Source: an uncultured Bacteroidales bacterium
GTDB lineage: Bacteria; Bacteroidota; Bacteroidia; Bacteroidales; B18-G4
Length of the DNA: 64,000 nt
Assembly (NCBI GenBank): GCA_964531985.1
Contig: CAZHFC010000009.1
Location: 15,160 to 79,159, forward strand
Reading direction: 5' to 3'
Each line of letters begins with the position of its first letter. The first letter of the stretch is position 1. The notes beneath the pieces were generated by a model, which did no database searches, had not been told where the DNA came from, and worked only from the letters and a program-made list of their open reading frames with translations. A program made the translations under genes and the position numbers. Shown here piece after piece: positions 1 to 64,000 of the stretch.

Positions 1-1
1 T

Positions 2-2773
2 TACCGGCAACGGATCAGGGTACGCGCCGGGATCAGCGGTAACCTCGAATCGGATATCCCTGAGCATGTGCAATCCTTTTCAATTTTCAATTATCAGGGA
101 GGATGGCACTATATGCAGGGCAATGATACCACCCCGGAAAACAAGACCATCGAATTTGGACTTGACATCACGCCCTTGCTTTCATACGTTGAAACGGGCA
201 AAGAATACCGCTTTTTCCTGATCGTGGATGAGAAAGATCCGGAAAACCTCGGATATGGGCAGATAAAGGATTTCAGCCTGATCGATTATCAGGAAGGGTT
301 TACGGAAATTCCGTGCATTCAGCAAAATGTGATCCTCACCGATAACGGCACCACGATGCTGTATATAGATCATTTGCCTTCACCCAATGATTTTACCATT
401 GTCACCGATGGCATTCCCCCGCTTGAGGCGGGCCAGCCGCTTGCGTTGCAACTGGAGGCCGCCGGCGGCCAGGAACCTTACCGCTGGTACCTCGACAAAA
501 ACTATGATATGGGCATGGGCCCGGGTATATATCCCGGGAATGAAGGGGAACTGATCATCGGGAATGCCTATACGGACCATCCTGTTGCGCAAGCCCTCGG
601 GTTCAGTTTTCCCTTTTACGGGAACCGGTTCGACACGGTCATGGTATCGCCCTGCGGTTACATCTTTTTTGATGAGAACATGTATTTCTGGTCATACCTG
701 AGGGATATGGCTTATTTTCTGCGCAATCAGCGTGTGATCGCTCCCTTGCTCTGTCAGGAAATGATCGTGAATGCCGATTATGGCCATGGTGTATGGTATG
801 CGGGCGATGAAAATGGCGCTGTTTTCAGGTGGATCAATGCGCTGGAGGACGAAATTGGATCAAGCAAATTCAACTTTGCCGTTAAGCTTTTCCCCGATGG
901 GAATATTGATTTTTACTATGGCGATATGGAGCTTAATGCCGCCATGGATTGGGTGGCGGGCATCTCCGACGGCGACCTGGTCAATTACAGCCTGCCGGAA
1001 CTTCCTGCACTGCCTGAGATCAGCCCAGGAACCCGGGTAATCTACAGGGGGCTGCCCCTTCCGGATTCAATTTCTTTGAGCACTGAAGGATTGTTAAAAG
1101 TTTATAATGGCGATGGCATACAGAGCGGGATCAGTGTGCTGGCCGTCGACAATACCTTGCTCGGGACAAGCAGAAAATTCCAGCTTACCGATGGCCTTGA
1201 AATGGATGTTTATGTCCAGGGCAGCACAAATAATACACTAAAAAGCGGTCAGTTTTTTTATCTCAACCTGATGTTGAAAAACCAGGGTGTGGCAGAAATC
1301 GAGGATCTGCATTTCATCCTTTCCTGCGAAGATCCCGGCTTGATGCTTATCGATAACAGCCATTTTGTTCAGACTCTGCCGGCTGGGGAGCATGTGGAGT
1401 TGATTGGAGCTTTCAGCTGCCAGACTGATCCGGAACTCCCCGACCGGCAGGTGATCGTAATGAGGATGGATCTGCAATCGGCCGGTAAAACGTCTTCGCG
1501 GCCGTTCATTTTCGAGAGCAGGGCACCAATGTTCATGTTAAGGTCATGGCGTGTTACTGATGCCGACGGGATCCTTGATCCGGGCGAAACCGCCCCCCTG
1601 ATGGTTGAGATTGCCAATGATGGCCTGTTGGGATCCGGATCTGTTATTGGCCGGGTCGTATCCGAAGATCCGGGAATTACAGTAATTGGATCGCAGGCGG
1701 CCACATTCGGTGAATTGCAACCCGGTGCCAGGGCAACAGCTACCTTTGACCTGACAGCAAGCTATGCGCTGCCATATGGAAAGGAAGTTTCATTGGTACT
1801 GAAACTTGAAGAAGAGAATGGTCTGATAAGGGAACTGCCCTTCAGCCTCAGGGTTGGGAAGGTGCCTGTTTGCATCGTCGATATGGATCCGGGGACGCAC
1901 TCGGGTCCGCAGGTTTATGAACTCCTGCAACAGATGGGTGTCGAAGCGAAATATACCCGAAGTTTTCCCCTGTCGCTGGATGCTTACCAGTCGGTTATCC
2001 TCTGCCTGGGCAAATATTTTTCGTACCATGATGTATCAGCCCTGGAAAGCAATACCCTCATTCAATACCTTGATCAGGGCGGACGGCTTTACATGGAAGG
2101 TCGCCTCGCATGGACGCAGCAGCCTTATTGGGACATCTTCGGCAGGTTTAACATCGAAACAATGAATATGCCGGGCCTTTATAATATCCTGGATGGCACC
2201 GACAGCACCTTTACCGAAGGCCTGGCATATGCCAACATGGCACCGCAACCCGTCTGTTACCAGTACCTGGTGCCGCAGGAGCCCGCCTTCAGCATCTTTA
2301 CCGGCCGGGAATATCCGTATTGTGCCGCGGTTGCCCATGATGCCGGTACCTATAAGACTGTGGGCACCATCTTCGAACTGGGCGGACTGGTGTCATCCGA
2401 TACCTGCCTGGTTGAGACTTTTATGTGGCGGCTGCTCGAATTCTTTGATGTGCAGCAAAGTGCCCTGGATATCGATGACCCCTGGTTTGGTGACCCGGCC
2501 GGAGCCGTTCAAAACTATCCCAATCCTTTCTCGGGCCATACACATATCCCCTTATTTCTCGATGAACGCAGCTATGTACGAGCGGAAGTTTACGATATGC
2601 AGGGTCGTCTCGTTTATGAACTCCTGCCGGCGGGCTTTTACCGGGCAGGTACGAAGCTGCTGGAATGGAACGGAAAAGGCGCGGACGGACAAAACATGCC
2701 GGCCGGCATCTATATTTACCGTATAGTGGTAAACGGTATGCCCCTGACGGGAAAGATGATCATGCTTGATTGA
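2..2773 (+). CDS. T9SS-secreted multidomain protein, 5'-partial (runs off the left edge)
   Basis: The frame of ORF 68..2773 stays open back to nt 2. The first in-window start (GTG 68) is not followed by a signal peptide, yet the protein ends in a type-A T9SS CTD (NYPNPFSGHTHIPL...GIYIYRIVVNG...KMIMLD, ~2512..2770). Internal parts: NIDO-like block GFSFPFYGNRFDTVMVSPCGYIFF...FPDGNIDFYYG (~590..935), two CARDB-like sandwiches (~1195..1858, DADGILDPGETA), and alpha/beta module F (1862..2452). Confidence 0.8.
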   Translation, partial: YRQRIRVRAGISGNLESDIPEHVQSFSIFNYQGGWHYMQGNDTTPENKTIEFGLDITPLLSYVETGKEYRFFLIVDEKDPENLGYGQIKDFSLIDYQEGFTEIPCIQQNVILTDNGTTMLYIDHLPSPNDFTIVTDGIPPLEAGQPLALQLEAAGGQEPYRWYLDKNYDMGMGPGIYPGNEGELIIGNAYTDHPVAQALGFSFPFYGNRFDTVMVSPCGYIFFDENMYFWSYLRDMAYFLRNQRVIAPLLCQEMIVNADYGHGVWYAGDENGAVFRWINALEDEIGSSKFNFAVKLFPDGNIDFYYGDMELNAAMDWVAGISDGDLVNYSLPELPALPEISPGTRVIYRGLPLPDSISLSTEGLLKVYNGDGIQSGISVLAVDNTLLGTSRKFQLTDGLEMDVYVQGSTNNTLKSGQFFYLNLMLKNQGVAEIEDLHFILSCEDPGLMLIDNSHFVQTLPAGEHVELIGAFSCQTDPELPDRQVIVMRMDLQSAGKTSSRPFIFESRAPMFMLRSWRVTDADGILDPGETAPLMVEIANDGLLGSGSVIGRVVSEDPGITVIGSQAATFGELQPGARATATFDLTASYALPYGKEVSLVLKLEEENGLIRELPFSLRVGKVPVCIVDMDPGTHSGPQVYELLQQMGVEAKYTRSFPLSLDAYQSVILCLGKYFSYHDVSALESNTLIQYLDQGGRLYMEGRLAWTQQPYWDIFGRFNIETMNMPGLYNILDGTDSTFTEGLAYANMAPQPVCYQYLVPQEPAFSIFTGREYPYCAAVAHDAGTYKTVGTIFELGGLVSSDTCLVETFMWRLLEFFDVQQSALDIDDPWFGDPAGAVQNYPNPFSGHTHIPLFLDERSYVRAEVYDMQGRLVYELLPAGFYRAGTKLLEWNGKGADGQNMPAGIYIYRIVVNGMPLTGKMIMLD

Positions 2774-2958
2774 GATCGGGATAAGGTTATTATTATGGTG
2801 ATCTGGTCATGAGAATATTTATGATGTGGTTTCATCCCGTTAAAATGAAAGTTCAACTGCTACCGGTTGTTTTTTGTTATAACCAGGTAATCCCACACTT
2901 TAACTTTTGTAACTTAGCCTTCGGATGAGAAAATAGGCTACACTCAATAAAAGAACCG

Positions 2959-4956
2959 GTGAATATACGTTTAATCATAATCCTGTTCGTTCCATTCTGG
3001 CTGCTCTCGCCGGATGTACCCGATCACGATATTGATGATAATGCCGTTCCCGGAAAGATGATCATCCAGCTAAGGCCGGGCATATCCCACATAAAAGCCA
3101 TTGGCATACTGGAGAATGCCTACGCCGGCGTACAACTGGAAGCCGAAAAGTGTCTGTCGCAGGAACTGGGCATCTGGCTGTTTTCATATGAACCGGTTCA
3201 TACAGGCAAACGTTCACTGCTGAAGGAAATAGCCGGCAATGCGCTTGTGAATAAGTTGCAGTTTGATCACTATATTGCACTGCGGGAAGTGATTCCCGAC
3301 GATTCACTCTTTGATGAGCAATGGGCCCTGAAAAATACGGGGCAGGCAGGAGGGATACCGGGTGCCGATATCGATGCTGCCATGGCCTGGGAGGTAGCCT
3401 TTAATGACGGACTTACCGCCCTTGGCGACACCATTGTCATCGCAATTGTCGATGATGGTTTTGCACTGGGCCATGAAGATATGCATTACCGGAAAAACAG
3501 GAATGAAATTCCCGGAAACGGGATCGATGACGATGGTAACGGCTATATCGACGACTATGACGGCTGGAATGCCATTTACAGCAGCGGTTACATACAGCCC
3601 AAAGACCACGGACAGCATGTGGCCGGCATTGCGGCGGCACGTGGCAACAACGGGAAAGGTGTGAGCGGCATCAACTGGAATGTACAGGTAATGCCGGTTG
3701 TGGGGGCATCTACCGTCGAGTCGGTTGTGGTTGAAGCTTATTCGTACGTATACAGTATGCGTAAGCTTTATGATGAAAGCGGCGGGGCAAAAGGGGCTTA
3801 TGTGGTAGTGACCAACAGCTCTTTCGGGGTTGATTTTGGCAACCCCGACGACTACCCGGTATGGGAGAGTATGTATGATTCGCTGGGCAGCCTGGGTATC
3901 ATGAATGTTTCCGCCACCATGAACGGTATCTGGAATGTGGATGAGGTTGGCGACATACCGGGCGGTTTTACCACTGATTACCTCATCAGCGTTACCAATA
4001 CCACCAATAAGGATGAAAAGTACCTGGCGGCGGGCTGGGGCACTGTTTCCGTCGACCTGGGCGCACCCGGGAAGTCCATTATTTCAACACGTATCCCCAA
4101 TTCTTACGGCTATAAAACCGGTACCTCCATGGCCGCACCCCATGTGGCGGGAAGTCTGGCCCTGATGTTTGCAGCAGCCGGCGATGCATTTATGCTCAGG
4201 TATCAGCAGGAGCCGGCTTCTATGACCCGGTTCCTGAAAAACCTTATCCTCGATGGGGTGGATCCGCTTCCCGGCTTCGATACAATCTGTGGTTCGGGGG
4301 GCAGGCTGAATGTGAACAATGCCGTTCGGAAGCTGGTTAACCCGCGCATACAGTTTCAAGGCGATACCCTGTCCATTTCCCTGGCACCGGATTCCACTGC
4401 CTGTGAAACCAACGGTATTGCCAACCTGCTTGGCTTTGAGCTATCCTATGTTGTTGATACGGAAGAAATGCCTCCCTGGGCGGAGGTGTACCTTTCTGCC
4501 GGAACACTGCCGCCATCCGGACAAGATACCTTACTCATCTGTTTCAACGCTATTGGTATGGATGAAGGAACCTATTTCGGCACCCTCTCGTTAACCGATA
4601 TGGCGGGCATGAGCATCCCGTTGGTGCTGCAGATGACAGTGGTTCCGGTGCAGGGCATTGAGGGCGGCCCCGTTTCCTCTTCTCCCGGCCTGCAGGCTTA
4701 TCCGAATCCTTTCCATGGTAGTATAAGGGTAGTTGCAGGCAATGTTGAAAGCGGAAGGATTGGCTTCAGTGTATATTCATCATCCGGACTACTGGTATAT
4801 AGCCGGGAAGAATATAATGTCGGGCATGGAGTATATGAATTTATCTGGGATGGGCGGGATGCAGGTGGTGGTCTTCTTCCCCCGGGAATATATTTTATCA
4901 GGGTTGGTAACGCTAACCGCAGCAGTTGCCTGCGGGTGATCAGGATGCCGGTATAA
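2959..4956 (+). CDS. S8 family subtilisin-like serine protease with T9SS C-terminal sorting domain
   Basis: Catalytic triad contexts: Asp in IAIVDDGF (3451..3453), His in DHGQHVAGIAAA (3607..3609), Ser in GTSMAAPHVAG (4126..4128). GTG start with a hydrophobic N-terminus. CTD: AYPNPFHGSIRV...GIYFIRV...LRVIRMPV. Confidence 0.9.
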   Translation: MNIRLIIILFVPFWLLSPDVPDHDIDDNAVPGKMIIQLRPGISHIKAIGILENAYAGVQLEAEKCLSQELGIWLFSYEPVHTGKRSLLKEIAGNALVNKLQFDHYIALREVIPDDSLFDEQWALKNTGQAGGIPGADIDAAMAWEVAFNDGLTALGDTIVIAIVDDGFALGHEDMHYRKNRNEIPGNGIDDDGNGYIDDYDGWNAIYSSGYIQPKDHGQHVAGIAAARGNNGKGVSGINWNVQVMPVVGASTVESVVVEAYSYVYSMRKLYDESGGAKGAYVVVTNSSFGVDFGNPDDYPVWESMYDSLGSLGIMNVSATMNGIWNVDEVGDIPGGFTTDYLISVTNTTNKDEKYLAAGWGTVSVDLGAPGKSIISTRIPNSYGYKTGTSMAAPHVAGSLALMFAAAGDAFMLRYQQEPASMTRFLKNLILDGVDPLPGFDTICGSGGRLNVNNAVRKLVNPRIQFQGDTLSISLAPDSTACETNGIANLLGFELSYVVDTEEMPPWAEVYLSAGTLPPSGQDTLLICFNAIGMDEGTYFGTLSLTDMAGMSIPLVLQMTVVPVQGIEGGPVSSSPGLQAYPNPFHGSIRVVAGNVESGRIGFSVYSSSGLLVYSREEYNVGHGVYEFIWDGRDAGGGLLPPGIYFIRVGNANRSSCLRVIRMPV

Positions 4957-4958
4957 TC

Positions 4959-6215
4959 CTATCGTTTTCCGGCGAGCCAGGGAGCGGGATCCATCAGGTC
5001 CTTGGCTTTCCATATCTCAAAATGCAGTTCGGTTTTGTTTTCCTTGCGGTTGGTGTAGATACGCCCGATCGGCTGCTTTGTTTCAACCATCTGATCGCGC
5101 TGTACCAGCACCTCGTCAAGGTTCGAATACACCGTAAGGTATTCGCCGTGGCGAATGATCACCACATTGTTGAAATTGGGTACCGACATCACCCTGGTAA
5201 CAACCCCACTGAAAACGGCACGGGCATGTTCGCCTTCCGAGGTGAGGATGTCAATGCCGTTATTCTTTATTTTTACACGTGGCAGGACGGGATGTTGATG
5301 TTCGCCATAGGTGCCCGACACGATGCCTCTTTCTGTTGGCCAGGGCAGCTTTCCCTTATTGCTCACAAAGTTTTCGGAAAGCAGCATTTCTTCAGGCGTA
5401 AGGGCAAAGCCACTGCTGGTTTTGGTGCCTGCTTCCGCACGCGCCCGCTCCTCGGCAAGCCGGATCTCTTCGGCAATGATGGCCTGTATGGCTTTTTCCA
5501 TGTCGGCAGCGGCCTTCTCCTTTTCTTTCAGTGCAGCCTTCAGCTCCTTTTCCCGCTTACTCAAATCATGGATGGTGACGTCCATATTGGATTTTTCCGT
5601 TTCAAGCTGCTTTTTTTGTTCCTGTTCGAGACCGAGGAGGTTTTGTTTCTCTGCCTTGCTGCGTTCCAGTTCCAGTTCTTTTTTTGCAAGCGTTTCACTT
5701 GCCTGCCTGATCAATCCGGCCTGGGTTCTGCGGTAGGTGGCATATTGCTGGAAATACCTGATCCGCCGGTAGGCCTGGTTGAAATCTTCCGCCGAAAAAA
5801 TAAAAACCAAACGTTCATATGCGTTTCGGTTGCGATTTGCATGATAGATCATTTTGGCATATTCATCTTTCAGTTTCCTGAGTTCGGCCGAAAGACGGGA
5901 AATGCTGTCGCCCGTTTGAGCGATCTCATTTTCAAGCCAGGCCAGTTCGGCCTTGATGTTGTTGATCAGCCTTTCCCTTTGCCTGATGTTCTGCTGAAGA
6001 ATGGTGAGCCCTTCCATGGTCGATCGGCGGCTCTGGCTGGTTTGGGCCAGCAATTTGCTGGTATAGGCAATGTCCTCTTCAATTTGCTTTTTTTCCTGCT
6101 GCAATTGCGTTTTTTTATCCTGCGAATGTGCGTTTTCCGGGATAAGAATATTTATCAGCAAAAGCAGCGATGTTAATCGCCATGCTGACCGTATAAATGC
6201 AAAATTCTTTTTCAT
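4959..6215 (-). CDS. EnvC-like murein hydrolase activator (coiled coil plus degenerate M23/LytM domain)
   Basis: Signal peptide, then a long Q/E/K-rich coiled-coil region, then a C-terminal LytM-like domain (NNGIDI...VVIIRHGEYLTVYSNL...ELHFEIW). Three of the four canonical His positions are substituted (HxGxD -> NNGID; YxH -> YSN; HxH -> ExH). Its start abuts the upstream gene's stop. Confidence 0.85.
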   Translation of the reverse strand: MKKNFAFIRSAWRLTSLLLLINILIPENAHSQDKKTQLQQEKKQIEEDIAYTSKLLAQTSQSRRSTMEGLTILQQNIRQRERLINNIKAELAWLENEIAQTGDSISRLSAELRKLKDEYAKMIYHANRNRNAYERLVFIFSAEDFNQAYRRIRYFQQYATYRRTQAGLIRQASETLAKKELELERSKAEKQNLLGLEQEQKKQLETEKSNMDVTIHDLSKREKELKAALKEKEKAAADMEKAIQAIIAEEIRLAEERARAEAGTKTSSGFALTPEEMLLSENFVSNKGKLPWPTERGIVSGTYGEHQHPVLPRVKIKNNGIDILTSEGEHARAVFSGVVTRVMSVPNFNNVVIIRHGEYLTVYSNLDEVLVQRDQMVETKQPIGRIYTNRKENKTELHFEIWKAKDLMDPAPWLAGKR

Positions 6216-7037
6216 TTACCAGATCCTTTCATATTTTTCGGGGATGGCAAAAGGAAAGGTCAGCGGCTCGTTCAGCCGGATCCTCGAGTAGTTTACCTTT
6301 ACGGTAACCCTGCTGTCGGCAAAGATGTCAAAGATCAAATCATAGGGGAATAAATACCCATTGTGGTTCCGGAAATCACTGTAATAGGCTTCCAGTTTCT
6401 TATCGTTTTTAATCTCTTTCAGGCTTACTTTGGTGATCTTAAAGGTATTAGGGTCAAGCCAGATATCCTGGTAAAATACCGGTGCTTCCGTTTCATCCTG
6501 TTTGACAAATTTTTTCAGTTGGCGGCGTTCGGAAGTTGACAGCTTGTATTCAACCTTATCGACATGCGCCTTGAATTTTGTTTTATCGTAGAACTGGAAG
6601 TCGTTCCCGATGATGATCGAATGCAGAACGTCGAAGTCGATGCGGGTCTTCAGGAAATCGTTGATAAAACTGTAATCGCCTGAGAGGTGTGTTTTGTTGA
6701 TCCGGTTAATGTAGAGTACGGAGTCGGTGGTGATCTTAAGCCTGGCCATTTCTATTCCCAGTGCGGGGGAGAAGGTAACCCATATTACGCTGTCTTTTCT
6801 TATCCTGATCTGCCCTTTGAATTCGGTCAGTTTTTTGTCGTAGATATAATCGACCGAGAACTTTGCCGACAGCCAGTCGAAACGCATTTCGTTTTTGGCG
6901 AGCTCATCAAGCAGGAAACTTGTTTTTGCTTCCCTGAGCGGCTCCTTGATCACCTGGCGTTTGGCAGAACATCCACCGAGTAGCATGATGGCGGTGATAA
7001 GGGCAGGCAATATGCCGCTGATAAGCGCGTAACGCAT
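6216..7037 (-). CDS. DUF4292-like (LolB-like) lipoprotein
   Basis: Internal Met at 7037 gives a lipoprotein signal MRYALISGILPALITAIMLLGGC. The blocks RFDWLSAKFSV...IRIRKDSVIWVTFSPALGIEMARLKITTDSV match my recollection of DUF4292. Its position between a TPR gene and an M23 gene is the usual Bacteroidota arrangement. Confidence 0.7.
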   Translation of the reverse strand: MRYALISGILPALITAIMLLGGCSAKRQVIKEPLREAKTSFLLDELAKNEMRFDWLSAKFSVDYIYDKKLTEFKGQIRIRKDSVIWVTFSPALGIEMARLKITTDSVLYINRINKTHLSGDYSFINDFLKTRIDFDVLHSIIIGNDFQFYDKTKFKAHVDKVEYKLSTSERRQLKKFVKQDETEAPVFYQDIWLDPNTFKITKVSLKEIKNDKKLEAYYSDFRNHNGYLFPYDLIFDIFADSRVTVKVNYSRIRLNEPLTFPFAIPEKYERIW

Positions 7038-7050
7038 GCGGAGGCCGGGA

Positions 7051-8784
7051 TTATTCATGGAGCGTGCCATCAATGACTTTTTTCTCAAGAAATTCGGTTC
7101 CGCCCTTGCCGGCGTTCAATGCCCTCTTCCAGTATTCCAAAGCTTCCTTTTTCCGGCCGAGCTTGTAGAGTACATCCCCGTAGTGCTCCAGTACTTCGGC
7201 ATTGTCCTTTTCATGGTTTTCGATCGATTTACCAATCCATTCCAAAGCTTCTTCGTATTCTCCCAGCTTATAAAGTATCCATCCGTAGGTATCCTGGTTC
7301 GAGGCATTGCCCGGGTCAAGCTCGAGTGATTTTTCCGACATGTCCCTGGCTTTTTCCAGTTCCAGTCCTGCCAGCGACAGGTAGTAGGCATAGTTATTCA
7401 GCACGATGGAATTATCGGGTTTGACCTTCAGGGAGTTCTCATAAGCTTCGAAGGCTTTTTCGTCTTCACCCGTTTGGTGGTAGGCATCGCCCAGGTAATT
7501 ATAGAATTCGGCGAGCAGGAGGTCGTTGCGTACCACGAAGCGTATTCCTGTTTCAAGGTCACGGATCATTTGCCTGTGATCTTCGAAATGATAGCTTGCC
7601 ACGGCCGAAAAGAGATAGGGAAGCGGTTGCTGGGGAAAAAGTTCGATTGCCCTGCGGCTTTCGCTGCGCATGGCCTCAAAATCTTCCAGCTGCGATTCGG
7701 TAAAGAGCAATTGTTCCCATACCGCGTACCTGCTGCTGTCGAGGCTGATCACGGTTCTGAGGGACTTCCTTGCGTCCTCCCATTTTTTATCCTGGTAATA
7801 AAGGTCGGCTCTGATGCTGTATGCACGGGGGTCATCGGGATGCGCTGTAATAAGTATGTCGGCAAGGATTGATGCATTTTCCTTTTCTTCATCGAAAAGT
7901 TCATTCATGGTATAAAAGGCAAGGAGAATCTGTACCTTGGTGTCGATGTCAAGATAGGGGTTGCCAAATCCTAGTTTCAGATATTCGAATGATTTTTCGG
8001 TATCGCCCTTTTTCCTGTAAAAGTCAGAGAGCGAAATGTGGATGTACGCATTATCGGGTTCTTTTTCGGCAATGTCGAGGTAAGTGGCCAGTGCTTTTTC
8101 ATCCATGCCGTTGGCCAGGTATAGCTCGGCCAGTATGGCCTTATACCTGCTTTCTTCCGGCCATGCCACCGATAGTTTTTCGATCTCGGCAATGGCTTTG
8201 TCGGGTTTTTTCAGTCGTTGCCATATTTTTTGTTTCTGGATGGAGATCTCTTCCGTAATTCCGATGTTTTCTTCAATAACGTTATAGGCATCAATAGCTT
8301 TCTGATAGTTCCCGATGAGCAGGTGAGTAATGGCCAGTTCATACTGGTATTCAAGATCGCCGGGCTGAAGTTTGATAAGCTTCTCTATGACTTTTACCGA
8401 TTCATCAAATTGCAGGTTGTCCTGATATAACTCCGAAAGCAGTTTCAGGTACCAGGTGTTTTTGGGTTCCTGTTCAACTGCCTTTTCAGCCCATTCTATG
8501 GCTTTGGCCGTTTCTTCCTTCACACGGGCAATCCTTGCCAGCTCATACATGGATGCCGCATCTTTCGGGTCGAGGCTGAGGCTCTTAATAAACAGTGCTT
8601 CGGCAGCATCCAGGTTGCCCAGAAGTTTTTGTGTATTGGCTTCGAGAAAGACGCTTGTATTGTCCTGCCGTTTGGCCTCCTTGTCCTTCTTGCCGCCTTT
8701 TTGTGCCAGGTTTGTTCCCGGCAACAGGATCAACAGCATGAGGAAGGTCAGGATGTTGATCATATATTTGATTTTATTGTTCAT
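7051..8784 (-). CDS. Tetratricopeptide-repeat protein (secreted or anchored)
   Basis: N-terminal hydrophobic signal, then many 34-aa TPR-like units (e.g. ALATYLDIAEKEPDNAY, AFEAYENSLKVKPDN, ALEYWKRALNAG). It is packed tightly between neighbouring genes on the same strand. Confidence 0.85.
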   Translation of the reverse strand: MNNKIKYMINILTFLMLLILLPGTNLAQKGGKKDKEAKRQDNTSVFLEANTQKLLGNLDAAEALFIKSLSLDPKDAASMYELARIARVKEETAKAIEWAEKAVEQEPKNTWYLKLLSELYQDNLQFDESVKVIEKLIKLQPGDLEYQYELAITHLLIGNYQKAIDAYNVIEENIGITEEISIQKQKIWQRLKKPDKAIAEIEKLSVAWPEESRYKAILAELYLANGMDEKALATYLDIAEKEPDNAYIHISLSDFYRKKGDTEKSFEYLKLGFGNPYLDIDTKVQILLAFYTMNELFDEEKENASILADILITAHPDDPRAYSIRADLYYQDKKWEDARKSLRTVISLDSSRYAVWEQLLFTESQLEDFEAMRSESRRAIELFPQQPLPYLFSAVASYHFEDHRQMIRDLETGIRFVVRNDLLLAEFYNYLGDAYHQTGEDEKAFEAYENSLKVKPDNSIVLNNYAYYLSLAGLELEKARDMSEKSLELDPGNASNQDTYGWILYKLGEYEEALEWIGKSIENHEKDNAEVLEHYGDVLYKLGRKKEALEYWKRALNAGKGGTEFLEKKVIDGTLHE

Positions 8785-8792
8785 GTCAATGG

Positions 8793-9815
8793 TCAGCTTG
8801 TGTTATGATCTTCGTTAATGACGGTATAGTCTCCGACATTGTATTTTTGCCGGTGGCCCGTCAGATCAACGTAATTTCCGATCATTGAATTGTGCATGCT
8901 CACTTGCCGGATTGTCGAACCGGACTGTATGATGCTGTTGCCGACCACGGCGTTTTCGACGAGGCTGTTTTCTCCTATTGACACGTAGGGGCCGATCACG
9001 GCATTTCGAATGATGGCATCCCGGCCGATAAAACAGGGCTCCCTGACCAGGGAGTTTTCGATAACGGCGGTTTCGTGAATGAGCGTTTCCTGATGCTTTT
9101 TGGTATCAAGTATCCGCTGGTTGGTGTATACGCAGGCTTCCATGTTGCCGCAGTCGAGCCATTCGTCGACGGCACCCGTGTAAAAGCGGGTTCCTTTTGC
9201 CGTCATATTTCTTAGGGCATCGGTAATTCCGTATTCGCCACCGCTTTTGATGTCCTGATCGAGCAGGTATTGCAGTTCCTGTTTCAGGCGTTCACCGTTG
9301 CGGAAATAATAAATGCCAATAATGGCCAGGTCGGATACAAATGTTGCCGGTTTTTCATAAAAAGCAGTGATGCACCGGTCTTTATCCAGTTCAACCACAC
9401 CGAAACCAGAGGGGTCGTTTACCTGATGGACCCAGATGATCCCGTCTTTACTGTCGTCGAGCGAAAAACCTGCCCTGAACAGGGTGTCGGCGTATGCAAT
9501 GATTACCTTGCCGTTAAGCGATTCCCCTGCGCAGAGTATGGCATGGGCGGTGCCGAGCGGTTCGTTCTGGTAATAGATTTTTCCTTTGGCACCGGTTTTT
9601 TCCGCAATTGAAAGCAGTTCTTTTTCGGTTTCACTGCCAAAATCACCGGTAATGAATGCCAGTTCTTCCACCTCCTCATGTATCAGGGCGGTGATGTCTT
9701 CCACCAATCGCTGAACAATTGGCTTTCCGGCTATTTTTATAAGTGGCTTTGGGATACTCAGGGTATGTGGCCTCATGCGCTTTCCCCTGCCCGCCATGGG
9801 AATGATGATTCTCAT
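8793..9815 (-). CDS. Sugar-phosphate nucleotidyltransferase with C-terminal left-handed beta-helix
   Basis: N-terminal MAGRGKRMRP...PKPL (G-x-G-x-R NTP-transferase motif). C-terminal hexapeptide repeats (IIRNAVIGPYVSIGENSLVENAVVGNSIIQSGSTI). Confidence 0.8.
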   Translation of the reverse strand: MRIIIPMAGRGKRMRPHTLSIPKPLIKIAGKPIVQRLVEDITALIHEEVEELAFITGDFGSETEKELLSIAEKTGAKGKIYYQNEPLGTAHAILCAGESLNGKVIIAYADTLFRAGFSLDDSKDGIIWVHQVNDPSGFGVVELDKDRCITAFYEKPATFVSDLAIIGIYYFRNGERLKQELQYLLDQDIKSGGEYGITDALRNMTAKGTRFYTGAVDEWLDCGNMEACVYTNQRILDTKKHQETLIHETAVIENSLVREPCFIGRDAIIRNAVIGPYVSIGENSLVENAVVGNSIIQSGSTIRQVSMHNSMIGNYVDLTGHRQKYNVGDYTVINEDHNTS

Positions 9816-9861
9816 GCTGAAATTCGATAGTTTACGAAATGATTGGCCAAGATTGACCGGC

Positions 9862-9869
9862 CAAAATTA
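9862..9869 (-). promoter_or_regulatory. Candidate Bacteroidota -7 box TAATTTTG (TAnnTTTG) for the envelope operon
   Basis: Exact match in the correct orientation, ~45 nt upstream of the ATG at 9815. Confidence 0.5.
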
Positions 9870-9917
9870 CGAATAATATCCGTAATTGCTTTATCGGACA
9901 GCATTTAAAGTGGGCCA

Positions 9918-9948
9918 TAAAAAAGACGGGGCATGTCTGCATACCCCG
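9918..9948 (-). terminator. Rho-independent terminator after the MORN-repeat gene
   Basis: On the minus strand, CGGGGUAUG-CAGA-CAUGCCCCG (9-bp stem with one G-U pair, 4-nt loop) is followed by UCUUUUUU. It lies ~25 nt past the stop at 9973. Confidence 0.7.
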
Positions 9949-9972
9949 CCCTGTAAATATGCCGGGTTCTGT

Positions 9973-10428
9973 TTAGTATTCACGCTCCATGGTGAGTTCG
10001 GCTTTTTCATTCCACATCTTCCAGTGGCCGGTCTTCTTGCCTTTCTTATAGTACATTTCATAACGTTGTGTACCGTTACTGTCCCAGATGTTCCAGGGGC
10101 CATGTTTTGTGCCGTTGTGGTAGGAGGCTTCGGCGGTCTTGGTCCCGTTCTCATCCCAGCTTTCCCAAAGCCCGTGGTTTTTACCTTTTTTATAGACCCT
10201 GTGCTCTTTTTTCTGCCCGTTTTCATAGTAATGAAACGCGTGGCCGTGTTCAAGGCCTTTGCTTATTTCCTTTTCGAGTTTCAGGTTCCCGTTAATATGG
10301 TATTCGGTGTATTTTCCCGTGAACAACTTGCCATTCTGATAGTATTTACCATTTTTAAACTGTACTTCCTGCGACAGAATCGTTATAGCCGGTATCAGCA
10401 GGATCAGAGATAAAATTATTTTTTTCAT
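9973..10428 (-). CDS. MORN-variant repeat protein (YwqK-like), secreted
   Basis: The internal Met at 10428 gives signal peptide MKKIILSLILLIPAITILSQ. Repeated G-x-Y-x-x-Y/W-x-x-NG units follow (GKYTEYHINGN, HGHAFHYYENGQ, HGLWESWDENG, HGPWNIWDSNG, TGHWKMWNEK). Confidence 0.75.
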   Translation of the reverse strand: MKKIILSLILLIPAITILSQEVQFKNGKYYQNGKLFTGKYTEYHINGNLKLEKEISKGLEHGHAFHYYENGQKKEHRVYKKGKNHGLWESWDENGTKTAEASYHNGTKHGPWNIWDSNGTQRYEMYYKKGKKTGHWKMWNEKAELTMEREY

Positions 10429-10451
10429 TATCAAATGGTTAATTTTCATTT

Positions 10452-10459
10452 CAAAGGTA
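10452..10459 (-). promoter_or_regulatory. Candidate -7 box TACCTTTG
   Basis: ~23 nt upstream of the ATG at 10428 and downstream of the 10503..10530 terminator. Confidence 0.5.
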
Positions 10460-10502
10460 CAAAATTTGCTGAAAATGCCTGATGTCAATATGCCTGGCTT
10501 AT

Positions 10503-10530
10503 AAAAAAAAGACAAACCCCGGGGTTTGTC
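10503..10530 (-). terminator. Rho-independent terminator after 10563..10907
   Basis: Perfect palindrome GACAAACCCCGGGGTTTGTC, followed on the minus strand by a run of 8 T. Confidence 0.75.
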
Positions 10531-10562
10531 TTCATAATATGAATTGAATAATTATCAGACGA

Positions 10563-10907
10563 TTAATTTACATTTTGCAGCATGACTTTCAGTTGCTTTT
10601 CTGTTGGTTTGCTGAGGTCCACTTCCAATTGGCCGGTTTCATAGGAGATCAATGAAACGGTGATCTTGTATTCGGCGGGTTTCAGGTTTTCGAAAGAGAA
10701 ACAGCCGTCAAAATCAGAGAATACCTGCTGATCGAGGCCGTCAAGCTGTACCATGACGCCGGCAAGGGTTTCACCGGTAATTTTGTCGAGGACTTTGCCA
10801 CTCAGGCTGGTGGTGGTTGCGGGTGCTTCGGTTTTACCTTCATTGCCGGCAAAGGAAACCTGCAACCCGATGAACATACCTATTAATAGAATAATGATTG
10901 CTTTCAT
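10563..10907 (-). CDS. Small secreted carboxypeptidase-regulatory-like (CarboxypepD_reg) domain protein
   Basis: Signal peptide from the internal Met (MKAIIILLIGMFIGLQVSFA). The block LSGKVLDKITGETLAGVMVQL...FSDFDGCFSFENLKPAEYKITVSLISY is typical of the Ig-like regulatory domain. The track ORF extends to a GTG at 10925. Confidence 0.6.
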   Translation of the reverse strand: MKAIIILLIGMFIGLQVSFAGNEGKTEAPATTTSLSGKVLDKITGETLAGVMVQLDGLDQQVFSDFDGCFSFENLKPAEYKITVSLISYETGQLEVDLSKPTEKQLKVMLQNVN

Positions 10908-11014
10908 GTTTTTATGATTTGCCACAAAAATATGCCGGTATTGCTTCCGATGGGCATCCGGAGCCTTTAAGAAATCTTTATCTTTATGTTAAGGGAATGT
11001 TAAGCAAGTTGTCG

Positions 11015-11554
11015 TCACCTGATTATCAGCGGAGTACTTATGGTATTGCTTTCGTTCAGGGCACGGTCGATGATGTATGCTTCGAACAGAACGGTGTCGA
11101 AACTTGAATTGAAATTATAAATGAAGAGCGTGTCATAGATCTCTCCGCTGATGGCTTTGTTGGTTCCTCCGGGTGTGAGGTTTGGTATGCGGGCGCTGAG
11201 GGTAAGGGTATCATATTGCCCGCTTTGGGGATTAAACCAGAGGATGGGAACTTCCTTCAATTCACCGTTTTGCATTTCAAAATAGGTAATGATCAGGTTA
11301 TAATGGTATTTTGAGGAAGGGTTGAAAGGCGGGAATGTATCACTATTTTCAAGGCCAATGTCCCCGTCACCGTCTTCGAATGAAAATGCCAGTACGCCGC
11401 GTTCGTAAATGCCGAGATCGGGATTGTATATCTTGTCAAAACTAATGAACTCAATACGTGGTATCTCAGAAAAATTCCTTGTTTTTTTACAGGAAATGGC
11501 TGATATTGTCAATGCAAGAACCAGGATAAAGCTTATTTTTGAGAAATACCTCAT
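11015..11554 (-). CDS. Hypothetical lipoprotein
   Basis: 179-aa ORF with lipoprotein signal MRYFSKISFILVLALTISAISC. I did not recognise a family. Confidence 0.55.
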   Translation of the reverse strand: MRYFSKISFILVLALTISAISCKKTRNFSEIPRIEFISFDKIYNPDLGIYERGVLAFSFEDGDGDIGLENSDTFPPFNPSSKYHYNLIITYFEMQNGELKEVPILWFNPQSGQYDTLTLSARIPNLTPGGTNKAISGEIYDTLFIYNFNSSFDTVLFEAYIIDRALNESNTISTPLIIR

Positions 11555-11593
11555 ACCGGTATAGGTTTATGATGTAAAGATACAAAAAAGCCG

Positions 11594-12595
11594 TTGGCTG
11601 TTAATACAAACATAGCATTACTGAGTGAAAAGCTTTTCAATGTGCTTAGCAGTGAAGAGTTTAACGCGCTTGCGATAGAAATATTTCGTTACCAGGGACG
11701 TCATAACCCCGTATACCGTGATTACCTGGCTTACCTGGGTATCAGGATAAACGAGGTGAAAACCATAGAAGAGATACCTTTTCTCCCCATAATTTTTTTC
11801 AAAACAAAGCAAGTGGTCAGCGGAGGGCGGGAGGCGCAGCTTGTGTTTTCAAGCAGCGGAACAGGGGGGATGGAAAGAAGCCGGCATTATGTCCATGATC
11901 CGGATTTGTATCATAAGAGCTTCTATAAATGCTTTAAAATGTTTTACGGCGATCCCGGTCGTTACGCCATTCTCGGTCTGCTGCCTTCCTATCTCGAAAG
12001 GCAGGATTCGTCGCTGGTTTATATGGTGAACGGTCTGATGCGGGCAAACAGGAATGAGCCTGATGGCTTTTTCCCGGATGATTGTAAGGGCCTGGCGGAT
12101 AAACTGTCCCGGCTTTCGGATTCGGGAAAACCGGTCCTGCTCATTGGGGTTTCGTTTGCCCTGCTCGATTTTGCGGAAAAGTCCGGCATGGCACTGGGCC
12201 GTAACATTACCGTTATGGAAACCGGCGGCATGAAAGGGCGCCGCGAGGAGATCACCCGGGAGCAACTGCACAGCATTCTTTGTGAAGCCTTTCACAAAAC
12301 CAGCATACATTCCGAATATGGCATGACCGAATTGCTTTCGCAGGCATATTCTTCCGGCCGGGGCCGTTTCCGTGCCCCCCCATGGATGCGGGTACTTGTC
12401 CGCGATATACAGGATCCGTTCAGCCTGCTTCAGCCCGGCAAAACAGGCGCCCTTAATGTGATCGACCTGGCCAACATCCACTCCTGTTCCTTTATCGAAA
12501 CCCAGGATATCGGACGCCTGCTGCCCGGCGGAGCTTTTGAAATACTCGGGCGAATGGATAACAGCGATATGAGGGGATGCAGCCTCCTGCTGTAA
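11594..12595 (+). CDS. LuxE-family acyl-protein synthetase / acyl transferase-like protein
   Basis: Blocks FRYQGRHNPVYRDYL, IPFLPIIFFK, FSSSGTGGMERSRHYV and LLPSYLERQDSSLVYM match my recollection of Bacteroidota LuxE-family proteins. The track uses a TTG start, so the true start is uncertain. Confidence 0.65.
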   Translation: MAVNTNIALLSEKLFNVLSSEEFNALAIEIFRYQGRHNPVYRDYLAYLGIRINEVKTIEEIPFLPIIFFKTKQVVSGGREAQLVFSSSGTGGMERSRHYVHDPDLYHKSFYKCFKMFYGDPGRYAILGLLPSYLERQDSSLVYMVNGLMRANRNEPDGFFPDDCKGLADKLSRLSDSGKPVLLIGVSFALLDFAEKSGMALGRNITVMETGGMKGRREEITREQLHSILCEAFHKTSIHSEYGMTELLSQAYSSGRGRFRAPPWMRVLVRDIQDPFSLLQPGKTGALNVIDLANIHSCSFIETQDIGRLLPGGAFEILGRMDNSDMRGCSLLL

Positions 12596-12725
12596 AGCCC
12601 GTTGAATTTGTTTTTATTTTTCGCCTCCGGCAAATAATCAGAATACATTATCTTAGCCGTCCGAATGATATTCGGCCGGGTTTCTTAACAGGCAGTACGG
12701 AAAACTTCCGGCAATTTCCGGAAAA

Positions 12726-13310
12726 ATGGGAAACAAACGAAACAGGCAAAGGCAGTCAAAACTACTGAAAACATTCAGGAATATCCACCGGACAACAGCG
12801 ATATTCCTGTTCGTGTTTTTCCTGTTTATTTCCATTACCGGTCTTTTGCTTGGCTGGAAAAAAAACAGTGCCGGACTGATCCTTCCCGGATCTGCCAGCG
12901 GTACCTCAGCCAACCTGGAATTATGGCTTCCCCTTGACAGCCTGCATAAGAATGCCTGCAGATTCCTTCACGATTCCGTTTCCCCTGAATTGTCGACTGA
13001 GATTGAAAGGATCGACATCCGCAAGGAAAAGGGTATGGTTAAGTTTGTTTTTACCCGGCACTATTGGTGTATTCAACTGGATGGGGTAACGGGAGAACTT
13101 TTGCAGGTTGGGAAAAGAAGATCCGACCTGATTGAGGATTTACACAATGGCCTGATACTGGATAAGTACTTCGGAACGGGCAGGGAGCAGATCAAACTGG
13201 CCTATACAAACATCATGGGCCTGGCATTGCTGGTGTTTACGGTAACCGGTTTCTGGCTTTGGTACGGCCCCAAAAGGATGAAAAATAAAAAGAAGCCTGC
13301 AAAAAACTGA
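12726..13310 (+). CDS. PepSY-associated transmembrane protein
   Basis: N-terminal TM helix in the typical context FRNIHRTTAIFLFVFFLFISITGLLLGWKKNS, a central soluble domain, and a C-terminal TM helix (IMGLALLVFTVTGFWLWY). Confidence 0.7.
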   Translation: MGNKRNRQRQSKLLKTFRNIHRTTAIFLFVFFLFISITGLLLGWKKNSAGLILPGSASGTSANLELWLPLDSLHKNACRFLHDSVSPELSTEIERIDIRKEKGMVKFVFTRHYWCIQLDGVTGELLQVGKRRSDLIEDLHNGLILDKYFGTGREQIKLAYTNIMGLALLVFTVTGFWLWYGPKRMKNKKKPAKN

Positions 13311-13466
13311 TCACTTCATATTTTGGATCAAGGGGGCAATTCTTTGGGGATGGATGGCCCCCCCGACCTGACCCGGGCCAGCAGGCAAAGACCAGGATGC
13401 AACTGAGCGGAAATGCATACTGATTTCACCGGCCGAAAATGGCGGGGCAATATACTGAGCGACTGC

Positions 13467-13501
13467 AAAAAAAAACGGGGCTGCCATGCCTGACATCCCC
13501 G
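13467..13501. terminator. Possible bidirectional terminator between convergent genes
   Basis: A 5-bp GC stem (CGGGG/CCCCG) with a 16-nt loop, flanked by A9 on one side and GTTTCAATTTT on the other. On the minus strand it gives hairpin+T9, 25 nt after the stop at 13526. The stem is weak. Confidence 0.4.
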
Positions 13502-13525
13502 GTTTCAATTTTCCCCTTACGGGGG

Positions 13526-16500
13526 CTATTTCAAAATCAGTTTTTGTGTATACCTGTTTGTACCGGAGGTGATGGACAGAATATACAGCCCTTTCGGGGC
13601 ATTTTCAAGATCAATTTCCGTATTATGGCCCGGAAGAATGTTCAGGATACGGTTATAAACCTCTTTACCCAGAATGTTGCAGATCCTAACGCGGGCATGC
13701 CCGATATGGCCGGAAGCGGCAAGATTGAACCGGCCTGTGCCGGGATTGGGGTAAAGCTTAAACCTTATTTCGTCAGGCAGCTCGTTAAGCATGGTCGTAT
13801 TGTCGACAAATACCTCAAGGCTTTCCGAAAATCCGCTTTCTCCGCAGTTGTTGACGGCCCTTACCGCAATGCTTGCCGTGCCAAGGAAAGATGCATTCCA
13901 TGTGATCGTGCCGGTTGTTCCGTTACCCAGGAATTCTCCTGCATCTGAAGGATCAACCGTCCATTGGTAGAATTCGGCATGGCTTACGGCCTGGGTTGTA
14001 TAATCGCTTGCGGAAACCTGGTACAGATTAACGTAAGAGGGTCCGTCAGGTATTTCCGGGGTCCCGGGCGCATCAATAATTGAAAGGGTCATCTCATCAT
14101 CAACGGTGGCGCCTTCTGCATCTTCAGCCGCCAGGGTCAGTTCAGCAATGCCGCTGGCAATGTCGCCGGGCCCGGGCGTGTAATAAGGCTCAAGGATGTA
14201 TGGATCATCGAAACTTCCGTCGCCGGAAGTACTCCATTCAACCGCTACCCAGTCGGTAGCCTGTCCGTGACACTGGTAAGCTTCGCCGGTGCAGGTATAA
14301 TCATCGGGCCCGGCATAACAGGTCAGGGTCATCAGGGCCGGAAAAGTGATGAAATCAAGCCATGCGCAGTCGTGCCCCGACATGCCGGCGGCATCTTTGC
14401 CATATACCCATTTGAAGGTATGGTTTCCCGGGTTCACGGCAAAGGCCTCACGTGTCCAGGAACCTCCAACGCCCGACCATTCACCCATCATGACGTTGTT
14501 AATATAGAATTTAAGCTTATCCTTTCCGCTTTGCGAGGAAACTTTGTAAATAAATGTGACGGAATCGGGCAGCATTACTTCCGCGTCGATATAAAGTACG
14601 CTGGATTCATTGTCGGCAATGTTCCCTGACCGGGCCGAATAATTTCCTTCATATGGATTGAGGCTGGTGATCTGCCAGGGATTTTCACCTGCCATCTGCC
14701 AGTCGAATTTGGTAAAGTCGCCGGTTTCGAAGTCTTCATAGATCAGCCCGATCTTTTTACTGAAGTCTTTTGATGCGCTGTACTCACCGGATGTGAGCAG
14801 GTAGGTGAATTCGGCGATGGCCGATCCATCGGGGGCGTCGGGGTCGACACTCACCGGGTATTCGGAATATTTAAAACCAAGCAGGCCAAGATCACCGATC
14901 GTGTCAATGGTATTACCCAAAGTCAGATACTGGCTGGTGGAGATCAACTCGCCAACGGTCCCGGTCGTTTCACAATGCCCGGTATTCCTGTTCACTATTT
15001 TGAGGATGGCTGTTTCGCCCGGATCGAGGCGCCCGTTTCCGTTGCCGCCCTGGCTGTCGTCGATGATCATGGAGCCGATGGTCAGTTCGGGGGCATGGAT
15101 AATAAGTTCATAGGGATAGATCCATGTTTCTTTGGAGGTATTTTCGATTTCGATATCGAGAGTGACCGTGTGCATGTCGGGAACATCGGATGCGATGGAA
15201 ATGTTGAAAACCCCCTCTTCGGTGATAATGCTCTGTCCGGGAATGACCGGCCAGCTGTGGTTATCCTTGGTGATGGTGATATAATCGTCATCGCCCGAAA
15301 GGCTGGTAACCGTATTGGCTGCATCGCCGTTTCCAAGATTTTCGAGGCTGATGTTGAGCGAGATATCTTCACCGAAATCAGCAAATTGATTATTGTTTCC
15401 CGAAGTGTCAACAATGGTAATGTCATCGATCATCAGGTAAGGGCCTGCCGGGGAGGTGATCAGAACTGTTCCGAAAAATGGCTGTCCGTTTTGCCTGGTC
15501 ACGATAACATCGGCGATGCCTTCCTCCGTCAGTGGCGGGAATTCAAGGATGGCGATCCCATCCGGTCCCGCCAGGGCAGCCCCGATGTATTCATTGTCGA
15601 GGGTCAGGCCCACATAGGCATAAGCCTCTGTGTTAACGGTAAAGGATATGCTCTGAAGGGGCAGCAGGGGGAGGTAGGTTGCCGCGGTTACCGGGGGCTC
15701 AGAGAAATAAACCATCAGCGAGGGGTCGCCGATAATATTATAAACATCCCAGTAATACATGGCCATACCGGGTACCCCTTCCGTTACGGCAAGGTTGCCG
15801 GCAAAGATCATCTCATGCGTGCTTACATACCATTCGCTGAATTCTTCCCCATGGTCATGGAAGGCACGATCATAAAAGCCCAGAGTGGTTTCATAATATG
15901 ATGGCGGGTTCTGGTTGATCAGCCCAACCCCAACGGCGAAATAATAATCTTCATCCCAGTACGTACTGTTGGAGGCGCCGATATATCCCACTGCGCCTTT
16001 GTTCTCGGCCCTGACAATGGCTTCGGCAAAACATTCGTTCAACTGGTATTCACTCGAGGAACAGCAATTCCCGACAAGCACGCCGTATTTGTCCTGGTTT
16101 TGAAGATTTGCAATGTCGGAGATGGTAAAGGAGGGGTCGGCCCAGCCGTTCGGGCTGCAATGGGCCGTATAGTTTCCAAAGGTTACCCCGTCGCTGATGT
16201 TCTGCTGAATCTGCAGGCTGTTCGATCCCGATTGCGGGTAAAGGTAAGTGTGTGATGTGATCCCGTGGTCGGGGTTGAAGTAGTTAATGGTACCGTAATT
16301 GATCTGACCATTGGCCCAGTTATAGCCATGTGAACCGTCCATCCCTGCTACCATCACCACTTCGTTGAGATAATCAGGATCGGGCATGGTATATTTTTCA
16401 TATTGCAGGGTTTTGTCAATATAAGGCTGCAGTTGTACCGGATTCTGGGCAGAGAACCTCCCGTAATAGATCTCCGGGAAAAGGTCGCCGGTAAATTCGC

Positions 16501-17500
16501 AGTAATTCCTGTCGGTTACCCCGTTTCCGTTGTTCCATGAAGGGATCTGCTGTATGTCGCCTACAAAAAGCACATAGGAGGGTGCCGGGCTTTCGGGTGT
16601 GCCGGCATCATAAAGGCCCTGTATATAGGATTTGATGGATGATAAAGAACTTCCAACGCCCTGCTCATCGGTGTACGCTTCAACCACGATAAAGCCCTTT
16701 TGGGTTTTCCACTGAATGAAATCCTGGAGCTGACTCTCGAACATACGGTCGGAAATGATCACATATTTGACGGGATAGCGCATAAAATTTTCCCGGTTCG
16801 CAGTTGTTTCCGTATTGAGGAGCTGCCTGTTTACCGAACGGAAAACGGGCGATGCATATTTTTCTTCCAGAGAAAGGGTTGCCGCAATGTCGGCATTTTC
16901 GAAGTAAATGCTGAAGTCGATGCGGTGATACACCCTTAATACATGCCGAACGGGGTCATAACGGAAGGGAATGAAGTTGATCCGGGCAATGCGCTTGTCG
17001 CGTAAAATGCCCAGCATGTCGACACTCAGCAACTCGTGGCTCTCAAAGCCCCTGTTTGCATAGGCCGTTGCATCATAAACAAACTCATGCATGTCCTCGC
17101 TTTTGCTCATGGGGGGCTGTGCCGGATATACGGGCGCCATGATACCTTCCTTTGCCAGGTCAATGTCTTCATATTCGAAATGGCTTATCGTTACCACGGC
17201 TTCGGCTCCCAGCGGCACCCTGATCAGCTTTCTGTTTGCCGGCATCTCGGGATGTCCGTATACTTCAGTATATGAATGTTCAGGCAGGCTGAGGCGGCTG
17301 AAAAGCCCTTCCGGGGTATTTACTTCTGAAGCAGAAAATCCCGCTGTAAAGAGCGTGCCCGAAAACTCGTGAAAAGAATTGGTTTCGATGCTGAAGCCTT
17401 TCTCCTGCCGGCTTTCAAGACTGATATGATATTGTGAATGGCCGTAGGCGAACAGCAGGAAACCGGTGACCGTCAGAAGCAGTTTGATGATGGTTTTCAT
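13526..17500 (-). CDS. C25 (gingipain-family) cysteine peptidase, subfamily A1, T9SS cargo
   Basis: Signal peptide. Gingipain-like core (VLFVGDIQQIPSW, YYGRFSA). Candidate His447 in NYTAHCS (16160..16162) and Cys479/480 in GNCCSS (16061..16066). CARDB-like doublet (14756..15448), module C (14336..14752), module D (14072..14332), module E (13799..14071). CTD: LYPNPGTGRFNL...GLYILSI...KLILK. Confidence 0.85.
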   Translation of the reverse strand: MKTIIKLLLTVTGFLLFAYGHSQYHISLESRQEKGFSIETNSFHEFSGTLFTAGFSASEVNTPEGLFSRLSLPEHSYTEVYGHPEMPANRKLIRVPLGAEAVVTISHFEYEDIDLAKEGIMAPVYPAQPPMSKSEDMHEFVYDATAYANRGFESHELLSVDMLGILRDKRIARINFIPFRYDPVRHVLRVYHRIDFSIYFENADIAATLSLEEKYASPVFRSVNRQLLNTETTANRENFMRYPVKYVIISDRMFESQLQDFIQWKTQKGFIVVEAYTDEQGVGSSLSSIKSYIQGLYDAGTPESPAPSYVLFVGDIQQIPSWNNGNGVTDRNYCEFTGDLFPEIYYGRFSAQNPVQLQPYIDKTLQYEKYTMPDPDYLNEVVMVAGMDGSHGYNWANGQINYGTINYFNPDHGITSHTYLYPQSGSNSLQIQQNISDGVTFGNYTAHCSPNGWADPSFTISDIANLQNQDKYGVLVGNCCSSSEYQLNECFAEAIVRAENKGAVGYIGASNSTYWDEDYYFAVGVGLINQNPPSYYETTLGFYDRAFHDHGEEFSEWYVSTHEMIFAGNLAVTEGVPGMAMYYWDVYNIIGDPSLMVYFSEPPVTAATYLPLLPLQSISFTVNTEAYAYVGLTLDNEYIGAALAGPDGIAILEFPPLTEEGIADVIVTRQNGQPFFGTVLITSPAGPYLMIDDITIVDTSGNNNQFADFGEDISLNISLENLGNGDAANTVTSLSGDDDYITITKDNHSWPVIPGQSIITEEGVFNISIASDVPDMHTVTLDIEIENTSKETWIYPYELIIHAPELTIGSMIIDDSQGGNGNGRLDPGETAILKIVNRNTGHCETTGTVGELISTSQYLTLGNTIDTIGDLGLLGFKYSEYPVSVDPDAPDGSAIAEFTYLLTSGEYSASKDFSKKIGLIYEDFETGDFTKFDWQMAGENPWQITSLNPYEGNYSARSGNIADNESSVLYIDAEVMLPDSVTFIYKVSSQSGKDKLKFYINNVMMGEWSGVGGSWTREAFAVNPGNHTFKWVYGKDAAGMSGHDCAWLDFITFPALMTLTCYAGPDDYTCTGEAYQCHGQATDWVAVEWSTSGDGSFDDPYILEPYYTPGPGDIASGIAELTLAAEDAEGATVDDEMTLSIIDAPGTPEIPDGPSYVNLYQVSASDYTTQAVSHAEFYQWTVDPSDAGEFLGNGTTGTITWNASFLGTASIAVRAVNNCGESGFSESLEVFVDNTTMLNELPDEIRFKLYPNPGTGRFNLAASGHIGHARVRICNILGKEVYNRILNILPGHNTEIDLENAPKGLYILSITSGTNRYTQKLILK

Positions 17501-17521
17501 TTGTTTTACATTGAAAAGATT

Positions 17522-17551
17522 AAAAAAAAAGCCTCCCGGCTGACGGGAGGC
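17522..17551 (-). terminator. Rho-independent terminator between the two A1 C25 genes
   Basis: GCCTCCCG-GCTGA-CGGGAGGC (8-bp GC-rich stem), followed on the minus strand by T9. It lies 10 nt after the stop at 17561 and only ~21 nt before the ATG at 17500. Confidence 0.8.
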
Positions 17552-17560
17552 AGTATATTG

Positions 17561-20500
17561 TTAATGGCTGATAATCAGTTTGCGTACCATTCTTGAACCT
17601 TGTCCTTCAACGGAGAGGAAATAAAGTCCGTCGGGGAGATGGCTGAAATTGATATCCAGGGGCCTGTTGTTATAAAGGGAAAGCCCGCTTTGTTCAGCCA
17701 TCATGTTTCCGGTCAGGTTATATACCCGGAGGGAGTATTGTCCGGCCCTGATCCCTGAAACCATGAAGGTGAATTGCCCATTGCCCGGATTTGGCCATAG
17801 TTTTAACGAATGATCCTGTCCGTGTTCGGCTACCGACACAAAGTTGTCGACCGTAACTTCGAACCCTTCCGAAAACGATCCTTCGCCGCAGTGGTTAAGG
17901 GCTCTTACAAAGATGGCAGCCGTGCCGAGGAAGGCCGGATTCCAGTTGATGGTGCCGCTTGTGCCAATGCCGCTTATGTCGCCGGCTTCTTCCGGATCAA
18001 CCATCCACTCATAATATTCTGCATAAGGGACGGCTTCGGTTGTATATTCCGATGAGGTTACATTGTTCAGGTTTACATAGTCGGGGCCTGCCGGAGTTTC
18101 GGGAGCTTCAGGGATCAGCATTACCATCAGGTTCAGCTCGTCATCAACCACCGTTCCTTCGGCATTTTCAGCTGATAGTGTAAGAATGACATTTCCGGAG
18201 GCGATGTCATTGCTTCCGGGTGTATACACCGGTTCCAGGATGAAGGGGTCATCAAAGGCGCCATCGCCCGAACTGGTCCATTCAAGCGCTACCCAGTCGG
18301 TAGCTTCGCCCTGGCACTGGAAGCTTTCGCCGTTGCATGAATAATCATCGGGCCCTGCATAGCAAGTCAGCGTGAGCGGTGCAGGGAATGTTATGAAGTC
18401 GAGCCATGCACAGTCGCTCCCCGACATGCCGCCCGCATCTTTCTGGTAAACCCATTTAAATGTATAATTGCCGGGTTCAACGGCATAGGCAACCCTGATC
18501 CATGGGCTTCCCACGCCCGACCATTCATCTTTCAGGGTATTGTTGATATAGAACTTAAGCTTATCCTTGTTCGACTGCGATGACACTTTGTAGACAAAGG
18601 TGATGGAATCGGGCAGCATCACTTCCACATCGATTTTAAGCTCACTGGTCTGGTTATCGGAGATGCTTCCCGACTTGGCCGAGAAGGATCCCTCGTAGGG
18701 ATAAACGCCGGTGATCTGGAAAGGCTTGTCACCACCGTGTACCCAGTTGAACTTGTTAAAATTACTGGTTTCCCAGTCTTCATATACCAGCCCGATCTTT
18801 TTGCTGAAAGTGGCGGTTTCGATGAATTGCCCGGCAGTCAGTTCATAATTAAAATGGGCAATGGCCGATCCGTCGGGAGCATCCGGGTCGACTTCAACGG
18901 TGAACTCGGCCCATTTCGATCCAAGGAGCCCAAGGGTGCCTACGTTATAGGTATTGTTGACAATATTCAGATAATGGCAATCTGATTCGAGGTATCCGAG
19001 GCTGTTGTCGATGGGGCAATGTCCGCTGTTAAAGTTTTTCACCTTTATGATAGCTGTTTCGCCCGGGTCAAGCCTGCCGTTTCCGTTCCCGCTCGTGTTG
19101 TCGTCGATGATCATTTCGGCGATATTCAGGACCGGAGCGAAGGCCATGTTCTCGTATTCCAGTACCCAGGTGGTGTCGCCGTCGGTTGCCGTAACCGTAA
19201 AGGCGATGGGGTGTTCATCGGGAACGTCATCGGCCACTTCCATGGCAAATCCGCCTGCGATGCCCACTACCTGCCCGGCAGGGATGTCACCGTAAAATTC
19301 GTAATCGTCGGTGATGGTAATGTATGGGTCGCTGGTGCTGAGGGTTACTTCCACATCGGTAGCATCCACCCCGCCCAGGTTGAACAATTCGACCGTATAG
19401 GTCACTGATTCGCCAAAGTCGAGGAAGCCGTTATTGTTTCCATTGGGGTCGATCACCTGGTCGTCTTCAAACACCAGGAAAGGGGTATTGCCGGGGACTA
19501 CGTTCACCTGTCCGATATGTGGCAGGAAATTGAATCCGGTTATGGTCAGTGTAAGGACACAGGGTTCGGTTAGTTCGGGAAAGGTGAGCATGGCCGAGCC
19601 GCCCTGTATGAAGGCAGTAGCCAGGATCTGTCCGTCTTTGGTCAGGCAGGCCCTGCCGCCTTCGGCATTGGCTGTAACACTGAGTGAGTTCATCCCGATA
19701 AAGATGGTATTCATATATGAAGTGGTCATGGTTTGGGGGAAAGCCGTTCTGACATGCAGCGAAGGATCGCCAAAACAGACCCAGGTGTCGGTCATTTCAT
19801 CTCCCTGCGAACCATACTCATCATTCATCTGCATGCATCCGTGCATAGATGCCGCGCCAAATGTACGGTTGATGTTGTTGGGGTAGGTTTCAACAAGCAC
19901 ATCCACCATTTCATCCTGTCCGCACATGGGCGGGTTCCAGCTTTGGTTGATGGTCGACATCATTGTTGCCACCGCGCCTGTCGGGCTGCCGTTATCTTCG
20001 GCACGAAGCCATGCTTCTGCAAAACATGTGTTATTCACAAAATTGCCGTTCACACAGGCGACGGACCAGATAAAAGGCCACATGCCCACGTTGGTGAGGC
20101 TGTTTACATGACTGTTGGAAAATCCGGAAGAGCTCCATGAGGTGGTGCTGCCGTGCCCGGTATAATTAATGATGGTGGAACCGGTATTAACCTCAGTTGC
20201 GACCATGGCGGGAGTTGGGTTGCCGGGCGCATCATTGCCTCCCTGGCTTCCGTCAAAAAGCTCGGCGCAATAAGTATAGGTAAAATCCAGAAGATCATCG
20301 TTGATATTACGGATATGCTGGTAATCATACTCGCCGTCGTCGCCCGGACCCTCGCTGGAAGCAATGCCGATGCCACGGGTGAACCAGTCGAAGTCGAGGT
20401 CGGGATTCTGCTCGTAGGTCAGGGTGCGTTCAACCTGTATTTCGACATGCTGTATGTTCTCGGCCGAGAAACGTCCGATGAAAAGGTCGGGGTAATGGTC

Positions 20501-21484
20501 GCTGCCAACAATGTATGAATAATTATTGTCGGAGTCGCCGCTGGCATAGGATGTGGGAACCTGGGCGGCATCCCCGACCAGCAGGACAAAAGTGAGGCCA
20601 TGCGTATTATAATAGTTGGCAATGTAACTTTTTATTTGTGCACTTCCGCCAATGCTTGCAACGTCGACCATTTCCACGGGCGTACCTGTTTGGATCCGCC
20701 AGTCGGCCAGCGGTTGCATGGCAGGCATAAAAGCGCCGTAGGAGATGATGAGCATGTTGCCATGCTCGCTCACGGGTGTATAGTCGGTGATATTTTGCAG
20801 GTTGTTCAGGAAATGACGCTCGTAAAAAGAAGCAAATTCAGCCGATATCTTTTCCGGCATCCGCTCCCTGACCAGTGGGTTCTCCCCTTCATCGTCAACC
20901 CTGAAGACTTCCAGTTCGAGGCGGTGATAAACCCTCAGGGTGCGTGTAACCGGGTTATACTGGAATGGATAGGCGATAACGGCCTGTCCGCGGTAATCCC
21001 TGATGATGTATGGTGTACGGAGCCCGGCAAGATCACCGGGATAAAATGCGTCACGTCCGTATTCCTCACCGAAGGTATAGGGAATACTGGCGGGATCAAT
21101 GTCGCGGGTCAGGTTCCCCTTTGAAGGAGCGAGCAGGATATTTTCATAATCGGTATAGGATGAATTAACAACCCGTACATCCATTCTGGCCATATCGGGG
21201 ATGAGCAGCGAACCGGTCATCTTTAATACATCCGGTGCACCGGCTTCCAGTAAGGGAGTGGCTTTTTTCAGATTTATGACATATGCGGGCCCTTCAGCCG
21301 TGGCTACTTCCGTCAGCTCAAATCCGGGAATATCGAAAACGAGCCTGTTTGAATGATGATCGGAGGCAAGCAGGGTCACCCCTGCAGGAACGGGATAACT
21401 GCTCGTGATTCCGGTCCATCCGCTGCTGTGTGAATAAAAGGCGGAGAACAGGATGATCAGCGATAGAATAATTGACTTTTTCAT
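17561..21484 (-). CDS. C25 (gingipain-family) cysteine peptidase, subfamily A1, T9SS cargo
   Basis: Signal peptide. Canonical gingipain contexts INYTGHGS (His444, 20153..20155) and WSVACVNGNF (Cys477, 20054..20056). CARDB-like doublet (18800..19492), module C (18380..18796), D (18119..18376), E (17843..18118). CTD: LWPNPGNGQFTF...GLYFLSV...KLIISH. Confidence 0.9.
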   Translation of the reverse strand: MKKSIILSLIILFSAFYSHSSGWTGITSSYPVPAGVTLLASDHHSNRLVFDIPGFELTEVATAEGPAYVINLKKATPLLEAGAPDVLKMTGSLLIPDMARMDVRVVNSSYTDYENILLAPSKGNLTRDIDPASIPYTFGEEYGRDAFYPGDLAGLRTPYIIRDYRGQAVIAYPFQYNPVTRTLRVYHRLELEVFRVDDEGENPLVRERMPEKISAEFASFYERHFLNNLQNITDYTPVSEHGNMLIISYGAFMPAMQPLADWRIQTGTPVEMVDVASIGGSAQIKSYIANYYNTHGLTFVLLVGDAAQVPTSYASGDSDNNYSYIVGSDHYPDLFIGRFSAENIQHVEIQVERTLTYEQNPDLDFDWFTRGIGIASSEGPGDDGEYDYQHIRNINDDLLDFTYTYCAELFDGSQGGNDAPGNPTPAMVATEVNTGSTIINYTGHGSTTSWSSSGFSNSHVNSLTNVGMWPFIWSVACVNGNFVNNTCFAEAWLRAEDNGSPTGAVATMMSTINQSWNPPMCGQDEMVDVLVETYPNNINRTFGAASMHGCMQMNDEYGSQGDEMTDTWVCFGDPSLHVRTAFPQTMTTSYMNTIFIGMNSLSVTANAEGGRACLTKDGQILATAFIQGGSAMLTFPELTEPCVLTLTITGFNFLPHIGQVNVVPGNTPFLVFEDDQVIDPNGNNNGFLDFGESVTYTVELFNLGGVDATDVEVTLSTSDPYITITDDYEFYGDIPAGQVVGIAGGFAMEVADDVPDEHPIAFTVTATDGDTTWVLEYENMAFAPVLNIAEMIIDDNTSGNGNGRLDPGETAIIKVKNFNSGHCPIDNSLGYLESDCHYLNIVNNTYNVGTLGLLGSKWAEFTVEVDPDAPDGSAIAHFNYELTAGQFIETATFSKKIGLVYEDWETSNFNKFNWVHGGDKPFQITGVYPYEGSFSAKSGSISDNQTSELKIDVEVMLPDSITFVYKVSSQSNKDKLKFYINNTLKDEWSGVGSPWIRVAYAVEPGNYTFKWVYQKDAGGMSGSDCAWLDFITFPAPLTLTCYAGPDDYSCNGESFQCQGEATDWVALEWTSSGDGAFDDPFILEPVYTPGSNDIASGNVILTLSAENAEGTVVDDELNLMVMLIPEAPETPAGPDYVNLNNVTSSEYTTEAVPYAEYYEWMVDPEEAGDISGIGTSGTINWNPAFLGTAAIFVRALNHCGEGSFSEGFEVTVDNFVSVAEHGQDHSLKLWPNPGNGQFTFMVSGIRAGQYSLRVYNLTGNMMAEQSGLSLYNNRPLDINFSHLPDGLYFLSVEGQGSRMVRKLIISH

Positions 21485-21529
21485 GGTAGAATGAGTTTTT
21501 TCAGTGAGTCGAATGCATTTTTCAGTTTA

Positions 21530-21537
21530 CAAAGATA
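21530..21537 (-). promoter_or_regulatory. Candidate -7 box TATCTTTG for C25-A1 gene 17561..21484
   Basis: ~45 nt upstream of the ATG at 21484. Confidence 0.5.
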
Positions 21538-21629
21538 ATATCATTTTGCTTATATATCAAATGATTATGTTTGATTCAGTATGATTGCGTACGTAAAACC
21601 CGAGGGTTTGCCTTTTTGTTTTCTATCGA

Positions 21630-24600
21630 TCAGGGAATAAGGATGATCTTTTCGTTGAAGGCAAAACCGTTTCCGGAAAACTGCAGGAAATAGATACCCC
21701 GTGGCACTGAGCCCAGATGGATATGCTTTTTGTATGTTTCACCGGAAACTTTCACCGATTCCCGGTAGATTTGTTTGCCCGAAGCATGACAGATCTTCAG
21801 TTCAGCTTTATCCAGCCCGGGGGCCCATACTTCCAGGGTGAAGCTCCCCTTGCTGGGATTGGGATACAATGCCCTGCTGTAGATCTGGCCGGGATCGGCC
21901 GTAAACAAGCCGCCTTCATCAACCAGTATCTCAAATTCCGGGGAATACGGTCCGGCCCCGCAGCTGTCAACGGCCCTGGCAGAGACATAGGCAAGACCAT
22001 GGTATGAAGGTTCCCAGTTAACGGTACCTGTTGTTTCTGTACCTGTTATGGTGCCGGCTTCAAGCGGTTCGAGGTGCCATTCATAGGAAATGACCGAAGG
22101 GACCGGGGGAATGGTGTATTCCGAAGAAGTCACCGTTAGCAGGTCCACATAGTCCGGTCCGTCGGGAATATCCGGGGTGCCGGGATCCTCATCAATTTCG
22201 AGCAGCATGCTGTCGAAACTGGTTCCGGTCTGGTTAAAGGTGGCGGCCAGGCTGAGTTGTGCCATTCCGCCGGCTATATCTTCCGGACCGGGAGTGTAAA
22301 TGGTCTGCAATTGTTGCGGGTTGTCGAACATGCCGTCGCCTTCGGTCGACCACAACAGGCTGGTGTATCCTGCTGCCTGGCCCTGGAGCTGGCAGATGTT
22401 ACCGGCACAGATCAACTGGTCGGGGCCGGCATAGGCCGATGCGGTATTTACAAAGGGTAAAACAATATAATCGAGCCAGGCACAGTCATCACCCGAAGCG
22501 GAAGCAACATTCTTGATATACTCCCATTTGAAGAAGGTAACGCCCTGCTCAACGGCGAAGCTGAAATTCTCCCATCCTTCCTCTCCCGACCATTGGCCTT
22601 TTAATTCATTGTTGATGTAAAAGTTCAGGAAGTCGGAAGGCTCTGATGACACTTTCCTGTAAAAAGAAATGCTGTCGTCGTGCTGTACGTTAAGTGCAAG
22701 CTGAAGAACAGATTTTTCATTATCGCCGATATTTCCCGAACGTGCGCTGAATATGCCTTCAAAGGGTTCCACATCCATTGTTTCCCATCCGGCCTGCCCG
22801 GCCTGAACCCAGTTGAAACGGCTGAAATCACCCGTTTCCCAGTCCTCGCAGATAATCCCGTTTGGAACGTCGTATAATTGCTGGGCCTGGTAAGCTCCGG
22901 CTTCAATGGAGTGGGTCAGTTCAAATGTAGCGCCTCGTTGCGACAAAGGATGCGTCGACAGGGTATATACGGCCACGAAACTATCGCCGGCATCCAGTGA
23001 ATCAGCATAGGCGCTGCCGGAAATAATGCTGACGAGGGTATCGGTAACACCGATCTCCGCTGATATATTGCTGACCGGACTGTTGCCGCTATTGGTCACA
23101 ACTATGTGTATATCGGCTGTTTCACCCGGATCAAGGTATGCATTGCCATTGCCGTGCAGGCTGTCGTTAATGCTGAGGATTCCCGAGCTGAAGTCAGGGG
23201 CGCAGGCCATCAGAAAAAAGTTGCTTATCCATGTTTCCTGTCCTTCGGCCCTGACTGTAAACATTACTTCGTACCCGTTCGGAACATCATCACCCAGACT
23301 GAATTCATATCCTTCCCCGATCATGACCGCTTGCCCCGGGCCAATATTACCGTAGTACTCCACGCTGTCGTTGATGAGTACATAGGGATCGGCGGAAGTA
23401 AGGAATACAGTCACATCTGTGGCATCCTGCTGACCCATGTTGGTTACTTCCAGGCTAAGCTTCACGGTTTCCCCGTATTCGGGCAGCCCATTGCCATTGC
23501 CGGTAATGCTGTCGATCACGGCATGTGATTCATAGCATACAAAAGGCTGTTCTGCCACCACCACGATATGCCCGTGCAGGCGTTCCCTGTTATGGGCGAT
23601 GACAGAGACGCTGATGGTGTCGGTGTTTCCAAGCTGGGCAAACAGGTTTACCATCAGGTTACCGCTTGCATCGGCAAGACCGCGCCCGATCAGTTCTCCA
23701 TTTTGCATAAGCCCGATACGGGCTCCCGGAGCGTCGGTCTGGAAATAAATGCCGGAGGTCCCCAGGGGGACGGCTGCCGGGTACACAGCCACAATGGGAG
23801 CAGGAGCGGCAGTCCAGATGTCGAGGGTCGGATCCCCGAAAACATTCAGTATGTAACAGCACCATCGCAAGCCGTTGCTCCCCATGATGAATGCGGCCAG
23901 ATCTTCCTTGGAATCGGAGTTGGCTTCGCCGATCATGCTCAGCTCCTCACCAAAAATGGCATCAAAAAACTCCCGGTCGAAATACTGGGAAGGTCCGTTG
24001 GTATTCCCGGGTGAGTATAGTCCGTATCTTGAGTTGGCAACACAGGCAACCTCTGCCGTTTCGATGGTTGTTATCTTTTCGGCAAAACAATCGGCCCCGT
24101 ATGAATTAAAATTGGTACCCCTGTTGTCGAAGGCCCCGTTGTAGCATCCCTGGGAATATCCGATCACATAACCCCTGCTGATACCATCATTGGTAAAATT
24201 GGTGGTGGTAAGGTCGGATGTATACATCTTCATGTTGTAATTGGTATTGGAATGCCCCAGGTGGTTGAGCAGGTTGATCCCGGTATTGTTGAACTGGCTG
24301 TAAACATGGGTTTTGTTCCACCATCCATCCCTTTCATAAAGGTATTCGATATTGAAGTTGGCCGAAAGTCCGGCTGTGGTAATGCCATGATTGGCACTGC
24401 CAGTGGCAACTTCATCTTTTGAGTCTCCGCCCCAGGTGTACGAATCGAGTGATTCGCCGATCATCAGTGCCTTTTCAATGTCGTCAACCACGGGCTGATC
24501 CTGGTACATCATGAGTTTATGGGTGAAATGGGCTATTTCTGTGGAATCATCAACGGCGATCCTTCCAACGATGACCTCTGCAAAAAGGTCTTCCTCTCCC

Positions 24601-25619
24601 GGTTCACCCCAGCGCAGGTCCCCGTCGTCGTTCCATGTTCCGTCGAGGCATGCATAATACATATCGGCAGGGATGTCGTGGTCGTTATCGACAGTTCCGT
24701 AAAACCCGCGGTGGGGGACAAAGTTCTGCGAAGGATTGTTCTTGTCGGCGTCGCCCCCGAGTATAACGGCAAAAATATCATGATTATCGTAATAGTCAAT
24801 AATGCAGTTTCGTATCTTATCCTGTTCGTCGATGCCGCTGTACTGTGAATAGATGTCGCCGGTTGTCAGTGTTTTTACAATATAGCCTGTCCCGGTCTTG
24901 AAACTGATATAGGGCTCAAAATAAGGTTCAAGGTCTTCGTGTGTGATAAAAAGGATATCGTATTCGCCGGTTTTATTTTCTGTATAGGTATATTTCTCCA
25001 GCAGGGAAATATTGTCAACGATGCTGCCGATCCTTCTGACCTGCGAAGGATGGTTTTTAAGCATTTTTTTTGCCTGCCGGGCTTTGCCGGTGGTTTCCGT
25101 TACCACTTCAATGCTGATGCTTCGGATATGCCTGACCTGCGATGCGGCCGGGTTGTATACGAGCGGGCAAATGGTGAACATGCCGATCGAATGTCCCGCC
25201 AGGAAATGCGTTTCGCCCGTACTGCAAATACCGGCCGGATAATTATTAGCAGACTGGTATATGGCTGCATCGGGCACCGGCTTATAGCCATCGGGGGCCC
25301 CTTTTGATATAGGAAAATAACCGGGGGCGGGACGGATGTCAACATTGTTATATGTTAGCCCGTATTCAACCGAAATGACTTTGATCTCCCGGAGGGAATG
25401 CCCCGGCGGAAGCAAGAGGTGGGCGGCGTAGTACGGAAGCATTGGCGTTCCTTCTTCCCCCAGGTTATAACATTCGGGGATCAGAAATTCGGTATATCCA
25501 TCTTCGGAATTTTTTACAACGGGCGTTCCAAAATCATAGGTCATCACGACCTGTGCATGGATGATAATGGTTACAAACAGCAATAATGCTGAAAAGAGCA
25601 GCTTTTTTGTATTGAGCAT
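21630..25619 (-). CDS. C25-like cysteine peptidase, subfamily A2, T9SS cargo
   Basis: Signal peptide. LGGDADKN...IPADMYYACLDGTWNDDGD...VGRIAV. Candidate His456 in LNHLGHSN (24252..24254) and Cys492 in SQGCYNG (24144..24146). CARDB-like doublet (22866..23546), module C (22452..22859), D (22191..22448), E (21915..22190). CTD: LYPNPSKGSFTL...GIYFLQF...KIILIP. Confidence 0.8.
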   Translation of the reverse strand: MLNTKKLLFSALLLFVTIIIHAQVVMTYDFGTPVVKNSEDGYTEFLIPECYNLGEEGTPMLPYYAAHLLLPPGHSLREIKVISVEYGLTYNNVDIRPAPGYFPISKGAPDGYKPVPDAAIYQSANNYPAGICSTGETHFLAGHSIGMFTICPLVYNPAASQVRHIRSISIEVVTETTGKARQAKKMLKNHPSQVRRIGSIVDNISLLEKYTYTENKTGEYDILFITHEDLEPYFEPYISFKTGTGYIVKTLTTGDIYSQYSGIDEQDKIRNCIIDYYDNHDIFAVILGGDADKNNPSQNFVPHRGFYGTVDNDHDIPADMYYACLDGTWNDDGDLRWGEPGEEDLFAEVIVGRIAVDDSTEIAHFTHKLMMYQDQPVVDDIEKALMIGESLDSYTWGGDSKDEVATGSANHGITTAGLSANFNIEYLYERDGWWNKTHVYSQFNNTGINLLNHLGHSNTNYNMKMYTSDLTTTNFTNDGISRGYVIGYSQGCYNGAFDNRGTNFNSYGADCFAEKITTIETAEVACVANSRYGLYSPGNTNGPSQYFDREFFDAIFGEELSMIGEANSDSKEDLAAFIMGSNGLRWCCYILNVFGDPTLDIWTAAPAPIVAVYPAAVPLGTSGIYFQTDAPGARIGLMQNGELIGRGLADASGNLMVNLFAQLGNTDTISVSVIAHNRERLHGHIVVVAEQPFVCYESHAVIDSITGNGNGLPEYGETVKLSLEVTNMGQQDATDVTVFLTSADPYVLINDSVEYYGNIGPGQAVMIGEGYEFSLGDDVPNGYEVMFTVRAEGQETWISNFFLMACAPDFSSGILSINDSLHGNGNAYLDPGETADIHIVVTNSGNSPVSNISAEIGVTDTLVSIISGSAYADSLDAGDSFVAVYTLSTHPLSQRGATFELTHSIEAGAYQAQQLYDVPNGIICEDWETGDFSRFNWVQAGQAGWETMDVEPFEGIFSARSGNIGDNEKSVLQLALNVQHDDSISFYRKVSSEPSDFLNFYINNELKGQWSGEEGWENFSFAVEQGVTFFKWEYIKNVASASGDDCAWLDYIVLPFVNTASAYAGPDQLICAGNICQLQGQAAGYTSLLWSTEGDGMFDNPQQLQTIYTPGPEDIAGGMAQLSLAATFNQTGTSFDSMLLEIDEDPGTPDIPDGPDYVDLLTVTSSEYTIPPVPSVISYEWHLEPLEAGTITGTETTGTVNWEPSYHGLAYVSARAVDSCGAGPYSPEFEILVDEGGLFTADPGQIYSRALYPNPSKGSFTLEVWAPGLDKAELKICHASGKQIYRESVKVSGETYKKHIHLGSVPRGIYFLQFSGNGFAFNEKIILIP

Positions 25620-25799
25620 GGCAAAGGTTGTTATAGGATTTGATAGGGTGCCAAATTATATAAAAACTGATTATTAGACTGTTTGAAACCGGCAAAGAAT
25701 GCCGGTTCATGTTAATTTATAATCTATATAAATAAAGACAGGGGGCCGTTTTAACCTGGCTGTTACCAGGTGCGGAATGCTTTACATGGAACGATGCAT

Positions 25800-25835
25800 A
25801 AAAAACCTCCGGAATGCTGTATTCCGGAGGTTTTT
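25800..25835 (-). terminator. Rho-independent (bidirectional-type) terminator after the beta-barrel gene
   Basis: CCTCCGGAAT-GCTGT-ATTCCGGAGG (10-bp stem), flanked by an A-run and a T-run. Confidence 0.8.
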
Positions 25836-25875
25836 GACAGGCCTTTGAAGCGGCTTGCCGGTAGTCTTTAATTGC

Positions 25876-26475
25876 TTAGAATTTCAGGGTTGCGCCAATG
25901 GTGAAGATCGATACGTTCCAGCCCAGTTCAGCAAAGGCGGCGAATGCGGGTGTGAAGAACCATCTTGCTCCTACATAGGCGCCGCCATGGAAACCACCTG
26001 TCTTACCACTGTATCTGGGCAGATTGGCAGCATACCCAGCGTCATAATCCACTTTATGACTCCCGAAATAATATCCTAACAGGATACCGGCATAAGGATC
26101 GAATTGATCATGAAATATAAAATGATAATTTCCCCTGGCCGCCACGATGAAGTATGTGGTTCTTACAGAGTAACCATATCCGGATAAAAAATAAGAGTAA
26201 TCGTATTTGGAACCGCCAAATCCTACGAGGCCGCCGGCGCTGACCACTCCCTTGAAGCTGCTTCCCATTGGCACTTCAACAATGCCAAGCTCATAGGAGG
26301 CCGAAATGGTGGGGAAGCCTATTTTGTAAAAGGCTCCCGTGTAAACCGTGTTCCCGATGCCGATACCCAAATTGATGGCGGAACTGCCTTTCCCGAATAC
26401 ATCGCCGGGAGCCTGGCTTTTTGCCGTGAGGAATGTCAGGCTGATCGCGGCAAGAATTAACAATGTCTTTTTCAT
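25876..26475 (-). CDS. Small outer-membrane beta-barrel (porin-family) protein
   Basis: The internal Met at 26475 gives signal peptide MKKTLLILAAISLTFLTAKSQA. The body is Gly/Tyr/aromatic-rich with an alternating strand pattern, and the protein ends in Phe (GATLKF). It has its own downstream terminator. Confidence 0.7.
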   Translation of the reverse strand: MKKTLLILAAISLTFLTAKSQAPGDVFGKGSSAINLGIGIGNTVYTGAFYKIGFPTISASYELGIVEVPMGSSFKGVVSAGGLVGFGGSKYDYSYFLSGYGYSVRTTYFIVAARGNYHFIFHDQFDPYAGILLGYYFGSHKVDYDAGYAANLPRYSGKTGGFHGGAYVGARWFFTPAFAAFAELGWNVSIFTIGATLKF

Positions 26476-26563
26476 ATCACAAGAATTTAAGGTTTTAAAA
26501 ATAGGTTTTCTGATACAAAGATACATCATTTCACGGTCTTTTAAAAGGGATTGCCGGAAAGAA

Positions 26564-26592
26564 AGAGGGCCTCCCGTTACGGAAGGCCCTCT
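26564..26592 (-). terminator. Hairpin terminator candidate after C25-B gene 26614..31152
   Basis: AGAGGGCC...GGCCCTCT (8-bp stem with a partly paired 13-nt interior), followed on the minus strand by UUCUUUCC. It lies ~22 nt after the stop. Confidence 0.55.
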
Positions 26593-26613
26593 GCCATAGA
26601 AGGTAATGTGGGA

Positions 26614-29600
26614 TTATTTGCGGATAATGATCCGGCTTGAATGGGTTCCCAGTTTGCTTTCCACGTTCATCAAATAAATACCCTCGGCTTCTCCTTCCAG
26701 GTTGATGGTCGTGCTGAAATTACCGTTCACTTCCACATCCTGTTTTTCAAAAATTACGTGACCGATGGCATTCATGATGCGCAGGTTCACCATGTCAACT
26801 ACTTCGGTGGCAATTTCAACGGTAAAGCTGCCTTTGTTTGGATTCGGGTAAACGGCAAGGCCCAGCGCACGGGCAAGTTCGTCGATACCGAATGAATTTT
26901 CGAGTGTGACCAGCAGCTGATCTGAGAAATTGCCTTCTCCGCAATCGTTGATGCCCCTTACCCGGATGGCTGCTTCGCCGGTAAAGGGATAAGCCCATGT
27001 TACGGTACATTCCGTCTCATCCGCTGTCATTTCGGTATAGGCACCGGCAGGTGTGATCTCCCAAAGGTATTGATCGGCATACATTGCCCCGTCGGTGCTG
27101 AACACCGAAACGGGTTCCTCATCCGTATTGACGATCGCCGGCCCGGCAGGAACGGCAGCAGTTTCGGGTACCGGCATAATGTCGACCTGGGCCGATCCGG
27201 TTCCTGCATTCAGGCAACCGCTGTCGTCCTGCACAGATGTTATGGTATAGGTCGTGCTGTTGGCAGGGGAAACATTGAATGTCCAGGGTGAGCTTTCAGC
27301 AGTGTATGCTTCATTGTTGATGACCAGCGACCAGGGAGCCAGACCGGTTAGATCAACACTGAGCGTGACTTCTTCTCCGGCACATATTATTGCCGCGCCT
27401 GAGATGGTTGCGGTGGGCGCCTCCATCACCTCCACGTGGAGGGTGTCGGAAACCGGCCCGATGCCCGTATTGTTCATTCCGCAAACGTTAACGGATGCCC
27501 ATCCGTTAAAGTCTGCTGACCATGAGATGGTGATGGCAGTATCGGTTCCGTTTACCGTACCGGCGTATTCTGGATAGATGGTCCAGTAATAGAAATCGGC
27601 ACCTTCAACGGAATTCGTGGTATAGGGAACTCCGCCGGCACCCTGGCAGACCAGGTCGTTGCCGTCAGGAATTGCCGGTGCCAGGGTAACTTTCCTGATG
27701 CCGAAGAATTCAAGGTATTCCTCCATCAGTTTCAGTTTGGTGGAGATTCCGCCCCCGTCTGCCAGCCCGCCGAATTCAAATGATGTACCGATGGTGCGGT
27801 AGTCACCTGCATTGTATGCAACTCCGGCATAGTAGGCCGGGTTTTGATTGGCAAAGATGTTGAATGCCGGCGCGATGGCATTGATCTGGTCCATATAGTT
27901 GTTATCACCGCCATAGCTGAATGTCATCCCTTCGGTAAATGTCCCTGATTGTCCCTGCAGGGTGCCCATGTCGCCGGATCCGTCTGCTACGGGGTTAATG
28001 TTGAACATGCTGTGTACGGCTGTGGGTGAATCATAATACCAGGTGTCGCCACCCTCCATATAGAGGTTGCCCCCGTTGTTGAGGTAGTCGGCCAGTAGCT
28101 GTCCCTGGCCGGCAGTGAGTACATGGTTGCGGCTGTATATGCCAAGGCAAACAAACACATTGGCATAAAGATCAAGCTGATCGGGCCAGGTACTGGTGTA
28201 GTCAACGCCTATGCCAAGGTTTTGAATGGCCGTAAACATATGCGGACCGGAGTTTTTGGGTACACCGTCGAGGTCGAGGATCAGGATGGGCATTTGCCCG
28301 ACGGTGAGGCTGAATGCGCCTTGTGCGGAAACCCCTCCGTTGGCCGACATATCAAAGGTGAAGTCGAGCTGGTAGCCTGCCGGGGTGATAATGTCGGTGG
28401 TAATGCTGAAGCCCTGCGATCCGTCAGTTCCGGCTGCCACATCCCCGTATGCCTGTGATGAAGTGTTTATGGTGAGGTACGGGTCGGCGCAAAGCAGGTC
28501 GCCAATTACCTCGTAGGCATCTGCCGTACCGGTATTCCCGAGTGATATGACAAGGTTGGCCGTTTCGCCGGGATCAAGCCTGCCATTGCCATTCCCTGCG
28601 GCATCATCGATGATCACATCAACAAAGCCCAGATTGGGGGCATGGCCCTTCAGGTAGAAGGAACTTTGCCAGATTTCAGTGCCATCGGTGGCTTCCACGC
28701 TGAAGACAACGGTGTGAAGGTCGGGAATGTCACCGGCAACGTCGAAGGCAAAGGCATCGTCAATTGATTTGTTCTGCCCGGCAGGGACGGTTCCGTAACT
28801 GGCCTGGGTCGTTGTCATGGTGATATAGGGATCGTCGGTATCGACGGTAACTTCCACGTTTTCTCCATCATCGCTGCCAACGTTCTTTACTTCAAGTGTG
28901 AGCAGGATGGATTCACCATAGTCCATCAGTCCGTTCCCGTTTCCGGCAGCGTCATTGATTATTACACTGTTCTGGACAATGTACGGACCGTCGGGCGGGA
29001 TCACCTGTACCTGTGCATGGTAACGGTAATAATTGGTTTTGGTTATCACCACATCGACCATGGTTGGCGGCATTTGGGGTGCGATGGAGATATTGACAGG
29101 GCTGCCCGTTGCAGTTCCGGTTCCGATGATCTCCCCGTCAACGCTCAGCGCAACAAAAGCCCCGTCGTTGGCGGTAATGGTAAACTGGTCCAGCCCGGCC
29201 AGGATTACATTGTCGTGGACTACGGTCAGGTCGGCAGGCACTTCCGAATACAGGGTGCTGAAAGCACAGCCGTGGTGGTGAAAGAGGAAATAAGTCACTT
29301 CTTTGTTGGACGTGTTGTAAGGCCAGCTCGACTGCTGCAGGAAGTATTTCCCTGCCGAATTCCCGAAGGCCGGCAAGAGGCCGCGCGGCATGGGTTCGGT
29401 CTGGTAGTCGGGCATAAAATCAGGCCACATATTGTCGAATAACCCCCATACATAGGTGTCGTTCACAAAGGAATATGATACTTCCGAAGCGGCGATGACC
29501 CCCAGTGCCCCGGCATTCTGGCCATTATAGGTATGCCTGTGGAATTTTTCCGTAAAGCATTCGCCCGACCAGTTGAATTTTCCGGTGAGGCAGTTGATGG

Positions 29601-31152
29601 AAAAGATAAAACAAAGATCCTCATTGGTGAGGCTGTTGATGTTGTTGTTCGAATAGTCGGGTTCACCCCATCCGGTTTCACCGCCATGGTCGCGGTGTTG
29701 AAGCATGAAAGCCCCGTCGTTGATGGCATTGGTTACCATGCTGGAGTTACCGCCGGTCCAGCCGCCCAGTTCTGCAGGAGTTTCGGGGATATATCCCTGG
29801 CCTGCGGGTCCGAAATAGTTAACAACAGTGGTAGTGTTTGTTGCGGTTGACCATACCGATCCCGGGGTTCCTGAATAAATGGCGTTGATGCGTACGGGGT
29901 CTTTCCCGTGCACATGCTTGAAATAGCCACCCACGGTTTCGGAACAAATCTGGAACCACCTTTCGGTTTGCCAGCCCAGGGCCGTGATCGGGTGATTGTA
30001 AAAATCGGGATTGGTGGGGGGATCTGTTTCGTGGTTGATCACCTTCGTGATCATGGTTTCAAGATGTGTTTCGTTCTGGGCCGTCATCCTGGCAAAGACT
30101 ATATCAGGCATGGAATTGCCACTGACGTCGGCATAGATGTTGTCAGAAACGCAATAGCTGTCCCAGATCGGCGAAACCACCGTATTCCCGCTGGTCCCAT
30201 GATCGCCGAGCAGCAGCACGGCAACAGGGGGAACGCTCCAGTTGGCAAAAGCGTCGTCAATGAAACTTTCGATGGCTGCGGTGGTGTTGCCGCCCAGTTC
30301 GGTTGTGGTGATCACACCTGTATGTATTCCTTGCTGGTTGCGGAAAAGCGCAAGCTCTTCGGCCCAGGAAATAAATGTTGCATCGTCGGGGCAGATGATC
30401 ACATATTCATAATCGGGTGTGCCCGATTCGGGTGCGTGTTTCGGATAGTTCACTTTGGGGAGGCTTGCAAAGTTGATCATCCTGTCGCTAAGGATGGGGT
30501 CAAACCAGCGGCTGCGAAGCCGGTCCTCACCGAAAGTCCCGTTCCCGCCTTCGAAGGCGACTTCGATAACCAGGTCGCGGTAAACGATCAGTTCTTTGGT
30601 AACGGGATTATACTGGAAGGGCGTAATCCCCAGGATCACGCTTTCCATCCCGCGAATGTTGGTTGGTTCCGACAGGCTGACGGGTTCTGCGGGGTAAAAG
30701 GCGTCGCGTGCATATATTTTTTGGTTTTTGGCGTAATGAAGGGGGCCGTCGTCGGTCACTTTCGGTATCCTCGGTGCAGGGGCGATGTTTACATCCTGGT
30801 AAATTTCTTTCCGCATGGCCGTAATAGTATAAGTAACGGAAGCCCCGTTGGGGATGGCAATAAAACGGCCGTCGCCGGGAAGGTTGGGTGCCCCTTCATT
30901 GTTGGGCAGAAAGTTGCCCGGCATATGAATCTCCTTCATGGCCTCGCCCCTGAGATCAAAATCGGTCAGGGCAAACTCATCAAGTGAAAAAATAAGTTCA
31001 AGGCCGTTGGTCGACGACCGGGTAAGGTTAAATCCCCTGTTTGCCCATGCATCGTCAAATGCAAATTTCTGGGCATGGATGCCATTCATGGCCAGAACAA
31101 GCATCAGTGCTGTGCAAAATGCCATCAGGCGATGTTGTAAACTTGTTTTCAT
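26614..31152 (-). CDS. C25-like cysteine peptidase, subfamily B, T9SS cargo (1512 aa)
   Basis: Signal peptide and a propeptide-like N-terminus (GFNLTRSS..LELIFSLDEF...EGAPNLPGDGRFIAIP). Candidate His489 in QHRDHG (29686..29688) and Cys521 in SINCLTGKFNW (29590..29592). CARDB-like doublet (28297..28989), module F (27700..28293), module E x2 (27421..27684, 26896..27171) flanking an Ig-like domain. CTD: VYPNPNKGSFTV...GIYLMNV...RIIIRK. Confidence 0.85.
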   Translation of the reverse strand: MKTSLQHRLMAFCTALMLVLAMNGIHAQKFAFDDAWANRGFNLTRSSTNGLELIFSLDEFALTDFDLRGEAMKEIHMPGNFLPNNEGAPNLPGDGRFIAIPNGASVTYTITAMRKEIYQDVNIAPAPRIPKVTDDGPLHYAKNQKIYARDAFYPAEPVSLSEPTNIRGMESVILGITPFQYNPVTKELIVYRDLVIEVAFEGGNGTFGEDRLRSRWFDPILSDRMINFASLPKVNYPKHAPESGTPDYEYVIICPDDATFISWAEELALFRNQQGIHTGVITTTELGGNTTAAIESFIDDAFANWSVPPVAVLLLGDHGTSGNTVVSPIWDSYCVSDNIYADVSGNSMPDIVFARMTAQNETHLETMITKVINHETDPPTNPDFYNHPITALGWQTERWFQICSETVGGYFKHVHGKDPVRINAIYSGTPGSVWSTATNTTTVVNYFGPAGQGYIPETPAELGGWTGGNSSMVTNAINDGAFMLQHRDHGGETGWGEPDYSNNNINSLTNEDLCFIFSINCLTGKFNWSGECFTEKFHRHTYNGQNAGALGVIAASEVSYSFVNDTYVWGLFDNMWPDFMPDYQTEPMPRGLLPAFGNSAGKYFLQQSSWPYNTSNKEVTYFLFHHHGCAFSTLYSEVPADLTVVHDNVILAGLDQFTITANDGAFVALSVDGEIIGTGTATGSPVNISIAPQMPPTMVDVVITKTNYYRYHAQVQVIPPDGPYIVQNSVIINDAAGNGNGLMDYGESILLTLEVKNVGSDDGENVEVTVDTDDPYITMTTTQASYGTVPAGQNKSIDDAFAFDVAGDIPDLHTVVFSVEATDGTEIWQSSFYLKGHAPNLGFVDVIIDDAAGNGNGRLDPGETANLVISLGNTGTADAYEVIGDLLCADPYLTINTSSQAYGDVAAGTDGSQGFSITTDIITPAGYQLDFTFDMSANGGVSAQGAFSLTVGQMPILILDLDGVPKNSGPHMFTAIQNLGIGVDYTSTWPDQLDLYANVFVCLGIYSRNHVLTAGQGQLLADYLNNGGNLYMEGGDTWYYDSPTAVHSMFNINPVADGSGDMGTLQGQSGTFTEGMTFSYGGDNNYMDQINAIAPAFNIFANQNPAYYAGVAYNAGDYRTIGTSFEFGGLADGGGISTKLKLMEEYLEFFGIRKVTLAPAIPDGNDLVCQGAGGVPYTTNSVEGADFYYWTIYPEYAGTVNGTDTAITISWSADFNGWASVNVCGMNNTGIGPVSDTLHVEVMEAPTATISGAAIICAGEEVTLSVDLTGLAPWSLVINNEAYTAESSPWTFNVSPANSTTYTITSVQDDSGCLNAGTGSAQVDIMPVPETAAVPAGPAIVNTDEEPVSVFSTDGAMYADQYLWEITPAGAYTEMTADETECTVTWAYPFTGEAAIRVRGINDCGEGNFSDQLLVTLENSFGIDELARALGLAVYPNPNKGSFTVEIATEVVDMVNLRIMNAIGHVIFEKQDVEVNGNFSTTINLEGEAEGIYLMNVESKLGTHSSRIIIRK

Positions 31153-31204
31153 GTTCTTGTGGTTTTATGTTTCTCTTTTAAATAGGCTTATGTATTAAGC
31201 ATAA

Positions 31205-31212
31205 CAAATATA
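31205..31212 (-). promoter_or_regulatory. Candidate -7 box TATATTTG for C25-B gene 26614..31152
   Basis: ~52 nt upstream of the ATG at 31152. Confidence 0.5.
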
Positions 31213-31260
31213 TACTTTTTCATAAATGATATGAAAAATATTTCACACTGTTTGCGTTGA

Positions 31261-34200
31261 TCAGTAGATCACGAGCTTACTGCTTGCCTGTCCGGAACCG
31301 CTGATGATCCGGCACAGGTAAACCCCCGGGCTCAGGCCCGCAACATCAATCCTGATAGCATGCCTGCCGCGCGGGAATGTATTATCATATGAATTTGTCA
31401 TAAGCGCCCGGCCCTTCAGATCCAGGATTTCGATGTTTATACGCGAAGCCTCACCAAGGGAAAATTCAATATAGGTCGCTTCCGTGGCAGGGTTTGGCCT
31501 GATCATCAATTCAGGGCCGTTTGATTTTTCATTGTCATAAACACCTGTTGAAATGTCGATAGGCGGGAATACGATGTAGTCAACCCATGCGCAGTCTTCT
31601 CCACTCGAAAGATAACTGTCTTTTTCATATTTCCAGCTAAAGGTTTGAAGTCCCTGCGATACCGGGAAGCTGACCATCTCCCAGTCAAGTTCTCCTGACC
31701 ATTCTCCCACCAGGCTGTTGTCAATATAGAACCGCAGGAAATCCCATTCTGTTTCGGACGAAAGTTTCCTGTAGAAAGAAAGGTCGCCGGCAGCCAGTAC
31801 TTCAGCCGTGAGATAGAATTCCGACGATTGGTTATCGCCGATTTCACCTGAACGTACACAATAAATGCCTTCATAGGGCTCCACGGTACAGATCGTCCAG
31901 GGTGCATTGCCTGAAAATTGCCAGTTAAAGGTGCCGAAACCGCCACTTTCCCAGTCTTCCACCATCATTCCCACAGTTGTGGTATATTCTTCCGTATCAG
32001 TGTAAACGCCTGATTCCACGTTGAAGTCAAAAACGACCGTGGTTCCGTACGGGGTGTTTTCGTCCACACTGAGCTCAAATTCTGCAAAGGCATTGACCCA
32101 CGGAATGAGTGTATTGAGCGCATAAGAAGTGTTGACCAGGTTTATCCAGCTATTGCCGGTGTTCAGGTTTGCCACCGTGCCGGGAGCATCGCTGTGTCCT
32201 GTATTCATTACGGCGATCCGCAGTATGGCCGTTTCGCCGGGGTCAAGGAAGCCGTCGCCGTTGCCATTGGCAATATCATCAATGGTCATCAGGCCGGCAT
32301 CCAGCACGGGCGCGTTCAGGATAATACTGAAAGCGCCGTTCCAGTTTTCCTTCCCTTCTCCAGAGATACTCAGGCTGAAATCAACTACGTGCTGGTCGGG
32401 AACATAATCGGCCACATCAAAGGCATAATCGTTGGTGGTTCCGGCAAGCGTTCCCGCTGCCACGGTCCCGTAGATGCCAAAGTCATCGGTTATGGTAATA
32501 TACTGATCGCTGCTGCTCAGTTGGGCTGTCACATTGGTGGCATCGGCCGTGCCGGCATTGGCCAGCAGGACGGTCATCAGGATGGATTCCCCGTAATCGG
32601 CCAGGTTGTTGGCATTCCCGCCGGCCGTGTCGTCAAGGATATGGTCATGATAGATCATGAATGCGCCGGCGGCCGGACTTACAACGATGTTATAGGATGT
32701 GGTAAGGCAGTTATAACCGCTGATTGTCAGTTTGGCGGTACCAACGGTGCTGATGGGCGGATCGATGATGATGGTGGCTTCGCCATTGGCATCGGTAATA
32801 CCGGTGCCGTGCAGGATCCCGTCTTTGGTGAGGGCGCACATCATCCCTTCTACCGGTGTTCCTGAACTGTATACCGTAACATCCATGGTCCCGGCCCCGA
32901 CCATGATAGGAGCCTGGAAAACGGCATTAACCGCAAAGGGCTCATCCGTCCATACCTGTAGCACAGGGTCTCCCAGTATGTTGATGTCGTAAAAATTCCA
33001 CCTGAGCGCTCCTTCTTCATGCTGCCCGGGGGCCGTTACCCAGGGTGCGGTCTGTATTTTGCATTCAACAAAGGCGGCGCCGATACGGCCAATCTCCTCT
33101 TCATACATGGCATCCACCATTTCACGGTGCAAATGCGCAGCAGGCCCTTCTGTCTGTCCTTCATTGAACCATCCATACCTTGAATTCCCGATCACCGCGA
33201 CAGCGAAATTATCGATGAACAACATATGCTCCATGATGCAGTCGGAATAATCAAATGCCCCGCAAATACACCCATGGCTGTGGACAAAAGTGTAATTGTG
33301 CGTTACGCCGTTTACCTGCGAAAAGTTGGCATTCGTAATGTCGCCGATGTTCAGGTGCATTACCGTATAGGCATTGGCGTGACCGCAATGGTGTATAAAG
33401 GATTTTCCATTGTTGATCTCGGCTATGATGCTGCTTCCTCCCCAGCTTTGATAACGCTCATAAAGGGTGTCGATATCATGTTCGGGAGGTATCCCGATGG
33501 TTGTGTAGCCATTGTCGTCGCGGTAACCAACCAGCAGCCGGAGGTAATCGGAACCCCATGTGAGCGGGTTGTTCCAGAGGTGTTCACCGGCGAGCAAAGG
33601 ATTGGTAAATTCACCTAAAACAGGGCTGTTTTGGTATGCAATGGTCTTGTTGAGCATGGCATTTAATTCGGTAGTATTGGAAAAGGTATACCGCCCGATG
33701 GCCACTTCGGGAAAGAGGTCGTCTTCGCCAATCTCGCCCCAGAGGTTATTGCCATTGTCGTTCCAGGTTCCGTCAAGTGCCGAATAGTAAAGGTCGGCCG
33801 GGATATTGTTGTCCGAATAGCCCGCCCCTGATTGCACGTAGCAGTAAAAACCCCGGTAGGGGACATGTTCCACATCCCCTCCCAGGAGAACATATTCGAT
33901 ATTGTTGTTCTGGTACTCCTGAATGATATAGTTCCTGATCTTTTCCTGCAGGTCCTGTCCGCTCATGAGGGTGCTGATATCTTCCGTGCTGGCAATTTCT
34001 GAACGGATGCCGCGATCAAGGTATAAGGCACAAAGGTTTTCAAAATTCCCTTCAAAAGCCTGGGGCGTGATGATCAGCAATTGATAATCATCATTGCGTG
34101 TTTTTCGCACAGGATATCGGCCGGTCATCTCTGGATTATCGACAAAACTTTCCAGTTTTTGCCGCAGTGCGGGCGCTCCCCCGATCATCGAAAGGGCATT

Positions 34201-34728
34201 TTCTGAATCCTCCCCCGGGCCGGTGATGAGGCTTACAGTGATCTCCCTGTAAAATGCGAGCCTGCCTTTTGCCGGTTCATAAACCAGCGGACAAATATGC
34301 AGCAGGGCAATGCCGTGCCCGTTCATATATTGTGTGCTGATGCTGCCGGAGGCCTCTGCCGGGTAAGGCCCGGAACTTTCGTAAACTGCTTCGTTTATGA
34401 TGAAATTTCCTGAAACACCATGGGAGAGCGGACGCGATGCCTGTTGTGGATAAATGCTGTACTGACCGGGAATTTCTGTTTTTCCCTTGAGTGATATGGT
34501 ATAGGACAATGCCTCTTCGCCAGGCGGCAGCAGTAGTTTTACGGCATACCACGGCATCGAGGGATCACCGGCAGGCCCTGTGTTCATGCAGCCTTCAAAG
34601 CGGATAAGCTGAAATTCGCCGGCTTCTTCAATGCTGTAATGATCAAAGGTATATATTTTGGTCACCTCACTGGCATAAACCGTGGATATGACCAGAAACG
34701 TCAATAAAATAGTTAGTAGCTTTTTCAT
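31261..34728 (-). CDS. C25-like cysteine peptidase, subfamily A2, T9SS cargo
   Basis: Signal peptide. LLGGDVEHVPYRGFY...IPADLYYSALDGTWNDNGN...IGRYTF. Candidate His450 in HHCGHAN (33379..33381) and Cys487 in HSHGCICG (33268..33270). CARDB-like doublet (31975..32673), module C (31561..31971). CTD: IRPNPATEATYI...GVYLCRI...KLVIY. Confidence 0.8.
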   Translation of the reverse strand: MKKLLTILLTFLVISTVYASEVTKIYTFDHYSIEEAGEFQLIRFEGCMNTGPAGDPSMPWYAVKLLLPPGEEALSYTISLKGKTEIPGQYSIYPQQASRPLSHGVSGNFIINEAVYESSGPYPAEASGSISTQYMNGHGIALLHICPLVYEPAKGRLAFYREITVSLITGPGEDSENALSMIGGAPALRQKLESFVDNPEMTGRYPVRKTRNDDYQLLIITPQAFEGNFENLCALYLDRGIRSEIASTEDISTLMSGQDLQEKIRNYIIQEYQNNNIEYVLLGGDVEHVPYRGFYCYVQSGAGYSDNNIPADLYYSALDGTWNDNGNNLWGEIGEDDLFPEVAIGRYTFSNTTELNAMLNKTIAYQNSPVLGEFTNPLLAGEHLWNNPLTWGSDYLRLLVGYRDDNGYTTIGIPPEHDIDTLYERYQSWGGSSIIAEINNGKSFIHHCGHANAYTVMHLNIGDITNANFSQVNGVTHNYTFVHSHGCICGAFDYSDCIMEHMLFIDNFAVAVIGNSRYGWFNEGQTEGPAAHLHREMVDAMYEEEIGRIGAAFVECKIQTAPWVTAPGQHEEGALRWNFYDINILGDPVLQVWTDEPFAVNAVFQAPIMVGAGTMDVTVYSSGTPVEGMMCALTKDGILHGTGITDANGEATIIIDPPISTVGTAKLTISGYNCLTTSYNIVVSPAAGAFMIYHDHILDDTAGGNANNLADYGESILMTVLLANAGTADATNVTAQLSSSDQYITITDDFGIYGTVAAGTLAGTTNDYAFDVADYVPDQHVVDFSLSISGEGKENWNGAFSIILNAPVLDAGLMTIDDIANGNGDGFLDPGETAILRIAVMNTGHSDAPGTVANLNTGNSWINLVNTSYALNTLIPWVNAFAEFELSVDENTPYGTTVVFDFNVESGVYTDTEEYTTTVGMMVEDWESGGFGTFNWQFSGNAPWTICTVEPYEGIYCVRSGEIGDNQSSEFYLTAEVLAAGDLSFYRKLSSETEWDFLRFYIDNSLVGEWSGELDWEMVSFPVSQGLQTFSWKYEKDSYLSSGEDCAWVDYIVFPPIDISTGVYDNEKSNGPELMIRPNPATEATYIEFSLGEASRINIEILDLKGRALMTNSYDNTFPRGRHAIRIDVAGLSPGVYLCRIISGSGQASSKLVIY

Positions 34729-34945
34729 TTTGATCTGGTTTGTTGCCTGATTGTGGATGCAGCCATCCTTTACCAGGGTGTTGTTACTTTATTAGCCCGG
34801 TATGGGATTCGTTTTAGGATAAAGACAGGCGGACTGTCGAAATGGTTGCCGGTTTGTTTGTTTGAACTGCATATAAACAAACCACCCGGCTGGTTGCGTC
34901 ACCTGCTTCCAGCCGAAGTGGATTATCCTTTATTGTTATTCTTCA

Positions 34946-37900
34946 TTAATGAAGCTGATCGCTAATGATTATTTGTTTGCTCAACCTTCCCTTGTCCGAT
35001 TCGATGATGAGCGTATAAACACCCCTGCTGAGCTGCGACAGGTTAAAGGTTTGTGAGTATTGCTTATGAATAAGAATGTTTTGTGATTGTTGCAGCAAAA
35101 CCCCCAGTTTACCGGCGAGGTAGATATTCGCCGTGAATTCCCTGTCGGTATTGATTTCGAGGGTAAAGACTCCCTGGCTGGGATTCGGGTATACCGATAC
35201 CCGGAACGAAAGTTCGTTTTCGTCCTGGCCTGTCGTGTTCACAACCATGACCTCCAGGCTGTCGGACCAGGGGCTTTCCCCGCAAATGTTTGCGATCATC
35301 ACTTTTAAGCTGGCACTTCCGGTAAAGGTGGTATCCCAGGCGATGGTCATTTCCCTGCCATTGTTTTCCATGATGCCTGCCTCGGCCGGATCAAGCTGCC
35401 ATTCATAATAGAGAATGTCGCTGTAATTGCCGGTGGCGTATTCGCTGATATTGCCGTTATACAGGTCGACGAGCCCGGGACCTGCCGGTTTGGCCGGTTG
35501 CGGGGCCAGCGGGTAAACAGAAAGGATCAGCGTGTCGCGGCTTTTACAACCGTATTCATTGCTTACCTCCACCCAGTAGGTGCCCGCTTCGCCGGCGGTG
35601 AAGCTTTGCCCGTCTGAACCATCCTGCCAGAGGTAGGATGCATATCCTTCACCGGCATCAAATACGGTGGATGTCCCCTGACAAATGGTGGTGTCGGGTC
35701 CAAGGCTGACAACGGGAAGGTCGTATACGGTCACATCAACCTGCTCATTTGCTGAATTGGTCCCATCGGTCACGGCAATGAAATAGGTAGTGTTTTCCTG
35801 TGGAATGACATAAGGGTTTTGAAGCGTTGATGTGAAGCCCGGCGGATCGGAAGTCCAGGAATAAACATAACTGCCCAGGCCGCCGAAAACCTGGGACTGA
35901 AGCTGGGTGCTTTCACCCAAACATATTTCCGGAGGGTTGGCTGCGGCTGTTACGCCGAATTCACTCACCAGCATGGTTACCGGTACTGTGAACTGGGGCA
36001 GGTCTGGGTCATTGCTGTTTACCACCAATTCTGCCTGATATTCTCCCAGTTCCATGCCGGTGGCGTCGAAAGTAACTTCGGCCTGCAGGCTGTTGCCCGG
36101 CATAAGGTTGCCAAGCTTGGGATCAACTGTCAGCCAGGTGATCACGTTAACGCTGTAGTCTTCCACTTCACCATAGGTGGTGGTTCCACAGGGCTCGGGC
36201 GTTCCGTAGTACTGTATCCTGATGCGCATGCGGGTGGTTCCTCCAACGGCATTGTCGGGGGCTGTGATGCTGGCTGTAAAAACATCCGGTCCCCCGCTGA
36301 CACTGATGGGATCATCATCACTGAAATCCTGGTTCTGGTTCCAGTCGATCCATATCCCGCAAACGTCACCTGTCCAGGTATTGCCGTTTGTGACGGTAAT
36401 CGGAATGGTTTCTCCGATCGAAATACTGGTGCTCAGGTCAGTAAAATCCTGATAACCCCCGCATGAAGAAGCATTGTAAATATCACCGAATTCAACGCTG
36501 CCGATGTACTCGTCGCAGCCACCCGATGCTTCGCAGTAATCTTTGCTGGCACCATCATCCGTCAGGATGAAGGTGGAAATGCTGTAATGCAGTTCCAGTT
36601 CACCCGTATTGGTAATGTTCAGGTATTTGACAGCGGTATGATCGGGTTGAAGTACCTGTGTCAGTTGGTTCGGCGCAACAAAGATGTGCGGGTTGCCCCA
36701 CTGCAGGCTTTTCGAAGCAGGAGTGGATTCTCCGTCGGGCTCGTAATAGGCGGTGACCTTATACTGATAAACACCATAATCGGGCAGCTGGTCGGTATAA
36801 TTTTGATCGGCCGGCTGTGCAATGACTACATTTTCCCTGTACAGGATGAAGTTTGAAAAACCGGGGGCGGGATCGTACTGCCATTCCAGTTCAACGGTTC
36901 CCGTTTCCTCATCGAGATCGGCTGTCAGGTCATAGGGGCGCGACAAATTGTTCGTTACGTAAGGGGAAACATAGGTCATGGATGTTCCCGTCCGGTTATC
37001 GGTCCAGCATGGATAAACGTAAGAATCGCGGGCGCTGATGCCAAGATAGTCGCCCATGTAGCCCATGGCAAGTCCGGGGATGGGGGTGGGTGTGAAGGAA
37101 ACGTCGCTTACCTTGAAGTCTTCCCAGGTTTCCCCACCATCGAAGGAGTTGGCACAGAATACTTCGCACTGGTTCCCCCCCACATTACGGTCATCGTAGA
37201 AGACTACGCTCAGGGTTCCCGTAATCGGATCGCAGGTGATCCAGGGGAAGTAATGCTGGTGTCCCAGCCCCGCTTCGTCCTGGTTTACCCTGACGGGGCT
37301 GCTCCAGGTATCGCCCTGGTCTTCGGAGCGGATCATGTATACGTCTATGTCGTTGCCGGTATTTATACCGGGCACGCCAATATTGGCCCAAACAACGTAA
37401 AGGTTACCGTGATATGCTCCGCCACTCACATCAACCGCCAGCACGGGAAAGGAATTAACACGCATGTTTTTGGAGGTTTCCGAAAAGCGGATGCCACGAA
37501 TGTTTTCAATGATGCGGGTGGCAGGCTGCCAGCTTGCACCTCCGTCAAGTGATTTTGCCAGGCCGTGCGCGTTTTCATCGCTGCTGCCGTCGTATATGGC
37601 AAATACAGCGTACACTTCGCCGTTGGGGCCGGTATTGATGTTTACTCCCTGGCAATGGCTGCCGGCATTTACGGCAGCGCTGATGTTCTGTGCATTCGAC
37701 CAGCTCAGGCCCTGGTCCGATGAATATGAAAGCGCAATATCGTAATTATGGGGACCGCCAAAATCAGTCCAGGCGCAATACAGGTTTCCCTCGTAAGGAC
37801 TCAGGAGGTGGTTGTCGATCCAGAAGTGGTTCTTGTCAAGCACATAGGCAGAGACCCCGTTATCGATGATGACGGTATTCCAGGTGTTACCCTGGTCAGT

Positions 37901-38440
37901 CGAATAAGCGACCTGCTGGCCGTAGCTGCTTCCGCCGGTGATGGAATTCACATAATACCATCCGTTATTTCCGATCACAACGGCAGGATCGCCGCTATTA
38001 TTGGTGCCGGCTCCCTGCAATTCACCGTCCCAGGTCTGTCCGCCGTCGAAGGAATAAAAATCGTTGGCACCGTAGAGAGGAGGATAGGGGTTTGCCGTTG
38101 AATTATTTGAATTAAGGACATTTTGCGGATCGGCAGGATTGATGAATATGGAGTTTTCACTTTGCGTACTGTTTTCAGTCGTAACCGGGATGTCGGGTGA
38201 GTCCTCCGTCACCGAACTCAATGCATGGATTCGCGACCCGGTGTAGGTGGCCTGCGGAACGCTGACCATCGGGTTGAGGGTGCTCAGGCCTTTTTCGGCC
38301 ATCCTTTTCCAGTAGCCGTTGTTGTCGACACGCCAATTGGCTTTTTCGACAGTGTAGTCCTTTTCCTTCTGCGCCTGCAGCACAACGGGGAAAAGTATGG
38401 CAGCCATAGCCAGAATGATGATTAATTGCTTTGCTTTCAT
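34946..38440 (-). CDS. BNR/Asp-box beta-propeller (sialidase-like) protein with GEVED domain, T9SS cargo
   Basis: The internal Met at 38440 gives signal MKAKQLIIILAMAAILFPVVLQAQ. Six S-x-D-x-G-x-(T/S)-W Asp-boxes (SFDGGQTWD, STDQGNTWN, SSDQGLSWS, SLDGGASWQ, SEDQGDTWS, SFDGGETWE) lie in ~36956..38188. GEVED motif YGEVEDYSV (domain ~36137..36538). Ig-like repeats, module E (35237..35509). CTD: VYPNPSQGVFTL...GVYTLII. Confidence 0.8.
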   Translation of the reverse strand: MKAKQLIIILAMAAILFPVVLQAQKEKDYTVEKANWRVDNNGYWKRMAEKGLSTLNPMVSVPQATYTGSRIHALSSVTEDSPDIPVTTENSTQSENSIFINPADPQNVLNSNNSTANPYPPLYGANDFYSFDGGQTWDGELQGAGTNNSGDPAVVIGNNGWYYVNSITGGSSYGQQVAYSTDQGNTWNTVIIDNGVSAYVLDKNHFWIDNHLLSPYEGNLYCAWTDFGGPHNYDIALSYSSDQGLSWSNAQNISAAVNAGSHCQGVNINTGPNGEVYAVFAIYDGSSDENAHGLAKSLDGGASWQPATRIIENIRGIRFSETSKNMRVNSFPVLAVDVSGGAYHGNLYVVWANIGVPGINTGNDIDVYMIRSEDQGDTWSSPVRVNQDEAGLGHQHYFPWITCDPITGTLSVVFYDDRNVGGNQCEVFCANSFDGGETWEDFKVSDVSFTPTPIPGLAMGYMGDYLGISARDSYVYPCWTDNRTGTSMTYVSPYVTNNLSRPYDLTADLDEETGTVELEWQYDPAPGFSNFILYRENVVIAQPADQNYTDQLPDYGVYQYKVTAYYEPDGESTPASKSLQWGNPHIFVAPNQLTQVLQPDHTAVKYLNITNTGELELHYSISTFILTDDGASKDYCEASGGCDEYIGSVEFGDIYNASSCGGYQDFTDLSTSISIGETIPITVTNGNTWTGDVCGIWIDWNQNQDFSDDDPISVSGGPDVFTASITAPDNAVGGTTRMRIRIQYYGTPEPCGTTTYGEVEDYSVNVITWLTVDPKLGNLMPGNSLQAEVTFDATGMELGEYQAELVVNSNDPDLPQFTVPVTMLVSEFGVTAAANPPEICLGESTQLQSQVFGGLGSYVYSWTSDPPGFTSTLQNPYVIPQENTTYFIAVTDGTNSANEQVDVTVYDLPVVSLGPDTTICQGTSTVFDAGEGYASYLWQDGSDGQSFTAGEAGTYWVEVSNEYGCKSRDTLILSVYPLAPQPAKPAGPGLVDLYNGNISEYATGNYSDILYYEWQLDPAEAGIMENNGREMTIAWDTTFTGSASLKVMIANICGESPWSDSLEVMVVNTTGQDENELSFRVSVYPNPSQGVFTLEINTDREFTANIYLAGKLGVLLQQSQNILIHKQYSQTFNLSQLSRGVYTLIIESDKGRLSKQIIISDQLH

Positions 38441-38510
38441 GAAAGTGTTTTTGGTTTCAGGATGCGTGTAATGAAGTATTGTTACAACAAAGACATTCAA
38501 TGTTGATAAA

Positions 38511-38518
38511 CAAAATTA
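38511..38518 (-). promoter_or_regulatory. Candidate -7 box TAATTTTG for the BNR/GEVED gene
   Basis: ~70 nt upstream of the ATG at 38440 and downstream of the 38561..38590 terminator. Confidence 0.5.
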
Positions 38519-38560
38519 ACGTTATTATCTGTATTTAAATGCAAAAAAAAGCACAAATGA

Positions 38561-38590
38561 AAAAACCACCCTGCGGGCAGGATGGTTTTT
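38561..38590 (-). terminator. Rho-independent terminator after 38610..40076
   Basis: AACCACCCTGC-GGG-CAGGATGGTT (about 9 bp, one mismatch), flanked by A5 and T5. On the minus strand the hairpin is followed by TTTTTTCATTT. Confidence 0.7.
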
Positions 38591-38609
38591 CTCATTTCCG
38601 GACTTTTTA

Positions 38610-40076
38610 CTATTTCCGGATCACCAGCTTTTGCAGGTGCGTGTTCGTTTTTCCTTCAAGCACCATGAAGTAGATGCCATCAGGCAATGTGCCAAGGTCG
38701 ATGTGTTTATTGCCCGGTTGGTCGACCCGGAAGTTTTCTTCATGGTATACAATCGATTTCATCGCATCATAAACCTTTATGCTGAATACGTCCGGGTTCT
38801 CCAGCCTGAAGTCGATGGTGATACTCCCCTGGCTGGGGGTGGGGTATGCCCTGATGGCCTGCGACAGGAATTCTTCGCCTATGCCTACCCATAACACTTC
38901 ATAGCCGGCTGCAAACTCGGAGGTGCAATTTCCCTGGGTAACGGTTAAGCTGTAAACCCCGTTTTCGATTGGCTGATAGCTCTGACCCGTAGCATCGGGA
39001 ATGGCTTCTTCGTTCAGGTACCACTGGTTCCCATCCGTTGCACTGCTGTGAAGCATGAAATCGATCTCGCTGATCTCGGGTTGCTCAGGCATAAAGGCTA
39101 CAATCATGTAATCTTCCTTTAATACCAGGTCGCTTCCGACATTGTTGGCAGCTTCGAGTGATACATCGTAAACCCCTTCGGTTTCATAAAACACCACCGG
39201 GTTTTTTTCGTTGGAAGTTTCAGGCGTGCCACCGGGGAAAGTCCATGACCAGGAATTGGGATTCTGGGTCGAAAGGTCAGTGAACTGAACTTCATAGCCT
39301 TCACATGTTTCAGTTGTTTCGGCTTCGAAGTCGGCAACGGGCGGCAGCGGCGGCGGCGGCAGGAACAAGGCCGGTACCTTCATGGCCTGCAGCACTTCCT
39401 TGGTGTTGTTGTTCTGCAGGAAGGCTACGAATTCCACATGCGAAAGTACCCAGGCTCCCATGGTGAAATTAAGATTGAGCGTAACGGTATCACTGTCGTT
39501 GAAGTTTATTACCGTACCTGTGGCACTTGGAATCATCTGGCGACAGACATTATTCAGCTCGGTCTGTCCCTGCCAAACGAACTGGATGTCCGATTCGGTA
39601 ACGGCCAGGTGAAATGCGGGGTCGGGACCCGTATAGGAAGCTACCTTGTATATTTTGGCTACCATATTGTAATTGCCGGCGCTACTTGTTCCGTATAATT
39701 CCAGAATGAAGGAAGAAGGAACGTTTTCCCTGATGTTCACATAGGGCAGATAGGTGGTATACAGCGACTGGTTGGTACTGCCCCCGACATGGGTATAGAT
39801 GCCGTCAAATTTTGCAGTAGGGTAGCTACTGATGTTATAATAGTTCAGCCTGGTGCTTGAAAACTGATTCGCGAAGCCGTCATTGTAATGATATTTTATC
39901 ACGGCAACGGGGTGCCCGTTAGCGATCAGGTCATCGGCGCCCATGGCAGCACCGGGGCAGAACTGGCACCAGGTGCCCGTACCGATTTCCACCAGGACTT
40001 TGTTGCGGTCGACCTGCTGCCCGGATATGATGGAGACCACAAAGATGAGCGATACTCCGGCTAATAGTTTTTTCAT
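38610..40076 (-). CDS. Omp28-related / thioredoxin-like CxxC protein with PKD domain, T9SS cargo
   Basis: Signal peptide. VLVEIGTGTWCQFCPGA, with Cys37 at 39966..39968 and Cys40 at 39957..39959. PKD-like block VADFEAETTETCEGYEVQFTDLS...WSWTFPGGTP...GVYDVSLEAAN. CTD: AYPTPSQGSITI...GIYFMVL...KLVIRK. It lies 21 nt downstream of the preceding C25 gene. Confidence 0.7.
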   Translation of the reverse strand: MKKLLAGVSLIFVVSIISGQQVDRNKVLVEIGTGTWCQFCPGAAMGADDLIANGHPVAVIKYHYNDGFANQFSSTRLNYYNISSYPTAKFDGIYTHVGGSTNQSLYTTYLPYVNIRENVPSSFILELYGTSSAGNYNMVAKIYKVASYTGPDPAFHLAVTESDIQFVWQGQTELNNVCRQMIPSATGTVINFNDSDTVTLNLNFTMGAWVLSHVEFVAFLQNNNTKEVLQAMKVPALFLPPPPLPPVADFEAETTETCEGYEVQFTDLSTQNPNSWSWTFPGGTPETSNEKNPVVFYETEGVYDVSLEAANNVGSDLVLKEDYMIVAFMPEQPEISEIDFMLHSSATDGNQWYLNEEAIPDATGQSYQPIENGVYSLTVTQGNCTSEFAAGYEVLWVGIGEEFLSQAIRAYPTPSQGSITIDFRLENPDVFSIKVYDAMKSIVYHEENFRVDQPGNKHIDLGTLPDGIYFMVLEGKTNTHLQKLVIRK

Positions 40077-40097
40077 GTGTTTTGGTGTTGGTTAAAC

Positions 40098-43000
40098 TTA
40101 TTTTTGGATTACGATCTTTTCAGTAAGCTGGCTGTTATTGTTTTCGATGATCAGGAAATAGATCCCCTTTGCATAATTACTCAGATCGACATCCCTGATA
40201 TATTCACCGTTTACCCGGATCTCTTCTTCATTGAAAAGCACTTCGCCGATCAGGTTCATCACTTTCAGTTTTACATCCTCTGCCTGCAGGGACGACAGCC
40301 TGATGGTGAATGAGCCCTTGTTGGGATTCGGGAATACGGATACACCGATGTTCAGGTTGTTGTCTCCGATCCCGAATGAATTTTCAAGGCTTACGTCAAG
40401 GGTTTCCGAAACCGGGCCGTCACCACAGTCATTCGTGCCATAAACGCTGATGCTGACAGAACCCGTATAACTTTCCGACCAGGTTATGGTCAGGTTGTTC
40501 ATATCGGGGCTGAGTTGATCGTATGCATTTTCCGGTTCAATAACCCAGTTGTAGCCCAGGGTGTTCGGGTCATCGGAGGTTGTATATGAACTGCTGCTTG
40601 TGAAATTCAGGTCGATATTGGCGGGTCCGTCGGGTGTTTCGGGTTGGGCCGGATAAGGCTCGACACTGACTGCAATTCCGTCAGAAACTGCCGGGTTGTT
40701 GATGGCACATTCATAGGAAGATGTCATCTCACAACTGACCAGATCCCCATCAAGAAGCTCCGTGGTGACAAATTCGGGGCTGTTGGTTCCCGCCGGATTG
40801 CCGTTGATCATCCACTGGTAAACCGGTTCTTCGCCACCGTTTACCGGGATTGCCGTAAACGTGACTTCATCTCCTGCGCAACTTATGGCCTGACTGGTTT
40901 CAATGCTGACCCCTGCCGGGAGTTCTTCCAGAAGGATGATGGCTATTTCATTGGATGTGGCCGGGTTGCCGGTTATACAATTGGCATCGGAAAGCAGCTC
41001 ACAGCTTACCACATCTCCATCGAGCAGTTCGTTTGTCACGTATTCGGGGCTGTTGGTTCCCACCACATTGCCATTTACCATCCACTGGTACACGGGGTTT
41101 TCACCGCCGTTTTCGGGGATGGCCGTAAAGCTTACTTCGCTGCCGGCACAAATTTCGGCCGAAGCAGTTTCGATGGCGATGCCAACGGCAACAATTTCAT
41201 TCACGGTCATGGCAACGGCATTGGACATTACCGGATTTTCAACCGTGCATTCGAGTGATGATGTAACCTGGCAGGAAACCATATCGCCATCGGCAAGGTC
41301 GCTGCTGGTGTATGAATCTGTGCCGTCGCCAACATCAAGGCCGTTGAGTTTCCATTGGAACAGGGGTTCGGTTCCCCCGTTGTCCACTTCAACATAGAAG
41401 GTAACTTCTTCTCCCTCACAGATCTCTTCGGATGTGGCGTAAACGGATGCGCCAATCACTACATCTTCCATCACCGTGATATAGTCTTCTACGGTATAGG
41501 TGTCTGTTGAGTTAGCACTGCTGACTTCCAGGGTAACATCATAGTTGCCCGCTGCAGTGTAAAGGATACCTTCCGGATTCTGATCGGTGGAGGTTGCCGG
41601 GTCACCGCCTTCGAAAGTCCAGAGCCATGAAGTGGGATTTCCCTGTGTCAGGTCCGTAAAGTTCACGGTGCCTGCGGGGCAGATGGTCGTGATATCGGCT
41701 TCAAAGTCGGCATTCAGGATTTCAAGTACCGGAAGGGTTTCCTCATGGCGGAAATAATTCTGTTTGGTCACGGTAAGGGTAACATTGGCATTTAATGGCA
41801 GTGCCGGTATGGGTATGGCCTGCATCATCCCTGTACCGGTGGCAGTAGAAATAATGTTCCCGTTTCGGTACAGGCAGATCATTGAACCTAAGTCGGCCGA
41901 CATTATGAAAGTATTTGCCCCGAAGGGAATAACGCTGTCGTGCACAATGGTCAGATCCATGGGTTCTTCATAATAAAGGGTAAGGAAGGCCCCTCCGTGA
42001 TGGTGGAAAAGATGGTATGTCACCGTCTTGTTGCTGGTATTGTAAGGCCAGTTCGACTGTTGCAGGAAGTATTTCCCGGCGGCATTGCCAAAGGCAGGCA
42101 TGGCAAAACTGGTTGGGAACGTGGTGCCGTAGAGTGGCATGAATCCGGGCCACATATTGTCGATGGAGCCCCACACATATGTATCATTTACGAATGAATA
42201 TGATACTTCCGATGCGGCGGTCAGTCCGAGCGCCCCGGAGTTTTGGCCACCGGCTGTGTGCCTGTGGAATTTTTCGGTGAAGCATTCGCCTGACCAGTTA
42301 TATTTGCCCGTAAGGCAGTTGACCGACATCACAAAAACGAGGTCTTCATTGGTCAAACCGTTGATACTGGCATTGCTGTATGCCGGTTCGCCCCAGCCCT
42401 GTTCATAGCCATGGTCGCGGTGCAGCATAATGAAGGCCCCGCTGTTGATGGCATTGTTGATCATGGTACCCGTTCCGCCCGACCAGCCGCCGAGTGCGGA
42501 AGGGGTGGCGGGAATGTAACCAAGTCCGTTGGGCCCAAAATAGTTTACAACCGTCGAGGTATTGGTGGCAGTAGACCATACGCTGCCGGGAGTGCCTGAA
42601 TAGATGGCGTTGATGCGTACAGGATCTTTGCCGAGATTGTTTTTCCAGTAACCACCAACAGTTTCGCCGCAAATCTGGAACCAGCGTTCGGTTTGCCATC
42701 CTACGGCCGTGATCGGATTGTTATAGAAATCGGGATTGGTAGGGGGATTGGTTTCATGGTCGATGAACTTGGTGACCATGGTTTCAAGCTGCGTGGCATC
42801 GTTGGCCGTGATACGGGCAAAAACGATGTCGGGCAGATGGTCGTTGTCTACATCGGCATAGATGTTATCCGAGGCGCAGTAACTGTTGTAAATAGGAGAG
42901 ATTATACTGTTGTTGATGCTGTAACCGAAGTCGCCCAGCAACAACACTGCCGTGGGCGGGATGTCCCAGTTATTGTATGCATTGTTAATATAGTTTTCGA

Positions 43001-43883
43001 TGGCTATGGTGGAGTTTCCGCCTACATCGCTAAGGGTGACGACATCCGTAAGGATACCCTGCATATTCCGGAAATCAGCAATTTCATTTCCCCATGAAAC
43101 AAAATCAGCCCCATCGGGGGTAATGATCAGGTATTCGCAGCCGGTAAGGGTGCGTTCGCCGTTTTCATACATCCAGTTGTAGTCGATCACCGGTAATGTG
43201 CTAAAGTTCAGGATGGCACTTGACATGATCATATCCCACCACCGGCTGCGGTAACGCTCTTCGCCAAACTGTCCGCTTCCGCCTTCAAAAACGATCTCTA
43301 CTTCAATATCGCGGTAAACGATCAGCTCTTTGGTAACAGGATTGTACTGAAAGGGTGTGATGCCAAGCATAACAACATCCACTCCCCTGATCCTGGAAGG
43401 TTCGGACAACTTAACCGGTTCGGCCGGATAGAAAGCATTCTGCCCGTAGATCTCCATGTTTTTTTCATAATGAAGGGGGCTGTCGTCGTCTTCAAATGGA
43501 ATGCGCGGTGAAGGAGCCACTTCGATATTCGAGAAGGTTTCGGTGCGCATGTTTACAATATTGAGTTTGGCCTTAGCACCAACAGGCATGGCAATATACC
43601 TGCCTTCGCCCGGGATGTTGGGTGCTCCTTCATCGTTTGGAAGAAATACGCCCGGCATGTTAACAACGGTCATTTCCTCTCCGTTGATCATAACGTTGCT
43701 GAAGCTGAAGCTGTTCAGTGAGTGAATAACCCTGACATTTGATTGCTCGGCTTCTGTCAGGTTGAATCCCTGGCCGGCCCAGCTGTCGGCATATTTTATC
43801 TCATCGGCATTCGCCGAAAACAGCATGAAAAGCGACACTGCAAAAAAGGCAGTTGTGCGCCTGAAAAAGGTTGAAACTTTCAT
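40098..43883 (-). CDS. C25-like cysteine peptidase, subfamily B, T9SS cargo
   Basis: Signal peptide and a propeptide-like N-terminus. Candidate His491 in LHRDHG (42411..42413) and Cys523 in SVNCLTGKYNW (42315..42317). PKD domain (41466..41720), three 90-aa tandem Ig-like repeats (40659..41453), module E (40380..40655). CTD: VFPNPNKGSFTI...GIYFLII...KIVIQK. Confidence 0.85.
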   Translation of the reverse strand: MKVSTFFRRTTAFFAVSLFMLFSANADEIKYADSWAGQGFNLTEAEQSNVRVIHSLNSFSFSNVMINGEEMTVVNMPGVFLPNDEGAPNIPGEGRYIAMPVGAKAKLNIVNMRTETFSNIEVAPSPRIPFEDDDSPLHYEKNMEIYGQNAFYPAEPVKLSEPSRIRGVDVVMLGITPFQYNPVTKELIVYRDIEVEIVFEGGSGQFGEERYRSRWWDMIMSSAILNFSTLPVIDYNWMYENGERTLTGCEYLIITPDGADFVSWGNEIADFRNMQGILTDVVTLSDVGGNSTIAIENYINNAYNNWDIPPTAVLLLGDFGYSINNSIISPIYNSYCASDNIYADVDNDHLPDIVFARITANDATQLETMVTKFIDHETNPPTNPDFYNNPITAVGWQTERWFQICGETVGGYWKNNLGKDPVRINAIYSGTPGSVWSTATNTSTVVNYFGPNGLGYIPATPSALGGWSGGTGTMINNAINSGAFIMLHRDHGYEQGWGEPAYSNASINGLTNEDLVFVMSVNCLTGKYNWSGECFTEKFHRHTAGGQNSGALGLTAASEVSYSFVNDTYVWGSIDNMWPGFMPLYGTTFPTSFAMPAFGNAAGKYFLQQSNWPYNTSNKTVTYHLFHHHGGAFLTLYYEEPMDLTIVHDSVIPFGANTFIMSADLGSMICLYRNGNIISTATGTGMMQAIPIPALPLNANVTLTVTKQNYFRHEETLPVLEILNADFEADITTICPAGTVNFTDLTQGNPTSWLWTFEGGDPATSTDQNPEGILYTAAGNYDVTLEVSSANSTDTYTVEDYITVMEDVVIGASVYATSEEICEGEEVTFYVEVDNGGTEPLFQWKLNGLDVGDGTDSYTSSDLADGDMVSCQVTSSLECTVENPVMSNAVAMTVNEIVAVGIAIETASAEICAGSEVSFTAIPENGGENPVYQWMVNGNVVGTNSPEYVTNELLDGDVVSCELLSDANCITGNPATSNEIAIILLEELPAGVSIETSQAISCAGDEVTFTAIPVNGGEEPVYQWMINGNPAGTNSPEFVTTELLDGDLVSCEMTSSYECAINNPAVSDGIAVSVEPYPAQPETPDGPANIDLNFTSSSSYTTSDDPNTLGYNWVIEPENAYDQLSPDMNNLTITWSESYTGSVSISVYGTNDCGDGPVSETLDVSLENSFGIGDNNLNIGVSVFPNPNKGSFTIRLSSLQAEDVKLKVMNLIGEVLFNEEEIRVNGEYIRDVDLSNYAKGIYFLIIENNNSQLTEKIVIQK
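40659..41453 (-). repeat. Three in-frame tandem repeats of 270 bp (90 aa Ig-like units) inside the C25-B gene 40098..43883
   Basis: ICEGEEVTF at aa 821, ICAGSEVSF at aa 911 and SCAGDEVTF at aa 1001, so the period is exactly 90 aa. Each unit contains NGG-x-(E/N)P-(L/V)(F/Y)QW-x-(L/V/I)NG and LLDGD-x-VSCE. Repeats 2 and 3 are nearly identical in long stretches (FTAIP.NGGE.PVYQWM.NGN). Confidence 0.85.
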
Positions 43884-43945
43884 TGTTGTTAAATGTTTTT
43901 AGGTATTAATGTTTGCTTTGGTTACGAATATCATAAATAACACTA

Positions 43946-43953
43946 CAAATATA
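43946..43953 (-). promoter_or_regulatory. Candidate -7 box TATATTTG for C25-B gene 40098..43883
   Basis: ~62 nt upstream of the ATG at 43883 and only ~20 nt after the upstream gene's stop. Confidence 0.5.
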
Positions 43954-43972
43954 CGAAACAATAGATTTGTTA

Positions 43973-46900
43973 TTAATGGATTATGAGTTTTTTAGTAGTA
44001 TTTACCGATTCTGAACTGAGGCGGTATAAGTAAATACCCGTAGCAAGTTTATTGCCATGCTTGCTTGTGCCTTCCCAACTGATCTGGTGGCTGCCCGCCG
44101 TAAGCTTGGCATTGACAAGTGTTGCAACCCTGGTTCCGGTTATGTCGAAAATATCGAGACTTACCTGCATTTCTTCATTGAGCACAAAACCGAAAGTGGT
44201 TGCCCCGCCTGAAGGGTTCGGGTAGCAGTCGCCCAAAAAGGCCGCCTGGCCCGTTGCCGGCTCCGGTATTCCGGTAACGATATCACCGAAAAAATTCAGA
44301 TATTCAAACATCAGTTGCTTTTGGGTGCTTGGATGGCTGCCATCAACCAGGTCGCCGAATTCAAACGAACAGCCAATGGTCTTGTAGCTTCCCTCATTAT
44401 AGGCCACAACACAGCCAAAATCCGGATTGGGGCTGGTGAGCACCGTAAAGGCAGTTCCTTCGGGCTCCATATAATAATTATTGTACGGTGAGCTGCCGTC
44501 AAAGCCAAAATACATCCCTTCGGTAAATGTGCCGTCAACACCGCTGATAAAGTCATATTCGAACCAGGTGTCGACTACCACGTTGATATTGAATTTATCG
44601 TGGATAGGCAAATGGGGGTTGTCATACCAGGTTCTTCGTCCTTCAAGGTAAAGTTTCCCCCCATTGTTGAGGTAGTCGACCAGCCTGGCGCTTTCGGCAG
44701 GGGTCAGCTGGTGGCCTGTAAAGATAATGCCAAGTGTTACAAAAACAGAACGGTACATACTGAGGTCTTCCGGAAATGTTGTAGTATAGCTGGCAATCAG
44801 ATCGAGGTCGTTAAAGGCCTCCATCATGGCGGGGCCGGAGTGGTTGTGTGGGTCAAGGTCGAGGATCAGGGCCGAGAACTGTCCCACAATGATATCGAAA
44901 CCTCCGTTGGCCGATATTCCCATCTCAGCGTTGATGTTGACCGAGAACAGTGCATTGAACCCGCCCGGTGTTTCGGGAGCCGCGGTAACATAAAACACGG
45001 CTTCGGCAGTAGTCCCGCCGGGCATGTCGCCTGCGCTCACCGGCCCGTTATCGACCGTAACATATGATTTTCCGCTGCAACTCAGTGCAACACTGACGTC
45101 ATAAGCTTCCGATGAGCCGGTATTTGCGATATGAACGGTAATCTCTGCAGTTTCGCCGGGATCCAGCCGGCCATTGCCGTTGCCGCCGGCATCGTCGATG
45201 GTGAAATCAACATATTGCATAACGGTGGCATGTGCCTGTATCCCGAAAGAACTGTTCCATACCGAATCTCCGTCAGTAGCCGAAATTTCAAATATGACCC
45301 ATTCACCGTCGGCAATGTCAGGGCTGACCTCAAATGCATAATCATCGGTAACCGTAGCGGTCTGCATCGACGGGATATCGCCAAAATAGGCGTTGTCGTC
45401 TGTCATGCTGATGTTGATATTGGCCGTTGAAAGGTCGGCCTCAACACCGAATGCATCCACCAGGCCAACATTCTGCAGGCTCAGCGAAAGCAGGATGGAT
45501 TCACCGTAATCGAGCAGGCCGTCGCCGTTCCCGGTATTATCATTGATCACATAGTCGTCGTATACAACATAGGCCATATTGGCAGGGATCACATCTACCG
45601 TGGCATGATACCTGAAGTAATTCTGTTTGGTCACCACCACGTCCATCACGTCGCCCGTGATAAGAGGGGTGATGGGAATGATCTGGGGTAAGCCGTCCGA
45701 TTCGGTGGTTCCAAGGATCTCTCCGTTGTGCGACAATGCAATGAAGGCACCCGAGTCGGCGGTAACGGTAAAACTCGAAGTACCTGTAAGCAAGATATTG
45801 TCGTGCATCACCATCAGGGTTCCGGGGACTTCAGAATAGAGGGTCTGAAAAGCACAGCCGTGGTGGTGGAAGAGGTTATAGGTAACCTCTTTGGAACTGG
45901 TATTGTAAGGCCAGCTCGACTGCTGCAGAAAATATTTGGCGGCTGCGTTGGCAAAAGCCGGGAACATGCCGTATTCTTCCGTGATCATGGGGCCGAACTG
46001 GGGCAGGAATTCAGGCCACATATAGTCGTAAAGGCCCCAGACATAGGTGTCGTTTACAAAGGAATACGAGACTTCCGAAGCGGCAATGAGACCCAGGGCT
46101 CCATGTTCCATGCGGTGGAATTTTTCGGTGAAGCATTCTGAACTCCAATTGTATTTCCCTGTAAGGCAGTTGATGGAAAAAACAAAAATGGGGTCTTCGT
46201 TCGACAGGCCGTTCATGCTGGTGGTGTTGTATGCGGGTTCTCCCCAGCTGGTATTGCTGCCGTGGTCGCGATGCTGGATGATGAAGGCTCCCGCATTGAT
46301 GGTGTTATTGATCATGGTGGCATTACCCCCCGCCCAGTTGCCAAGCTCGGTTGGCGATGCCGGGATATAACCCAGCCCTGAAGGCCCGAACACGCCCAGT
46401 ATGGTGCTGGTATTGGTAGCGGTTGACCAGGGGTCGGTACCCGGATTGCCTGAATATATCTCGTTGATGCGAATGGGATCTTTGCCTTTCACATGCTTGA
46501 AAAAGCCCCCGATCGATTCTGAGCATATCTGGAACCAGCGTTCGGTTTGCCAGCCCAGCGCAGTGATGGGATTATAAAAACTTTCATAAGTGGGCGGGTT
46601 GGACTCGTATTCGATGATCTTCCCGATCATGTTTTCAAGATGGGTTTCATTCTGAGCGGTCATCCTGGCCAGGATCACGTCGGCCATTCCGTTTCCGTTC
46701 ACATCTGCGTAAATATGGTCTGACACGCAATAACTGTTCCATATGGGTGAAAGGATGCCGTTGCCCGTTGTGCCGTAATCGGCCATGATCAGGAATGCAA
46801 CCGGCGGGATATCCCAGGTGTTGTATGCGTTGTTGATGAAGTTCTCGATGGTATTCACGTTGTTGCCTCCAACTTCCGTGATGGTATAGATCCCGGTGCT

Positions 46901-47719
46901 GATACCCTGCAGGGTACGAAAATTTTTCAGGGTGTCGGCCCAGGCGGCAAATATGGGATCGTCAGGGATGATGATCACATATTCAAATCCATCGTCCCTG
47001 CTTCCTGCCCTGCCCGATTGTTGTACTGTGGGAAGGGAGGCTTCGTTCAGCAGGATGTTCTTCAGGATGGGATCAAACCAGGGGCTGCGGTAACGCTGGT
47101 CGCCAAATTCCCCGCTGCCTCCTTCGAAAACCACTTCCAACTGAATATCACGGTAAACAAGCAGTTCTTTTTTGACCGGGTTGTACTGAAAGGGTGTAAT
47201 GCCAAGCAGGGCAACATCTACACCGCGTACCGTGGTTTGTTCAGAAAGGCGGAAAGGCTCGGCCGGATAAAAGGCATCTTTCGAATAGATTTGCTCATCC
47301 TTCAGGTAAAACAAGGGTTCGTTGTCGGTGTCGAGCGGTATGCGGGGGGCGGGTGCCACTTCGATACCTTCAAATACCTCGGTGCGATAAGCGATAATAT
47401 TAAGCCTGGCCTTTGCCCCTTGCGGAATAGCTATGTAATGGGCATTCCCTGCCAGGTCGGGAGCTCCTTCATCATTCGGGATGAGGCTGGCGGGCAGGTG
47501 GATGGATTTCATCATGGATCCCTTCACTTCTGCATCTTCCATGAAAAATTCATCGATGGAGAAAGTGATCTCAAGCTTTTCGTGACTCTGGGCATTCAGG
47601 TTGAAACCGGCTTTATCCCAGGCATCCTGGTAGGTGATGGTCTGTGAGTGGGCCCCAATGGCCGTGAACAAAAAAATGATAAGCAGGAGAAAAGTGGGTG
47701 TGCGGTAGTTTTTAAACAT
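43973..47719 (-). CDS. C25-like cysteine peptidase, subfamily B, T9SS cargo
   Basis: Signal peptide and a propeptide-like N-terminus. Candidate His486 in QHRDHG (46262..46264) and Cys518 in SINCLTGKYNW (46166..46168). CARDB-like doublet (44885..45577), module F (44282..44881). CTD: CYPNPSGGATTF...GIYLYRL...KLIIH. Confidence 0.85.
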   Translation of the reverse strand: MFKNYRTPTFLLLIIFLFTAIGAHSQTITYQDAWDKAGFNLNAQSHEKLEITFSIDEFFMEDAEVKGSMMKSIHLPASLIPNDEGAPDLAGNAHYIAIPQGAKARLNIIAYRTEVFEGIEVAPAPRIPLDTDNEPLFYLKDEQIYSKDAFYPAEPFRLSEQTTVRGVDVALLGITPFQYNPVKKELLVYRDIQLEVVFEGGSGEFGDQRYRSPWFDPILKNILLNEASLPTVQQSGRAGSRDDGFEYVIIIPDDPIFAAWADTLKNFRTLQGISTGIYTITEVGGNNVNTIENFINNAYNTWDIPPVAFLIMADYGTTGNGILSPIWNSYCVSDHIYADVNGNGMADVILARMTAQNETHLENMIGKIIEYESNPPTYESFYNPITALGWQTERWFQICSESIGGFFKHVKGKDPIRINEIYSGNPGTDPWSTATNTSTILGVFGPSGLGYIPASPTELGNWAGGNATMINNTINAGAFIIQHRDHGSNTSWGEPAYNTTSMNGLSNEDPIFVFSINCLTGKYNWSSECFTEKFHRMEHGALGLIAASEVSYSFVNDTYVWGLYDYMWPEFLPQFGPMITEEYGMFPAFANAAAKYFLQQSSWPYNTSSKEVTYNLFHHHGCAFQTLYSEVPGTLMVMHDNILLTGTSSFTVTADSGAFIALSHNGEILGTTESDGLPQIIPITPLITGDVMDVVVTKQNYFRYHATVDVIPANMAYVVYDDYVINDNTGNGDGLLDYGESILLSLSLQNVGLVDAFGVEADLSTANINISMTDDNAYFGDIPSMQTATVTDDYAFEVSPDIADGEWVIFEISATDGDSVWNSSFGIQAHATVMQYVDFTIDDAGGNGNGRLDPGETAEITVHIANTGSSEAYDVSVALSCSGKSYVTVDNGPVSAGDMPGGTTAEAVFYVTAAPETPGGFNALFSVNINAEMGISANGGFDIIVGQFSALILDLDPHNHSGPAMMEAFNDLDLIASYTTTFPEDLSMYRSVFVTLGIIFTGHQLTPAESARLVDYLNNGGKLYLEGRRTWYDNPHLPIHDKFNINVVVDTWFEYDFISGVDGTFTEGMYFGFDGSSPYNNYYMEPEGTAFTVLTSPNPDFGCVVAYNEGSYKTIGCSFEFGDLVDGSHPSTQKQLMFEYLNFFGDIVTGIPEPATGQAAFLGDCYPNPSGGATTFGFVLNEEMQVSLDIFDITGTRVATLVNAKLTAGSHQISWEGTSKHGNKLATGIYLYRLSSESVNTTKKLIIH

Positions 47720-47913
47720 GAGTAAAGGGTTTTAGTTATTGATTTCTTAGTTTTTGTCGTTATAAAAACAATGAAGCAGGTATGAAAACGGCCCTGCAAG
47801 ATACAATTTTTTTCAGAATATTGTTTTATTCATATGTAGATATTTTAATGGAAAATATTTTCCATGTGGTGATCTGTGCTGCGTATGTTAAAGATCCCTT
47901 AGCCTGCTGTTCA

Positions 47914-50900
47914 TCATTGCGCCATCATGATTTTGCCCGTGAAACCGGACTGTCCGGCTTCAAGCACGTATATGTAGAGGCCATCAGGCATCCGGTATCC
48001 CTGGTCGGAAGTCCCGTCCCAGTCAAGCTGGTGGATTCCGGCAGGCATCGTCTGGTTTGCAAGGTTTTTGATAATCTTCCCGTCGGCCCGGTAAATGTTC
48101 AGTTTAACATTCGACGATTTTTCAAGTATGAACCTGAAACTGACATGGTCGCCAAAGGGATTGGGCCAGCATTGCACGTTTATGTCCTGGCTTGTCTCCG
48201 GGATTTCGCCGATGCCGGTCAGTACGCCGCCGAAAAATTCGAGGATCAGGATCATCAGTTCTTCCCTGGTATGCTGTCCGTCGTTCAGGCCCCCGAATTC
48301 GAACGAACAACCCACGGTTTTATAGGTGCCCTCATCCAGGGCCACGGCATTACAGTATGATGGTACCTGGTTTCGAAACAACTGGAATGCGTTATCGGTG
48401 GGCGCGATCCGGTCAATGTAGTTGTTGTCGCCCCCGTACTGGTACACCAGGCCTTCGGCAAAGGAACCGTTTTGTCCGAAAACCAGCCCCAGGTCGCCAT
48501 TGCCGTCGGAAACTCCCTGGATCTTGAACATTTCATGCACGGCAGTAGCCGGGTCATAGAACCAGGTGTCGCCGCCTTCCATATACAATCGGCCGCCATG
48601 ATTGAGATAGGCCGCCAGTTTATCCCCTTCCGCACCTGAAAGCACATGGTTATTGTTGTAAACGCCCAGGCATACGAAGATACACTGGTACATGCCAAGG
48701 TTGTCCGGGAAGGAAGTTTCATAAAAAGCCGTGATATCAAGGTCGGAAATAACCGTTTGCATTATGGTTCCGGAATTTTGGTTGCCATCCAGGTCGATGA
48801 TCAGGATGGGGTACTTTCCCACAATGAAGGAAAGTTCGAAGGATGTGTTGTAAATGCCGTTGTTGGCGGTTACATCTATGATAAAGTCAATCGTATCCCC
48901 CGTGGGTGTGGCATCATCAACTTCAAATGAAAATGTGCCTTCGCCCGACTGGTTTTGCTGCAAGGTTCCGTAGTTTGCCGTTGCCTGGGTTATGGTAATA
49001 TAGGGCGAGGCGGTGGAAAGGGTGGCCACGGTATTGTTGGCGGTTACGTTTCCGTTATTGCCAAGGGTAACGATGAGGTCGGCAGATTCTCCCTGTTCAA
49101 GGTGGCCGTTGCCGTTTTCGTCATCGAGGATGTAATCGTAAACAAGGATGAAAACTCCCCAGTTATGTTCAAGGTCGCTGATCGCGTCAAGGTCGAATCC
49201 GGCATCGCCGGCATTCTGGGGCCCGTCGCCGTCGTCAACGATCTTAAAATACCTGGCTTCGCTGAGCCCGGTTACGGAAAGCTCAAATTCGGTGCTGCCC
49301 TCTCCGTTCCCCATGAAGATCCAGGGGCCGTCCATGCCTTGTCCGGCAAATATTGAAAACCCTTCGGCCGATAAATCTCCTTCATATACCTTTATATCAT
49401 TTCCGGGCATGTCCTTTACGGGCTTTTGCATGTCGACCACAACCCAGCCATTTTTGCCGATCGAATAATTAATCCCGTCAGGAGGGCCGATCAGGGCCAA
49501 GGTATTTCCTTCGTCCAGGGTATTGTTGCCGGGGATGTGGCAACTGATCAGGCGCCATGCGTACCAGCGCGGGTTTTCCGCCGGGACCATCTGGAAATCG
49601 GTGAGGGTACTGCTCAGTTCACTGACAAGTACGCTGTCAGTGGTCATCTGGGTTTCATAACCATTGGCAACTACTCTGATCGAGTACTTTCCGGGCAGCA
49701 CGTATTTGTGGTAATCGCCCACGGCAGAGTCTGAAAAACACTGCATATAGTCGTTTACGAATATGGTAGCCTGTATGGGTTCGCCGGTCACGGCATCGGT
49801 GATCGTACCCTCCAGCCCGTAACCGGCATATTCGATCATGGCCATCATCGAGGGGTAGTTCCAGTTGTAGTATTGCATGAGCTGGGAAACGGGTGGTTGT
49901 TTATCCTCAGAGATTTCCATCGACCAGCTGATGGAACCCGATGCGCCGTAATTGCCATCTTTGGTACTCCCGTTGATGGCATACATGCCGGTGTTGCCTT
50001 GTCCGTATTCCAGGTTGGCATAGCCTGAAACACTGCTGTAAACCCCTGCAAGCTGAAGAATATGGCTGTCGTCGGGCGGTGGCTCCGGCCGGTAACTCCA
50101 GGGGCATGAGATATATTCTATGCCGCTGTGGTAGGTGGTATGTACCACGAACTGGTTTTCATAGCAACAGTTTCGCAGGCTTTTGGTTTCAACCTGTGAG
50201 AAGGCTCCGGTGCTTCCGCCCCAGGCGTCCCACATATACCCGTAATCGCGGTTAAGGTCGACACCGGCTGCATTGTAGCGGCTCATGTTTTCCCTTCCGT
50301 CGGGGTTTACCATATAATAGATCCATATCTCACGGTTGTCAACCAGGTAGGTAACATCCGGGTCGCTCCCGTATTTCACGCAGAGGTCGCGGGCAAAACG
50401 GATGCAGTTTTCGGCTGCCCCGATCTCGTCGCCGTGTATCCCTCCGTCAAAAAACACTTCGGCTTCGTTTTCATCAACGCTCACATTGTCGCTGATCTTC
50501 AGTGCCGCCAGCTCCCGTCCCTGTAGGGATGTTCCGTACATCACCTTCATGCAGATGTCGGGGAAAGCCGATACCAGGCTGTCGGCAAGGTCAACGATCT
50601 CCTGGTAGGAATGGTATGCAGTTTTGCTTTCCCAAAAGTCCTTGTAATGTTCATTCAGGTCGTGGATTTGTATTTTATAGTCAATCCCGGCACGGTCCAG
50701 CATCTCCGCTTCACGCGGTATTATGTACAGGATGGCATGGCCGGCGGCATAATCGCCGTTAAGCTTTAAACCTGCAATGGTTCGGGCGGTTTGTTGATCA
50801 GGGATCTCTACCCTGACCTCCATTTCACCTGGACGCCAGGCCTGGGCCTGTATACTGAAGGATAACAGCATGAAAACTGCTGTGAGCAGCACAATTATGT

Positions 50901-50919
50901 TTTTCATCATTTTTATCAT
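47914..50919 (-). CDS. M14 family zinc carboxypeptidase with long C-terminal extension, T9SS cargo
   Basis: Signal peptide. Zinc motif FFDGGIHGDE (HxxE, 50425..50436), then VNPDGRE and TTYHSG. CarboxypepD_reg-like domain (GTITDAVTGEPIQATIFVN, ~49585..49818), an unassigned beta-rich segment (49150..49584), one CARDB-like domain, module F (48226..48819). CTD: CWPNPFGDHVSF...GLYIYVL...KIMMAQ. Confidence 0.85.
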   Translation of the reverse strand: MIKMMKNIIVLLTAVFMLLSFSIQAQAWRPGEMEVRVEIPDQQTARTIAGLKLNGDYAAGHAILYIIPREAEMLDRAGIDYKIQIHDLNEHYKDFWESKTAYHSYQEIVDLADSLVSAFPDICMKVMYGTSLQGRELAALKISDNVSVDENEAEVFFDGGIHGDEIGAAENCIRFARDLCVKYGSDPDVTYLVDNREIWIYYMVNPDGRENMSRYNAAGVDLNRDYGYMWDAWGGSTGAFSQVETKSLRNCCYENQFVVHTTYHSGIEYISCPWSYRPEPPPDDSHILQLAGVYSSVSGYANLEYGQGNTGMYAINGSTKDGNYGASGSISWSMEISEDKQPPVSQLMQYYNWNYPSMMAMIEYAGYGLEGTITDAVTGEPIQATIFVNDYMQCFSDSAVGDYHKYVLPGKYSIRVVANGYETQMTTDSVLVSELSSTLTDFQMVPAENPRWYAWRLISCHIPGNNTLDEGNTLALIGPPDGINYSIGKNGWVVVDMQKPVKDMPGNDIKVYEGDLSAEGFSIFAGQGMDGPWIFMGNGEGSTEFELSVTGLSEARYFKIVDDGDGPQNAGDAGFDLDAISDLEHNWGVFILVYDYILDDENGNGHLEQGESADLIVTLGNNGNVTANNTVATLSTASPYITITQATANYGTLQQNQSGEGTFSFEVDDATPTGDTIDFIIDVTANNGIYNTSFELSFIVGKYPILIIDLDGNQNSGTIMQTVISDLDITAFYETSFPDNLGMYQCIFVCLGVYNNNHVLSGAEGDKLAAYLNHGGRLYMEGGDTWFYDPATAVHEMFKIQGVSDGNGDLGLVFGQNGSFAEGLVYQYGGDNNYIDRIAPTDNAFQLFRNQVPSYCNAVALDEGTYKTVGCSFEFGGLNDGQHTREELMILILEFFGGVLTGIGEIPETSQDINVQCWPNPFGDHVSFRFILEKSSNVKLNIYRADGKIIKNLANQTMPAGIHQLDWDGTSDQGYRMPDGLYIYVLEAGQSGFTGKIMMAQ

Positions 50920-51070
50920 GTTCTGGAAGGATGCGATTTTCGGTAACTGGTCATCATTATATAATTCTTCAAGCTAATTCATGGATGTCACATGATATGA
51001 AGTGACAAGGTTTCCGGTTTTTTTGAAGCTCATATTCTGACCCGTTTGCCCCGGTCTTGTTAATAATGAG

Positions 51071-51078
51071 CAAAGCTA
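51071..51078 (-). promoter_or_regulatory. Candidate -7 box TAGCTTTG for the M14 gene
   Basis: Exact match, but ~150 nt upstream of the ATG at 50919, which would mean a long leader. Confidence 0.3.
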
Positions 51079-51186
51079 CGTATATACACCGGAAAAATAT
51101 TAAAAATGATTCTAAATTAAGACAGCAATGCGTGTAAAAAGGTTGTATGTAAAGCAGGGGGCTGATATAAAATGCCGGTAAGGCAT

Positions 51187-51798
51187 TTAATGAAGAACGA
51201 GTGCCAGGTTGAGCCCGGCATAGATAAATTTCAGGGGGCGGTATCCGGGTGGAACAGGATTGTCAAAGACCGTTCCGGTCAGTTCAGTGGTATAATCGAA
51301 TGTAAAACCGAAGGCCATGAAATCATTCAGGCGGTGTTTAACGGCCAGTCCGGCAGCATATCCCGTAACCGGCAGGTACAGGGTATAGGATGCATCCCCG
51401 TGGTAGCCCGTATAAGTTAACAGTCCGATACCCCGGGAATTTGACCCGTTCAGCCATCCAAGCAGGAATTTGGCCTGTATGTTGAGTGTCGTGCCCAGCG
51501 GAATGTTCAGGTATGGCCCGATCATGATGCGTATATTGTCACTGTTACTACCGATAAAGAATGAACCTCCGAATCCCAGGAAGGGGTTGTTGAACATTGC
51601 CGTTTCGAGATTAATGTTGAAGGCGGCGGGCTGATCGTTGAATTCTTCACCGGACATGAAACGTGGAGGCTGGCCTGCAGGGATCACAGCTCCGAAACCG
51701 GCCGATACGAAGGACTGTGAAAAAAGGCTGGCATGGATAAATATAGCTGCCAGTATAATAAATGCGAACACGCCCTTTCGGGTAGAGTGATATGGCAT
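51187..51798 (-). CDS. Putative outer-membrane beta-barrel protein
   Basis: The internal Met at 51798 gives a signal-like N-terminus (VFAFIILAAIFIHASLFSQ). The sequence is Gly/aromatic-rich with an alternating pattern. I did not recognise a family. Confidence 0.45.
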   Translation of the reverse strand: MPYHSTRKGVFAFIILAAIFIHASLFSQSFVSAGFGAVIPAGQPPRFMSGEEFNDQPAAFNINLETAMFNNPFLGFGGSFFIGSNSDNIRIMIGPYLNIPLGTTLNIQAKFLLGWLNGSNSRGIGLLTYTGYHGDASYTLYLPVTGYAAGLAVKHRLNDFMAFGFTFDYTTELTGTVFDNPVPPGYRPLKFIYAGLNLALVLH

Positions 51799-51878
51799 GA
51801 TGCAATGGTTTGGATGCAGCCTGAACAATTCAAAATTCGTGCCGCAATGTGCGTCTTGTCTGAAGAGAATTATCCTGA

Positions 51879-52955
51879 TCAGTTGGTGAGAAAGCCTGAA
51901 AGGCCGTTAGGCTGGCTTAATAACCTGTAGTCTTTTTTTAGCCTGAAGCGGTATACAATATTCAGCCGGTACATTCCGGTGTCGTATCCCAGGTTTGCCC
52001 CGGGTACCGGGGTTTGATTCCTGATAAAGTTCCCAAGGTAGGATATACCGGCGTAAAACCTTGCATTGTTGTATCCCGCTGCAACCCTTCCGGTCAGGTT
52101 AGCATCAACCGTAAAGCCCGAACGATCGGTTTCATCAAGTACGCTGGAATAAAACCAGGAGCCACCCCCCGACAATCCGCCTACCAGTGATAATGTCAGA
52201 AAAAACCGCTGTTTCAGCACAAAGGTTTGTGCATATCCGGCGTTGAGTCCGGCATTAATGATCCTTACCTGGCTGTAATGCAATCCGTCGAAAAAACTTG
52301 TGTCAGTGATGTTCATGGGAATGAGTGATGAGTCACCCTTGGCGTCAACGTAAAACGCTTGTCCGCCGAGCAAAAAGGAACCCGCACTTTTTTTCTGCCA
52401 CTCATTCTGAAGAAAGGGGGCCCGGTATGAGAATTTCCGGTGATTGAAGATATATTGCCCGTTCAGCCCGATACTGATCGTATAAATATCAGGCCGTTTT
52501 GGAAATGTGTCGTTAGAGGGCCAATCCCTGATCCAGTCGTTCGGGTTTGTGATGTAATAACCCTTGTAATATTGCAGATAAACATCTACTGTTGCAGGCC
52601 TTAAATAAATGTGGGTCTGAAGGTCGAGATAACGCGTCTTGCCGTATTTGTCATCATCATCGTTCATGAAAGGGAATTTTAAACCGATATTCAGCCCCAG
52701 GATGCCGTAATTAACTCCCAGTCCAAGGATCAGGGCATCATTGGGTTTATAAACAAGGTTCTTCCCGAGTTTTTCGTCACGTAATGATATCTCGGTGGTC
52801 TTTATCGATGCGTATATCCGGGTAGTGAGGTGGTCGAGGTATGATTCAACATAGCTGGTATCGGTTTCACCGGCCAGTTTTTGAAAAAAGCTTTGCGCCT
52901 TGCCGGAAACGGGAATCATTGTCAGTAGGAATAACAGTATCGGGAAGCGAAGCAT
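51879..52955 (-). CDS. DUF4421-like outer-membrane protein
   Basis: Signal peptide MLRFPILLFLLTMIPVSGKAQ. The blocks YKPNDALILGLGVNYGILGLNIGLKFPF...GKTRYLDLQTHIYLR...YLQYYKGYY match my recollection of DUF4421. The sequence is beta-strand rich. Confidence 0.55.
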   Translation of the reverse strand: MLRFPILLFLLTMIPVSGKAQSFFQKLAGETDTSYVESYLDHLTTRIYASIKTTEISLRDEKLGKNLVYKPNDALILGLGVNYGILGLNIGLKFPFMNDDDDKYGKTRYLDLQTHIYLRPATVDVYLQYYKGYYITNPNDWIRDWPSNDTFPKRPDIYTISIGLNGQYIFNHRKFSYRAPFLQNEWQKKSAGSFLLGGQAFYVDAKGDSSLIPMNITDTSFFDGLHYSQVRIINAGLNAGYAQTFVLKQRFFLTLSLVGGLSGGGSWFYSSVLDETDRSGFTVDANLTGRVAAGYNNARFYAGISYLGNFIRNQTPVPGANLGYDTGMYRLNIVYRFRLKKDYRLLSQPNGLSGFLTN

Positions 52956-53146
52956 TATCAGAGGTGTTAAGCCGGCTTAGCCATGATCCGGTATATTTTT
53001 GCCCTGATGGCATTGCAGCAACAGTTGCACAAAGTATCAGTTTTTTAAAATAAGTTTATCATCAACTGGCCTGTTAAAAGGATAACAATGAGGGCAAAAA
53101 TATAAAATTATCTGAATGTAAAATTGTATTCCTTTGCAGTCTTTCG

Positions 53147-53154
53147 TACCTTTG
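53147..53154 (+). promoter_or_regulatory. Candidate -7 box TACCTTTG for the M48 gene
   Basis: ~37 nt upstream of the ATG at 53192. Confidence 0.5.
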
Positions 53155-53191
53155 TTGATAGTGATGGTCCCATATTCAAAAAATAATAATC

Positions 53192-54004
53192 ATGAAAACA
53201 ATCAATCCGGGTTTGCTGGCCGGCATGGTGCTCGTCTTTTTTATCCTGACAGGCTGCAAAAAGGGCAGTAATGAAAGCCCCATCAACCTGTTTTCTGTTA
53301 ACGACGACATTGAATTCGGAAAAATGGTGGAAGCAGAGATTGCGGCCAATCCGCAGGAGTTTCCGGTATTAAGCCAGCAGGAATACCCCGATGCCTACCA
53401 GCACCTTTATCGCATACGCGACTCCATTCTCAACACAGGCCTGATATATTATGAAGACCGCTTTGAATGGAAAATGTACATCATTCAAAACGATACCATG
53501 CTCAATGCTTTTGCCACACCGGGGGGATACCTGTATTTTTATACGGGCATCATAAAATTTCTCGATGATGAAGCACAATTTGCAGGTGTGATGGGCCACG
53601 AAATGGCGCATTCCGACTTGCGCCACAGCACCAACCAGCTTACAAAAGCCTATGGGGTGCAGATACTTTTATCGATCCTGCTGGGGCAGGCACCCGGGCA
53701 GCTTACCGAGATCATCGCCAGCCTTGCCTATGGCCTCGGCACACTTGCATTTAGCCGTGATCATGAATATGAAGCCGACAAATATGCGGTAGAATACCTC
53801 TATAATACTTCTTACGATGCCAGGGGCATCGCCGATTTTTTTATTAAACTGGAAGATGCGCCCAGGCCTCCGCAGTTTTTAAGCACACACCCCTCTCCCG
53901 AAAACCGTATTGAAAAGATCCTGGAGGAATGGCAACTGCTCGGCGGAAAAACTGGGAATTTATATGAGGCCAGCTATAATTCCTTTAAAGCCACCCTGCC
54001 CTGA
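53192..54004 (+). CDS. M48 family metallopeptidase lipoprotein
   Basis: Lipoprotein signal (LVFFILTGC). HEXXH motif in GVMGHEMAHSDLRH, with downstream EYEADKYAVEY. Confidence 0.85.
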   Translation: MKTINPGLLAGMVLVFFILTGCKKGSNESPINLFSVNDDIEFGKMVEAEIAANPQEFPVLSQQEYPDAYQHLYRIRDSILNTGLIYYEDRFEWKMYIIQNDTMLNAFATPGGYLYFYTGIIKFLDDEAQFAGVMGHEMAHSDLRHSTNQLTKAYGVQILLSILLGQAPGQLTEIIASLAYGLGTLAFSRDHEYEADKYAVEYLYNTSYDARGIADFFIKLEDAPRPPQFLSTHPSPENRIEKILEEWQLLGGKTGNLYEASYNSFKATLP

Positions 54005-54124
54005 TCAAACGCTTGCTGCTTGTGCTGATCGTTTCCTGCTCTGGTGGCAGGATTGCATACCGCAGAAACGTTTTGTTGACCATTGACCCGCCGGTTACCG
54101 GAAAAGCCGCTTTACTGTTCATCA

Positions 54125-54146
54125 TGCGGATACTGTTTCATCCGCA
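54125..54146 (+). terminator. Weak hairpin downstream of the M48 gene
   Basis: TGCGGAT-(8 nt)-ATCCGCA, followed by GTTATTCC. There is no clear T-run, and it lies 120 nt after the stop. Confidence 0.3.
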
Positions 54147-54171
54147 GTTATTCCGTTACGGATAAATTGTC

Positions 54172-54179
54172 TAATTTTG
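54172..54179 (+). promoter_or_regulatory. Candidate -7 box TAATTTTG for the M20 gene
   Basis: ~10 nt upstream of the ATG at 54190, which implies a very short leader. Confidence 0.4.
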
Positions 54180-54189
54180 GCCTTCTCTT

Positions 54190-55635
54190 ATGAAAGTCAG
54201 ACTTATTCTAGTTTCACTTGCTGTTTTTTTCGTGGGGGGTTGCGGTTCGCTCAGCGGCCAGGCAAGCCCCGACAGAAATGTGACGGCCGAAAATGAAATG
54301 CTGCCCGAAGCCGTCCTGTTGTTAAAGCAATATGTGGCCATTCCGTCTGTGTCGGGGAATGAATTGGCGGCAGGAACATTTCTCGCCTCCCTGTGCCGCG
54401 AAAAAGGGCTTTTTGTGCGTCAATTCAGCAGCGATGAAACGGGATATAATTTTGCCGCATCCCTGTATCCCCTCGGGACGGGCAAGCCAAACATCATCTT
54501 TCTCAATCATATTGATGTGGTTCCGCCGGGTAACGAGGATGACTGGGATTTCCCTCCCTATGATGGGACGGTTGCCGGTGGCAGGCTCTGGGGACGTGGC
54601 AGTATCGACAACAAAGGCCTCGCCATTGTGCAACTGATGGCCGTGGCATCCTTTGCCGCTGAAGCCCGTAAGCGGGAACTGCCTTTTAATGTGAGCCTCC
54701 TCTCTGTTTCGGGTGAGGAAACCGGTGGAGCAAGGGGGGCCGCGATCATCGCCAGCGAATACCTTGAAGAGCTGAACCCCGTCCTGATCGTTGGTGAAGG
54801 AAGTTGCGGCTTTGAAAATATGGATTTTCTGGGCATCAGCCAGATGGTCTTTGGCATATCCGTGGCCGACAAGGGGATGCTGTGGCTTGAACTAAAAGTC
54901 AATACACCGGAAATCGGCCATGCTTCTGTCAATGCCGGGCAGTATTCAAATAAGATCCTTGTTGACGGGCTGCACAAGGCGCTTACGGCCAAACAGCCGG
55001 TCATATTCAATGATGCATCGCGCATGATGTTCAGGGATCTGGGAAAGCTCAGGGGCGGACTGAAAGGATTTGTCATGAGAAAGATCCACTGGAAACTGTT
55101 CAGGCCGGCCCTCCGGAAACAATTGAGAAAAGAACCGCAACTGGCATCCCTTACCGGAAACAGCATGTCACTGTCGTACCTTGGTAACCCTGACGGCGGA
55201 GTTAACCAGCATGCTTCCGAAGCCTTTGCCATGATCGATTGCCGGCTGTTGCCCGGCGTGGATCCGGACAGTTTCATTGAGGGGATCAGGGATATCATTG
55301 CCGACAGCAATATCAGCATACGCCCTGTGATGAAGGGGCCTCCGGCTTCTTTTAATAAGGAAAACCATTATTATGCGCTGCTTTCACAGTCGATAACCAC
55401 CGTTTTCCCCGGGGCCGTTGTTGTACCTGTACTTTTTCCGGCTACCACCGACAATAATTATTTCCGTGGCCGGGGATACCCCGTATACGGTCTGAACCCT
55501 TTCATATTAAGCATGGAACAGATAGGGTCTATCCACAACGTTAATGAAAATATCAGCCTGGAAGCTGTTATTACGGGGATTGAAGTTTTCAGGGAATTTA
55601 TTTCAGGGGTAATGAAGGAGGCTGTTCCCGATTGA
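54190..55635 (+). CDS. M20/M28-type metallo-hydrolase (dipeptidase-like), exported
   Basis: Lipoprotein-like signal (LAVFFVGGCGS). Blocks FLNHIDVVPPG, WGRGSIDNKG and SVSGEETGG are typical of the M20 family. Confidence 0.8.
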   Translation: MKVRLILVSLAVFFVGGCGSLSGQASPDRNVTAENEMLPEAVLLLKQYVAIPSVSGNELAAGTFLASLCREKGLFVRQFSSDETGYNFAASLYPLGTGKPNIIFLNHIDVVPPGNEDDWDFPPYDGTVAGGRLWGRGSIDNKGLAIVQLMAVASFAAEARKRELPFNVSLLSVSGEETGGARGAAIIASEYLEELNPVLIVGEGSCGFENMDFLGISQMVFGISVADKGMLWLELKVNTPEIGHASVNAGQYSNKILVDGLHKALTAKQPVIFNDASRMMFRDLGKLRGGLKGFVMRKIHWKLFRPALRKQLRKEPQLASLTGNSMSLSYLGNPDGGVNQHASEAFAMIDCRLLPGVDPDSFIEGIRDIIADSNISIRPVMKGPPASFNKENHYYALLSQSITTVFPGAVVVPVLFPATTDNNYFRGRGYPVYGLNPFILSMEQIGSIHNVNENISLEAVITGIEVFREFISGVMKEAVPD

Positions 55636-57010
55636 GCAGGGCCAGCAATCCCACGGCCAGCTTGCGGTTATCGGCCACATGTACCACCTTGTTTTGCCCG
55701 CCCAGTTTTCCTTCCTTTTCCAGATAGTTTTTGAATGTGCCTTTGGGTAATATCGTGATCTTTAATGCCTGTAAAACTTTTCCTTTAACAAGGTCATCAT
55801 AATACGGGTTTTTGCTGCGCATGGCCAGGTCGAGTTGTTCCGCGAAAGAATCTGTTTGTTCGGGCAAGATGCCAAATTCTATCAGCCATTCGTGGTGAGG
55901 CAGCCCCTCAGAGGGGTTCACCTGCGGTGCTACCGTAAACTCGGCCACCTGCACACCGCCTGCCTTGCAGGTTTCGGCCAGTGCTTCTTCAACTTCCGAT
56001 GCGATCACGTGTTCCCCGAAAGCGGAAATGAACTGTGAAACCCTGCCCGTTACCAGTACCCTGTGCGGGTGCAGCGAAACGAAGCGAACGGTATCACCCA
56101 GTTCATATGCCCACAGGCCGGCATTGCTGCTCAAAACAACGGCATAGTCAATGCCTGTTTCAACCTCATCCAGTGAAAGCCGCGGAGGCGGGTCTTTATG
56201 AATACCGGGCATGGGGATGAACTCAAAGAATATTCCGCTGTTGATATTAAGCAACAGTCCTTCTCCCGGTTCCCCGTCCTGAAATGCAATAAAGCCTTCC
56301 GAGGCGGGATACGTTTCGAGGGTATCCACACTTCTTCCAATCAATTGCTTAATGCCTGAGCGGTATGGCTCAAAATTGAGTCCGCCGTAAACAAGGAGTG
56401 AGAAATCCGGAAATATTTTACCAACGCTTTTACCGGTTTTCAATACCAGCTTTTCGAAGTACATGCGGAGCCAGGAAGGAATGCCGCTGATGAGCGACAT
56501 GCGACGCATGAGGGTTTCTTCCACGATGGCATCCACCTTTTCTTCCCAGTTACCGATACAGTTGGTTTCCCATGAAGGCATGCGGTTCTTTTGCAGGTAT
56601 GAGGGTACGTGGTGGGCCACAATGCCCGATAGCCGGCCTGCTGCGATCACACCCTTCTTTTCAAGGATCGGGCTTCCCTGCAGGAAGATCATGCTGTGAT
56701 CGGCAAAACGATAGTTGCCCGAACGTTTCATGTAAACCAGCAAAGCATTGCGGGCGGTGTTTATATGGTTATGGATGGAATCAGGGGTGATGGGGATGTA
56801 TTTGCTTCCGGAAGTGGTACCGCTGGTCTTGGCAAAATATTTCGGATGGCCCGGCCAGAGGACATCTGCTTCGCCCATGGCTGCCCGCTCAATATAGGGT
56901 TTCAGGCTTTCATAGCCTGCCAGGGGAACCCGATTCCGGAAATCGTCATAGCTGCCAATATGGTCAAAATCAAAATCCTTCCCGTAAACTGTATTCCTGC
57001 CCCTGGCCAT
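55598..57010 (-). CDS. GH3 (auxin-responsive promoter) family acyl-acid amido synthetase-like protein
   Basis: FAKTSGTTSGSKYIPIT adenylation motif, and an N-terminal block FDHIGSYDDFRNRVPLAGYESLKPYIERA typical of bacterial GH3 proteins. Homology-like sequence continues in frame upstream of the first ATG (to ~57100) with no ATG/GTG/TTG, so the start is unresolved. Confidence 0.8.
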   Translation of the reverse strand: MARGRNTVYGKDFDFDHIGSYDDFRNRVPLAGYESLKPYIERAAMGEADVLWPGHPKYFAKTSGTTSGSKYIPITPDSIHNHINTARNALLVYMKRSGNYRFADHSMIFLQGSPILEKKGVIAAGRLSGIVAHHVPSYLQKNRMPSWETNCIGNWEEKVDAIVEETLMRRMSLISGIPSWLRMYFEKLVLKTGKSVGKIFPDFSLLVYGGLNFEPYRSGIKQLIGRSVDTLETYPASEGFIAFQDGEPGEGLLLNINSGIFFEFIPMPGIHKDPPPRLSLDEVETGIDYAVVLSSNAGLWAYELGDTVRFVSLHPHRVLVTGRVSQFISAFGEHVIASEVEEALAETCKAGGVQVAEFTVAPQVNPSEGLPHHEWLIEFGILPEQTDSFAEQLDLAMRSKNPYYDDLVKGKVLQALKITILPKGTFKNYLEKEGKLGGQNKVVHVADNRKLAVGLLALLNREQPPSLPLK

Positions 57011-57200
57011 CAGCCTGCCGAATATCCTTTGCTGGCAAAGAACGCCCCTGGCCGCATCGCGTTTGAGCTTTGCCGAAAAAAAGGGCAGCAGGCAAACGGC
57101 TGATCGTTGATCGTAGTCGTGACAAAATAATGTTATTTGGCCGATGAAGATAACAATAATTAAAAATACTATCTTAGCTCAGATAAAAAAACCTGCTGTA

Positions 57201-58319
57201 ATGAAAAGAATCATTCTTACCGGGCTCATGGCATTTTCCGTTGTTTTGTTTTCGTGCCGGAAGGAAAAAAATGCCGCTGACGAAAAGGAAAAGCTCTTCG
57301 GAACTTTAAGGAACATTTGTGATTCTATGATCATGCATACACATGTGCCGGGCCTCGTGGCTGGTGTGTGGGCTCCGGACAGGGGAATTGAGTTTGTTTA
57401 TGCATCCGGACTGGCCGACCTGGAAAGCCAGCGGCCAATGGATGACAAAATGCACTTCCGGATCGGGAGCAATACCAAAACGGTTACCATCACCCGTTTC
57501 CTGCAATTGGTCGATGCGGGATATGTGAGTCTGCAGGATACCCTGCATACTTATTTTCCCGGTTTTCCCAAAAGTGAGAAGATCACACTGGAGATGCTGA
57601 CGGATATGACTTCAGGCATTACCAGCTATACCCAGATCGATGCGTTTCAGGAGGCGATGTACCTGGATCCCGGCCGCGTCTGGACCATGGATGAACTGAT
57701 CGCTTTTTCGGCTGAGGCCCCTTTTCATTTTGAGCCGGGCGAAGGCATCGATTATTGCAATACCAATACGCAAATGATCGGAAGGATCATCGAAATGATC
57801 ACCGGCGACGAACTGAAAAACCAGTTGCATCAATATATCATTGAACCACTGGGCTTGACAGAAACACATTTCCTGAGCTCGGGAAAAATGATCCCGGGCG
57901 ATCACCCCAGTGGCTACTATTCCGGTTCATTTGAAGAAGGCGATCCTGAATTTTCCGAATACTATGACATCTCATGGGCGCTGGCCGCCGGAAGCATGGT
58001 GTCGACCATCCGCGAACTGAAGGAATATGCGGAGGCACTCGGTAATGGCCAGTTTTTATCCGACAGCCTGCAGCAGTTAAGGATGTCGAAAAAGATCCTT
58101 TTCAGGGAACCCGATGTATATTACAGTATCGGGGCTGCATGGTTTGGCGATTACTACGGGCATGACGGAGGCCTGCCGGGCTTTACATCCACCATGGTTC
58201 ATTCACCGGGTAAAAACTGCACCATCATCGTGTGGTTCAATTGCAACCTGGATAATGACGGGATCCATACCGATCATGTTTTTAACCGTTTCGACGCCGT
58301 CATTTTCAATGATCCCTGA
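57201..58319 (+). CDS. Serine hydrolase (class C beta-lactamase / DD-peptidase family) lipoprotein
   Basis: The internal Met at 57201 gives lipoprotein signal MKRIILTGLMAFSVVLFSC. S-x-x-K motif in FRIGSNTKTVT. Confidence 0.8.
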   Translation: MKRIILTGLMAFSVVLFSCRKEKNAADEKEKLFGTLRNICDSMIMHTHVPGLVAGVWAPDRGIEFVYASGLADLESQRPMDDKMHFRIGSNTKTVTITRFLQLVDAGYVSLQDTLHTYFPGFPKSEKITLEMLTDMTSGITSYTQIDAFQEAMYLDPGRVWTMDELIAFSAEAPFHFEPGEGIDYCNTNTQMIGRIIEMITGDELKNQLHQYIIEPLGLTETHFLSSGKMIPGDHPSGYYSGSFEEGDPEFSEYYDISWALAAGSMVSTIRELKEYAEALGNGQFLSDSLQQLRMSKKILFREPDVYYSIGAAWFGDYYGHDGGLPGFTSTMVHSPGKNCTIIVWFNCNLDNDGIHTDHVFNRFDAVIFNDP

Positions 58320-58320
58320 A

Positions 58321-59715
58321 TCAAAATGTAAGCCGCACGCCTGAGAGTTGTTCATACAGATCGCTGTAACTGATAATATCCCTGATATCCTCGAATACGG
58401 TATTGCGGTAATTCACATTGGTGCTCAGGGCCCAGCCGGCCGCGATCGGATTTTTCGTTTGCCTCAGCGTTTTCAGATACTTCCTTTTCATCACCTTAAT
58501 GTCATACATCTTTTCCCATGAGGCCTTCATGAGCCTGTCGAGCTCTCCGGCTGTCATATGGTGTGGTTTGATCACGGTGTTGAAAAAGGTGTATTTTTCC
58601 CAGTCGATGGGGAAATGGGTATGGGTAATACGGTTTTGTTCAAGCAGGCGGTAATAGGATGCCGTTCCCGGCAGGGGAGTGAGCAAGCCCGCCTGCACGC
58701 AATCGACTCCTGAATTGATGATGTATTTGGTCCTGTTCTCAATGGTTTCGGCTGTATCCGTATCAAGGCCGAAAATAAAACTGCCCAGCACGGATATGCC
58801 GTTCCTGTGGAAGGTATCGTATACCTTTTCATAGTTTTCGACACCGATCCGGAGGTTGGTTTTTTTGTTCGACGACTGGAGCTGTTCGGGCAGTTCCGAT
58901 TCGATGCCGAGAAGGATCATCCGGCAGCCGGCTTCCGACATATACTTCAGGGCTTCCTCATCGCCGGCCAGGTGCATGGATGTGAAGGTATACCAGTTTT
59001 TTTTCACCCCGCTTTTAATGATTCCCTTGCAGATGTTCTTTGCCCTTTCCGCCGCTTGCCGTGAATATCCGAAAAAGTCATCATCAACGATATAAACCCT
59101 GTCCTGCGGGATGCTGATAAAATCCTTCACGACATCTTCCACCGGGCGGTAGCGGTATTTATGGCCGTTGATGGCATGAACGCTGCAAAAATCGCATTTC
59201 ATGGGGCAGCCGCGGGTAGTTTGAAGGGCACCCAGTCCGTATTTGTCGCTGAACAGCTCGATGCGTGCAGAAGGGGATTCCTTCATCGAAAGCAATTTGC
59301 CTGTATAAAGCTTTTTCAGGTTGCCCTTCTCAAAATCACGGATCACTTCCCTCCAAACCGATTCGGCTTCGCCTTTCACCACCACATCAACATAGTTGAC
59401 GGCTTCTTCGGGGATCATGGAAGCATGGATGCCGCCAAGCACGGTAGGGATCTTGTTTTTCCGGTAGATCTGCGCAATGTCATATGCCCTGGTGACCTGG
59501 GAGGTCAGGGCGGTGAATCCCACCATGTCGGCATCGCGTTCTTCAAAAGTGTCGAAGTTTTCGTCAAGTATTTCCACCTCCCAGTGGGGAGGGGTTAATG
59601 CAGCAACGATACCCAGTCCGAGGGGCGGAACACTCACTTCCTTATTATGATAAATGCCTCTGCGGTACTGGTTAACGGGGTTAATCAGCAGCAGCTTGAA
59701 TTTTTTTCGCGCCAC
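58321..59715 (-). CDS. B12-binding domain-containing radical SAM protein
   Basis: N-terminal Rossmann-like B12-binding region (LGLGIVAALTPPHWEVEILDE...DMVGFTA). CxxxCxxC cluster in TTRGCPMKCDFCSV. Confidence 0.8.
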   Translation of the reverse strand: MARKKFKLLLINPVNQYRRGIYHNKEVSVPPLGLGIVAALTPPHWEVEILDENFDTFEERDADMVGFTALTSQVTRAYDIAQIYRKNKIPTVLGGIHASMIPEEAVNYVDVVVKGEAESVWREVIRDFEKGNLKKLYTGKLLSMKESPSARIELFSDKYGLGALQTTRGCPMKCDFCSVHAINGHKYRYRPVEDVVKDFISIPQDRVYIVDDDFFGYSRQAAERAKNICKGIIKSGVKKNWYTFTSMHLAGDEEALKYMSEAGCRMILLGIESELPEQLQSSNKKTNLRIGVENYEKVYDTFHRNGISVLGSFIFGLDTDTAETIENRTKYIINSGVDCVQAGLLTPLPGTASYYRLLEQNRITHTHFPIDWEKYTFFNTVIKPHHMTAGELDRLMKASWEKMYDIKVMKRKYLKTLRQTKNPIAAGWALSTNVNYRNTVFEDIRDIISYSDLYEQLSGVRLTF

Positions 59716-59741
59716 CAGTGTAATTATGAATTGCCAATGAG

Positions 59742-59749
59742 CAAATGTA
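59742..59749 (-). promoter_or_regulatory. Candidate -7 box TACATTTG for the radical SAM gene
   Basis: ~26 nt upstream of the ATG at 59715. Confidence 0.45.
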
Positions 59750-59877
59750 GTTTTAATTTTAATTTAATAAACCCATGTGGCAAAAAATAGAATTTTATTG
59801 TTGCAGGCAATGTACATAAAGATACTGCATCCGAATTGCTGCATTGGGAATCGGAACAAGTAGCTTTTTTGAGACTT

Positions 59878-61668
59878 TTAATAGAGGTGGATGTCGAACT
59901 GGTAGATCAGCCCCAGCACGGCAACGATCATATAGATCAGGCTGAGGGGCAGGCCTATCCTGAAGAAGTCTCTGAAGCTGTATCCACCGGGTCCGTATAC
60001 CATCAGGTTGGTCTGGTACCCGATTGGCGTCATGAAGCTTGCGGCGCCGGCAATGGCAACGATCAGCACAAAGGGCTTAGCATTGATGTCCAGTTCGGCG
60101 GCCATGCTGATGGCGATGGGGAAAACGATGGCCACTGCGGCGGCATTGGCAAGGACAGATGTAAGGATGTTGGTGATGAGGAATATTCCCAGCAACACCC
60201 CCACAATGCCAAACGGCTTGAATACACTGAAAGTGGCATTGGCAAAGGTTGCTGCAACACCCGAGTTTATCATGGCTGTACCCAATGCCAGGGACAAGGC
60301 AAGGATGATAATAAGGTTGAAGTCGATACTTTTGGCAATGTCTTTTGGCGAGACCATCTTCAGGGCAAAGATCAGCAGCAGCAGGAGCAGCAGTGCGGTA
60401 AACAGTTTGACAAGGCCAAGCATGGAGGCCACGATGGAAATGACGATGCCGCCCAGCAGGGCGACCTGCTTGTAGAGCGGTTGTTTTTTATATTCCTGCA
60501 GGCGGTTGATGATATAGAAATCCTGGCTGTCTTTTGAAAGGGGCACAAAGTCTTCGCCGGTGAGCAGGAGCAGCACGTCGCCCGCCGCCAGCCTGACCTG
60601 CCCGAGCTTTCCGCTGACCCTTTCACCGTTTCGGTGTATAGCGACAATAGCCGCATCGAACCTGCTGCGGAAATTGATCTCTTTGGCGGTTTTGGAAACC
60701 AGGGTTGAGTTGTATGAGATCACTACTTCCACAAAAGCCGTTTGGTCCTTTTTAGCATACATGCCAATTTGTGCCAGTTGCAACCCGCTTCCGGCATCGA
60801 TCATTTCCGTGATCGATTCGGTTTCGCCGGCAAAGAGCAGAATGTCATTTTCCTGTAGCCTTGTAGATGGGCTAACAGGCTTGATGCTTTGTTCATCACG
60901 CAGGATTTCGACCACGAAAAGCCCTTTCAGGTTTCGGAGGCCGGCTTCTTCAATTGTTTTGCCGTGAAAATCATCCCCGCTGGTGATCCGCACTTCGGCA
61001 ATGTATTCGCGCTGTTGCAATTCCACGTTTTTTATCACGTCGACCCTGCTGGGCAACAGGCGGTTTCCGAATACAAGCAGGTAGCCGACACCGATGAGCA
61101 GCATGCTGATCCCTACAAAGCTGAAATCATAGATCTGCAGTTGACCGGCTTTGGCACTTACGGGATGGTCGGCATACATCCCTGCCACCAACAGGTTGCT
61201 TGATGTGCCGATCAGCGTGGCACAGCCGCCCAGGATGGCTGCATAGGAAAGCGGGATCATCAGCTTGGAAGGCGCAACATTGTTTTTTCTGCACCAGGTG
61301 TTAACATAGGGAATCATAATGGCTACCAGTGGGGTGTTGTTAAGCATGGTGGAAAACCCTGCTACCATGAACATCATCCTCACCTTAAATTTCCTGAAGG
61401 ATTGTATCCTGATCAGGGTTTGCAGGAAAACATTATCGAGTACGCCGGTTTTGCGGATGATATTTCCGAGCAGGAAAAGCAATACCACCACAGCGATCTG
61501 TTCATTGGCAAAGCCCGATAGTATTTCACCGGGGGTGATGATCCTGAAAACGCCCAATACCGCTATGCCAATCGAAAAAGTGAAACCCGGCCCGATCTTG
61601 TTGAGGTAAAGCGACACGATCAGGAATATGATAACGGCAATGACGATATACCCTTGAGTGGTGATCAT
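59878..61668 (-). CDS. SLC13/DASS-family permease with two central TrkA-C (RCK_C) domains
   Basis: Many TM helices at both ends. Two soluble repeats sit in the middle (EVRITSGDDFHGKTIEEAGL...NDILLFAGE and VEVVISYNSTLVSKTAKEINFRSRFDAAIVAIHRNGE...GDVLLLLTGE). Confidence 0.8.
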   Translation of the reverse strand: MITTQGYIVIAVIIFLIVSLYLNKIGPGFTFSIGIAVLGVFRIITPGEILSGFANEQIAVVVLLFLLGNIIRKTGVLDNVFLQTLIRIQSFRKFKVRMMFMVAGFSTMLNNTPLVAIMIPYVNTWCRKNNVAPSKLMIPLSYAAILGGCATLIGTSSNLLVAGMYADHPVSAKAGQLQIYDFSFVGISMLLIGVGYLLVFGNRLLPSRVDVIKNVELQQREYIAEVRITSGDDFHGKTIEEAGLRNLKGLFVVEILRDEQSIKPVSPSTRLQENDILLFAGETESITEMIDAGSGLQLAQIGMYAKKDQTAFVEVVISYNSTLVSKTAKEINFRSRFDAAIVAIHRNGERVSGKLGQVRLAAGDVLLLLTGEDFVPLSKDSQDFYIINRLQEYKKQPLYKQVALLGGIVISIVASMLGLVKLFTALLLLLLLIFALKMVSPKDIAKSIDFNLIIILALSLALGTAMINSGVAATFANATFSVFKPFGIVGVLLGIFLITNILTSVLANAAAVAIVFPIAISMAAELDINAKPFVLIVAIAGAASFMTPIGYQTNLMVYGPGGYSFRDFFRIGLPLSLIYMIVAVLGLIYQFDIHLY

Positions 61669-62104
61669 TTGACGGTTACAAAAGGCAGTGGTTCATGAAA
61701 TTGATTACATTCTTTTTATTCGGTCAAACCGGTGCCAAAGGCGCTTTAAAATTAGTAATATTTCTTTAGTCTCCTTAATATCTTTAAGGATGTTTGTATA
61801 CCTGCTGCTGATGAATGAAAAATATAAGCAGCTGTCATTATCCCTGAAACCCCTGGTTTGTTGGTCATAACCGGATGGCCTTTCGCTTTTTAATGCCGGG
61901 ATTTGCATTCCTTCCGACGGCAGCCTATGCTGTAATACCGGATGGCGGGATGTTATGAATGGGAAAATACCCGCATCACAAATATGTTGTCAACAGATCA
62001 TCCCAGATTATACCCTTTTAGTCCGGCCAATGGCCAGATATTCAGTAATATAAACCGTTATTTGGTATTTCATCGGAATTTTGCATTTATAAAAGCGAAA
62101 TGCT

Positions 62105-62112
62105 TATTTTTG
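62105..62112 (+). promoter_or_regulatory. Candidate -7 box TATTTTTG for lipoprotein gene 62149..63072
   Basis: ~36 nt upstream of the ATG. It is overlapped by the repeated TTTTGCATTT motif. Confidence 0.45.
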
Positions 62113-62148
62113 CATTTCGAACATTCGTTGATTTAAAAGCAATAGGGA

Positions 62149-63072
62149 ATGAATAAGTTGTTGATCCCGGTTTTCCTGGTTTTCATTTCATCCGTAGTGG
62201 TTTTCCTTGTTTCATGTAAAAAGGATGATGATAATAAACTGCCCCCTTCCATTAGTTTGAAAGCAGGTCAGGAATACACCCCCGACGGCTCGGTGGTAAT
62301 GGTTGGACGCAGCCTGCATTTCGGTATTCAGGCAAGGGCTAACGGTGGAAATCTTACTAATCTAACCATTAACAAGCACCTTCCCGGAGGTGAGGTCATC
62401 CCCGTAATGGATACAGGCATGAATACGCAATACCTTGACATTAACAAAACTTTTTACCAGAACGTCGAGGATACCGCGCTTTGGGTATTCAGCATCATGG
62501 ACAGAAACCGGCTGACATCCCAGGAAAGTCTGACCATATACAGGGATCCCCAGTCGGTCTGGGGAGGGATCATCCACCATCCGGAAATCATAATGGGATA
62601 TCAGGAAAATGCAGAATTCGGTCAATTTCTCGATCCTTATTCGGGCAGGGTCTTTTTTGAGGATTCCGCCGCTTTTTTTCAGGAAAACTTGGAAATTCTG
62701 GTCTATTACATTGTTGATGAAGAACTGCCTTCTCCCGTATTCTCATCCCCGGGTGAAATGGATAATTTCAGCATCGAGGCCAAAACATTTTATCCTGGCA
62801 TTATCCAATGGCAAACGAGAAAGTATACCCTTTGGGATATCAGTGTAGATGATGATCCCGTATCGGAAGAGGCATTTGAAATGGCAAAAAACGACAGCCT
62901 GCTGATCGTATCCTACGATGAGATTTGGGGTAAGAAGAAATTCAAATGGGCAACGAACGGACGAGTGATACCCTTTCAGACACAGGCAGGAAAACGTGGT
63001 CTTATCAGGGTTGTTGATGCAGAATATGATGCCGGTGGGAAGATCGCGTTTGAATTAAAGATACAGATGTGA
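62149..63072 (+). CDS. Hypothetical lipoprotein
   Basis: Lipoprotein signal (VFLVFISSVVVFLVSC followed by KKDDD). I did not recognise a family. Confidence 0.55.
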   Translation: MNKLLIPVFLVFISSVVVFLVSCKKDDDNKLPPSISLKAGQEYTPDGSVVMVGRSLHFGIQARANGGNLTNLTINKHLPGGEVIPVMDTGMNTQYLDINKTFYQNVEDTALWVFSIMDRNRLTSQESLTIYRDPQSVWGGIIHHPEIIMGYQENAEFGQFLDPYSGRVFFEDSAAFFQENLEILVYYIVDEELPSPVFSSPGEMDNFSIEAKTFYPGIIQWQTRKYTLWDISVDDDPVSEEAFEMAKNDSLLIVSYDEIWGKKKFKWATNGRVIPFQTQAGKRGLIRVVDAEYDAGGKIAFELKIQM

Positions 63073-63164
63073 GTATCAACCTGGGGTGTTTGGTTACCCG
63101 GAACTTTTAAACGGAGAAATAGAAAAACGATAAAAATATATTATCAACCTAAAAACAAAAAACC

Positions 63165-64000
63165 ATGAAAAAATCATTACTCATTGCATTTTTTATGACG
63201 GTGTTGGTTTTTCCGGCATCGCTTTTGTCGCAGGACATCATTACCGGTTACACTTTCCCGACAGGGGATACTGCCACCGATATTTATCCGAACCTTGGAC
63301 TGGAAGGGAATTCAGGGTATTATATCTCGGCAGAAGATACCACAGCGCATCCAAATACCATTAAACGGTTCATTACCTTTACAGAAGGTGTTACGGATTT
63401 TGCAGCCACTGCCGAAGGCTGGGATGAAGGGATGGATGCCAAACTTTGGTCAATCAAGTTCAAGGCAGAGGGCTATGAGAACCTTACGGTGTCGTCAAAG
63501 CAATACTCTGATGCCATATTTCCCGGCCCAAGGGATTTCAGAATCCAGGCCAGGATGAGCGGACAGGATTGGGTTGACCTGGCAGGCGGGGCTGTTGTCG
63601 TGGCAGCTGACTGGAATACCGGTGTGGCTGAGGATATTGCCTTCCCTCCCGAATTCAATGATCCCGGCAGCACTTCCCTTTTTATACGCTGGATCATGAC
63701 CAGTAACAGCGATATCGACGGGAATGTGGTTCAGCCTTCGGGTATTTCAAAGATCGATGATGTGATCGTGCGGGGTTTCAGTACCAGTGGGGTGGAAGAA
63801 GTGCTCCACGACAGCAGGTTCTCTTTCTTTCCCAACCCTGTTACGCAGGGTTTGATCAACATCAGCAGCAGGAGCGATATTACGGGGGTCAGAATCTTTG
63901 ATATACAGGGAAAAACAGTTATGGATATCAAGGGAAACCCTGAGCGGATTGATGTTGGCGCACTAAAGCCGGGTACCTATTTTATTAGTCCGGTATTTGC
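63165..64000 (+). CDS. T9SS cargo protein, 3'-partial (runs off the right edge); absent from the ORF track
   Basis: My own translation from ATG 63165 gives MKKSLLIAFFMTVLVFPASLLSQDIITGYTFPTGD... It is open to nt 64000 with no stop. A CTD begins at FFPNPVTQGLINISS...GTYFISPVF. Confidence 0.75.
   Translation, partial: MKKSLLIAFFMTVLVFPASLLSQDIITGYTFPTGDTATDIYPNLGLEGNSGYYISAEDTTAHPNTIKRFITFTEGVTDFAATAEGWDEGMDAKLWSIKFKAEGYENLTVSSKQYSDAIFPGPRDFRIQARMSGQDWVDLAGGAVVVAADWNTGVAEDIAFPPEFNDPGSTSLFIRWIMTSNSDIDGNVVQPSGISKIDDVIVRGFSTSGVEEVLHDSRFSFFPNPVTQGLINISSRSDITGVRIFDIQGKTVMDIKGNPERIDVGALKPGTYFISPVF

Follow-up and report, generated by a model that had tools for sequence, protein, structure and literature searches.

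Several non-catalytic domains, namely the PA domain, the PPC (pre-peptidase C-terminal) domain and the P-domain, are recurrently fused to unrelated secreted peptidases. The class I glutamine amidotransferase-like (GATase1-like) fold is found in the peptidase families C26, C56 and S51, and it is the fold of the class I glutamine amidotransferases themselves (HisH, the N-terminal domain of GuaA, PabA; clan Glutaminase_I). In HisH, Cys84 and His178 lie within about 200 aa (PMC10729027). The GIFT domains (IFT52 N-terminal, OST48/Wbp1, GldG) are non-catalytic and GATase1-like and occur in intraflagellar transport, oligosaccharyltransferase and gliding ABC transporters; sugar binding or a function as docking platforms has been proposed for them (PMC7226087). 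Triad-less GATase1-like domains also form accessory parts of larger secreted or cytoplasmic enzymes, as in the glycosidases GH42 (domain B, 4ucf), Op5Man5 (7bob) and IaSGT (7vkz), where their role is oligomerisation. DUF4159 (PF13709) is an uncharacterised GATase1-like family in Pfam.

The window, i.e. the whole 64 000 nt stretch of DNA analysed here, contains by translation exactly four collinear copies of a module of ~198 aa, each in a different protein (Table 1). The positions given in the preliminary description are exact, and every motif block listed there is present in the alignment. The copies are 36–55 % identical; with copy 1 as the reference, the other three are 46, 55 and 36 % identical. 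An HMM of the four copies, run against all six reading frames of the entire window, matched no sequence but these four (E 1e-99 to 1e-105); no further copy was found in five other C25 paralogues or in the remaining T9SS cargo. Two hosts are indeed C25 peptidases and a third an M14 carboxypeptidase, whereas the fourth, the left-edge ORF, has its N-terminus cut off by the window edge and shows no catalytic Pfam match in its visible part. Against a cutoff of 27 bits, T9SS sorting domains score above threshold in the two C25 hosts (Por_Secre_tail, 45.1 and 35.1 bits) and in the M14 host (FlgD_ig, 41.6 bits), and that of the left-edge ORF is borderline (25.0 bits). Downstream of the module the arrangement is as first described, with PKD-like modules after copy 1 and a T9SS sorting domain directly after copies 2–4.

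Table 1. Coordinates of the module copies, the CARDB-like domains that precede them and their host proteins in the window
Feature	Position	Strand	Remarks
Module copy 1 (W1)	27700..28293	(-)	aa 954-1151 of C25 peptidase ORF 26614-31152; canonical; acidic set 6/6
Module copy 2 (W2)	44282..44881	(-)	In C25 peptidase ORF 43973-47719; subtype without acidic set (1/6 sites)
Module copy 3 (W3)	48226..48819	(-)	In M14 carboxypeptidase ORF 47914-50919; canonical; acidic set 6/6
Module copy 4 (W4)	1862..2452	(+)	In left-edge ORF 2-2773; most divergent copy; acidic set 0/6
CARDB-like beta-sandwich, copy 1	28294..28641	(-)	Upstream of copy 1; GNGNGRLDPGE motif, aligned
CARDB-like beta-sandwich, copy 2	44882..45214	(-)	GNGNGRLDPGE motif; two-residue linker to copy 2
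CARDB-like beta-sandwich, copy 3	48820..49113	(-)	Upstream of copy 3; GNGHLEQGES motif, aligned
CARDB-like beta-sandwich, copy 4	1520..1861	(+)	Upstream of copy 4; DGILDPGET motif, aligned
Host protein 1	26614..31152	(-)	propeptide_C25, Peptidase_C25, C25 Ig-like domain, two CARDB-like domains, module, PKD_6-like modules, Por_Secre_tail
Host protein 2	43973..47719	(-)	C25 peptidase, CARDB-like domain, module, sorting domain
Host protein 3	47914..50919	(-)	M14 carboxypeptidase, CarboxypepD_reg, beta-domains, module, FlgD_ig-type sorting domain
Host protein 4	2..2773	(+)	~600 aa without Pfam match, then CARDB-like domain, module, sorting domain

The notion that the shared segment is no real domain, and arose by chance, by composition or as an artefact of recent duplication, has a negligible probability. 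It is refuted by pairwise E values of 7e-38 or better (BLASTP gives 7e-38 and 7e-44 for the most distant copy pairs), by the divergence of the copies, by the existence of hundreds of homologues and by a confident fold prediction. The family comprises 764 clusters (50 % identity) at E<=1e-30, a number that rises to 2236 when the threshold is relaxed to E<=1e-3, with at least 554 confirmed module loci in species-representative genomes; all of the 247 proteins retrieved bear the module. All 163 loci listed are from metagenome-assembled genomes (MAGs) of Bacteroidales, Ignavibacteria, Cloacimonadota and Acidobacteriota, so the module is not restricted to Bacteroidota. Several MAG names suggest an origin in anaerobic reactors, digesters or sediment.

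Despite its size the family carries no name in Pfam, NCBIfam or PDB sequences. The four isolated modules returned noise only from Pfam (2025 copy) and NCBIfam (2026) at E<=10, and profiles of 4 and of 26 sequences returned only chance matches from the PDB sequences (SSB, E ~0.04; glutaredoxin, E 1.6). The Pfam models for ThuA-like (PF06283), GH42M and ABC_transp_aux/GIFT domains matched neither the four copies nor the 26 members at E<=10. Where source annotations were seen, they are of a general kind (hypothetical protein, T9SS sorting-domain protein), and no description of the module was found in the literature on T9SS cargo, GATase1-like domains, peptidases or DUF4159. The earlier statement that no family could be assigned therefore holds, the sole signal being a sub-threshold one to DUF4159 (see below).

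An AlphaFold2 model of copy 1 has a pLDDT of 96.8 and a pTM of 0.93, and the module as modelled is an autonomous domain of ~198 residues, in agreement with the alpha/beta module first proposed. The guess of a class I glutamine amidotransferase-like fold also proved sound: all 48 Foldseek matches to the PDB at E<=1e-3 have the GATase1-like fold, at 7–17 % identity. Amidotransferase subunits of ~200 aa (2a9v, 4gud, 2wjz, 7ac8) match the module structurally over their full length, with TM ~0.6 in both normalisations (TMq, TMt). The best TM, 0.71, is to the GIFT domain of IFT52 (5fmr_C), and further matches include OST48, STM3548 and the non-catalytic domains of glycosidases such as GH42. The predicted fold is shown by these comparisons to be a GATase1-like three-layer alpha/beta fold, collinear over the entire domain. 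The module is a new sequence family inside a known fold.

Conservation was counted over 175 module domains. G81 is present in 100 %, E80 and W85 in 99 %, T167 in 98 %, Y78 in 96 %, E173 in 94 %, D9 in 92 % and S15 in 87 %; no column of conserved His, Lys or Arg exceeds 74 %. The Cys of the C-L-G block (C49) is kept in 80 % of domains and is otherwise F, S, T or N (Thr in copy 2), unlike the Gly of this block, which is invariant. By strand order C49 is placed after strand 3 (45–49), and C-L-G would thereby end strand 3 at the position of the amidotransferase S-G-G-P motif. The original reading of C-L-G as the nucleophile elbow is rejected on this strand order, strand 3 not being the nucleophile strand, and on the 80 % conservation of the Cys. 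After strand 4 (76–80), where a catalytic Cys would be looked for, the segment is E80-G81-G82-D83; E80-G81 would fall at or beside the elbow position, an equivalence good to ~2 residues. The His and Glu that complete the triad near the C-terminus are likewise absent, the equivalent loop being T167-x-G-x-S-F-E173. Because no His is conserved, the family has no Cys-His-Glu triad.

A further acidic set (D83, D88, D104, D108, N131, D135) has been lost as a block in some lineages, copies 2 and 4 of the window among them; copy 2, which has the same fold in the model described below, reads EGRRTW where the canonical type has EGGDTW. Eight domains retain at most two of the six sites, compared to 0.1 expected under independent loss, although this block loss is confounded by phylogeny and may reflect just two or three lineages. 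The acidic set is probably an accessory site, putatively for Ca2+, that is dispensable for the core function.

The near-invariant residues raise the question of a cryptic second enzyme, a GATase1-fold hydrolase or amidase in which a carboxylate site (E80 with E173, Y78 or T167) replaces the triad and acts on peptidase products or modified residues. The position of E80 and G81 at or beside the elbow, followed in the copy 2 model by a helical turn after the strand, would suit such an enzyme, as would the placement of E173 in the loop that bears His/Glu in amidotransferases, the fact that all identified catalytic partners are peptidases, and the presence of a gamma-glutamyl peptidase (9k7i) among the fold matches. 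However, there is no conserved Cys, Ser-His pair or metal-binding His, and E173, D9 and S15 fall short of invariance. No sequence match to any enzyme family was found in Pfam, NCBIfam or PDB, and the nearest structural relatives are non-catalytic, so that an enzyme of this kind appears rather improbable. It is also unlikely, if worth consideration, that a functional site has been re-invented on the amidotransferase scaffold, either as a Glu-centred crevice (Y78, E80, W85, T167, E173) catalysing a reaction that complements proteolysis, e.g. that of an amidase, isopeptidase or deamidase, or as an exosite for peptide termini.

The catalytic domains to which the module is fused across relatives, which it had been proposed to survey, were C25, S8, M14, M6 and M4 peptidases. 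A peptidase domain is present in 45 of 63 long family members (C25 in 22, S8 in 12, M14 in 6, M6 in 4 and M4 in 1), and no glycoside hydrolase is among the families listed for these 63. By far most family members are secreted peptidases, and their catalytic families, at least five, are unrelated to one another. The module is placed C-terminal to the catalytic head and just ahead of the anchor, which is either a T9SS sorting domain or a dockerin (Por_Secre_tail in 32 and dockerin in 8 of the 63 long members). The nearest neighbour of a module is on a different catalytic family in 28 of 78 cases, and modules on C25 and S8 proteins are up to 73 % identical; the peptidase families have freely swapped modules among themselves. 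Together with this shuffling, fusion to five unrelated peptidase families suggests that the module has some general accessory function when proteins are degraded outside the cell. Part of the bias towards peptidases as partners may mirror a way of life based on protein degradation in the host organisms.

The same census bears on whether the module is a passive spacer, or a T9SS export or attachment module that merely presents the C-terminal sorting domain. Three of the four window copies, and 42 of 144 representatives, do have the sorting domain immediately after the module. Yet eight of the 63 long members end in a dockerin, and Acidobacteriota MAGs encode both dockerin-bearing and stand-alone forms. 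Among forms without a peptidase, P0081 consists of signal peptide and module and P0087 of signal peptide, module and dockerin, and P0019 is encoded on an 893-kb contig. In copy 1, as in 55 of 144 representatives, the module is followed by more than 300 aa before the C-terminus is reached, and invariant polar residues would not be expected to persist in a spacer. A spacer or export role is very unlikely on these grounds. Of the proposal that the module is an accessory domain of T9SS proteases, the association with secreted proteases stands, while specificity for the T9SS is ruled out by the dockerin-bearing and stand-alone Acidobacteriota forms.

A CARDB-like beta-sandwich precedes all four module copies in the window. 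This had been taken as a constant association, which is true of the window and not of the family: a CARDB-like domain, the module and then PKD-like modules or a sorting domain is the commonest arrangement family-wide, though not universal. The module is usually joined to the CARDB-like beta-sandwich with no linker between them. Upstream of copy 2 the Pfam CARDB match (E=3.4e-4, 21.2 bits) is just below the 22.7-bit cutoff. A CARDB-like motif is found at a fixed 99–104 aa before the module in 55 of 136 instances, compared to 2 of 239 background windows. In a model of the beta-sandwich and module of copy 2 (pLDDT 90.6, pTM 0.81), the sandwich strand 101–110 continues into the module strand 113–119. 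Taken with the pTM, the two-residue linker and the fixed motif spacing point to a rigid cassette of beta-sandwich and module, for which a structure search found no precedent in the PDB (TMq<=0.43).

The reading we favour, at a little less than an even chance, is that the GATase1-fold module is a non-catalytic ligand-binding exosite or anchor of secreted peptidases. The ligand would sit in the canonical crevice along the C-terminal edge of the parallel sheet, where fold topology rather than distances places the conserved residues of four loops: those after strand 1 (D9, S15), strand 3 (G51, N56), strand 4 (Y78, E80, G81, W85) and the final strand (T167, S171, E173). The same four loops build the glutamine site of true amidotransferases. 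An acidic and aromatic crevice of this kind would suit either a glycan or a positively charged group of a peptide, such as the N-terminus or the side chain of Lys or Arg, and binding could keep the peptidase attached to the particle that it degrades or to the cell envelope. For the structurally closest group, the GIFT domains, a sugar-binding role has been put forward as a proposal (PMC7226087). Conversely, the equivalent domain in GH42-type enzymes would by analogy argue for oligomerisation and not ligand binding, and a near-invariant Glu at or beside the elbow is equally expected of a cryptic enzyme.

Oligomerisation or scaffolding would mean that the module assembles peptidases into trimers or larger complexes, on the model of GH42 beta-galactosidases and Op5Man5, or docks them on partner proteins, as do the GIFT domains of IFT52 and OST48. 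Several of the top structural matches are domains of this type (4ucf, 7bob, 7vkz, 5fmr, 6s7t_G), and some proteins carry two or three module copies. Conservation, however, peaks at polar and aromatic residues of the crevice loops (E80, W85, T167, E173) rather than at a hydrophobic surface patch, and secreted stand-alone copies exist, which makes a scaffold a possible but improbable role. The window itself holds natural variants with and without the acidic set and offers an experimental contrast.

The family is large, yet it is without a Pfam or NCBIfam model or a PDB sequence match, and it marks extracellular peptidases of all four groups from which loci are listed. A family model would improve the annotation of thousands of large multidomain proteins.

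Compared to class I glutamine amidotransferases, the module has the same fold, strand order and length of ~200 residues, with its conserved motifs on the same four loops (after strands 1, 3, 4 and the last) and its invariant Gly after strand 3 corresponding to a glycine of S-G-G-P. It differs in sequence (7–17 % identity), in having neither the catalytic Cys nor a conserved His, and in being extracellular and peptidase-fused. DUF4159 is the only Pfam family with a sequence signal to the module: in 1 of 26 members (P0074), residues 148–195 align to model positions 43–87 (strand 3, helix, strand 4), taking in 'L..YL..GG.LY.EGGD', at a best score of 19.9 bits, below the gathering cutoff of 25.9, and with only a quarter of the model matched; the four window copies gave no match at E<=10. 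GIFT domains, non-catalytic and GATase1-like as is the module, have the best TM to it (besides 5fmr_C, also 5fms and 6s7t_G), but have no detectable sequence similarity, differ in context and are not fused to peptidases. The glycosidase domains, STM3548 (2gk3) and 3rht give the top Foldseek E values (2e-6 and weaker) at 8–16 % identity; like the module, they are triad-less accessory parts of larger enzymes, but the partners of the glycosidase domains are glycosidases, whereas all identified partners of the module are peptidases. The Pfam models of the PA, PPC and P-domain do not match the module, and their folds and sequences are unrelated to it, but their role is analogous, and that of the module may be comparable to the role of PA or PPC domains. 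If it is indeed an exosite for peptide termini, the module would represent a new and widespread class of 'protease-associated' domain in uncultured anaerobes.

Each of the four copies of the ~198-aa module lies collinearly within a long translated ORF (see table). Copy 1 spans residues 954-1151 of its host, as the preliminary description had placed it; the motif blocks listed there all recur in the alignment of the four copies, and the hosts are, as it held, otherwise different by Pfam (two C25 peptidases, one M14 carboxypeptidase and one left-edge ORF). Identity to copy 1 is 46% (copy 2), 55% (copy 3) and 36% (copy 4), 44 alignment columns are invariant, and BLASTP E-values for the most distant copy pairs are 7e-38 and 7e-44. 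When all six translated frames of the window are searched with an HMM of the four copies, exactly those four are recovered (E 1e-99 to 1e-105), and no fifth. Both C25 hosts carry a propeptide, a catalytic domain and a C25 Ig-like domain (Pfam), and all four host proteins end C-terminally in a T9SS sorting domain. The left-edge ORF clearly encodes a secreted protein of several domains; its ~500-600 visible N-terminal residues have no Pfam match at E≤0.1, and its catalytic or functional head may lie off-window.

The C25 (gingipain-family) array comprises seven tandem paralogues, all of which have a propeptide as well as C25 Ig-like and T9SS sorting domains. Only two of the seven contain the module; it is absent from the other five, which have PKD-like or CARDB-like modules, and from the other T9SS cargo of the window. 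The array is broken by two T9SS cargo genes that encode no peptidase; their products are a BNR/sortilin-like protein, which also has GEVED and BACON-like domains, and an Omp28 and PKD protein. Pfam gives no match (E≤1e-3) for an ORF of 217 aa that lies between two C25 genes. With an S8 subtilase, an M23 peptidase, the M14 carboxypeptidase and an M20 peptidase, the region is also unusually rich in peptidases outside the C25 array, which suggests that the source organism is a proteolytic specialist.

Positions of module copies, host ORFs and neighbouring genes within the window
Feature	Position	Strand	Remarks
Left-edge ORF	2-2773	+	Host of copy 4; N-terminus cut by window edge
Left-edge ORF, N-terminal part	2-1519	+	No Pfam match
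Module copy 4	1862-2452	+	
S8 subtilase	2959-4956	+	
M23 peptidase	4959-6215	-	
C25 array	13526-47719	-	
C25 paralogue	13526-17500	-	
C25 paralogue	17561-21484	-	
C25 paralogue	21630-25619	-	
217-aa ORF	25876-26529	-	
C25 paralogue (C25 protein 1)	26614-31152	-	Host of copy 1
Module copy 1	27700-28293	-	
C25 paralogue	31261-34728	-	
T9SS cargo gene	34946-38500	-	Non-peptidase
T9SS cargo gene	38610-40076	-	Non-peptidase
C25 paralogue	40098-43883	-	
C25 paralogue (C25 protein 2)	43973-47719	-	Host of copy 2
Module copy 2	44282-44881	-	
M14 carboxypeptidase	47914-50919	-	Host of copy 3
Module copy 3	48226-48819	-	
M20 peptidase	54190-55635	+	

The earlier view that no family could be assigned holds at the sequence level. 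The four isolated modules gave only noise against Pfam-A and NCBIfam (E≤10), and profiles from 4 and from 26 module sequences gave only chance-level matches to PDB sequences. One of 26 family members (the homologue P0074) reaches Pfam DUF4159, at 19.9 bits (cutoff 25.9) and over the strand 3-helix-strand 4 region only. Names of members in the source databases are generic (hypothetical protein, T9SS type A sorting domain protein).

The fold, by comparison, is already known, and the guess of a class I glutamine-amidotransferase-like fold was correct. AlphaFold2, given a 26-sequence alignment, modelled copy 1 as an autonomous alpha/beta domain (pLDDT 96.8, pTM 0.93) with the order b1 3-7, a1 16-25, b2 30-33, b3 45-49, a2 61-72 and b4 76-80, followed by a mostly beta C-terminal half and a closing helix (186-197). 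All 48 Foldseek matches in the PDB at E≤1e-3 have this fold, with 7-17% identity throughout. True amidotransferase subunits of ~200 aa (2a9v, 4gud, 2wjz, 7ac8) match over their full length with a TM of ~0.6 on both normalisations; the best TM of the Foldseek matches, 0.71, belongs to a triad-less relative, the IFT52 GIFT domain. OST48, STM3548 and 3rht are further triad-less relatives, and accessory domains of GH42 beta-galactosidase, Op5Man5 and IaSGT also match. A role in oligomerisation or docking, as in GH42, IFT52 and OST48, is unlikely for the module. Natural stand-alone proteins show, independently of the model, that the module is autonomous: P0081 (254 aa) consists of a signal peptide and the module, P0087 adds a dockerin, and P0019 (312 aa, also stand-alone) is encoded on a contig of 893 kb. 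The dockerin-bearing and stand-alone forms argue against a passive or T9SS-specific spacer, which is very improbable.

In an exhaustive profile search over 1.84 billion cluster representatives, 764 proteins match at E≤1e-30, and the number rises to 1363 at E≤1e-10 and to 2236 at E≤1e-3. A stricter HMM, made from the window copies alone, confirmed the module in all 247 proteins retrieved. Two or three copies occur in 17 of the 247; among homologues P0104-P0118, some proteins of 1100-2200 aa have two or three (three in P0105 and P0108), and in P0104 two modules occur together with S8 and NIDO domains and a dockerin. Among 63 long members scanned with Pfam, Peptidase_C25 is present in 22, Peptidase_S8 in 12, Peptidase_M14 in 6, Peptidase_M6 in 4 and Peptidase_M4 in 1, with Por_Secre_tail (32), FlgD_ig (13) or Dockerin (8) as anchors; malectin, FG-GAP, MAM and NIDO domains are occasional partners, and no glycoside hydrolase is among the partner families listed. 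The module is associated with peptidases and sits between catalytic head and anchor. It is also mobile between peptidase families: of 78 modules carried by C25, S8 or M14 proteins, 28 have their nearest module neighbour on another catalytic family, close to random expectation, with identities of up to 73% in such pairs. Within the window, copy 1 is nearer to copy 3, from the M14 carboxypeptidase (55%), than to copy 2, from a fellow C25 peptidase (46%). The literature and sequence libraries searched hold no description of this family, its conserved Y-x-E-G-x-x-x-W elbow or its regular fusion to peptidases.

A GNGNGxLDPGE-type motif of the CARDB-like sandwich occurs at a set distance, 99-104 residues, ahead of the module; the strict pattern occurs in 55/136 instances versus 2/239 background windows, the remainder being mostly degenerate versions, with a PKD, fn3 or M6 domain instead in a few. 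When the sandwich and module of C25 protein 2 are modelled together with AlphaFold2 (pLDDT 90.6, pTM 0.81), only two residues separate the last sandwich strand from module strand 1, which suggests that the two domains form a rigid unit. The arrangement is without precedent in the PDB.

Of two pattern scans over one genome per GTDB species, one confirmed 390 loci and the other at least 554. The 163 loci listed all belong to MAGs, of uncultured Bacteroidales, Lentimicrobiaceae, Ignavibacteria, Chlorobiota, Cloacimonadota and Acidobacteriota (Holophagae, Thermoanaerobaculales); candidate division WOR-3 is one name among the protein matches. The closest among those listed is CAYOLA010000044.1 (loci L002 and L074; 52 kb, uncultured Bacteroidales MAG SRP067234_co1_51), with 97% identity to copy 1. 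Its two copies are ~20.5 kb apart, the spacing of window copies 1 and 3; synteny between this contig and the window is thus probable, and the contig may derive from the window's own population or a sister one.

Among 175 full-length instances, the Cys of the ‘CLG’ proposed as an elbow is conserved in only 80% (otherwise F, S, T or N; Thr in copy 2), and CLG ends strand 3 in the copy 1 model, which by strand order, given the usual layout of the fold and the full-length collinear matches, we take to be the S-G-G-P motif position of real amidotransferases. The nucleophile-elbow position instead follows strand 4, where a short helical turn is modelled in copy 2, and holds Y78 (96%), E80 (99%), G81 (100%) and W85 (99%). 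G51 is invariant (100%), and D9 (92%) and S15 (87%) follow strand 1. In amidotransferases His/Glu sit on the loop preceding the C-terminal helix, whereas this loop in the module reads T167 (98%)-x-G-x-S171 (92%)-F-E173 (94%). HisH has Cys84 and His178 within ~200 aa (PMC10729027); no His, Lys or Arg column of the module exceeds 74% in the 175 instances, and the amidotransferase triad is absent. A cryptic Glu-based enzyme is rather doubtful.

The residues D83, D88, D104, D108, N131 and D135, each 85-95% conserved, are lost jointly: 8/175 domains keep two or fewer, versus 0.1 expected under independence. Both subtypes are present in the window, with six of six sites in copies 1 and 3, one in copy 2 and none in copy 4; copies 2 and 4 still keep D9, S15, Y78, E80, W85, Y165, T167 and E173. 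This pattern suggests a separable accessory site, although the losses may stem from only two or three lineages. Given the suggestive D-G-x-G-D and G-x-N-x-x-x-D motifs, the site is possibly for Ca2+.

A non-catalytic module that binds a ligand through the canonical crevice is a plausible, if tentative, reading. By binding either a glycan or a peptide group that is cationic, the module would keep the peptidase attached to its substrate or to the cell envelope. Judging from fold topology, the conserved residues would cluster in space: the most conserved polar and aromatic residues of the module are on the same four loops as the catalytic crevice of its enzyme relatives, but with different chemistry.
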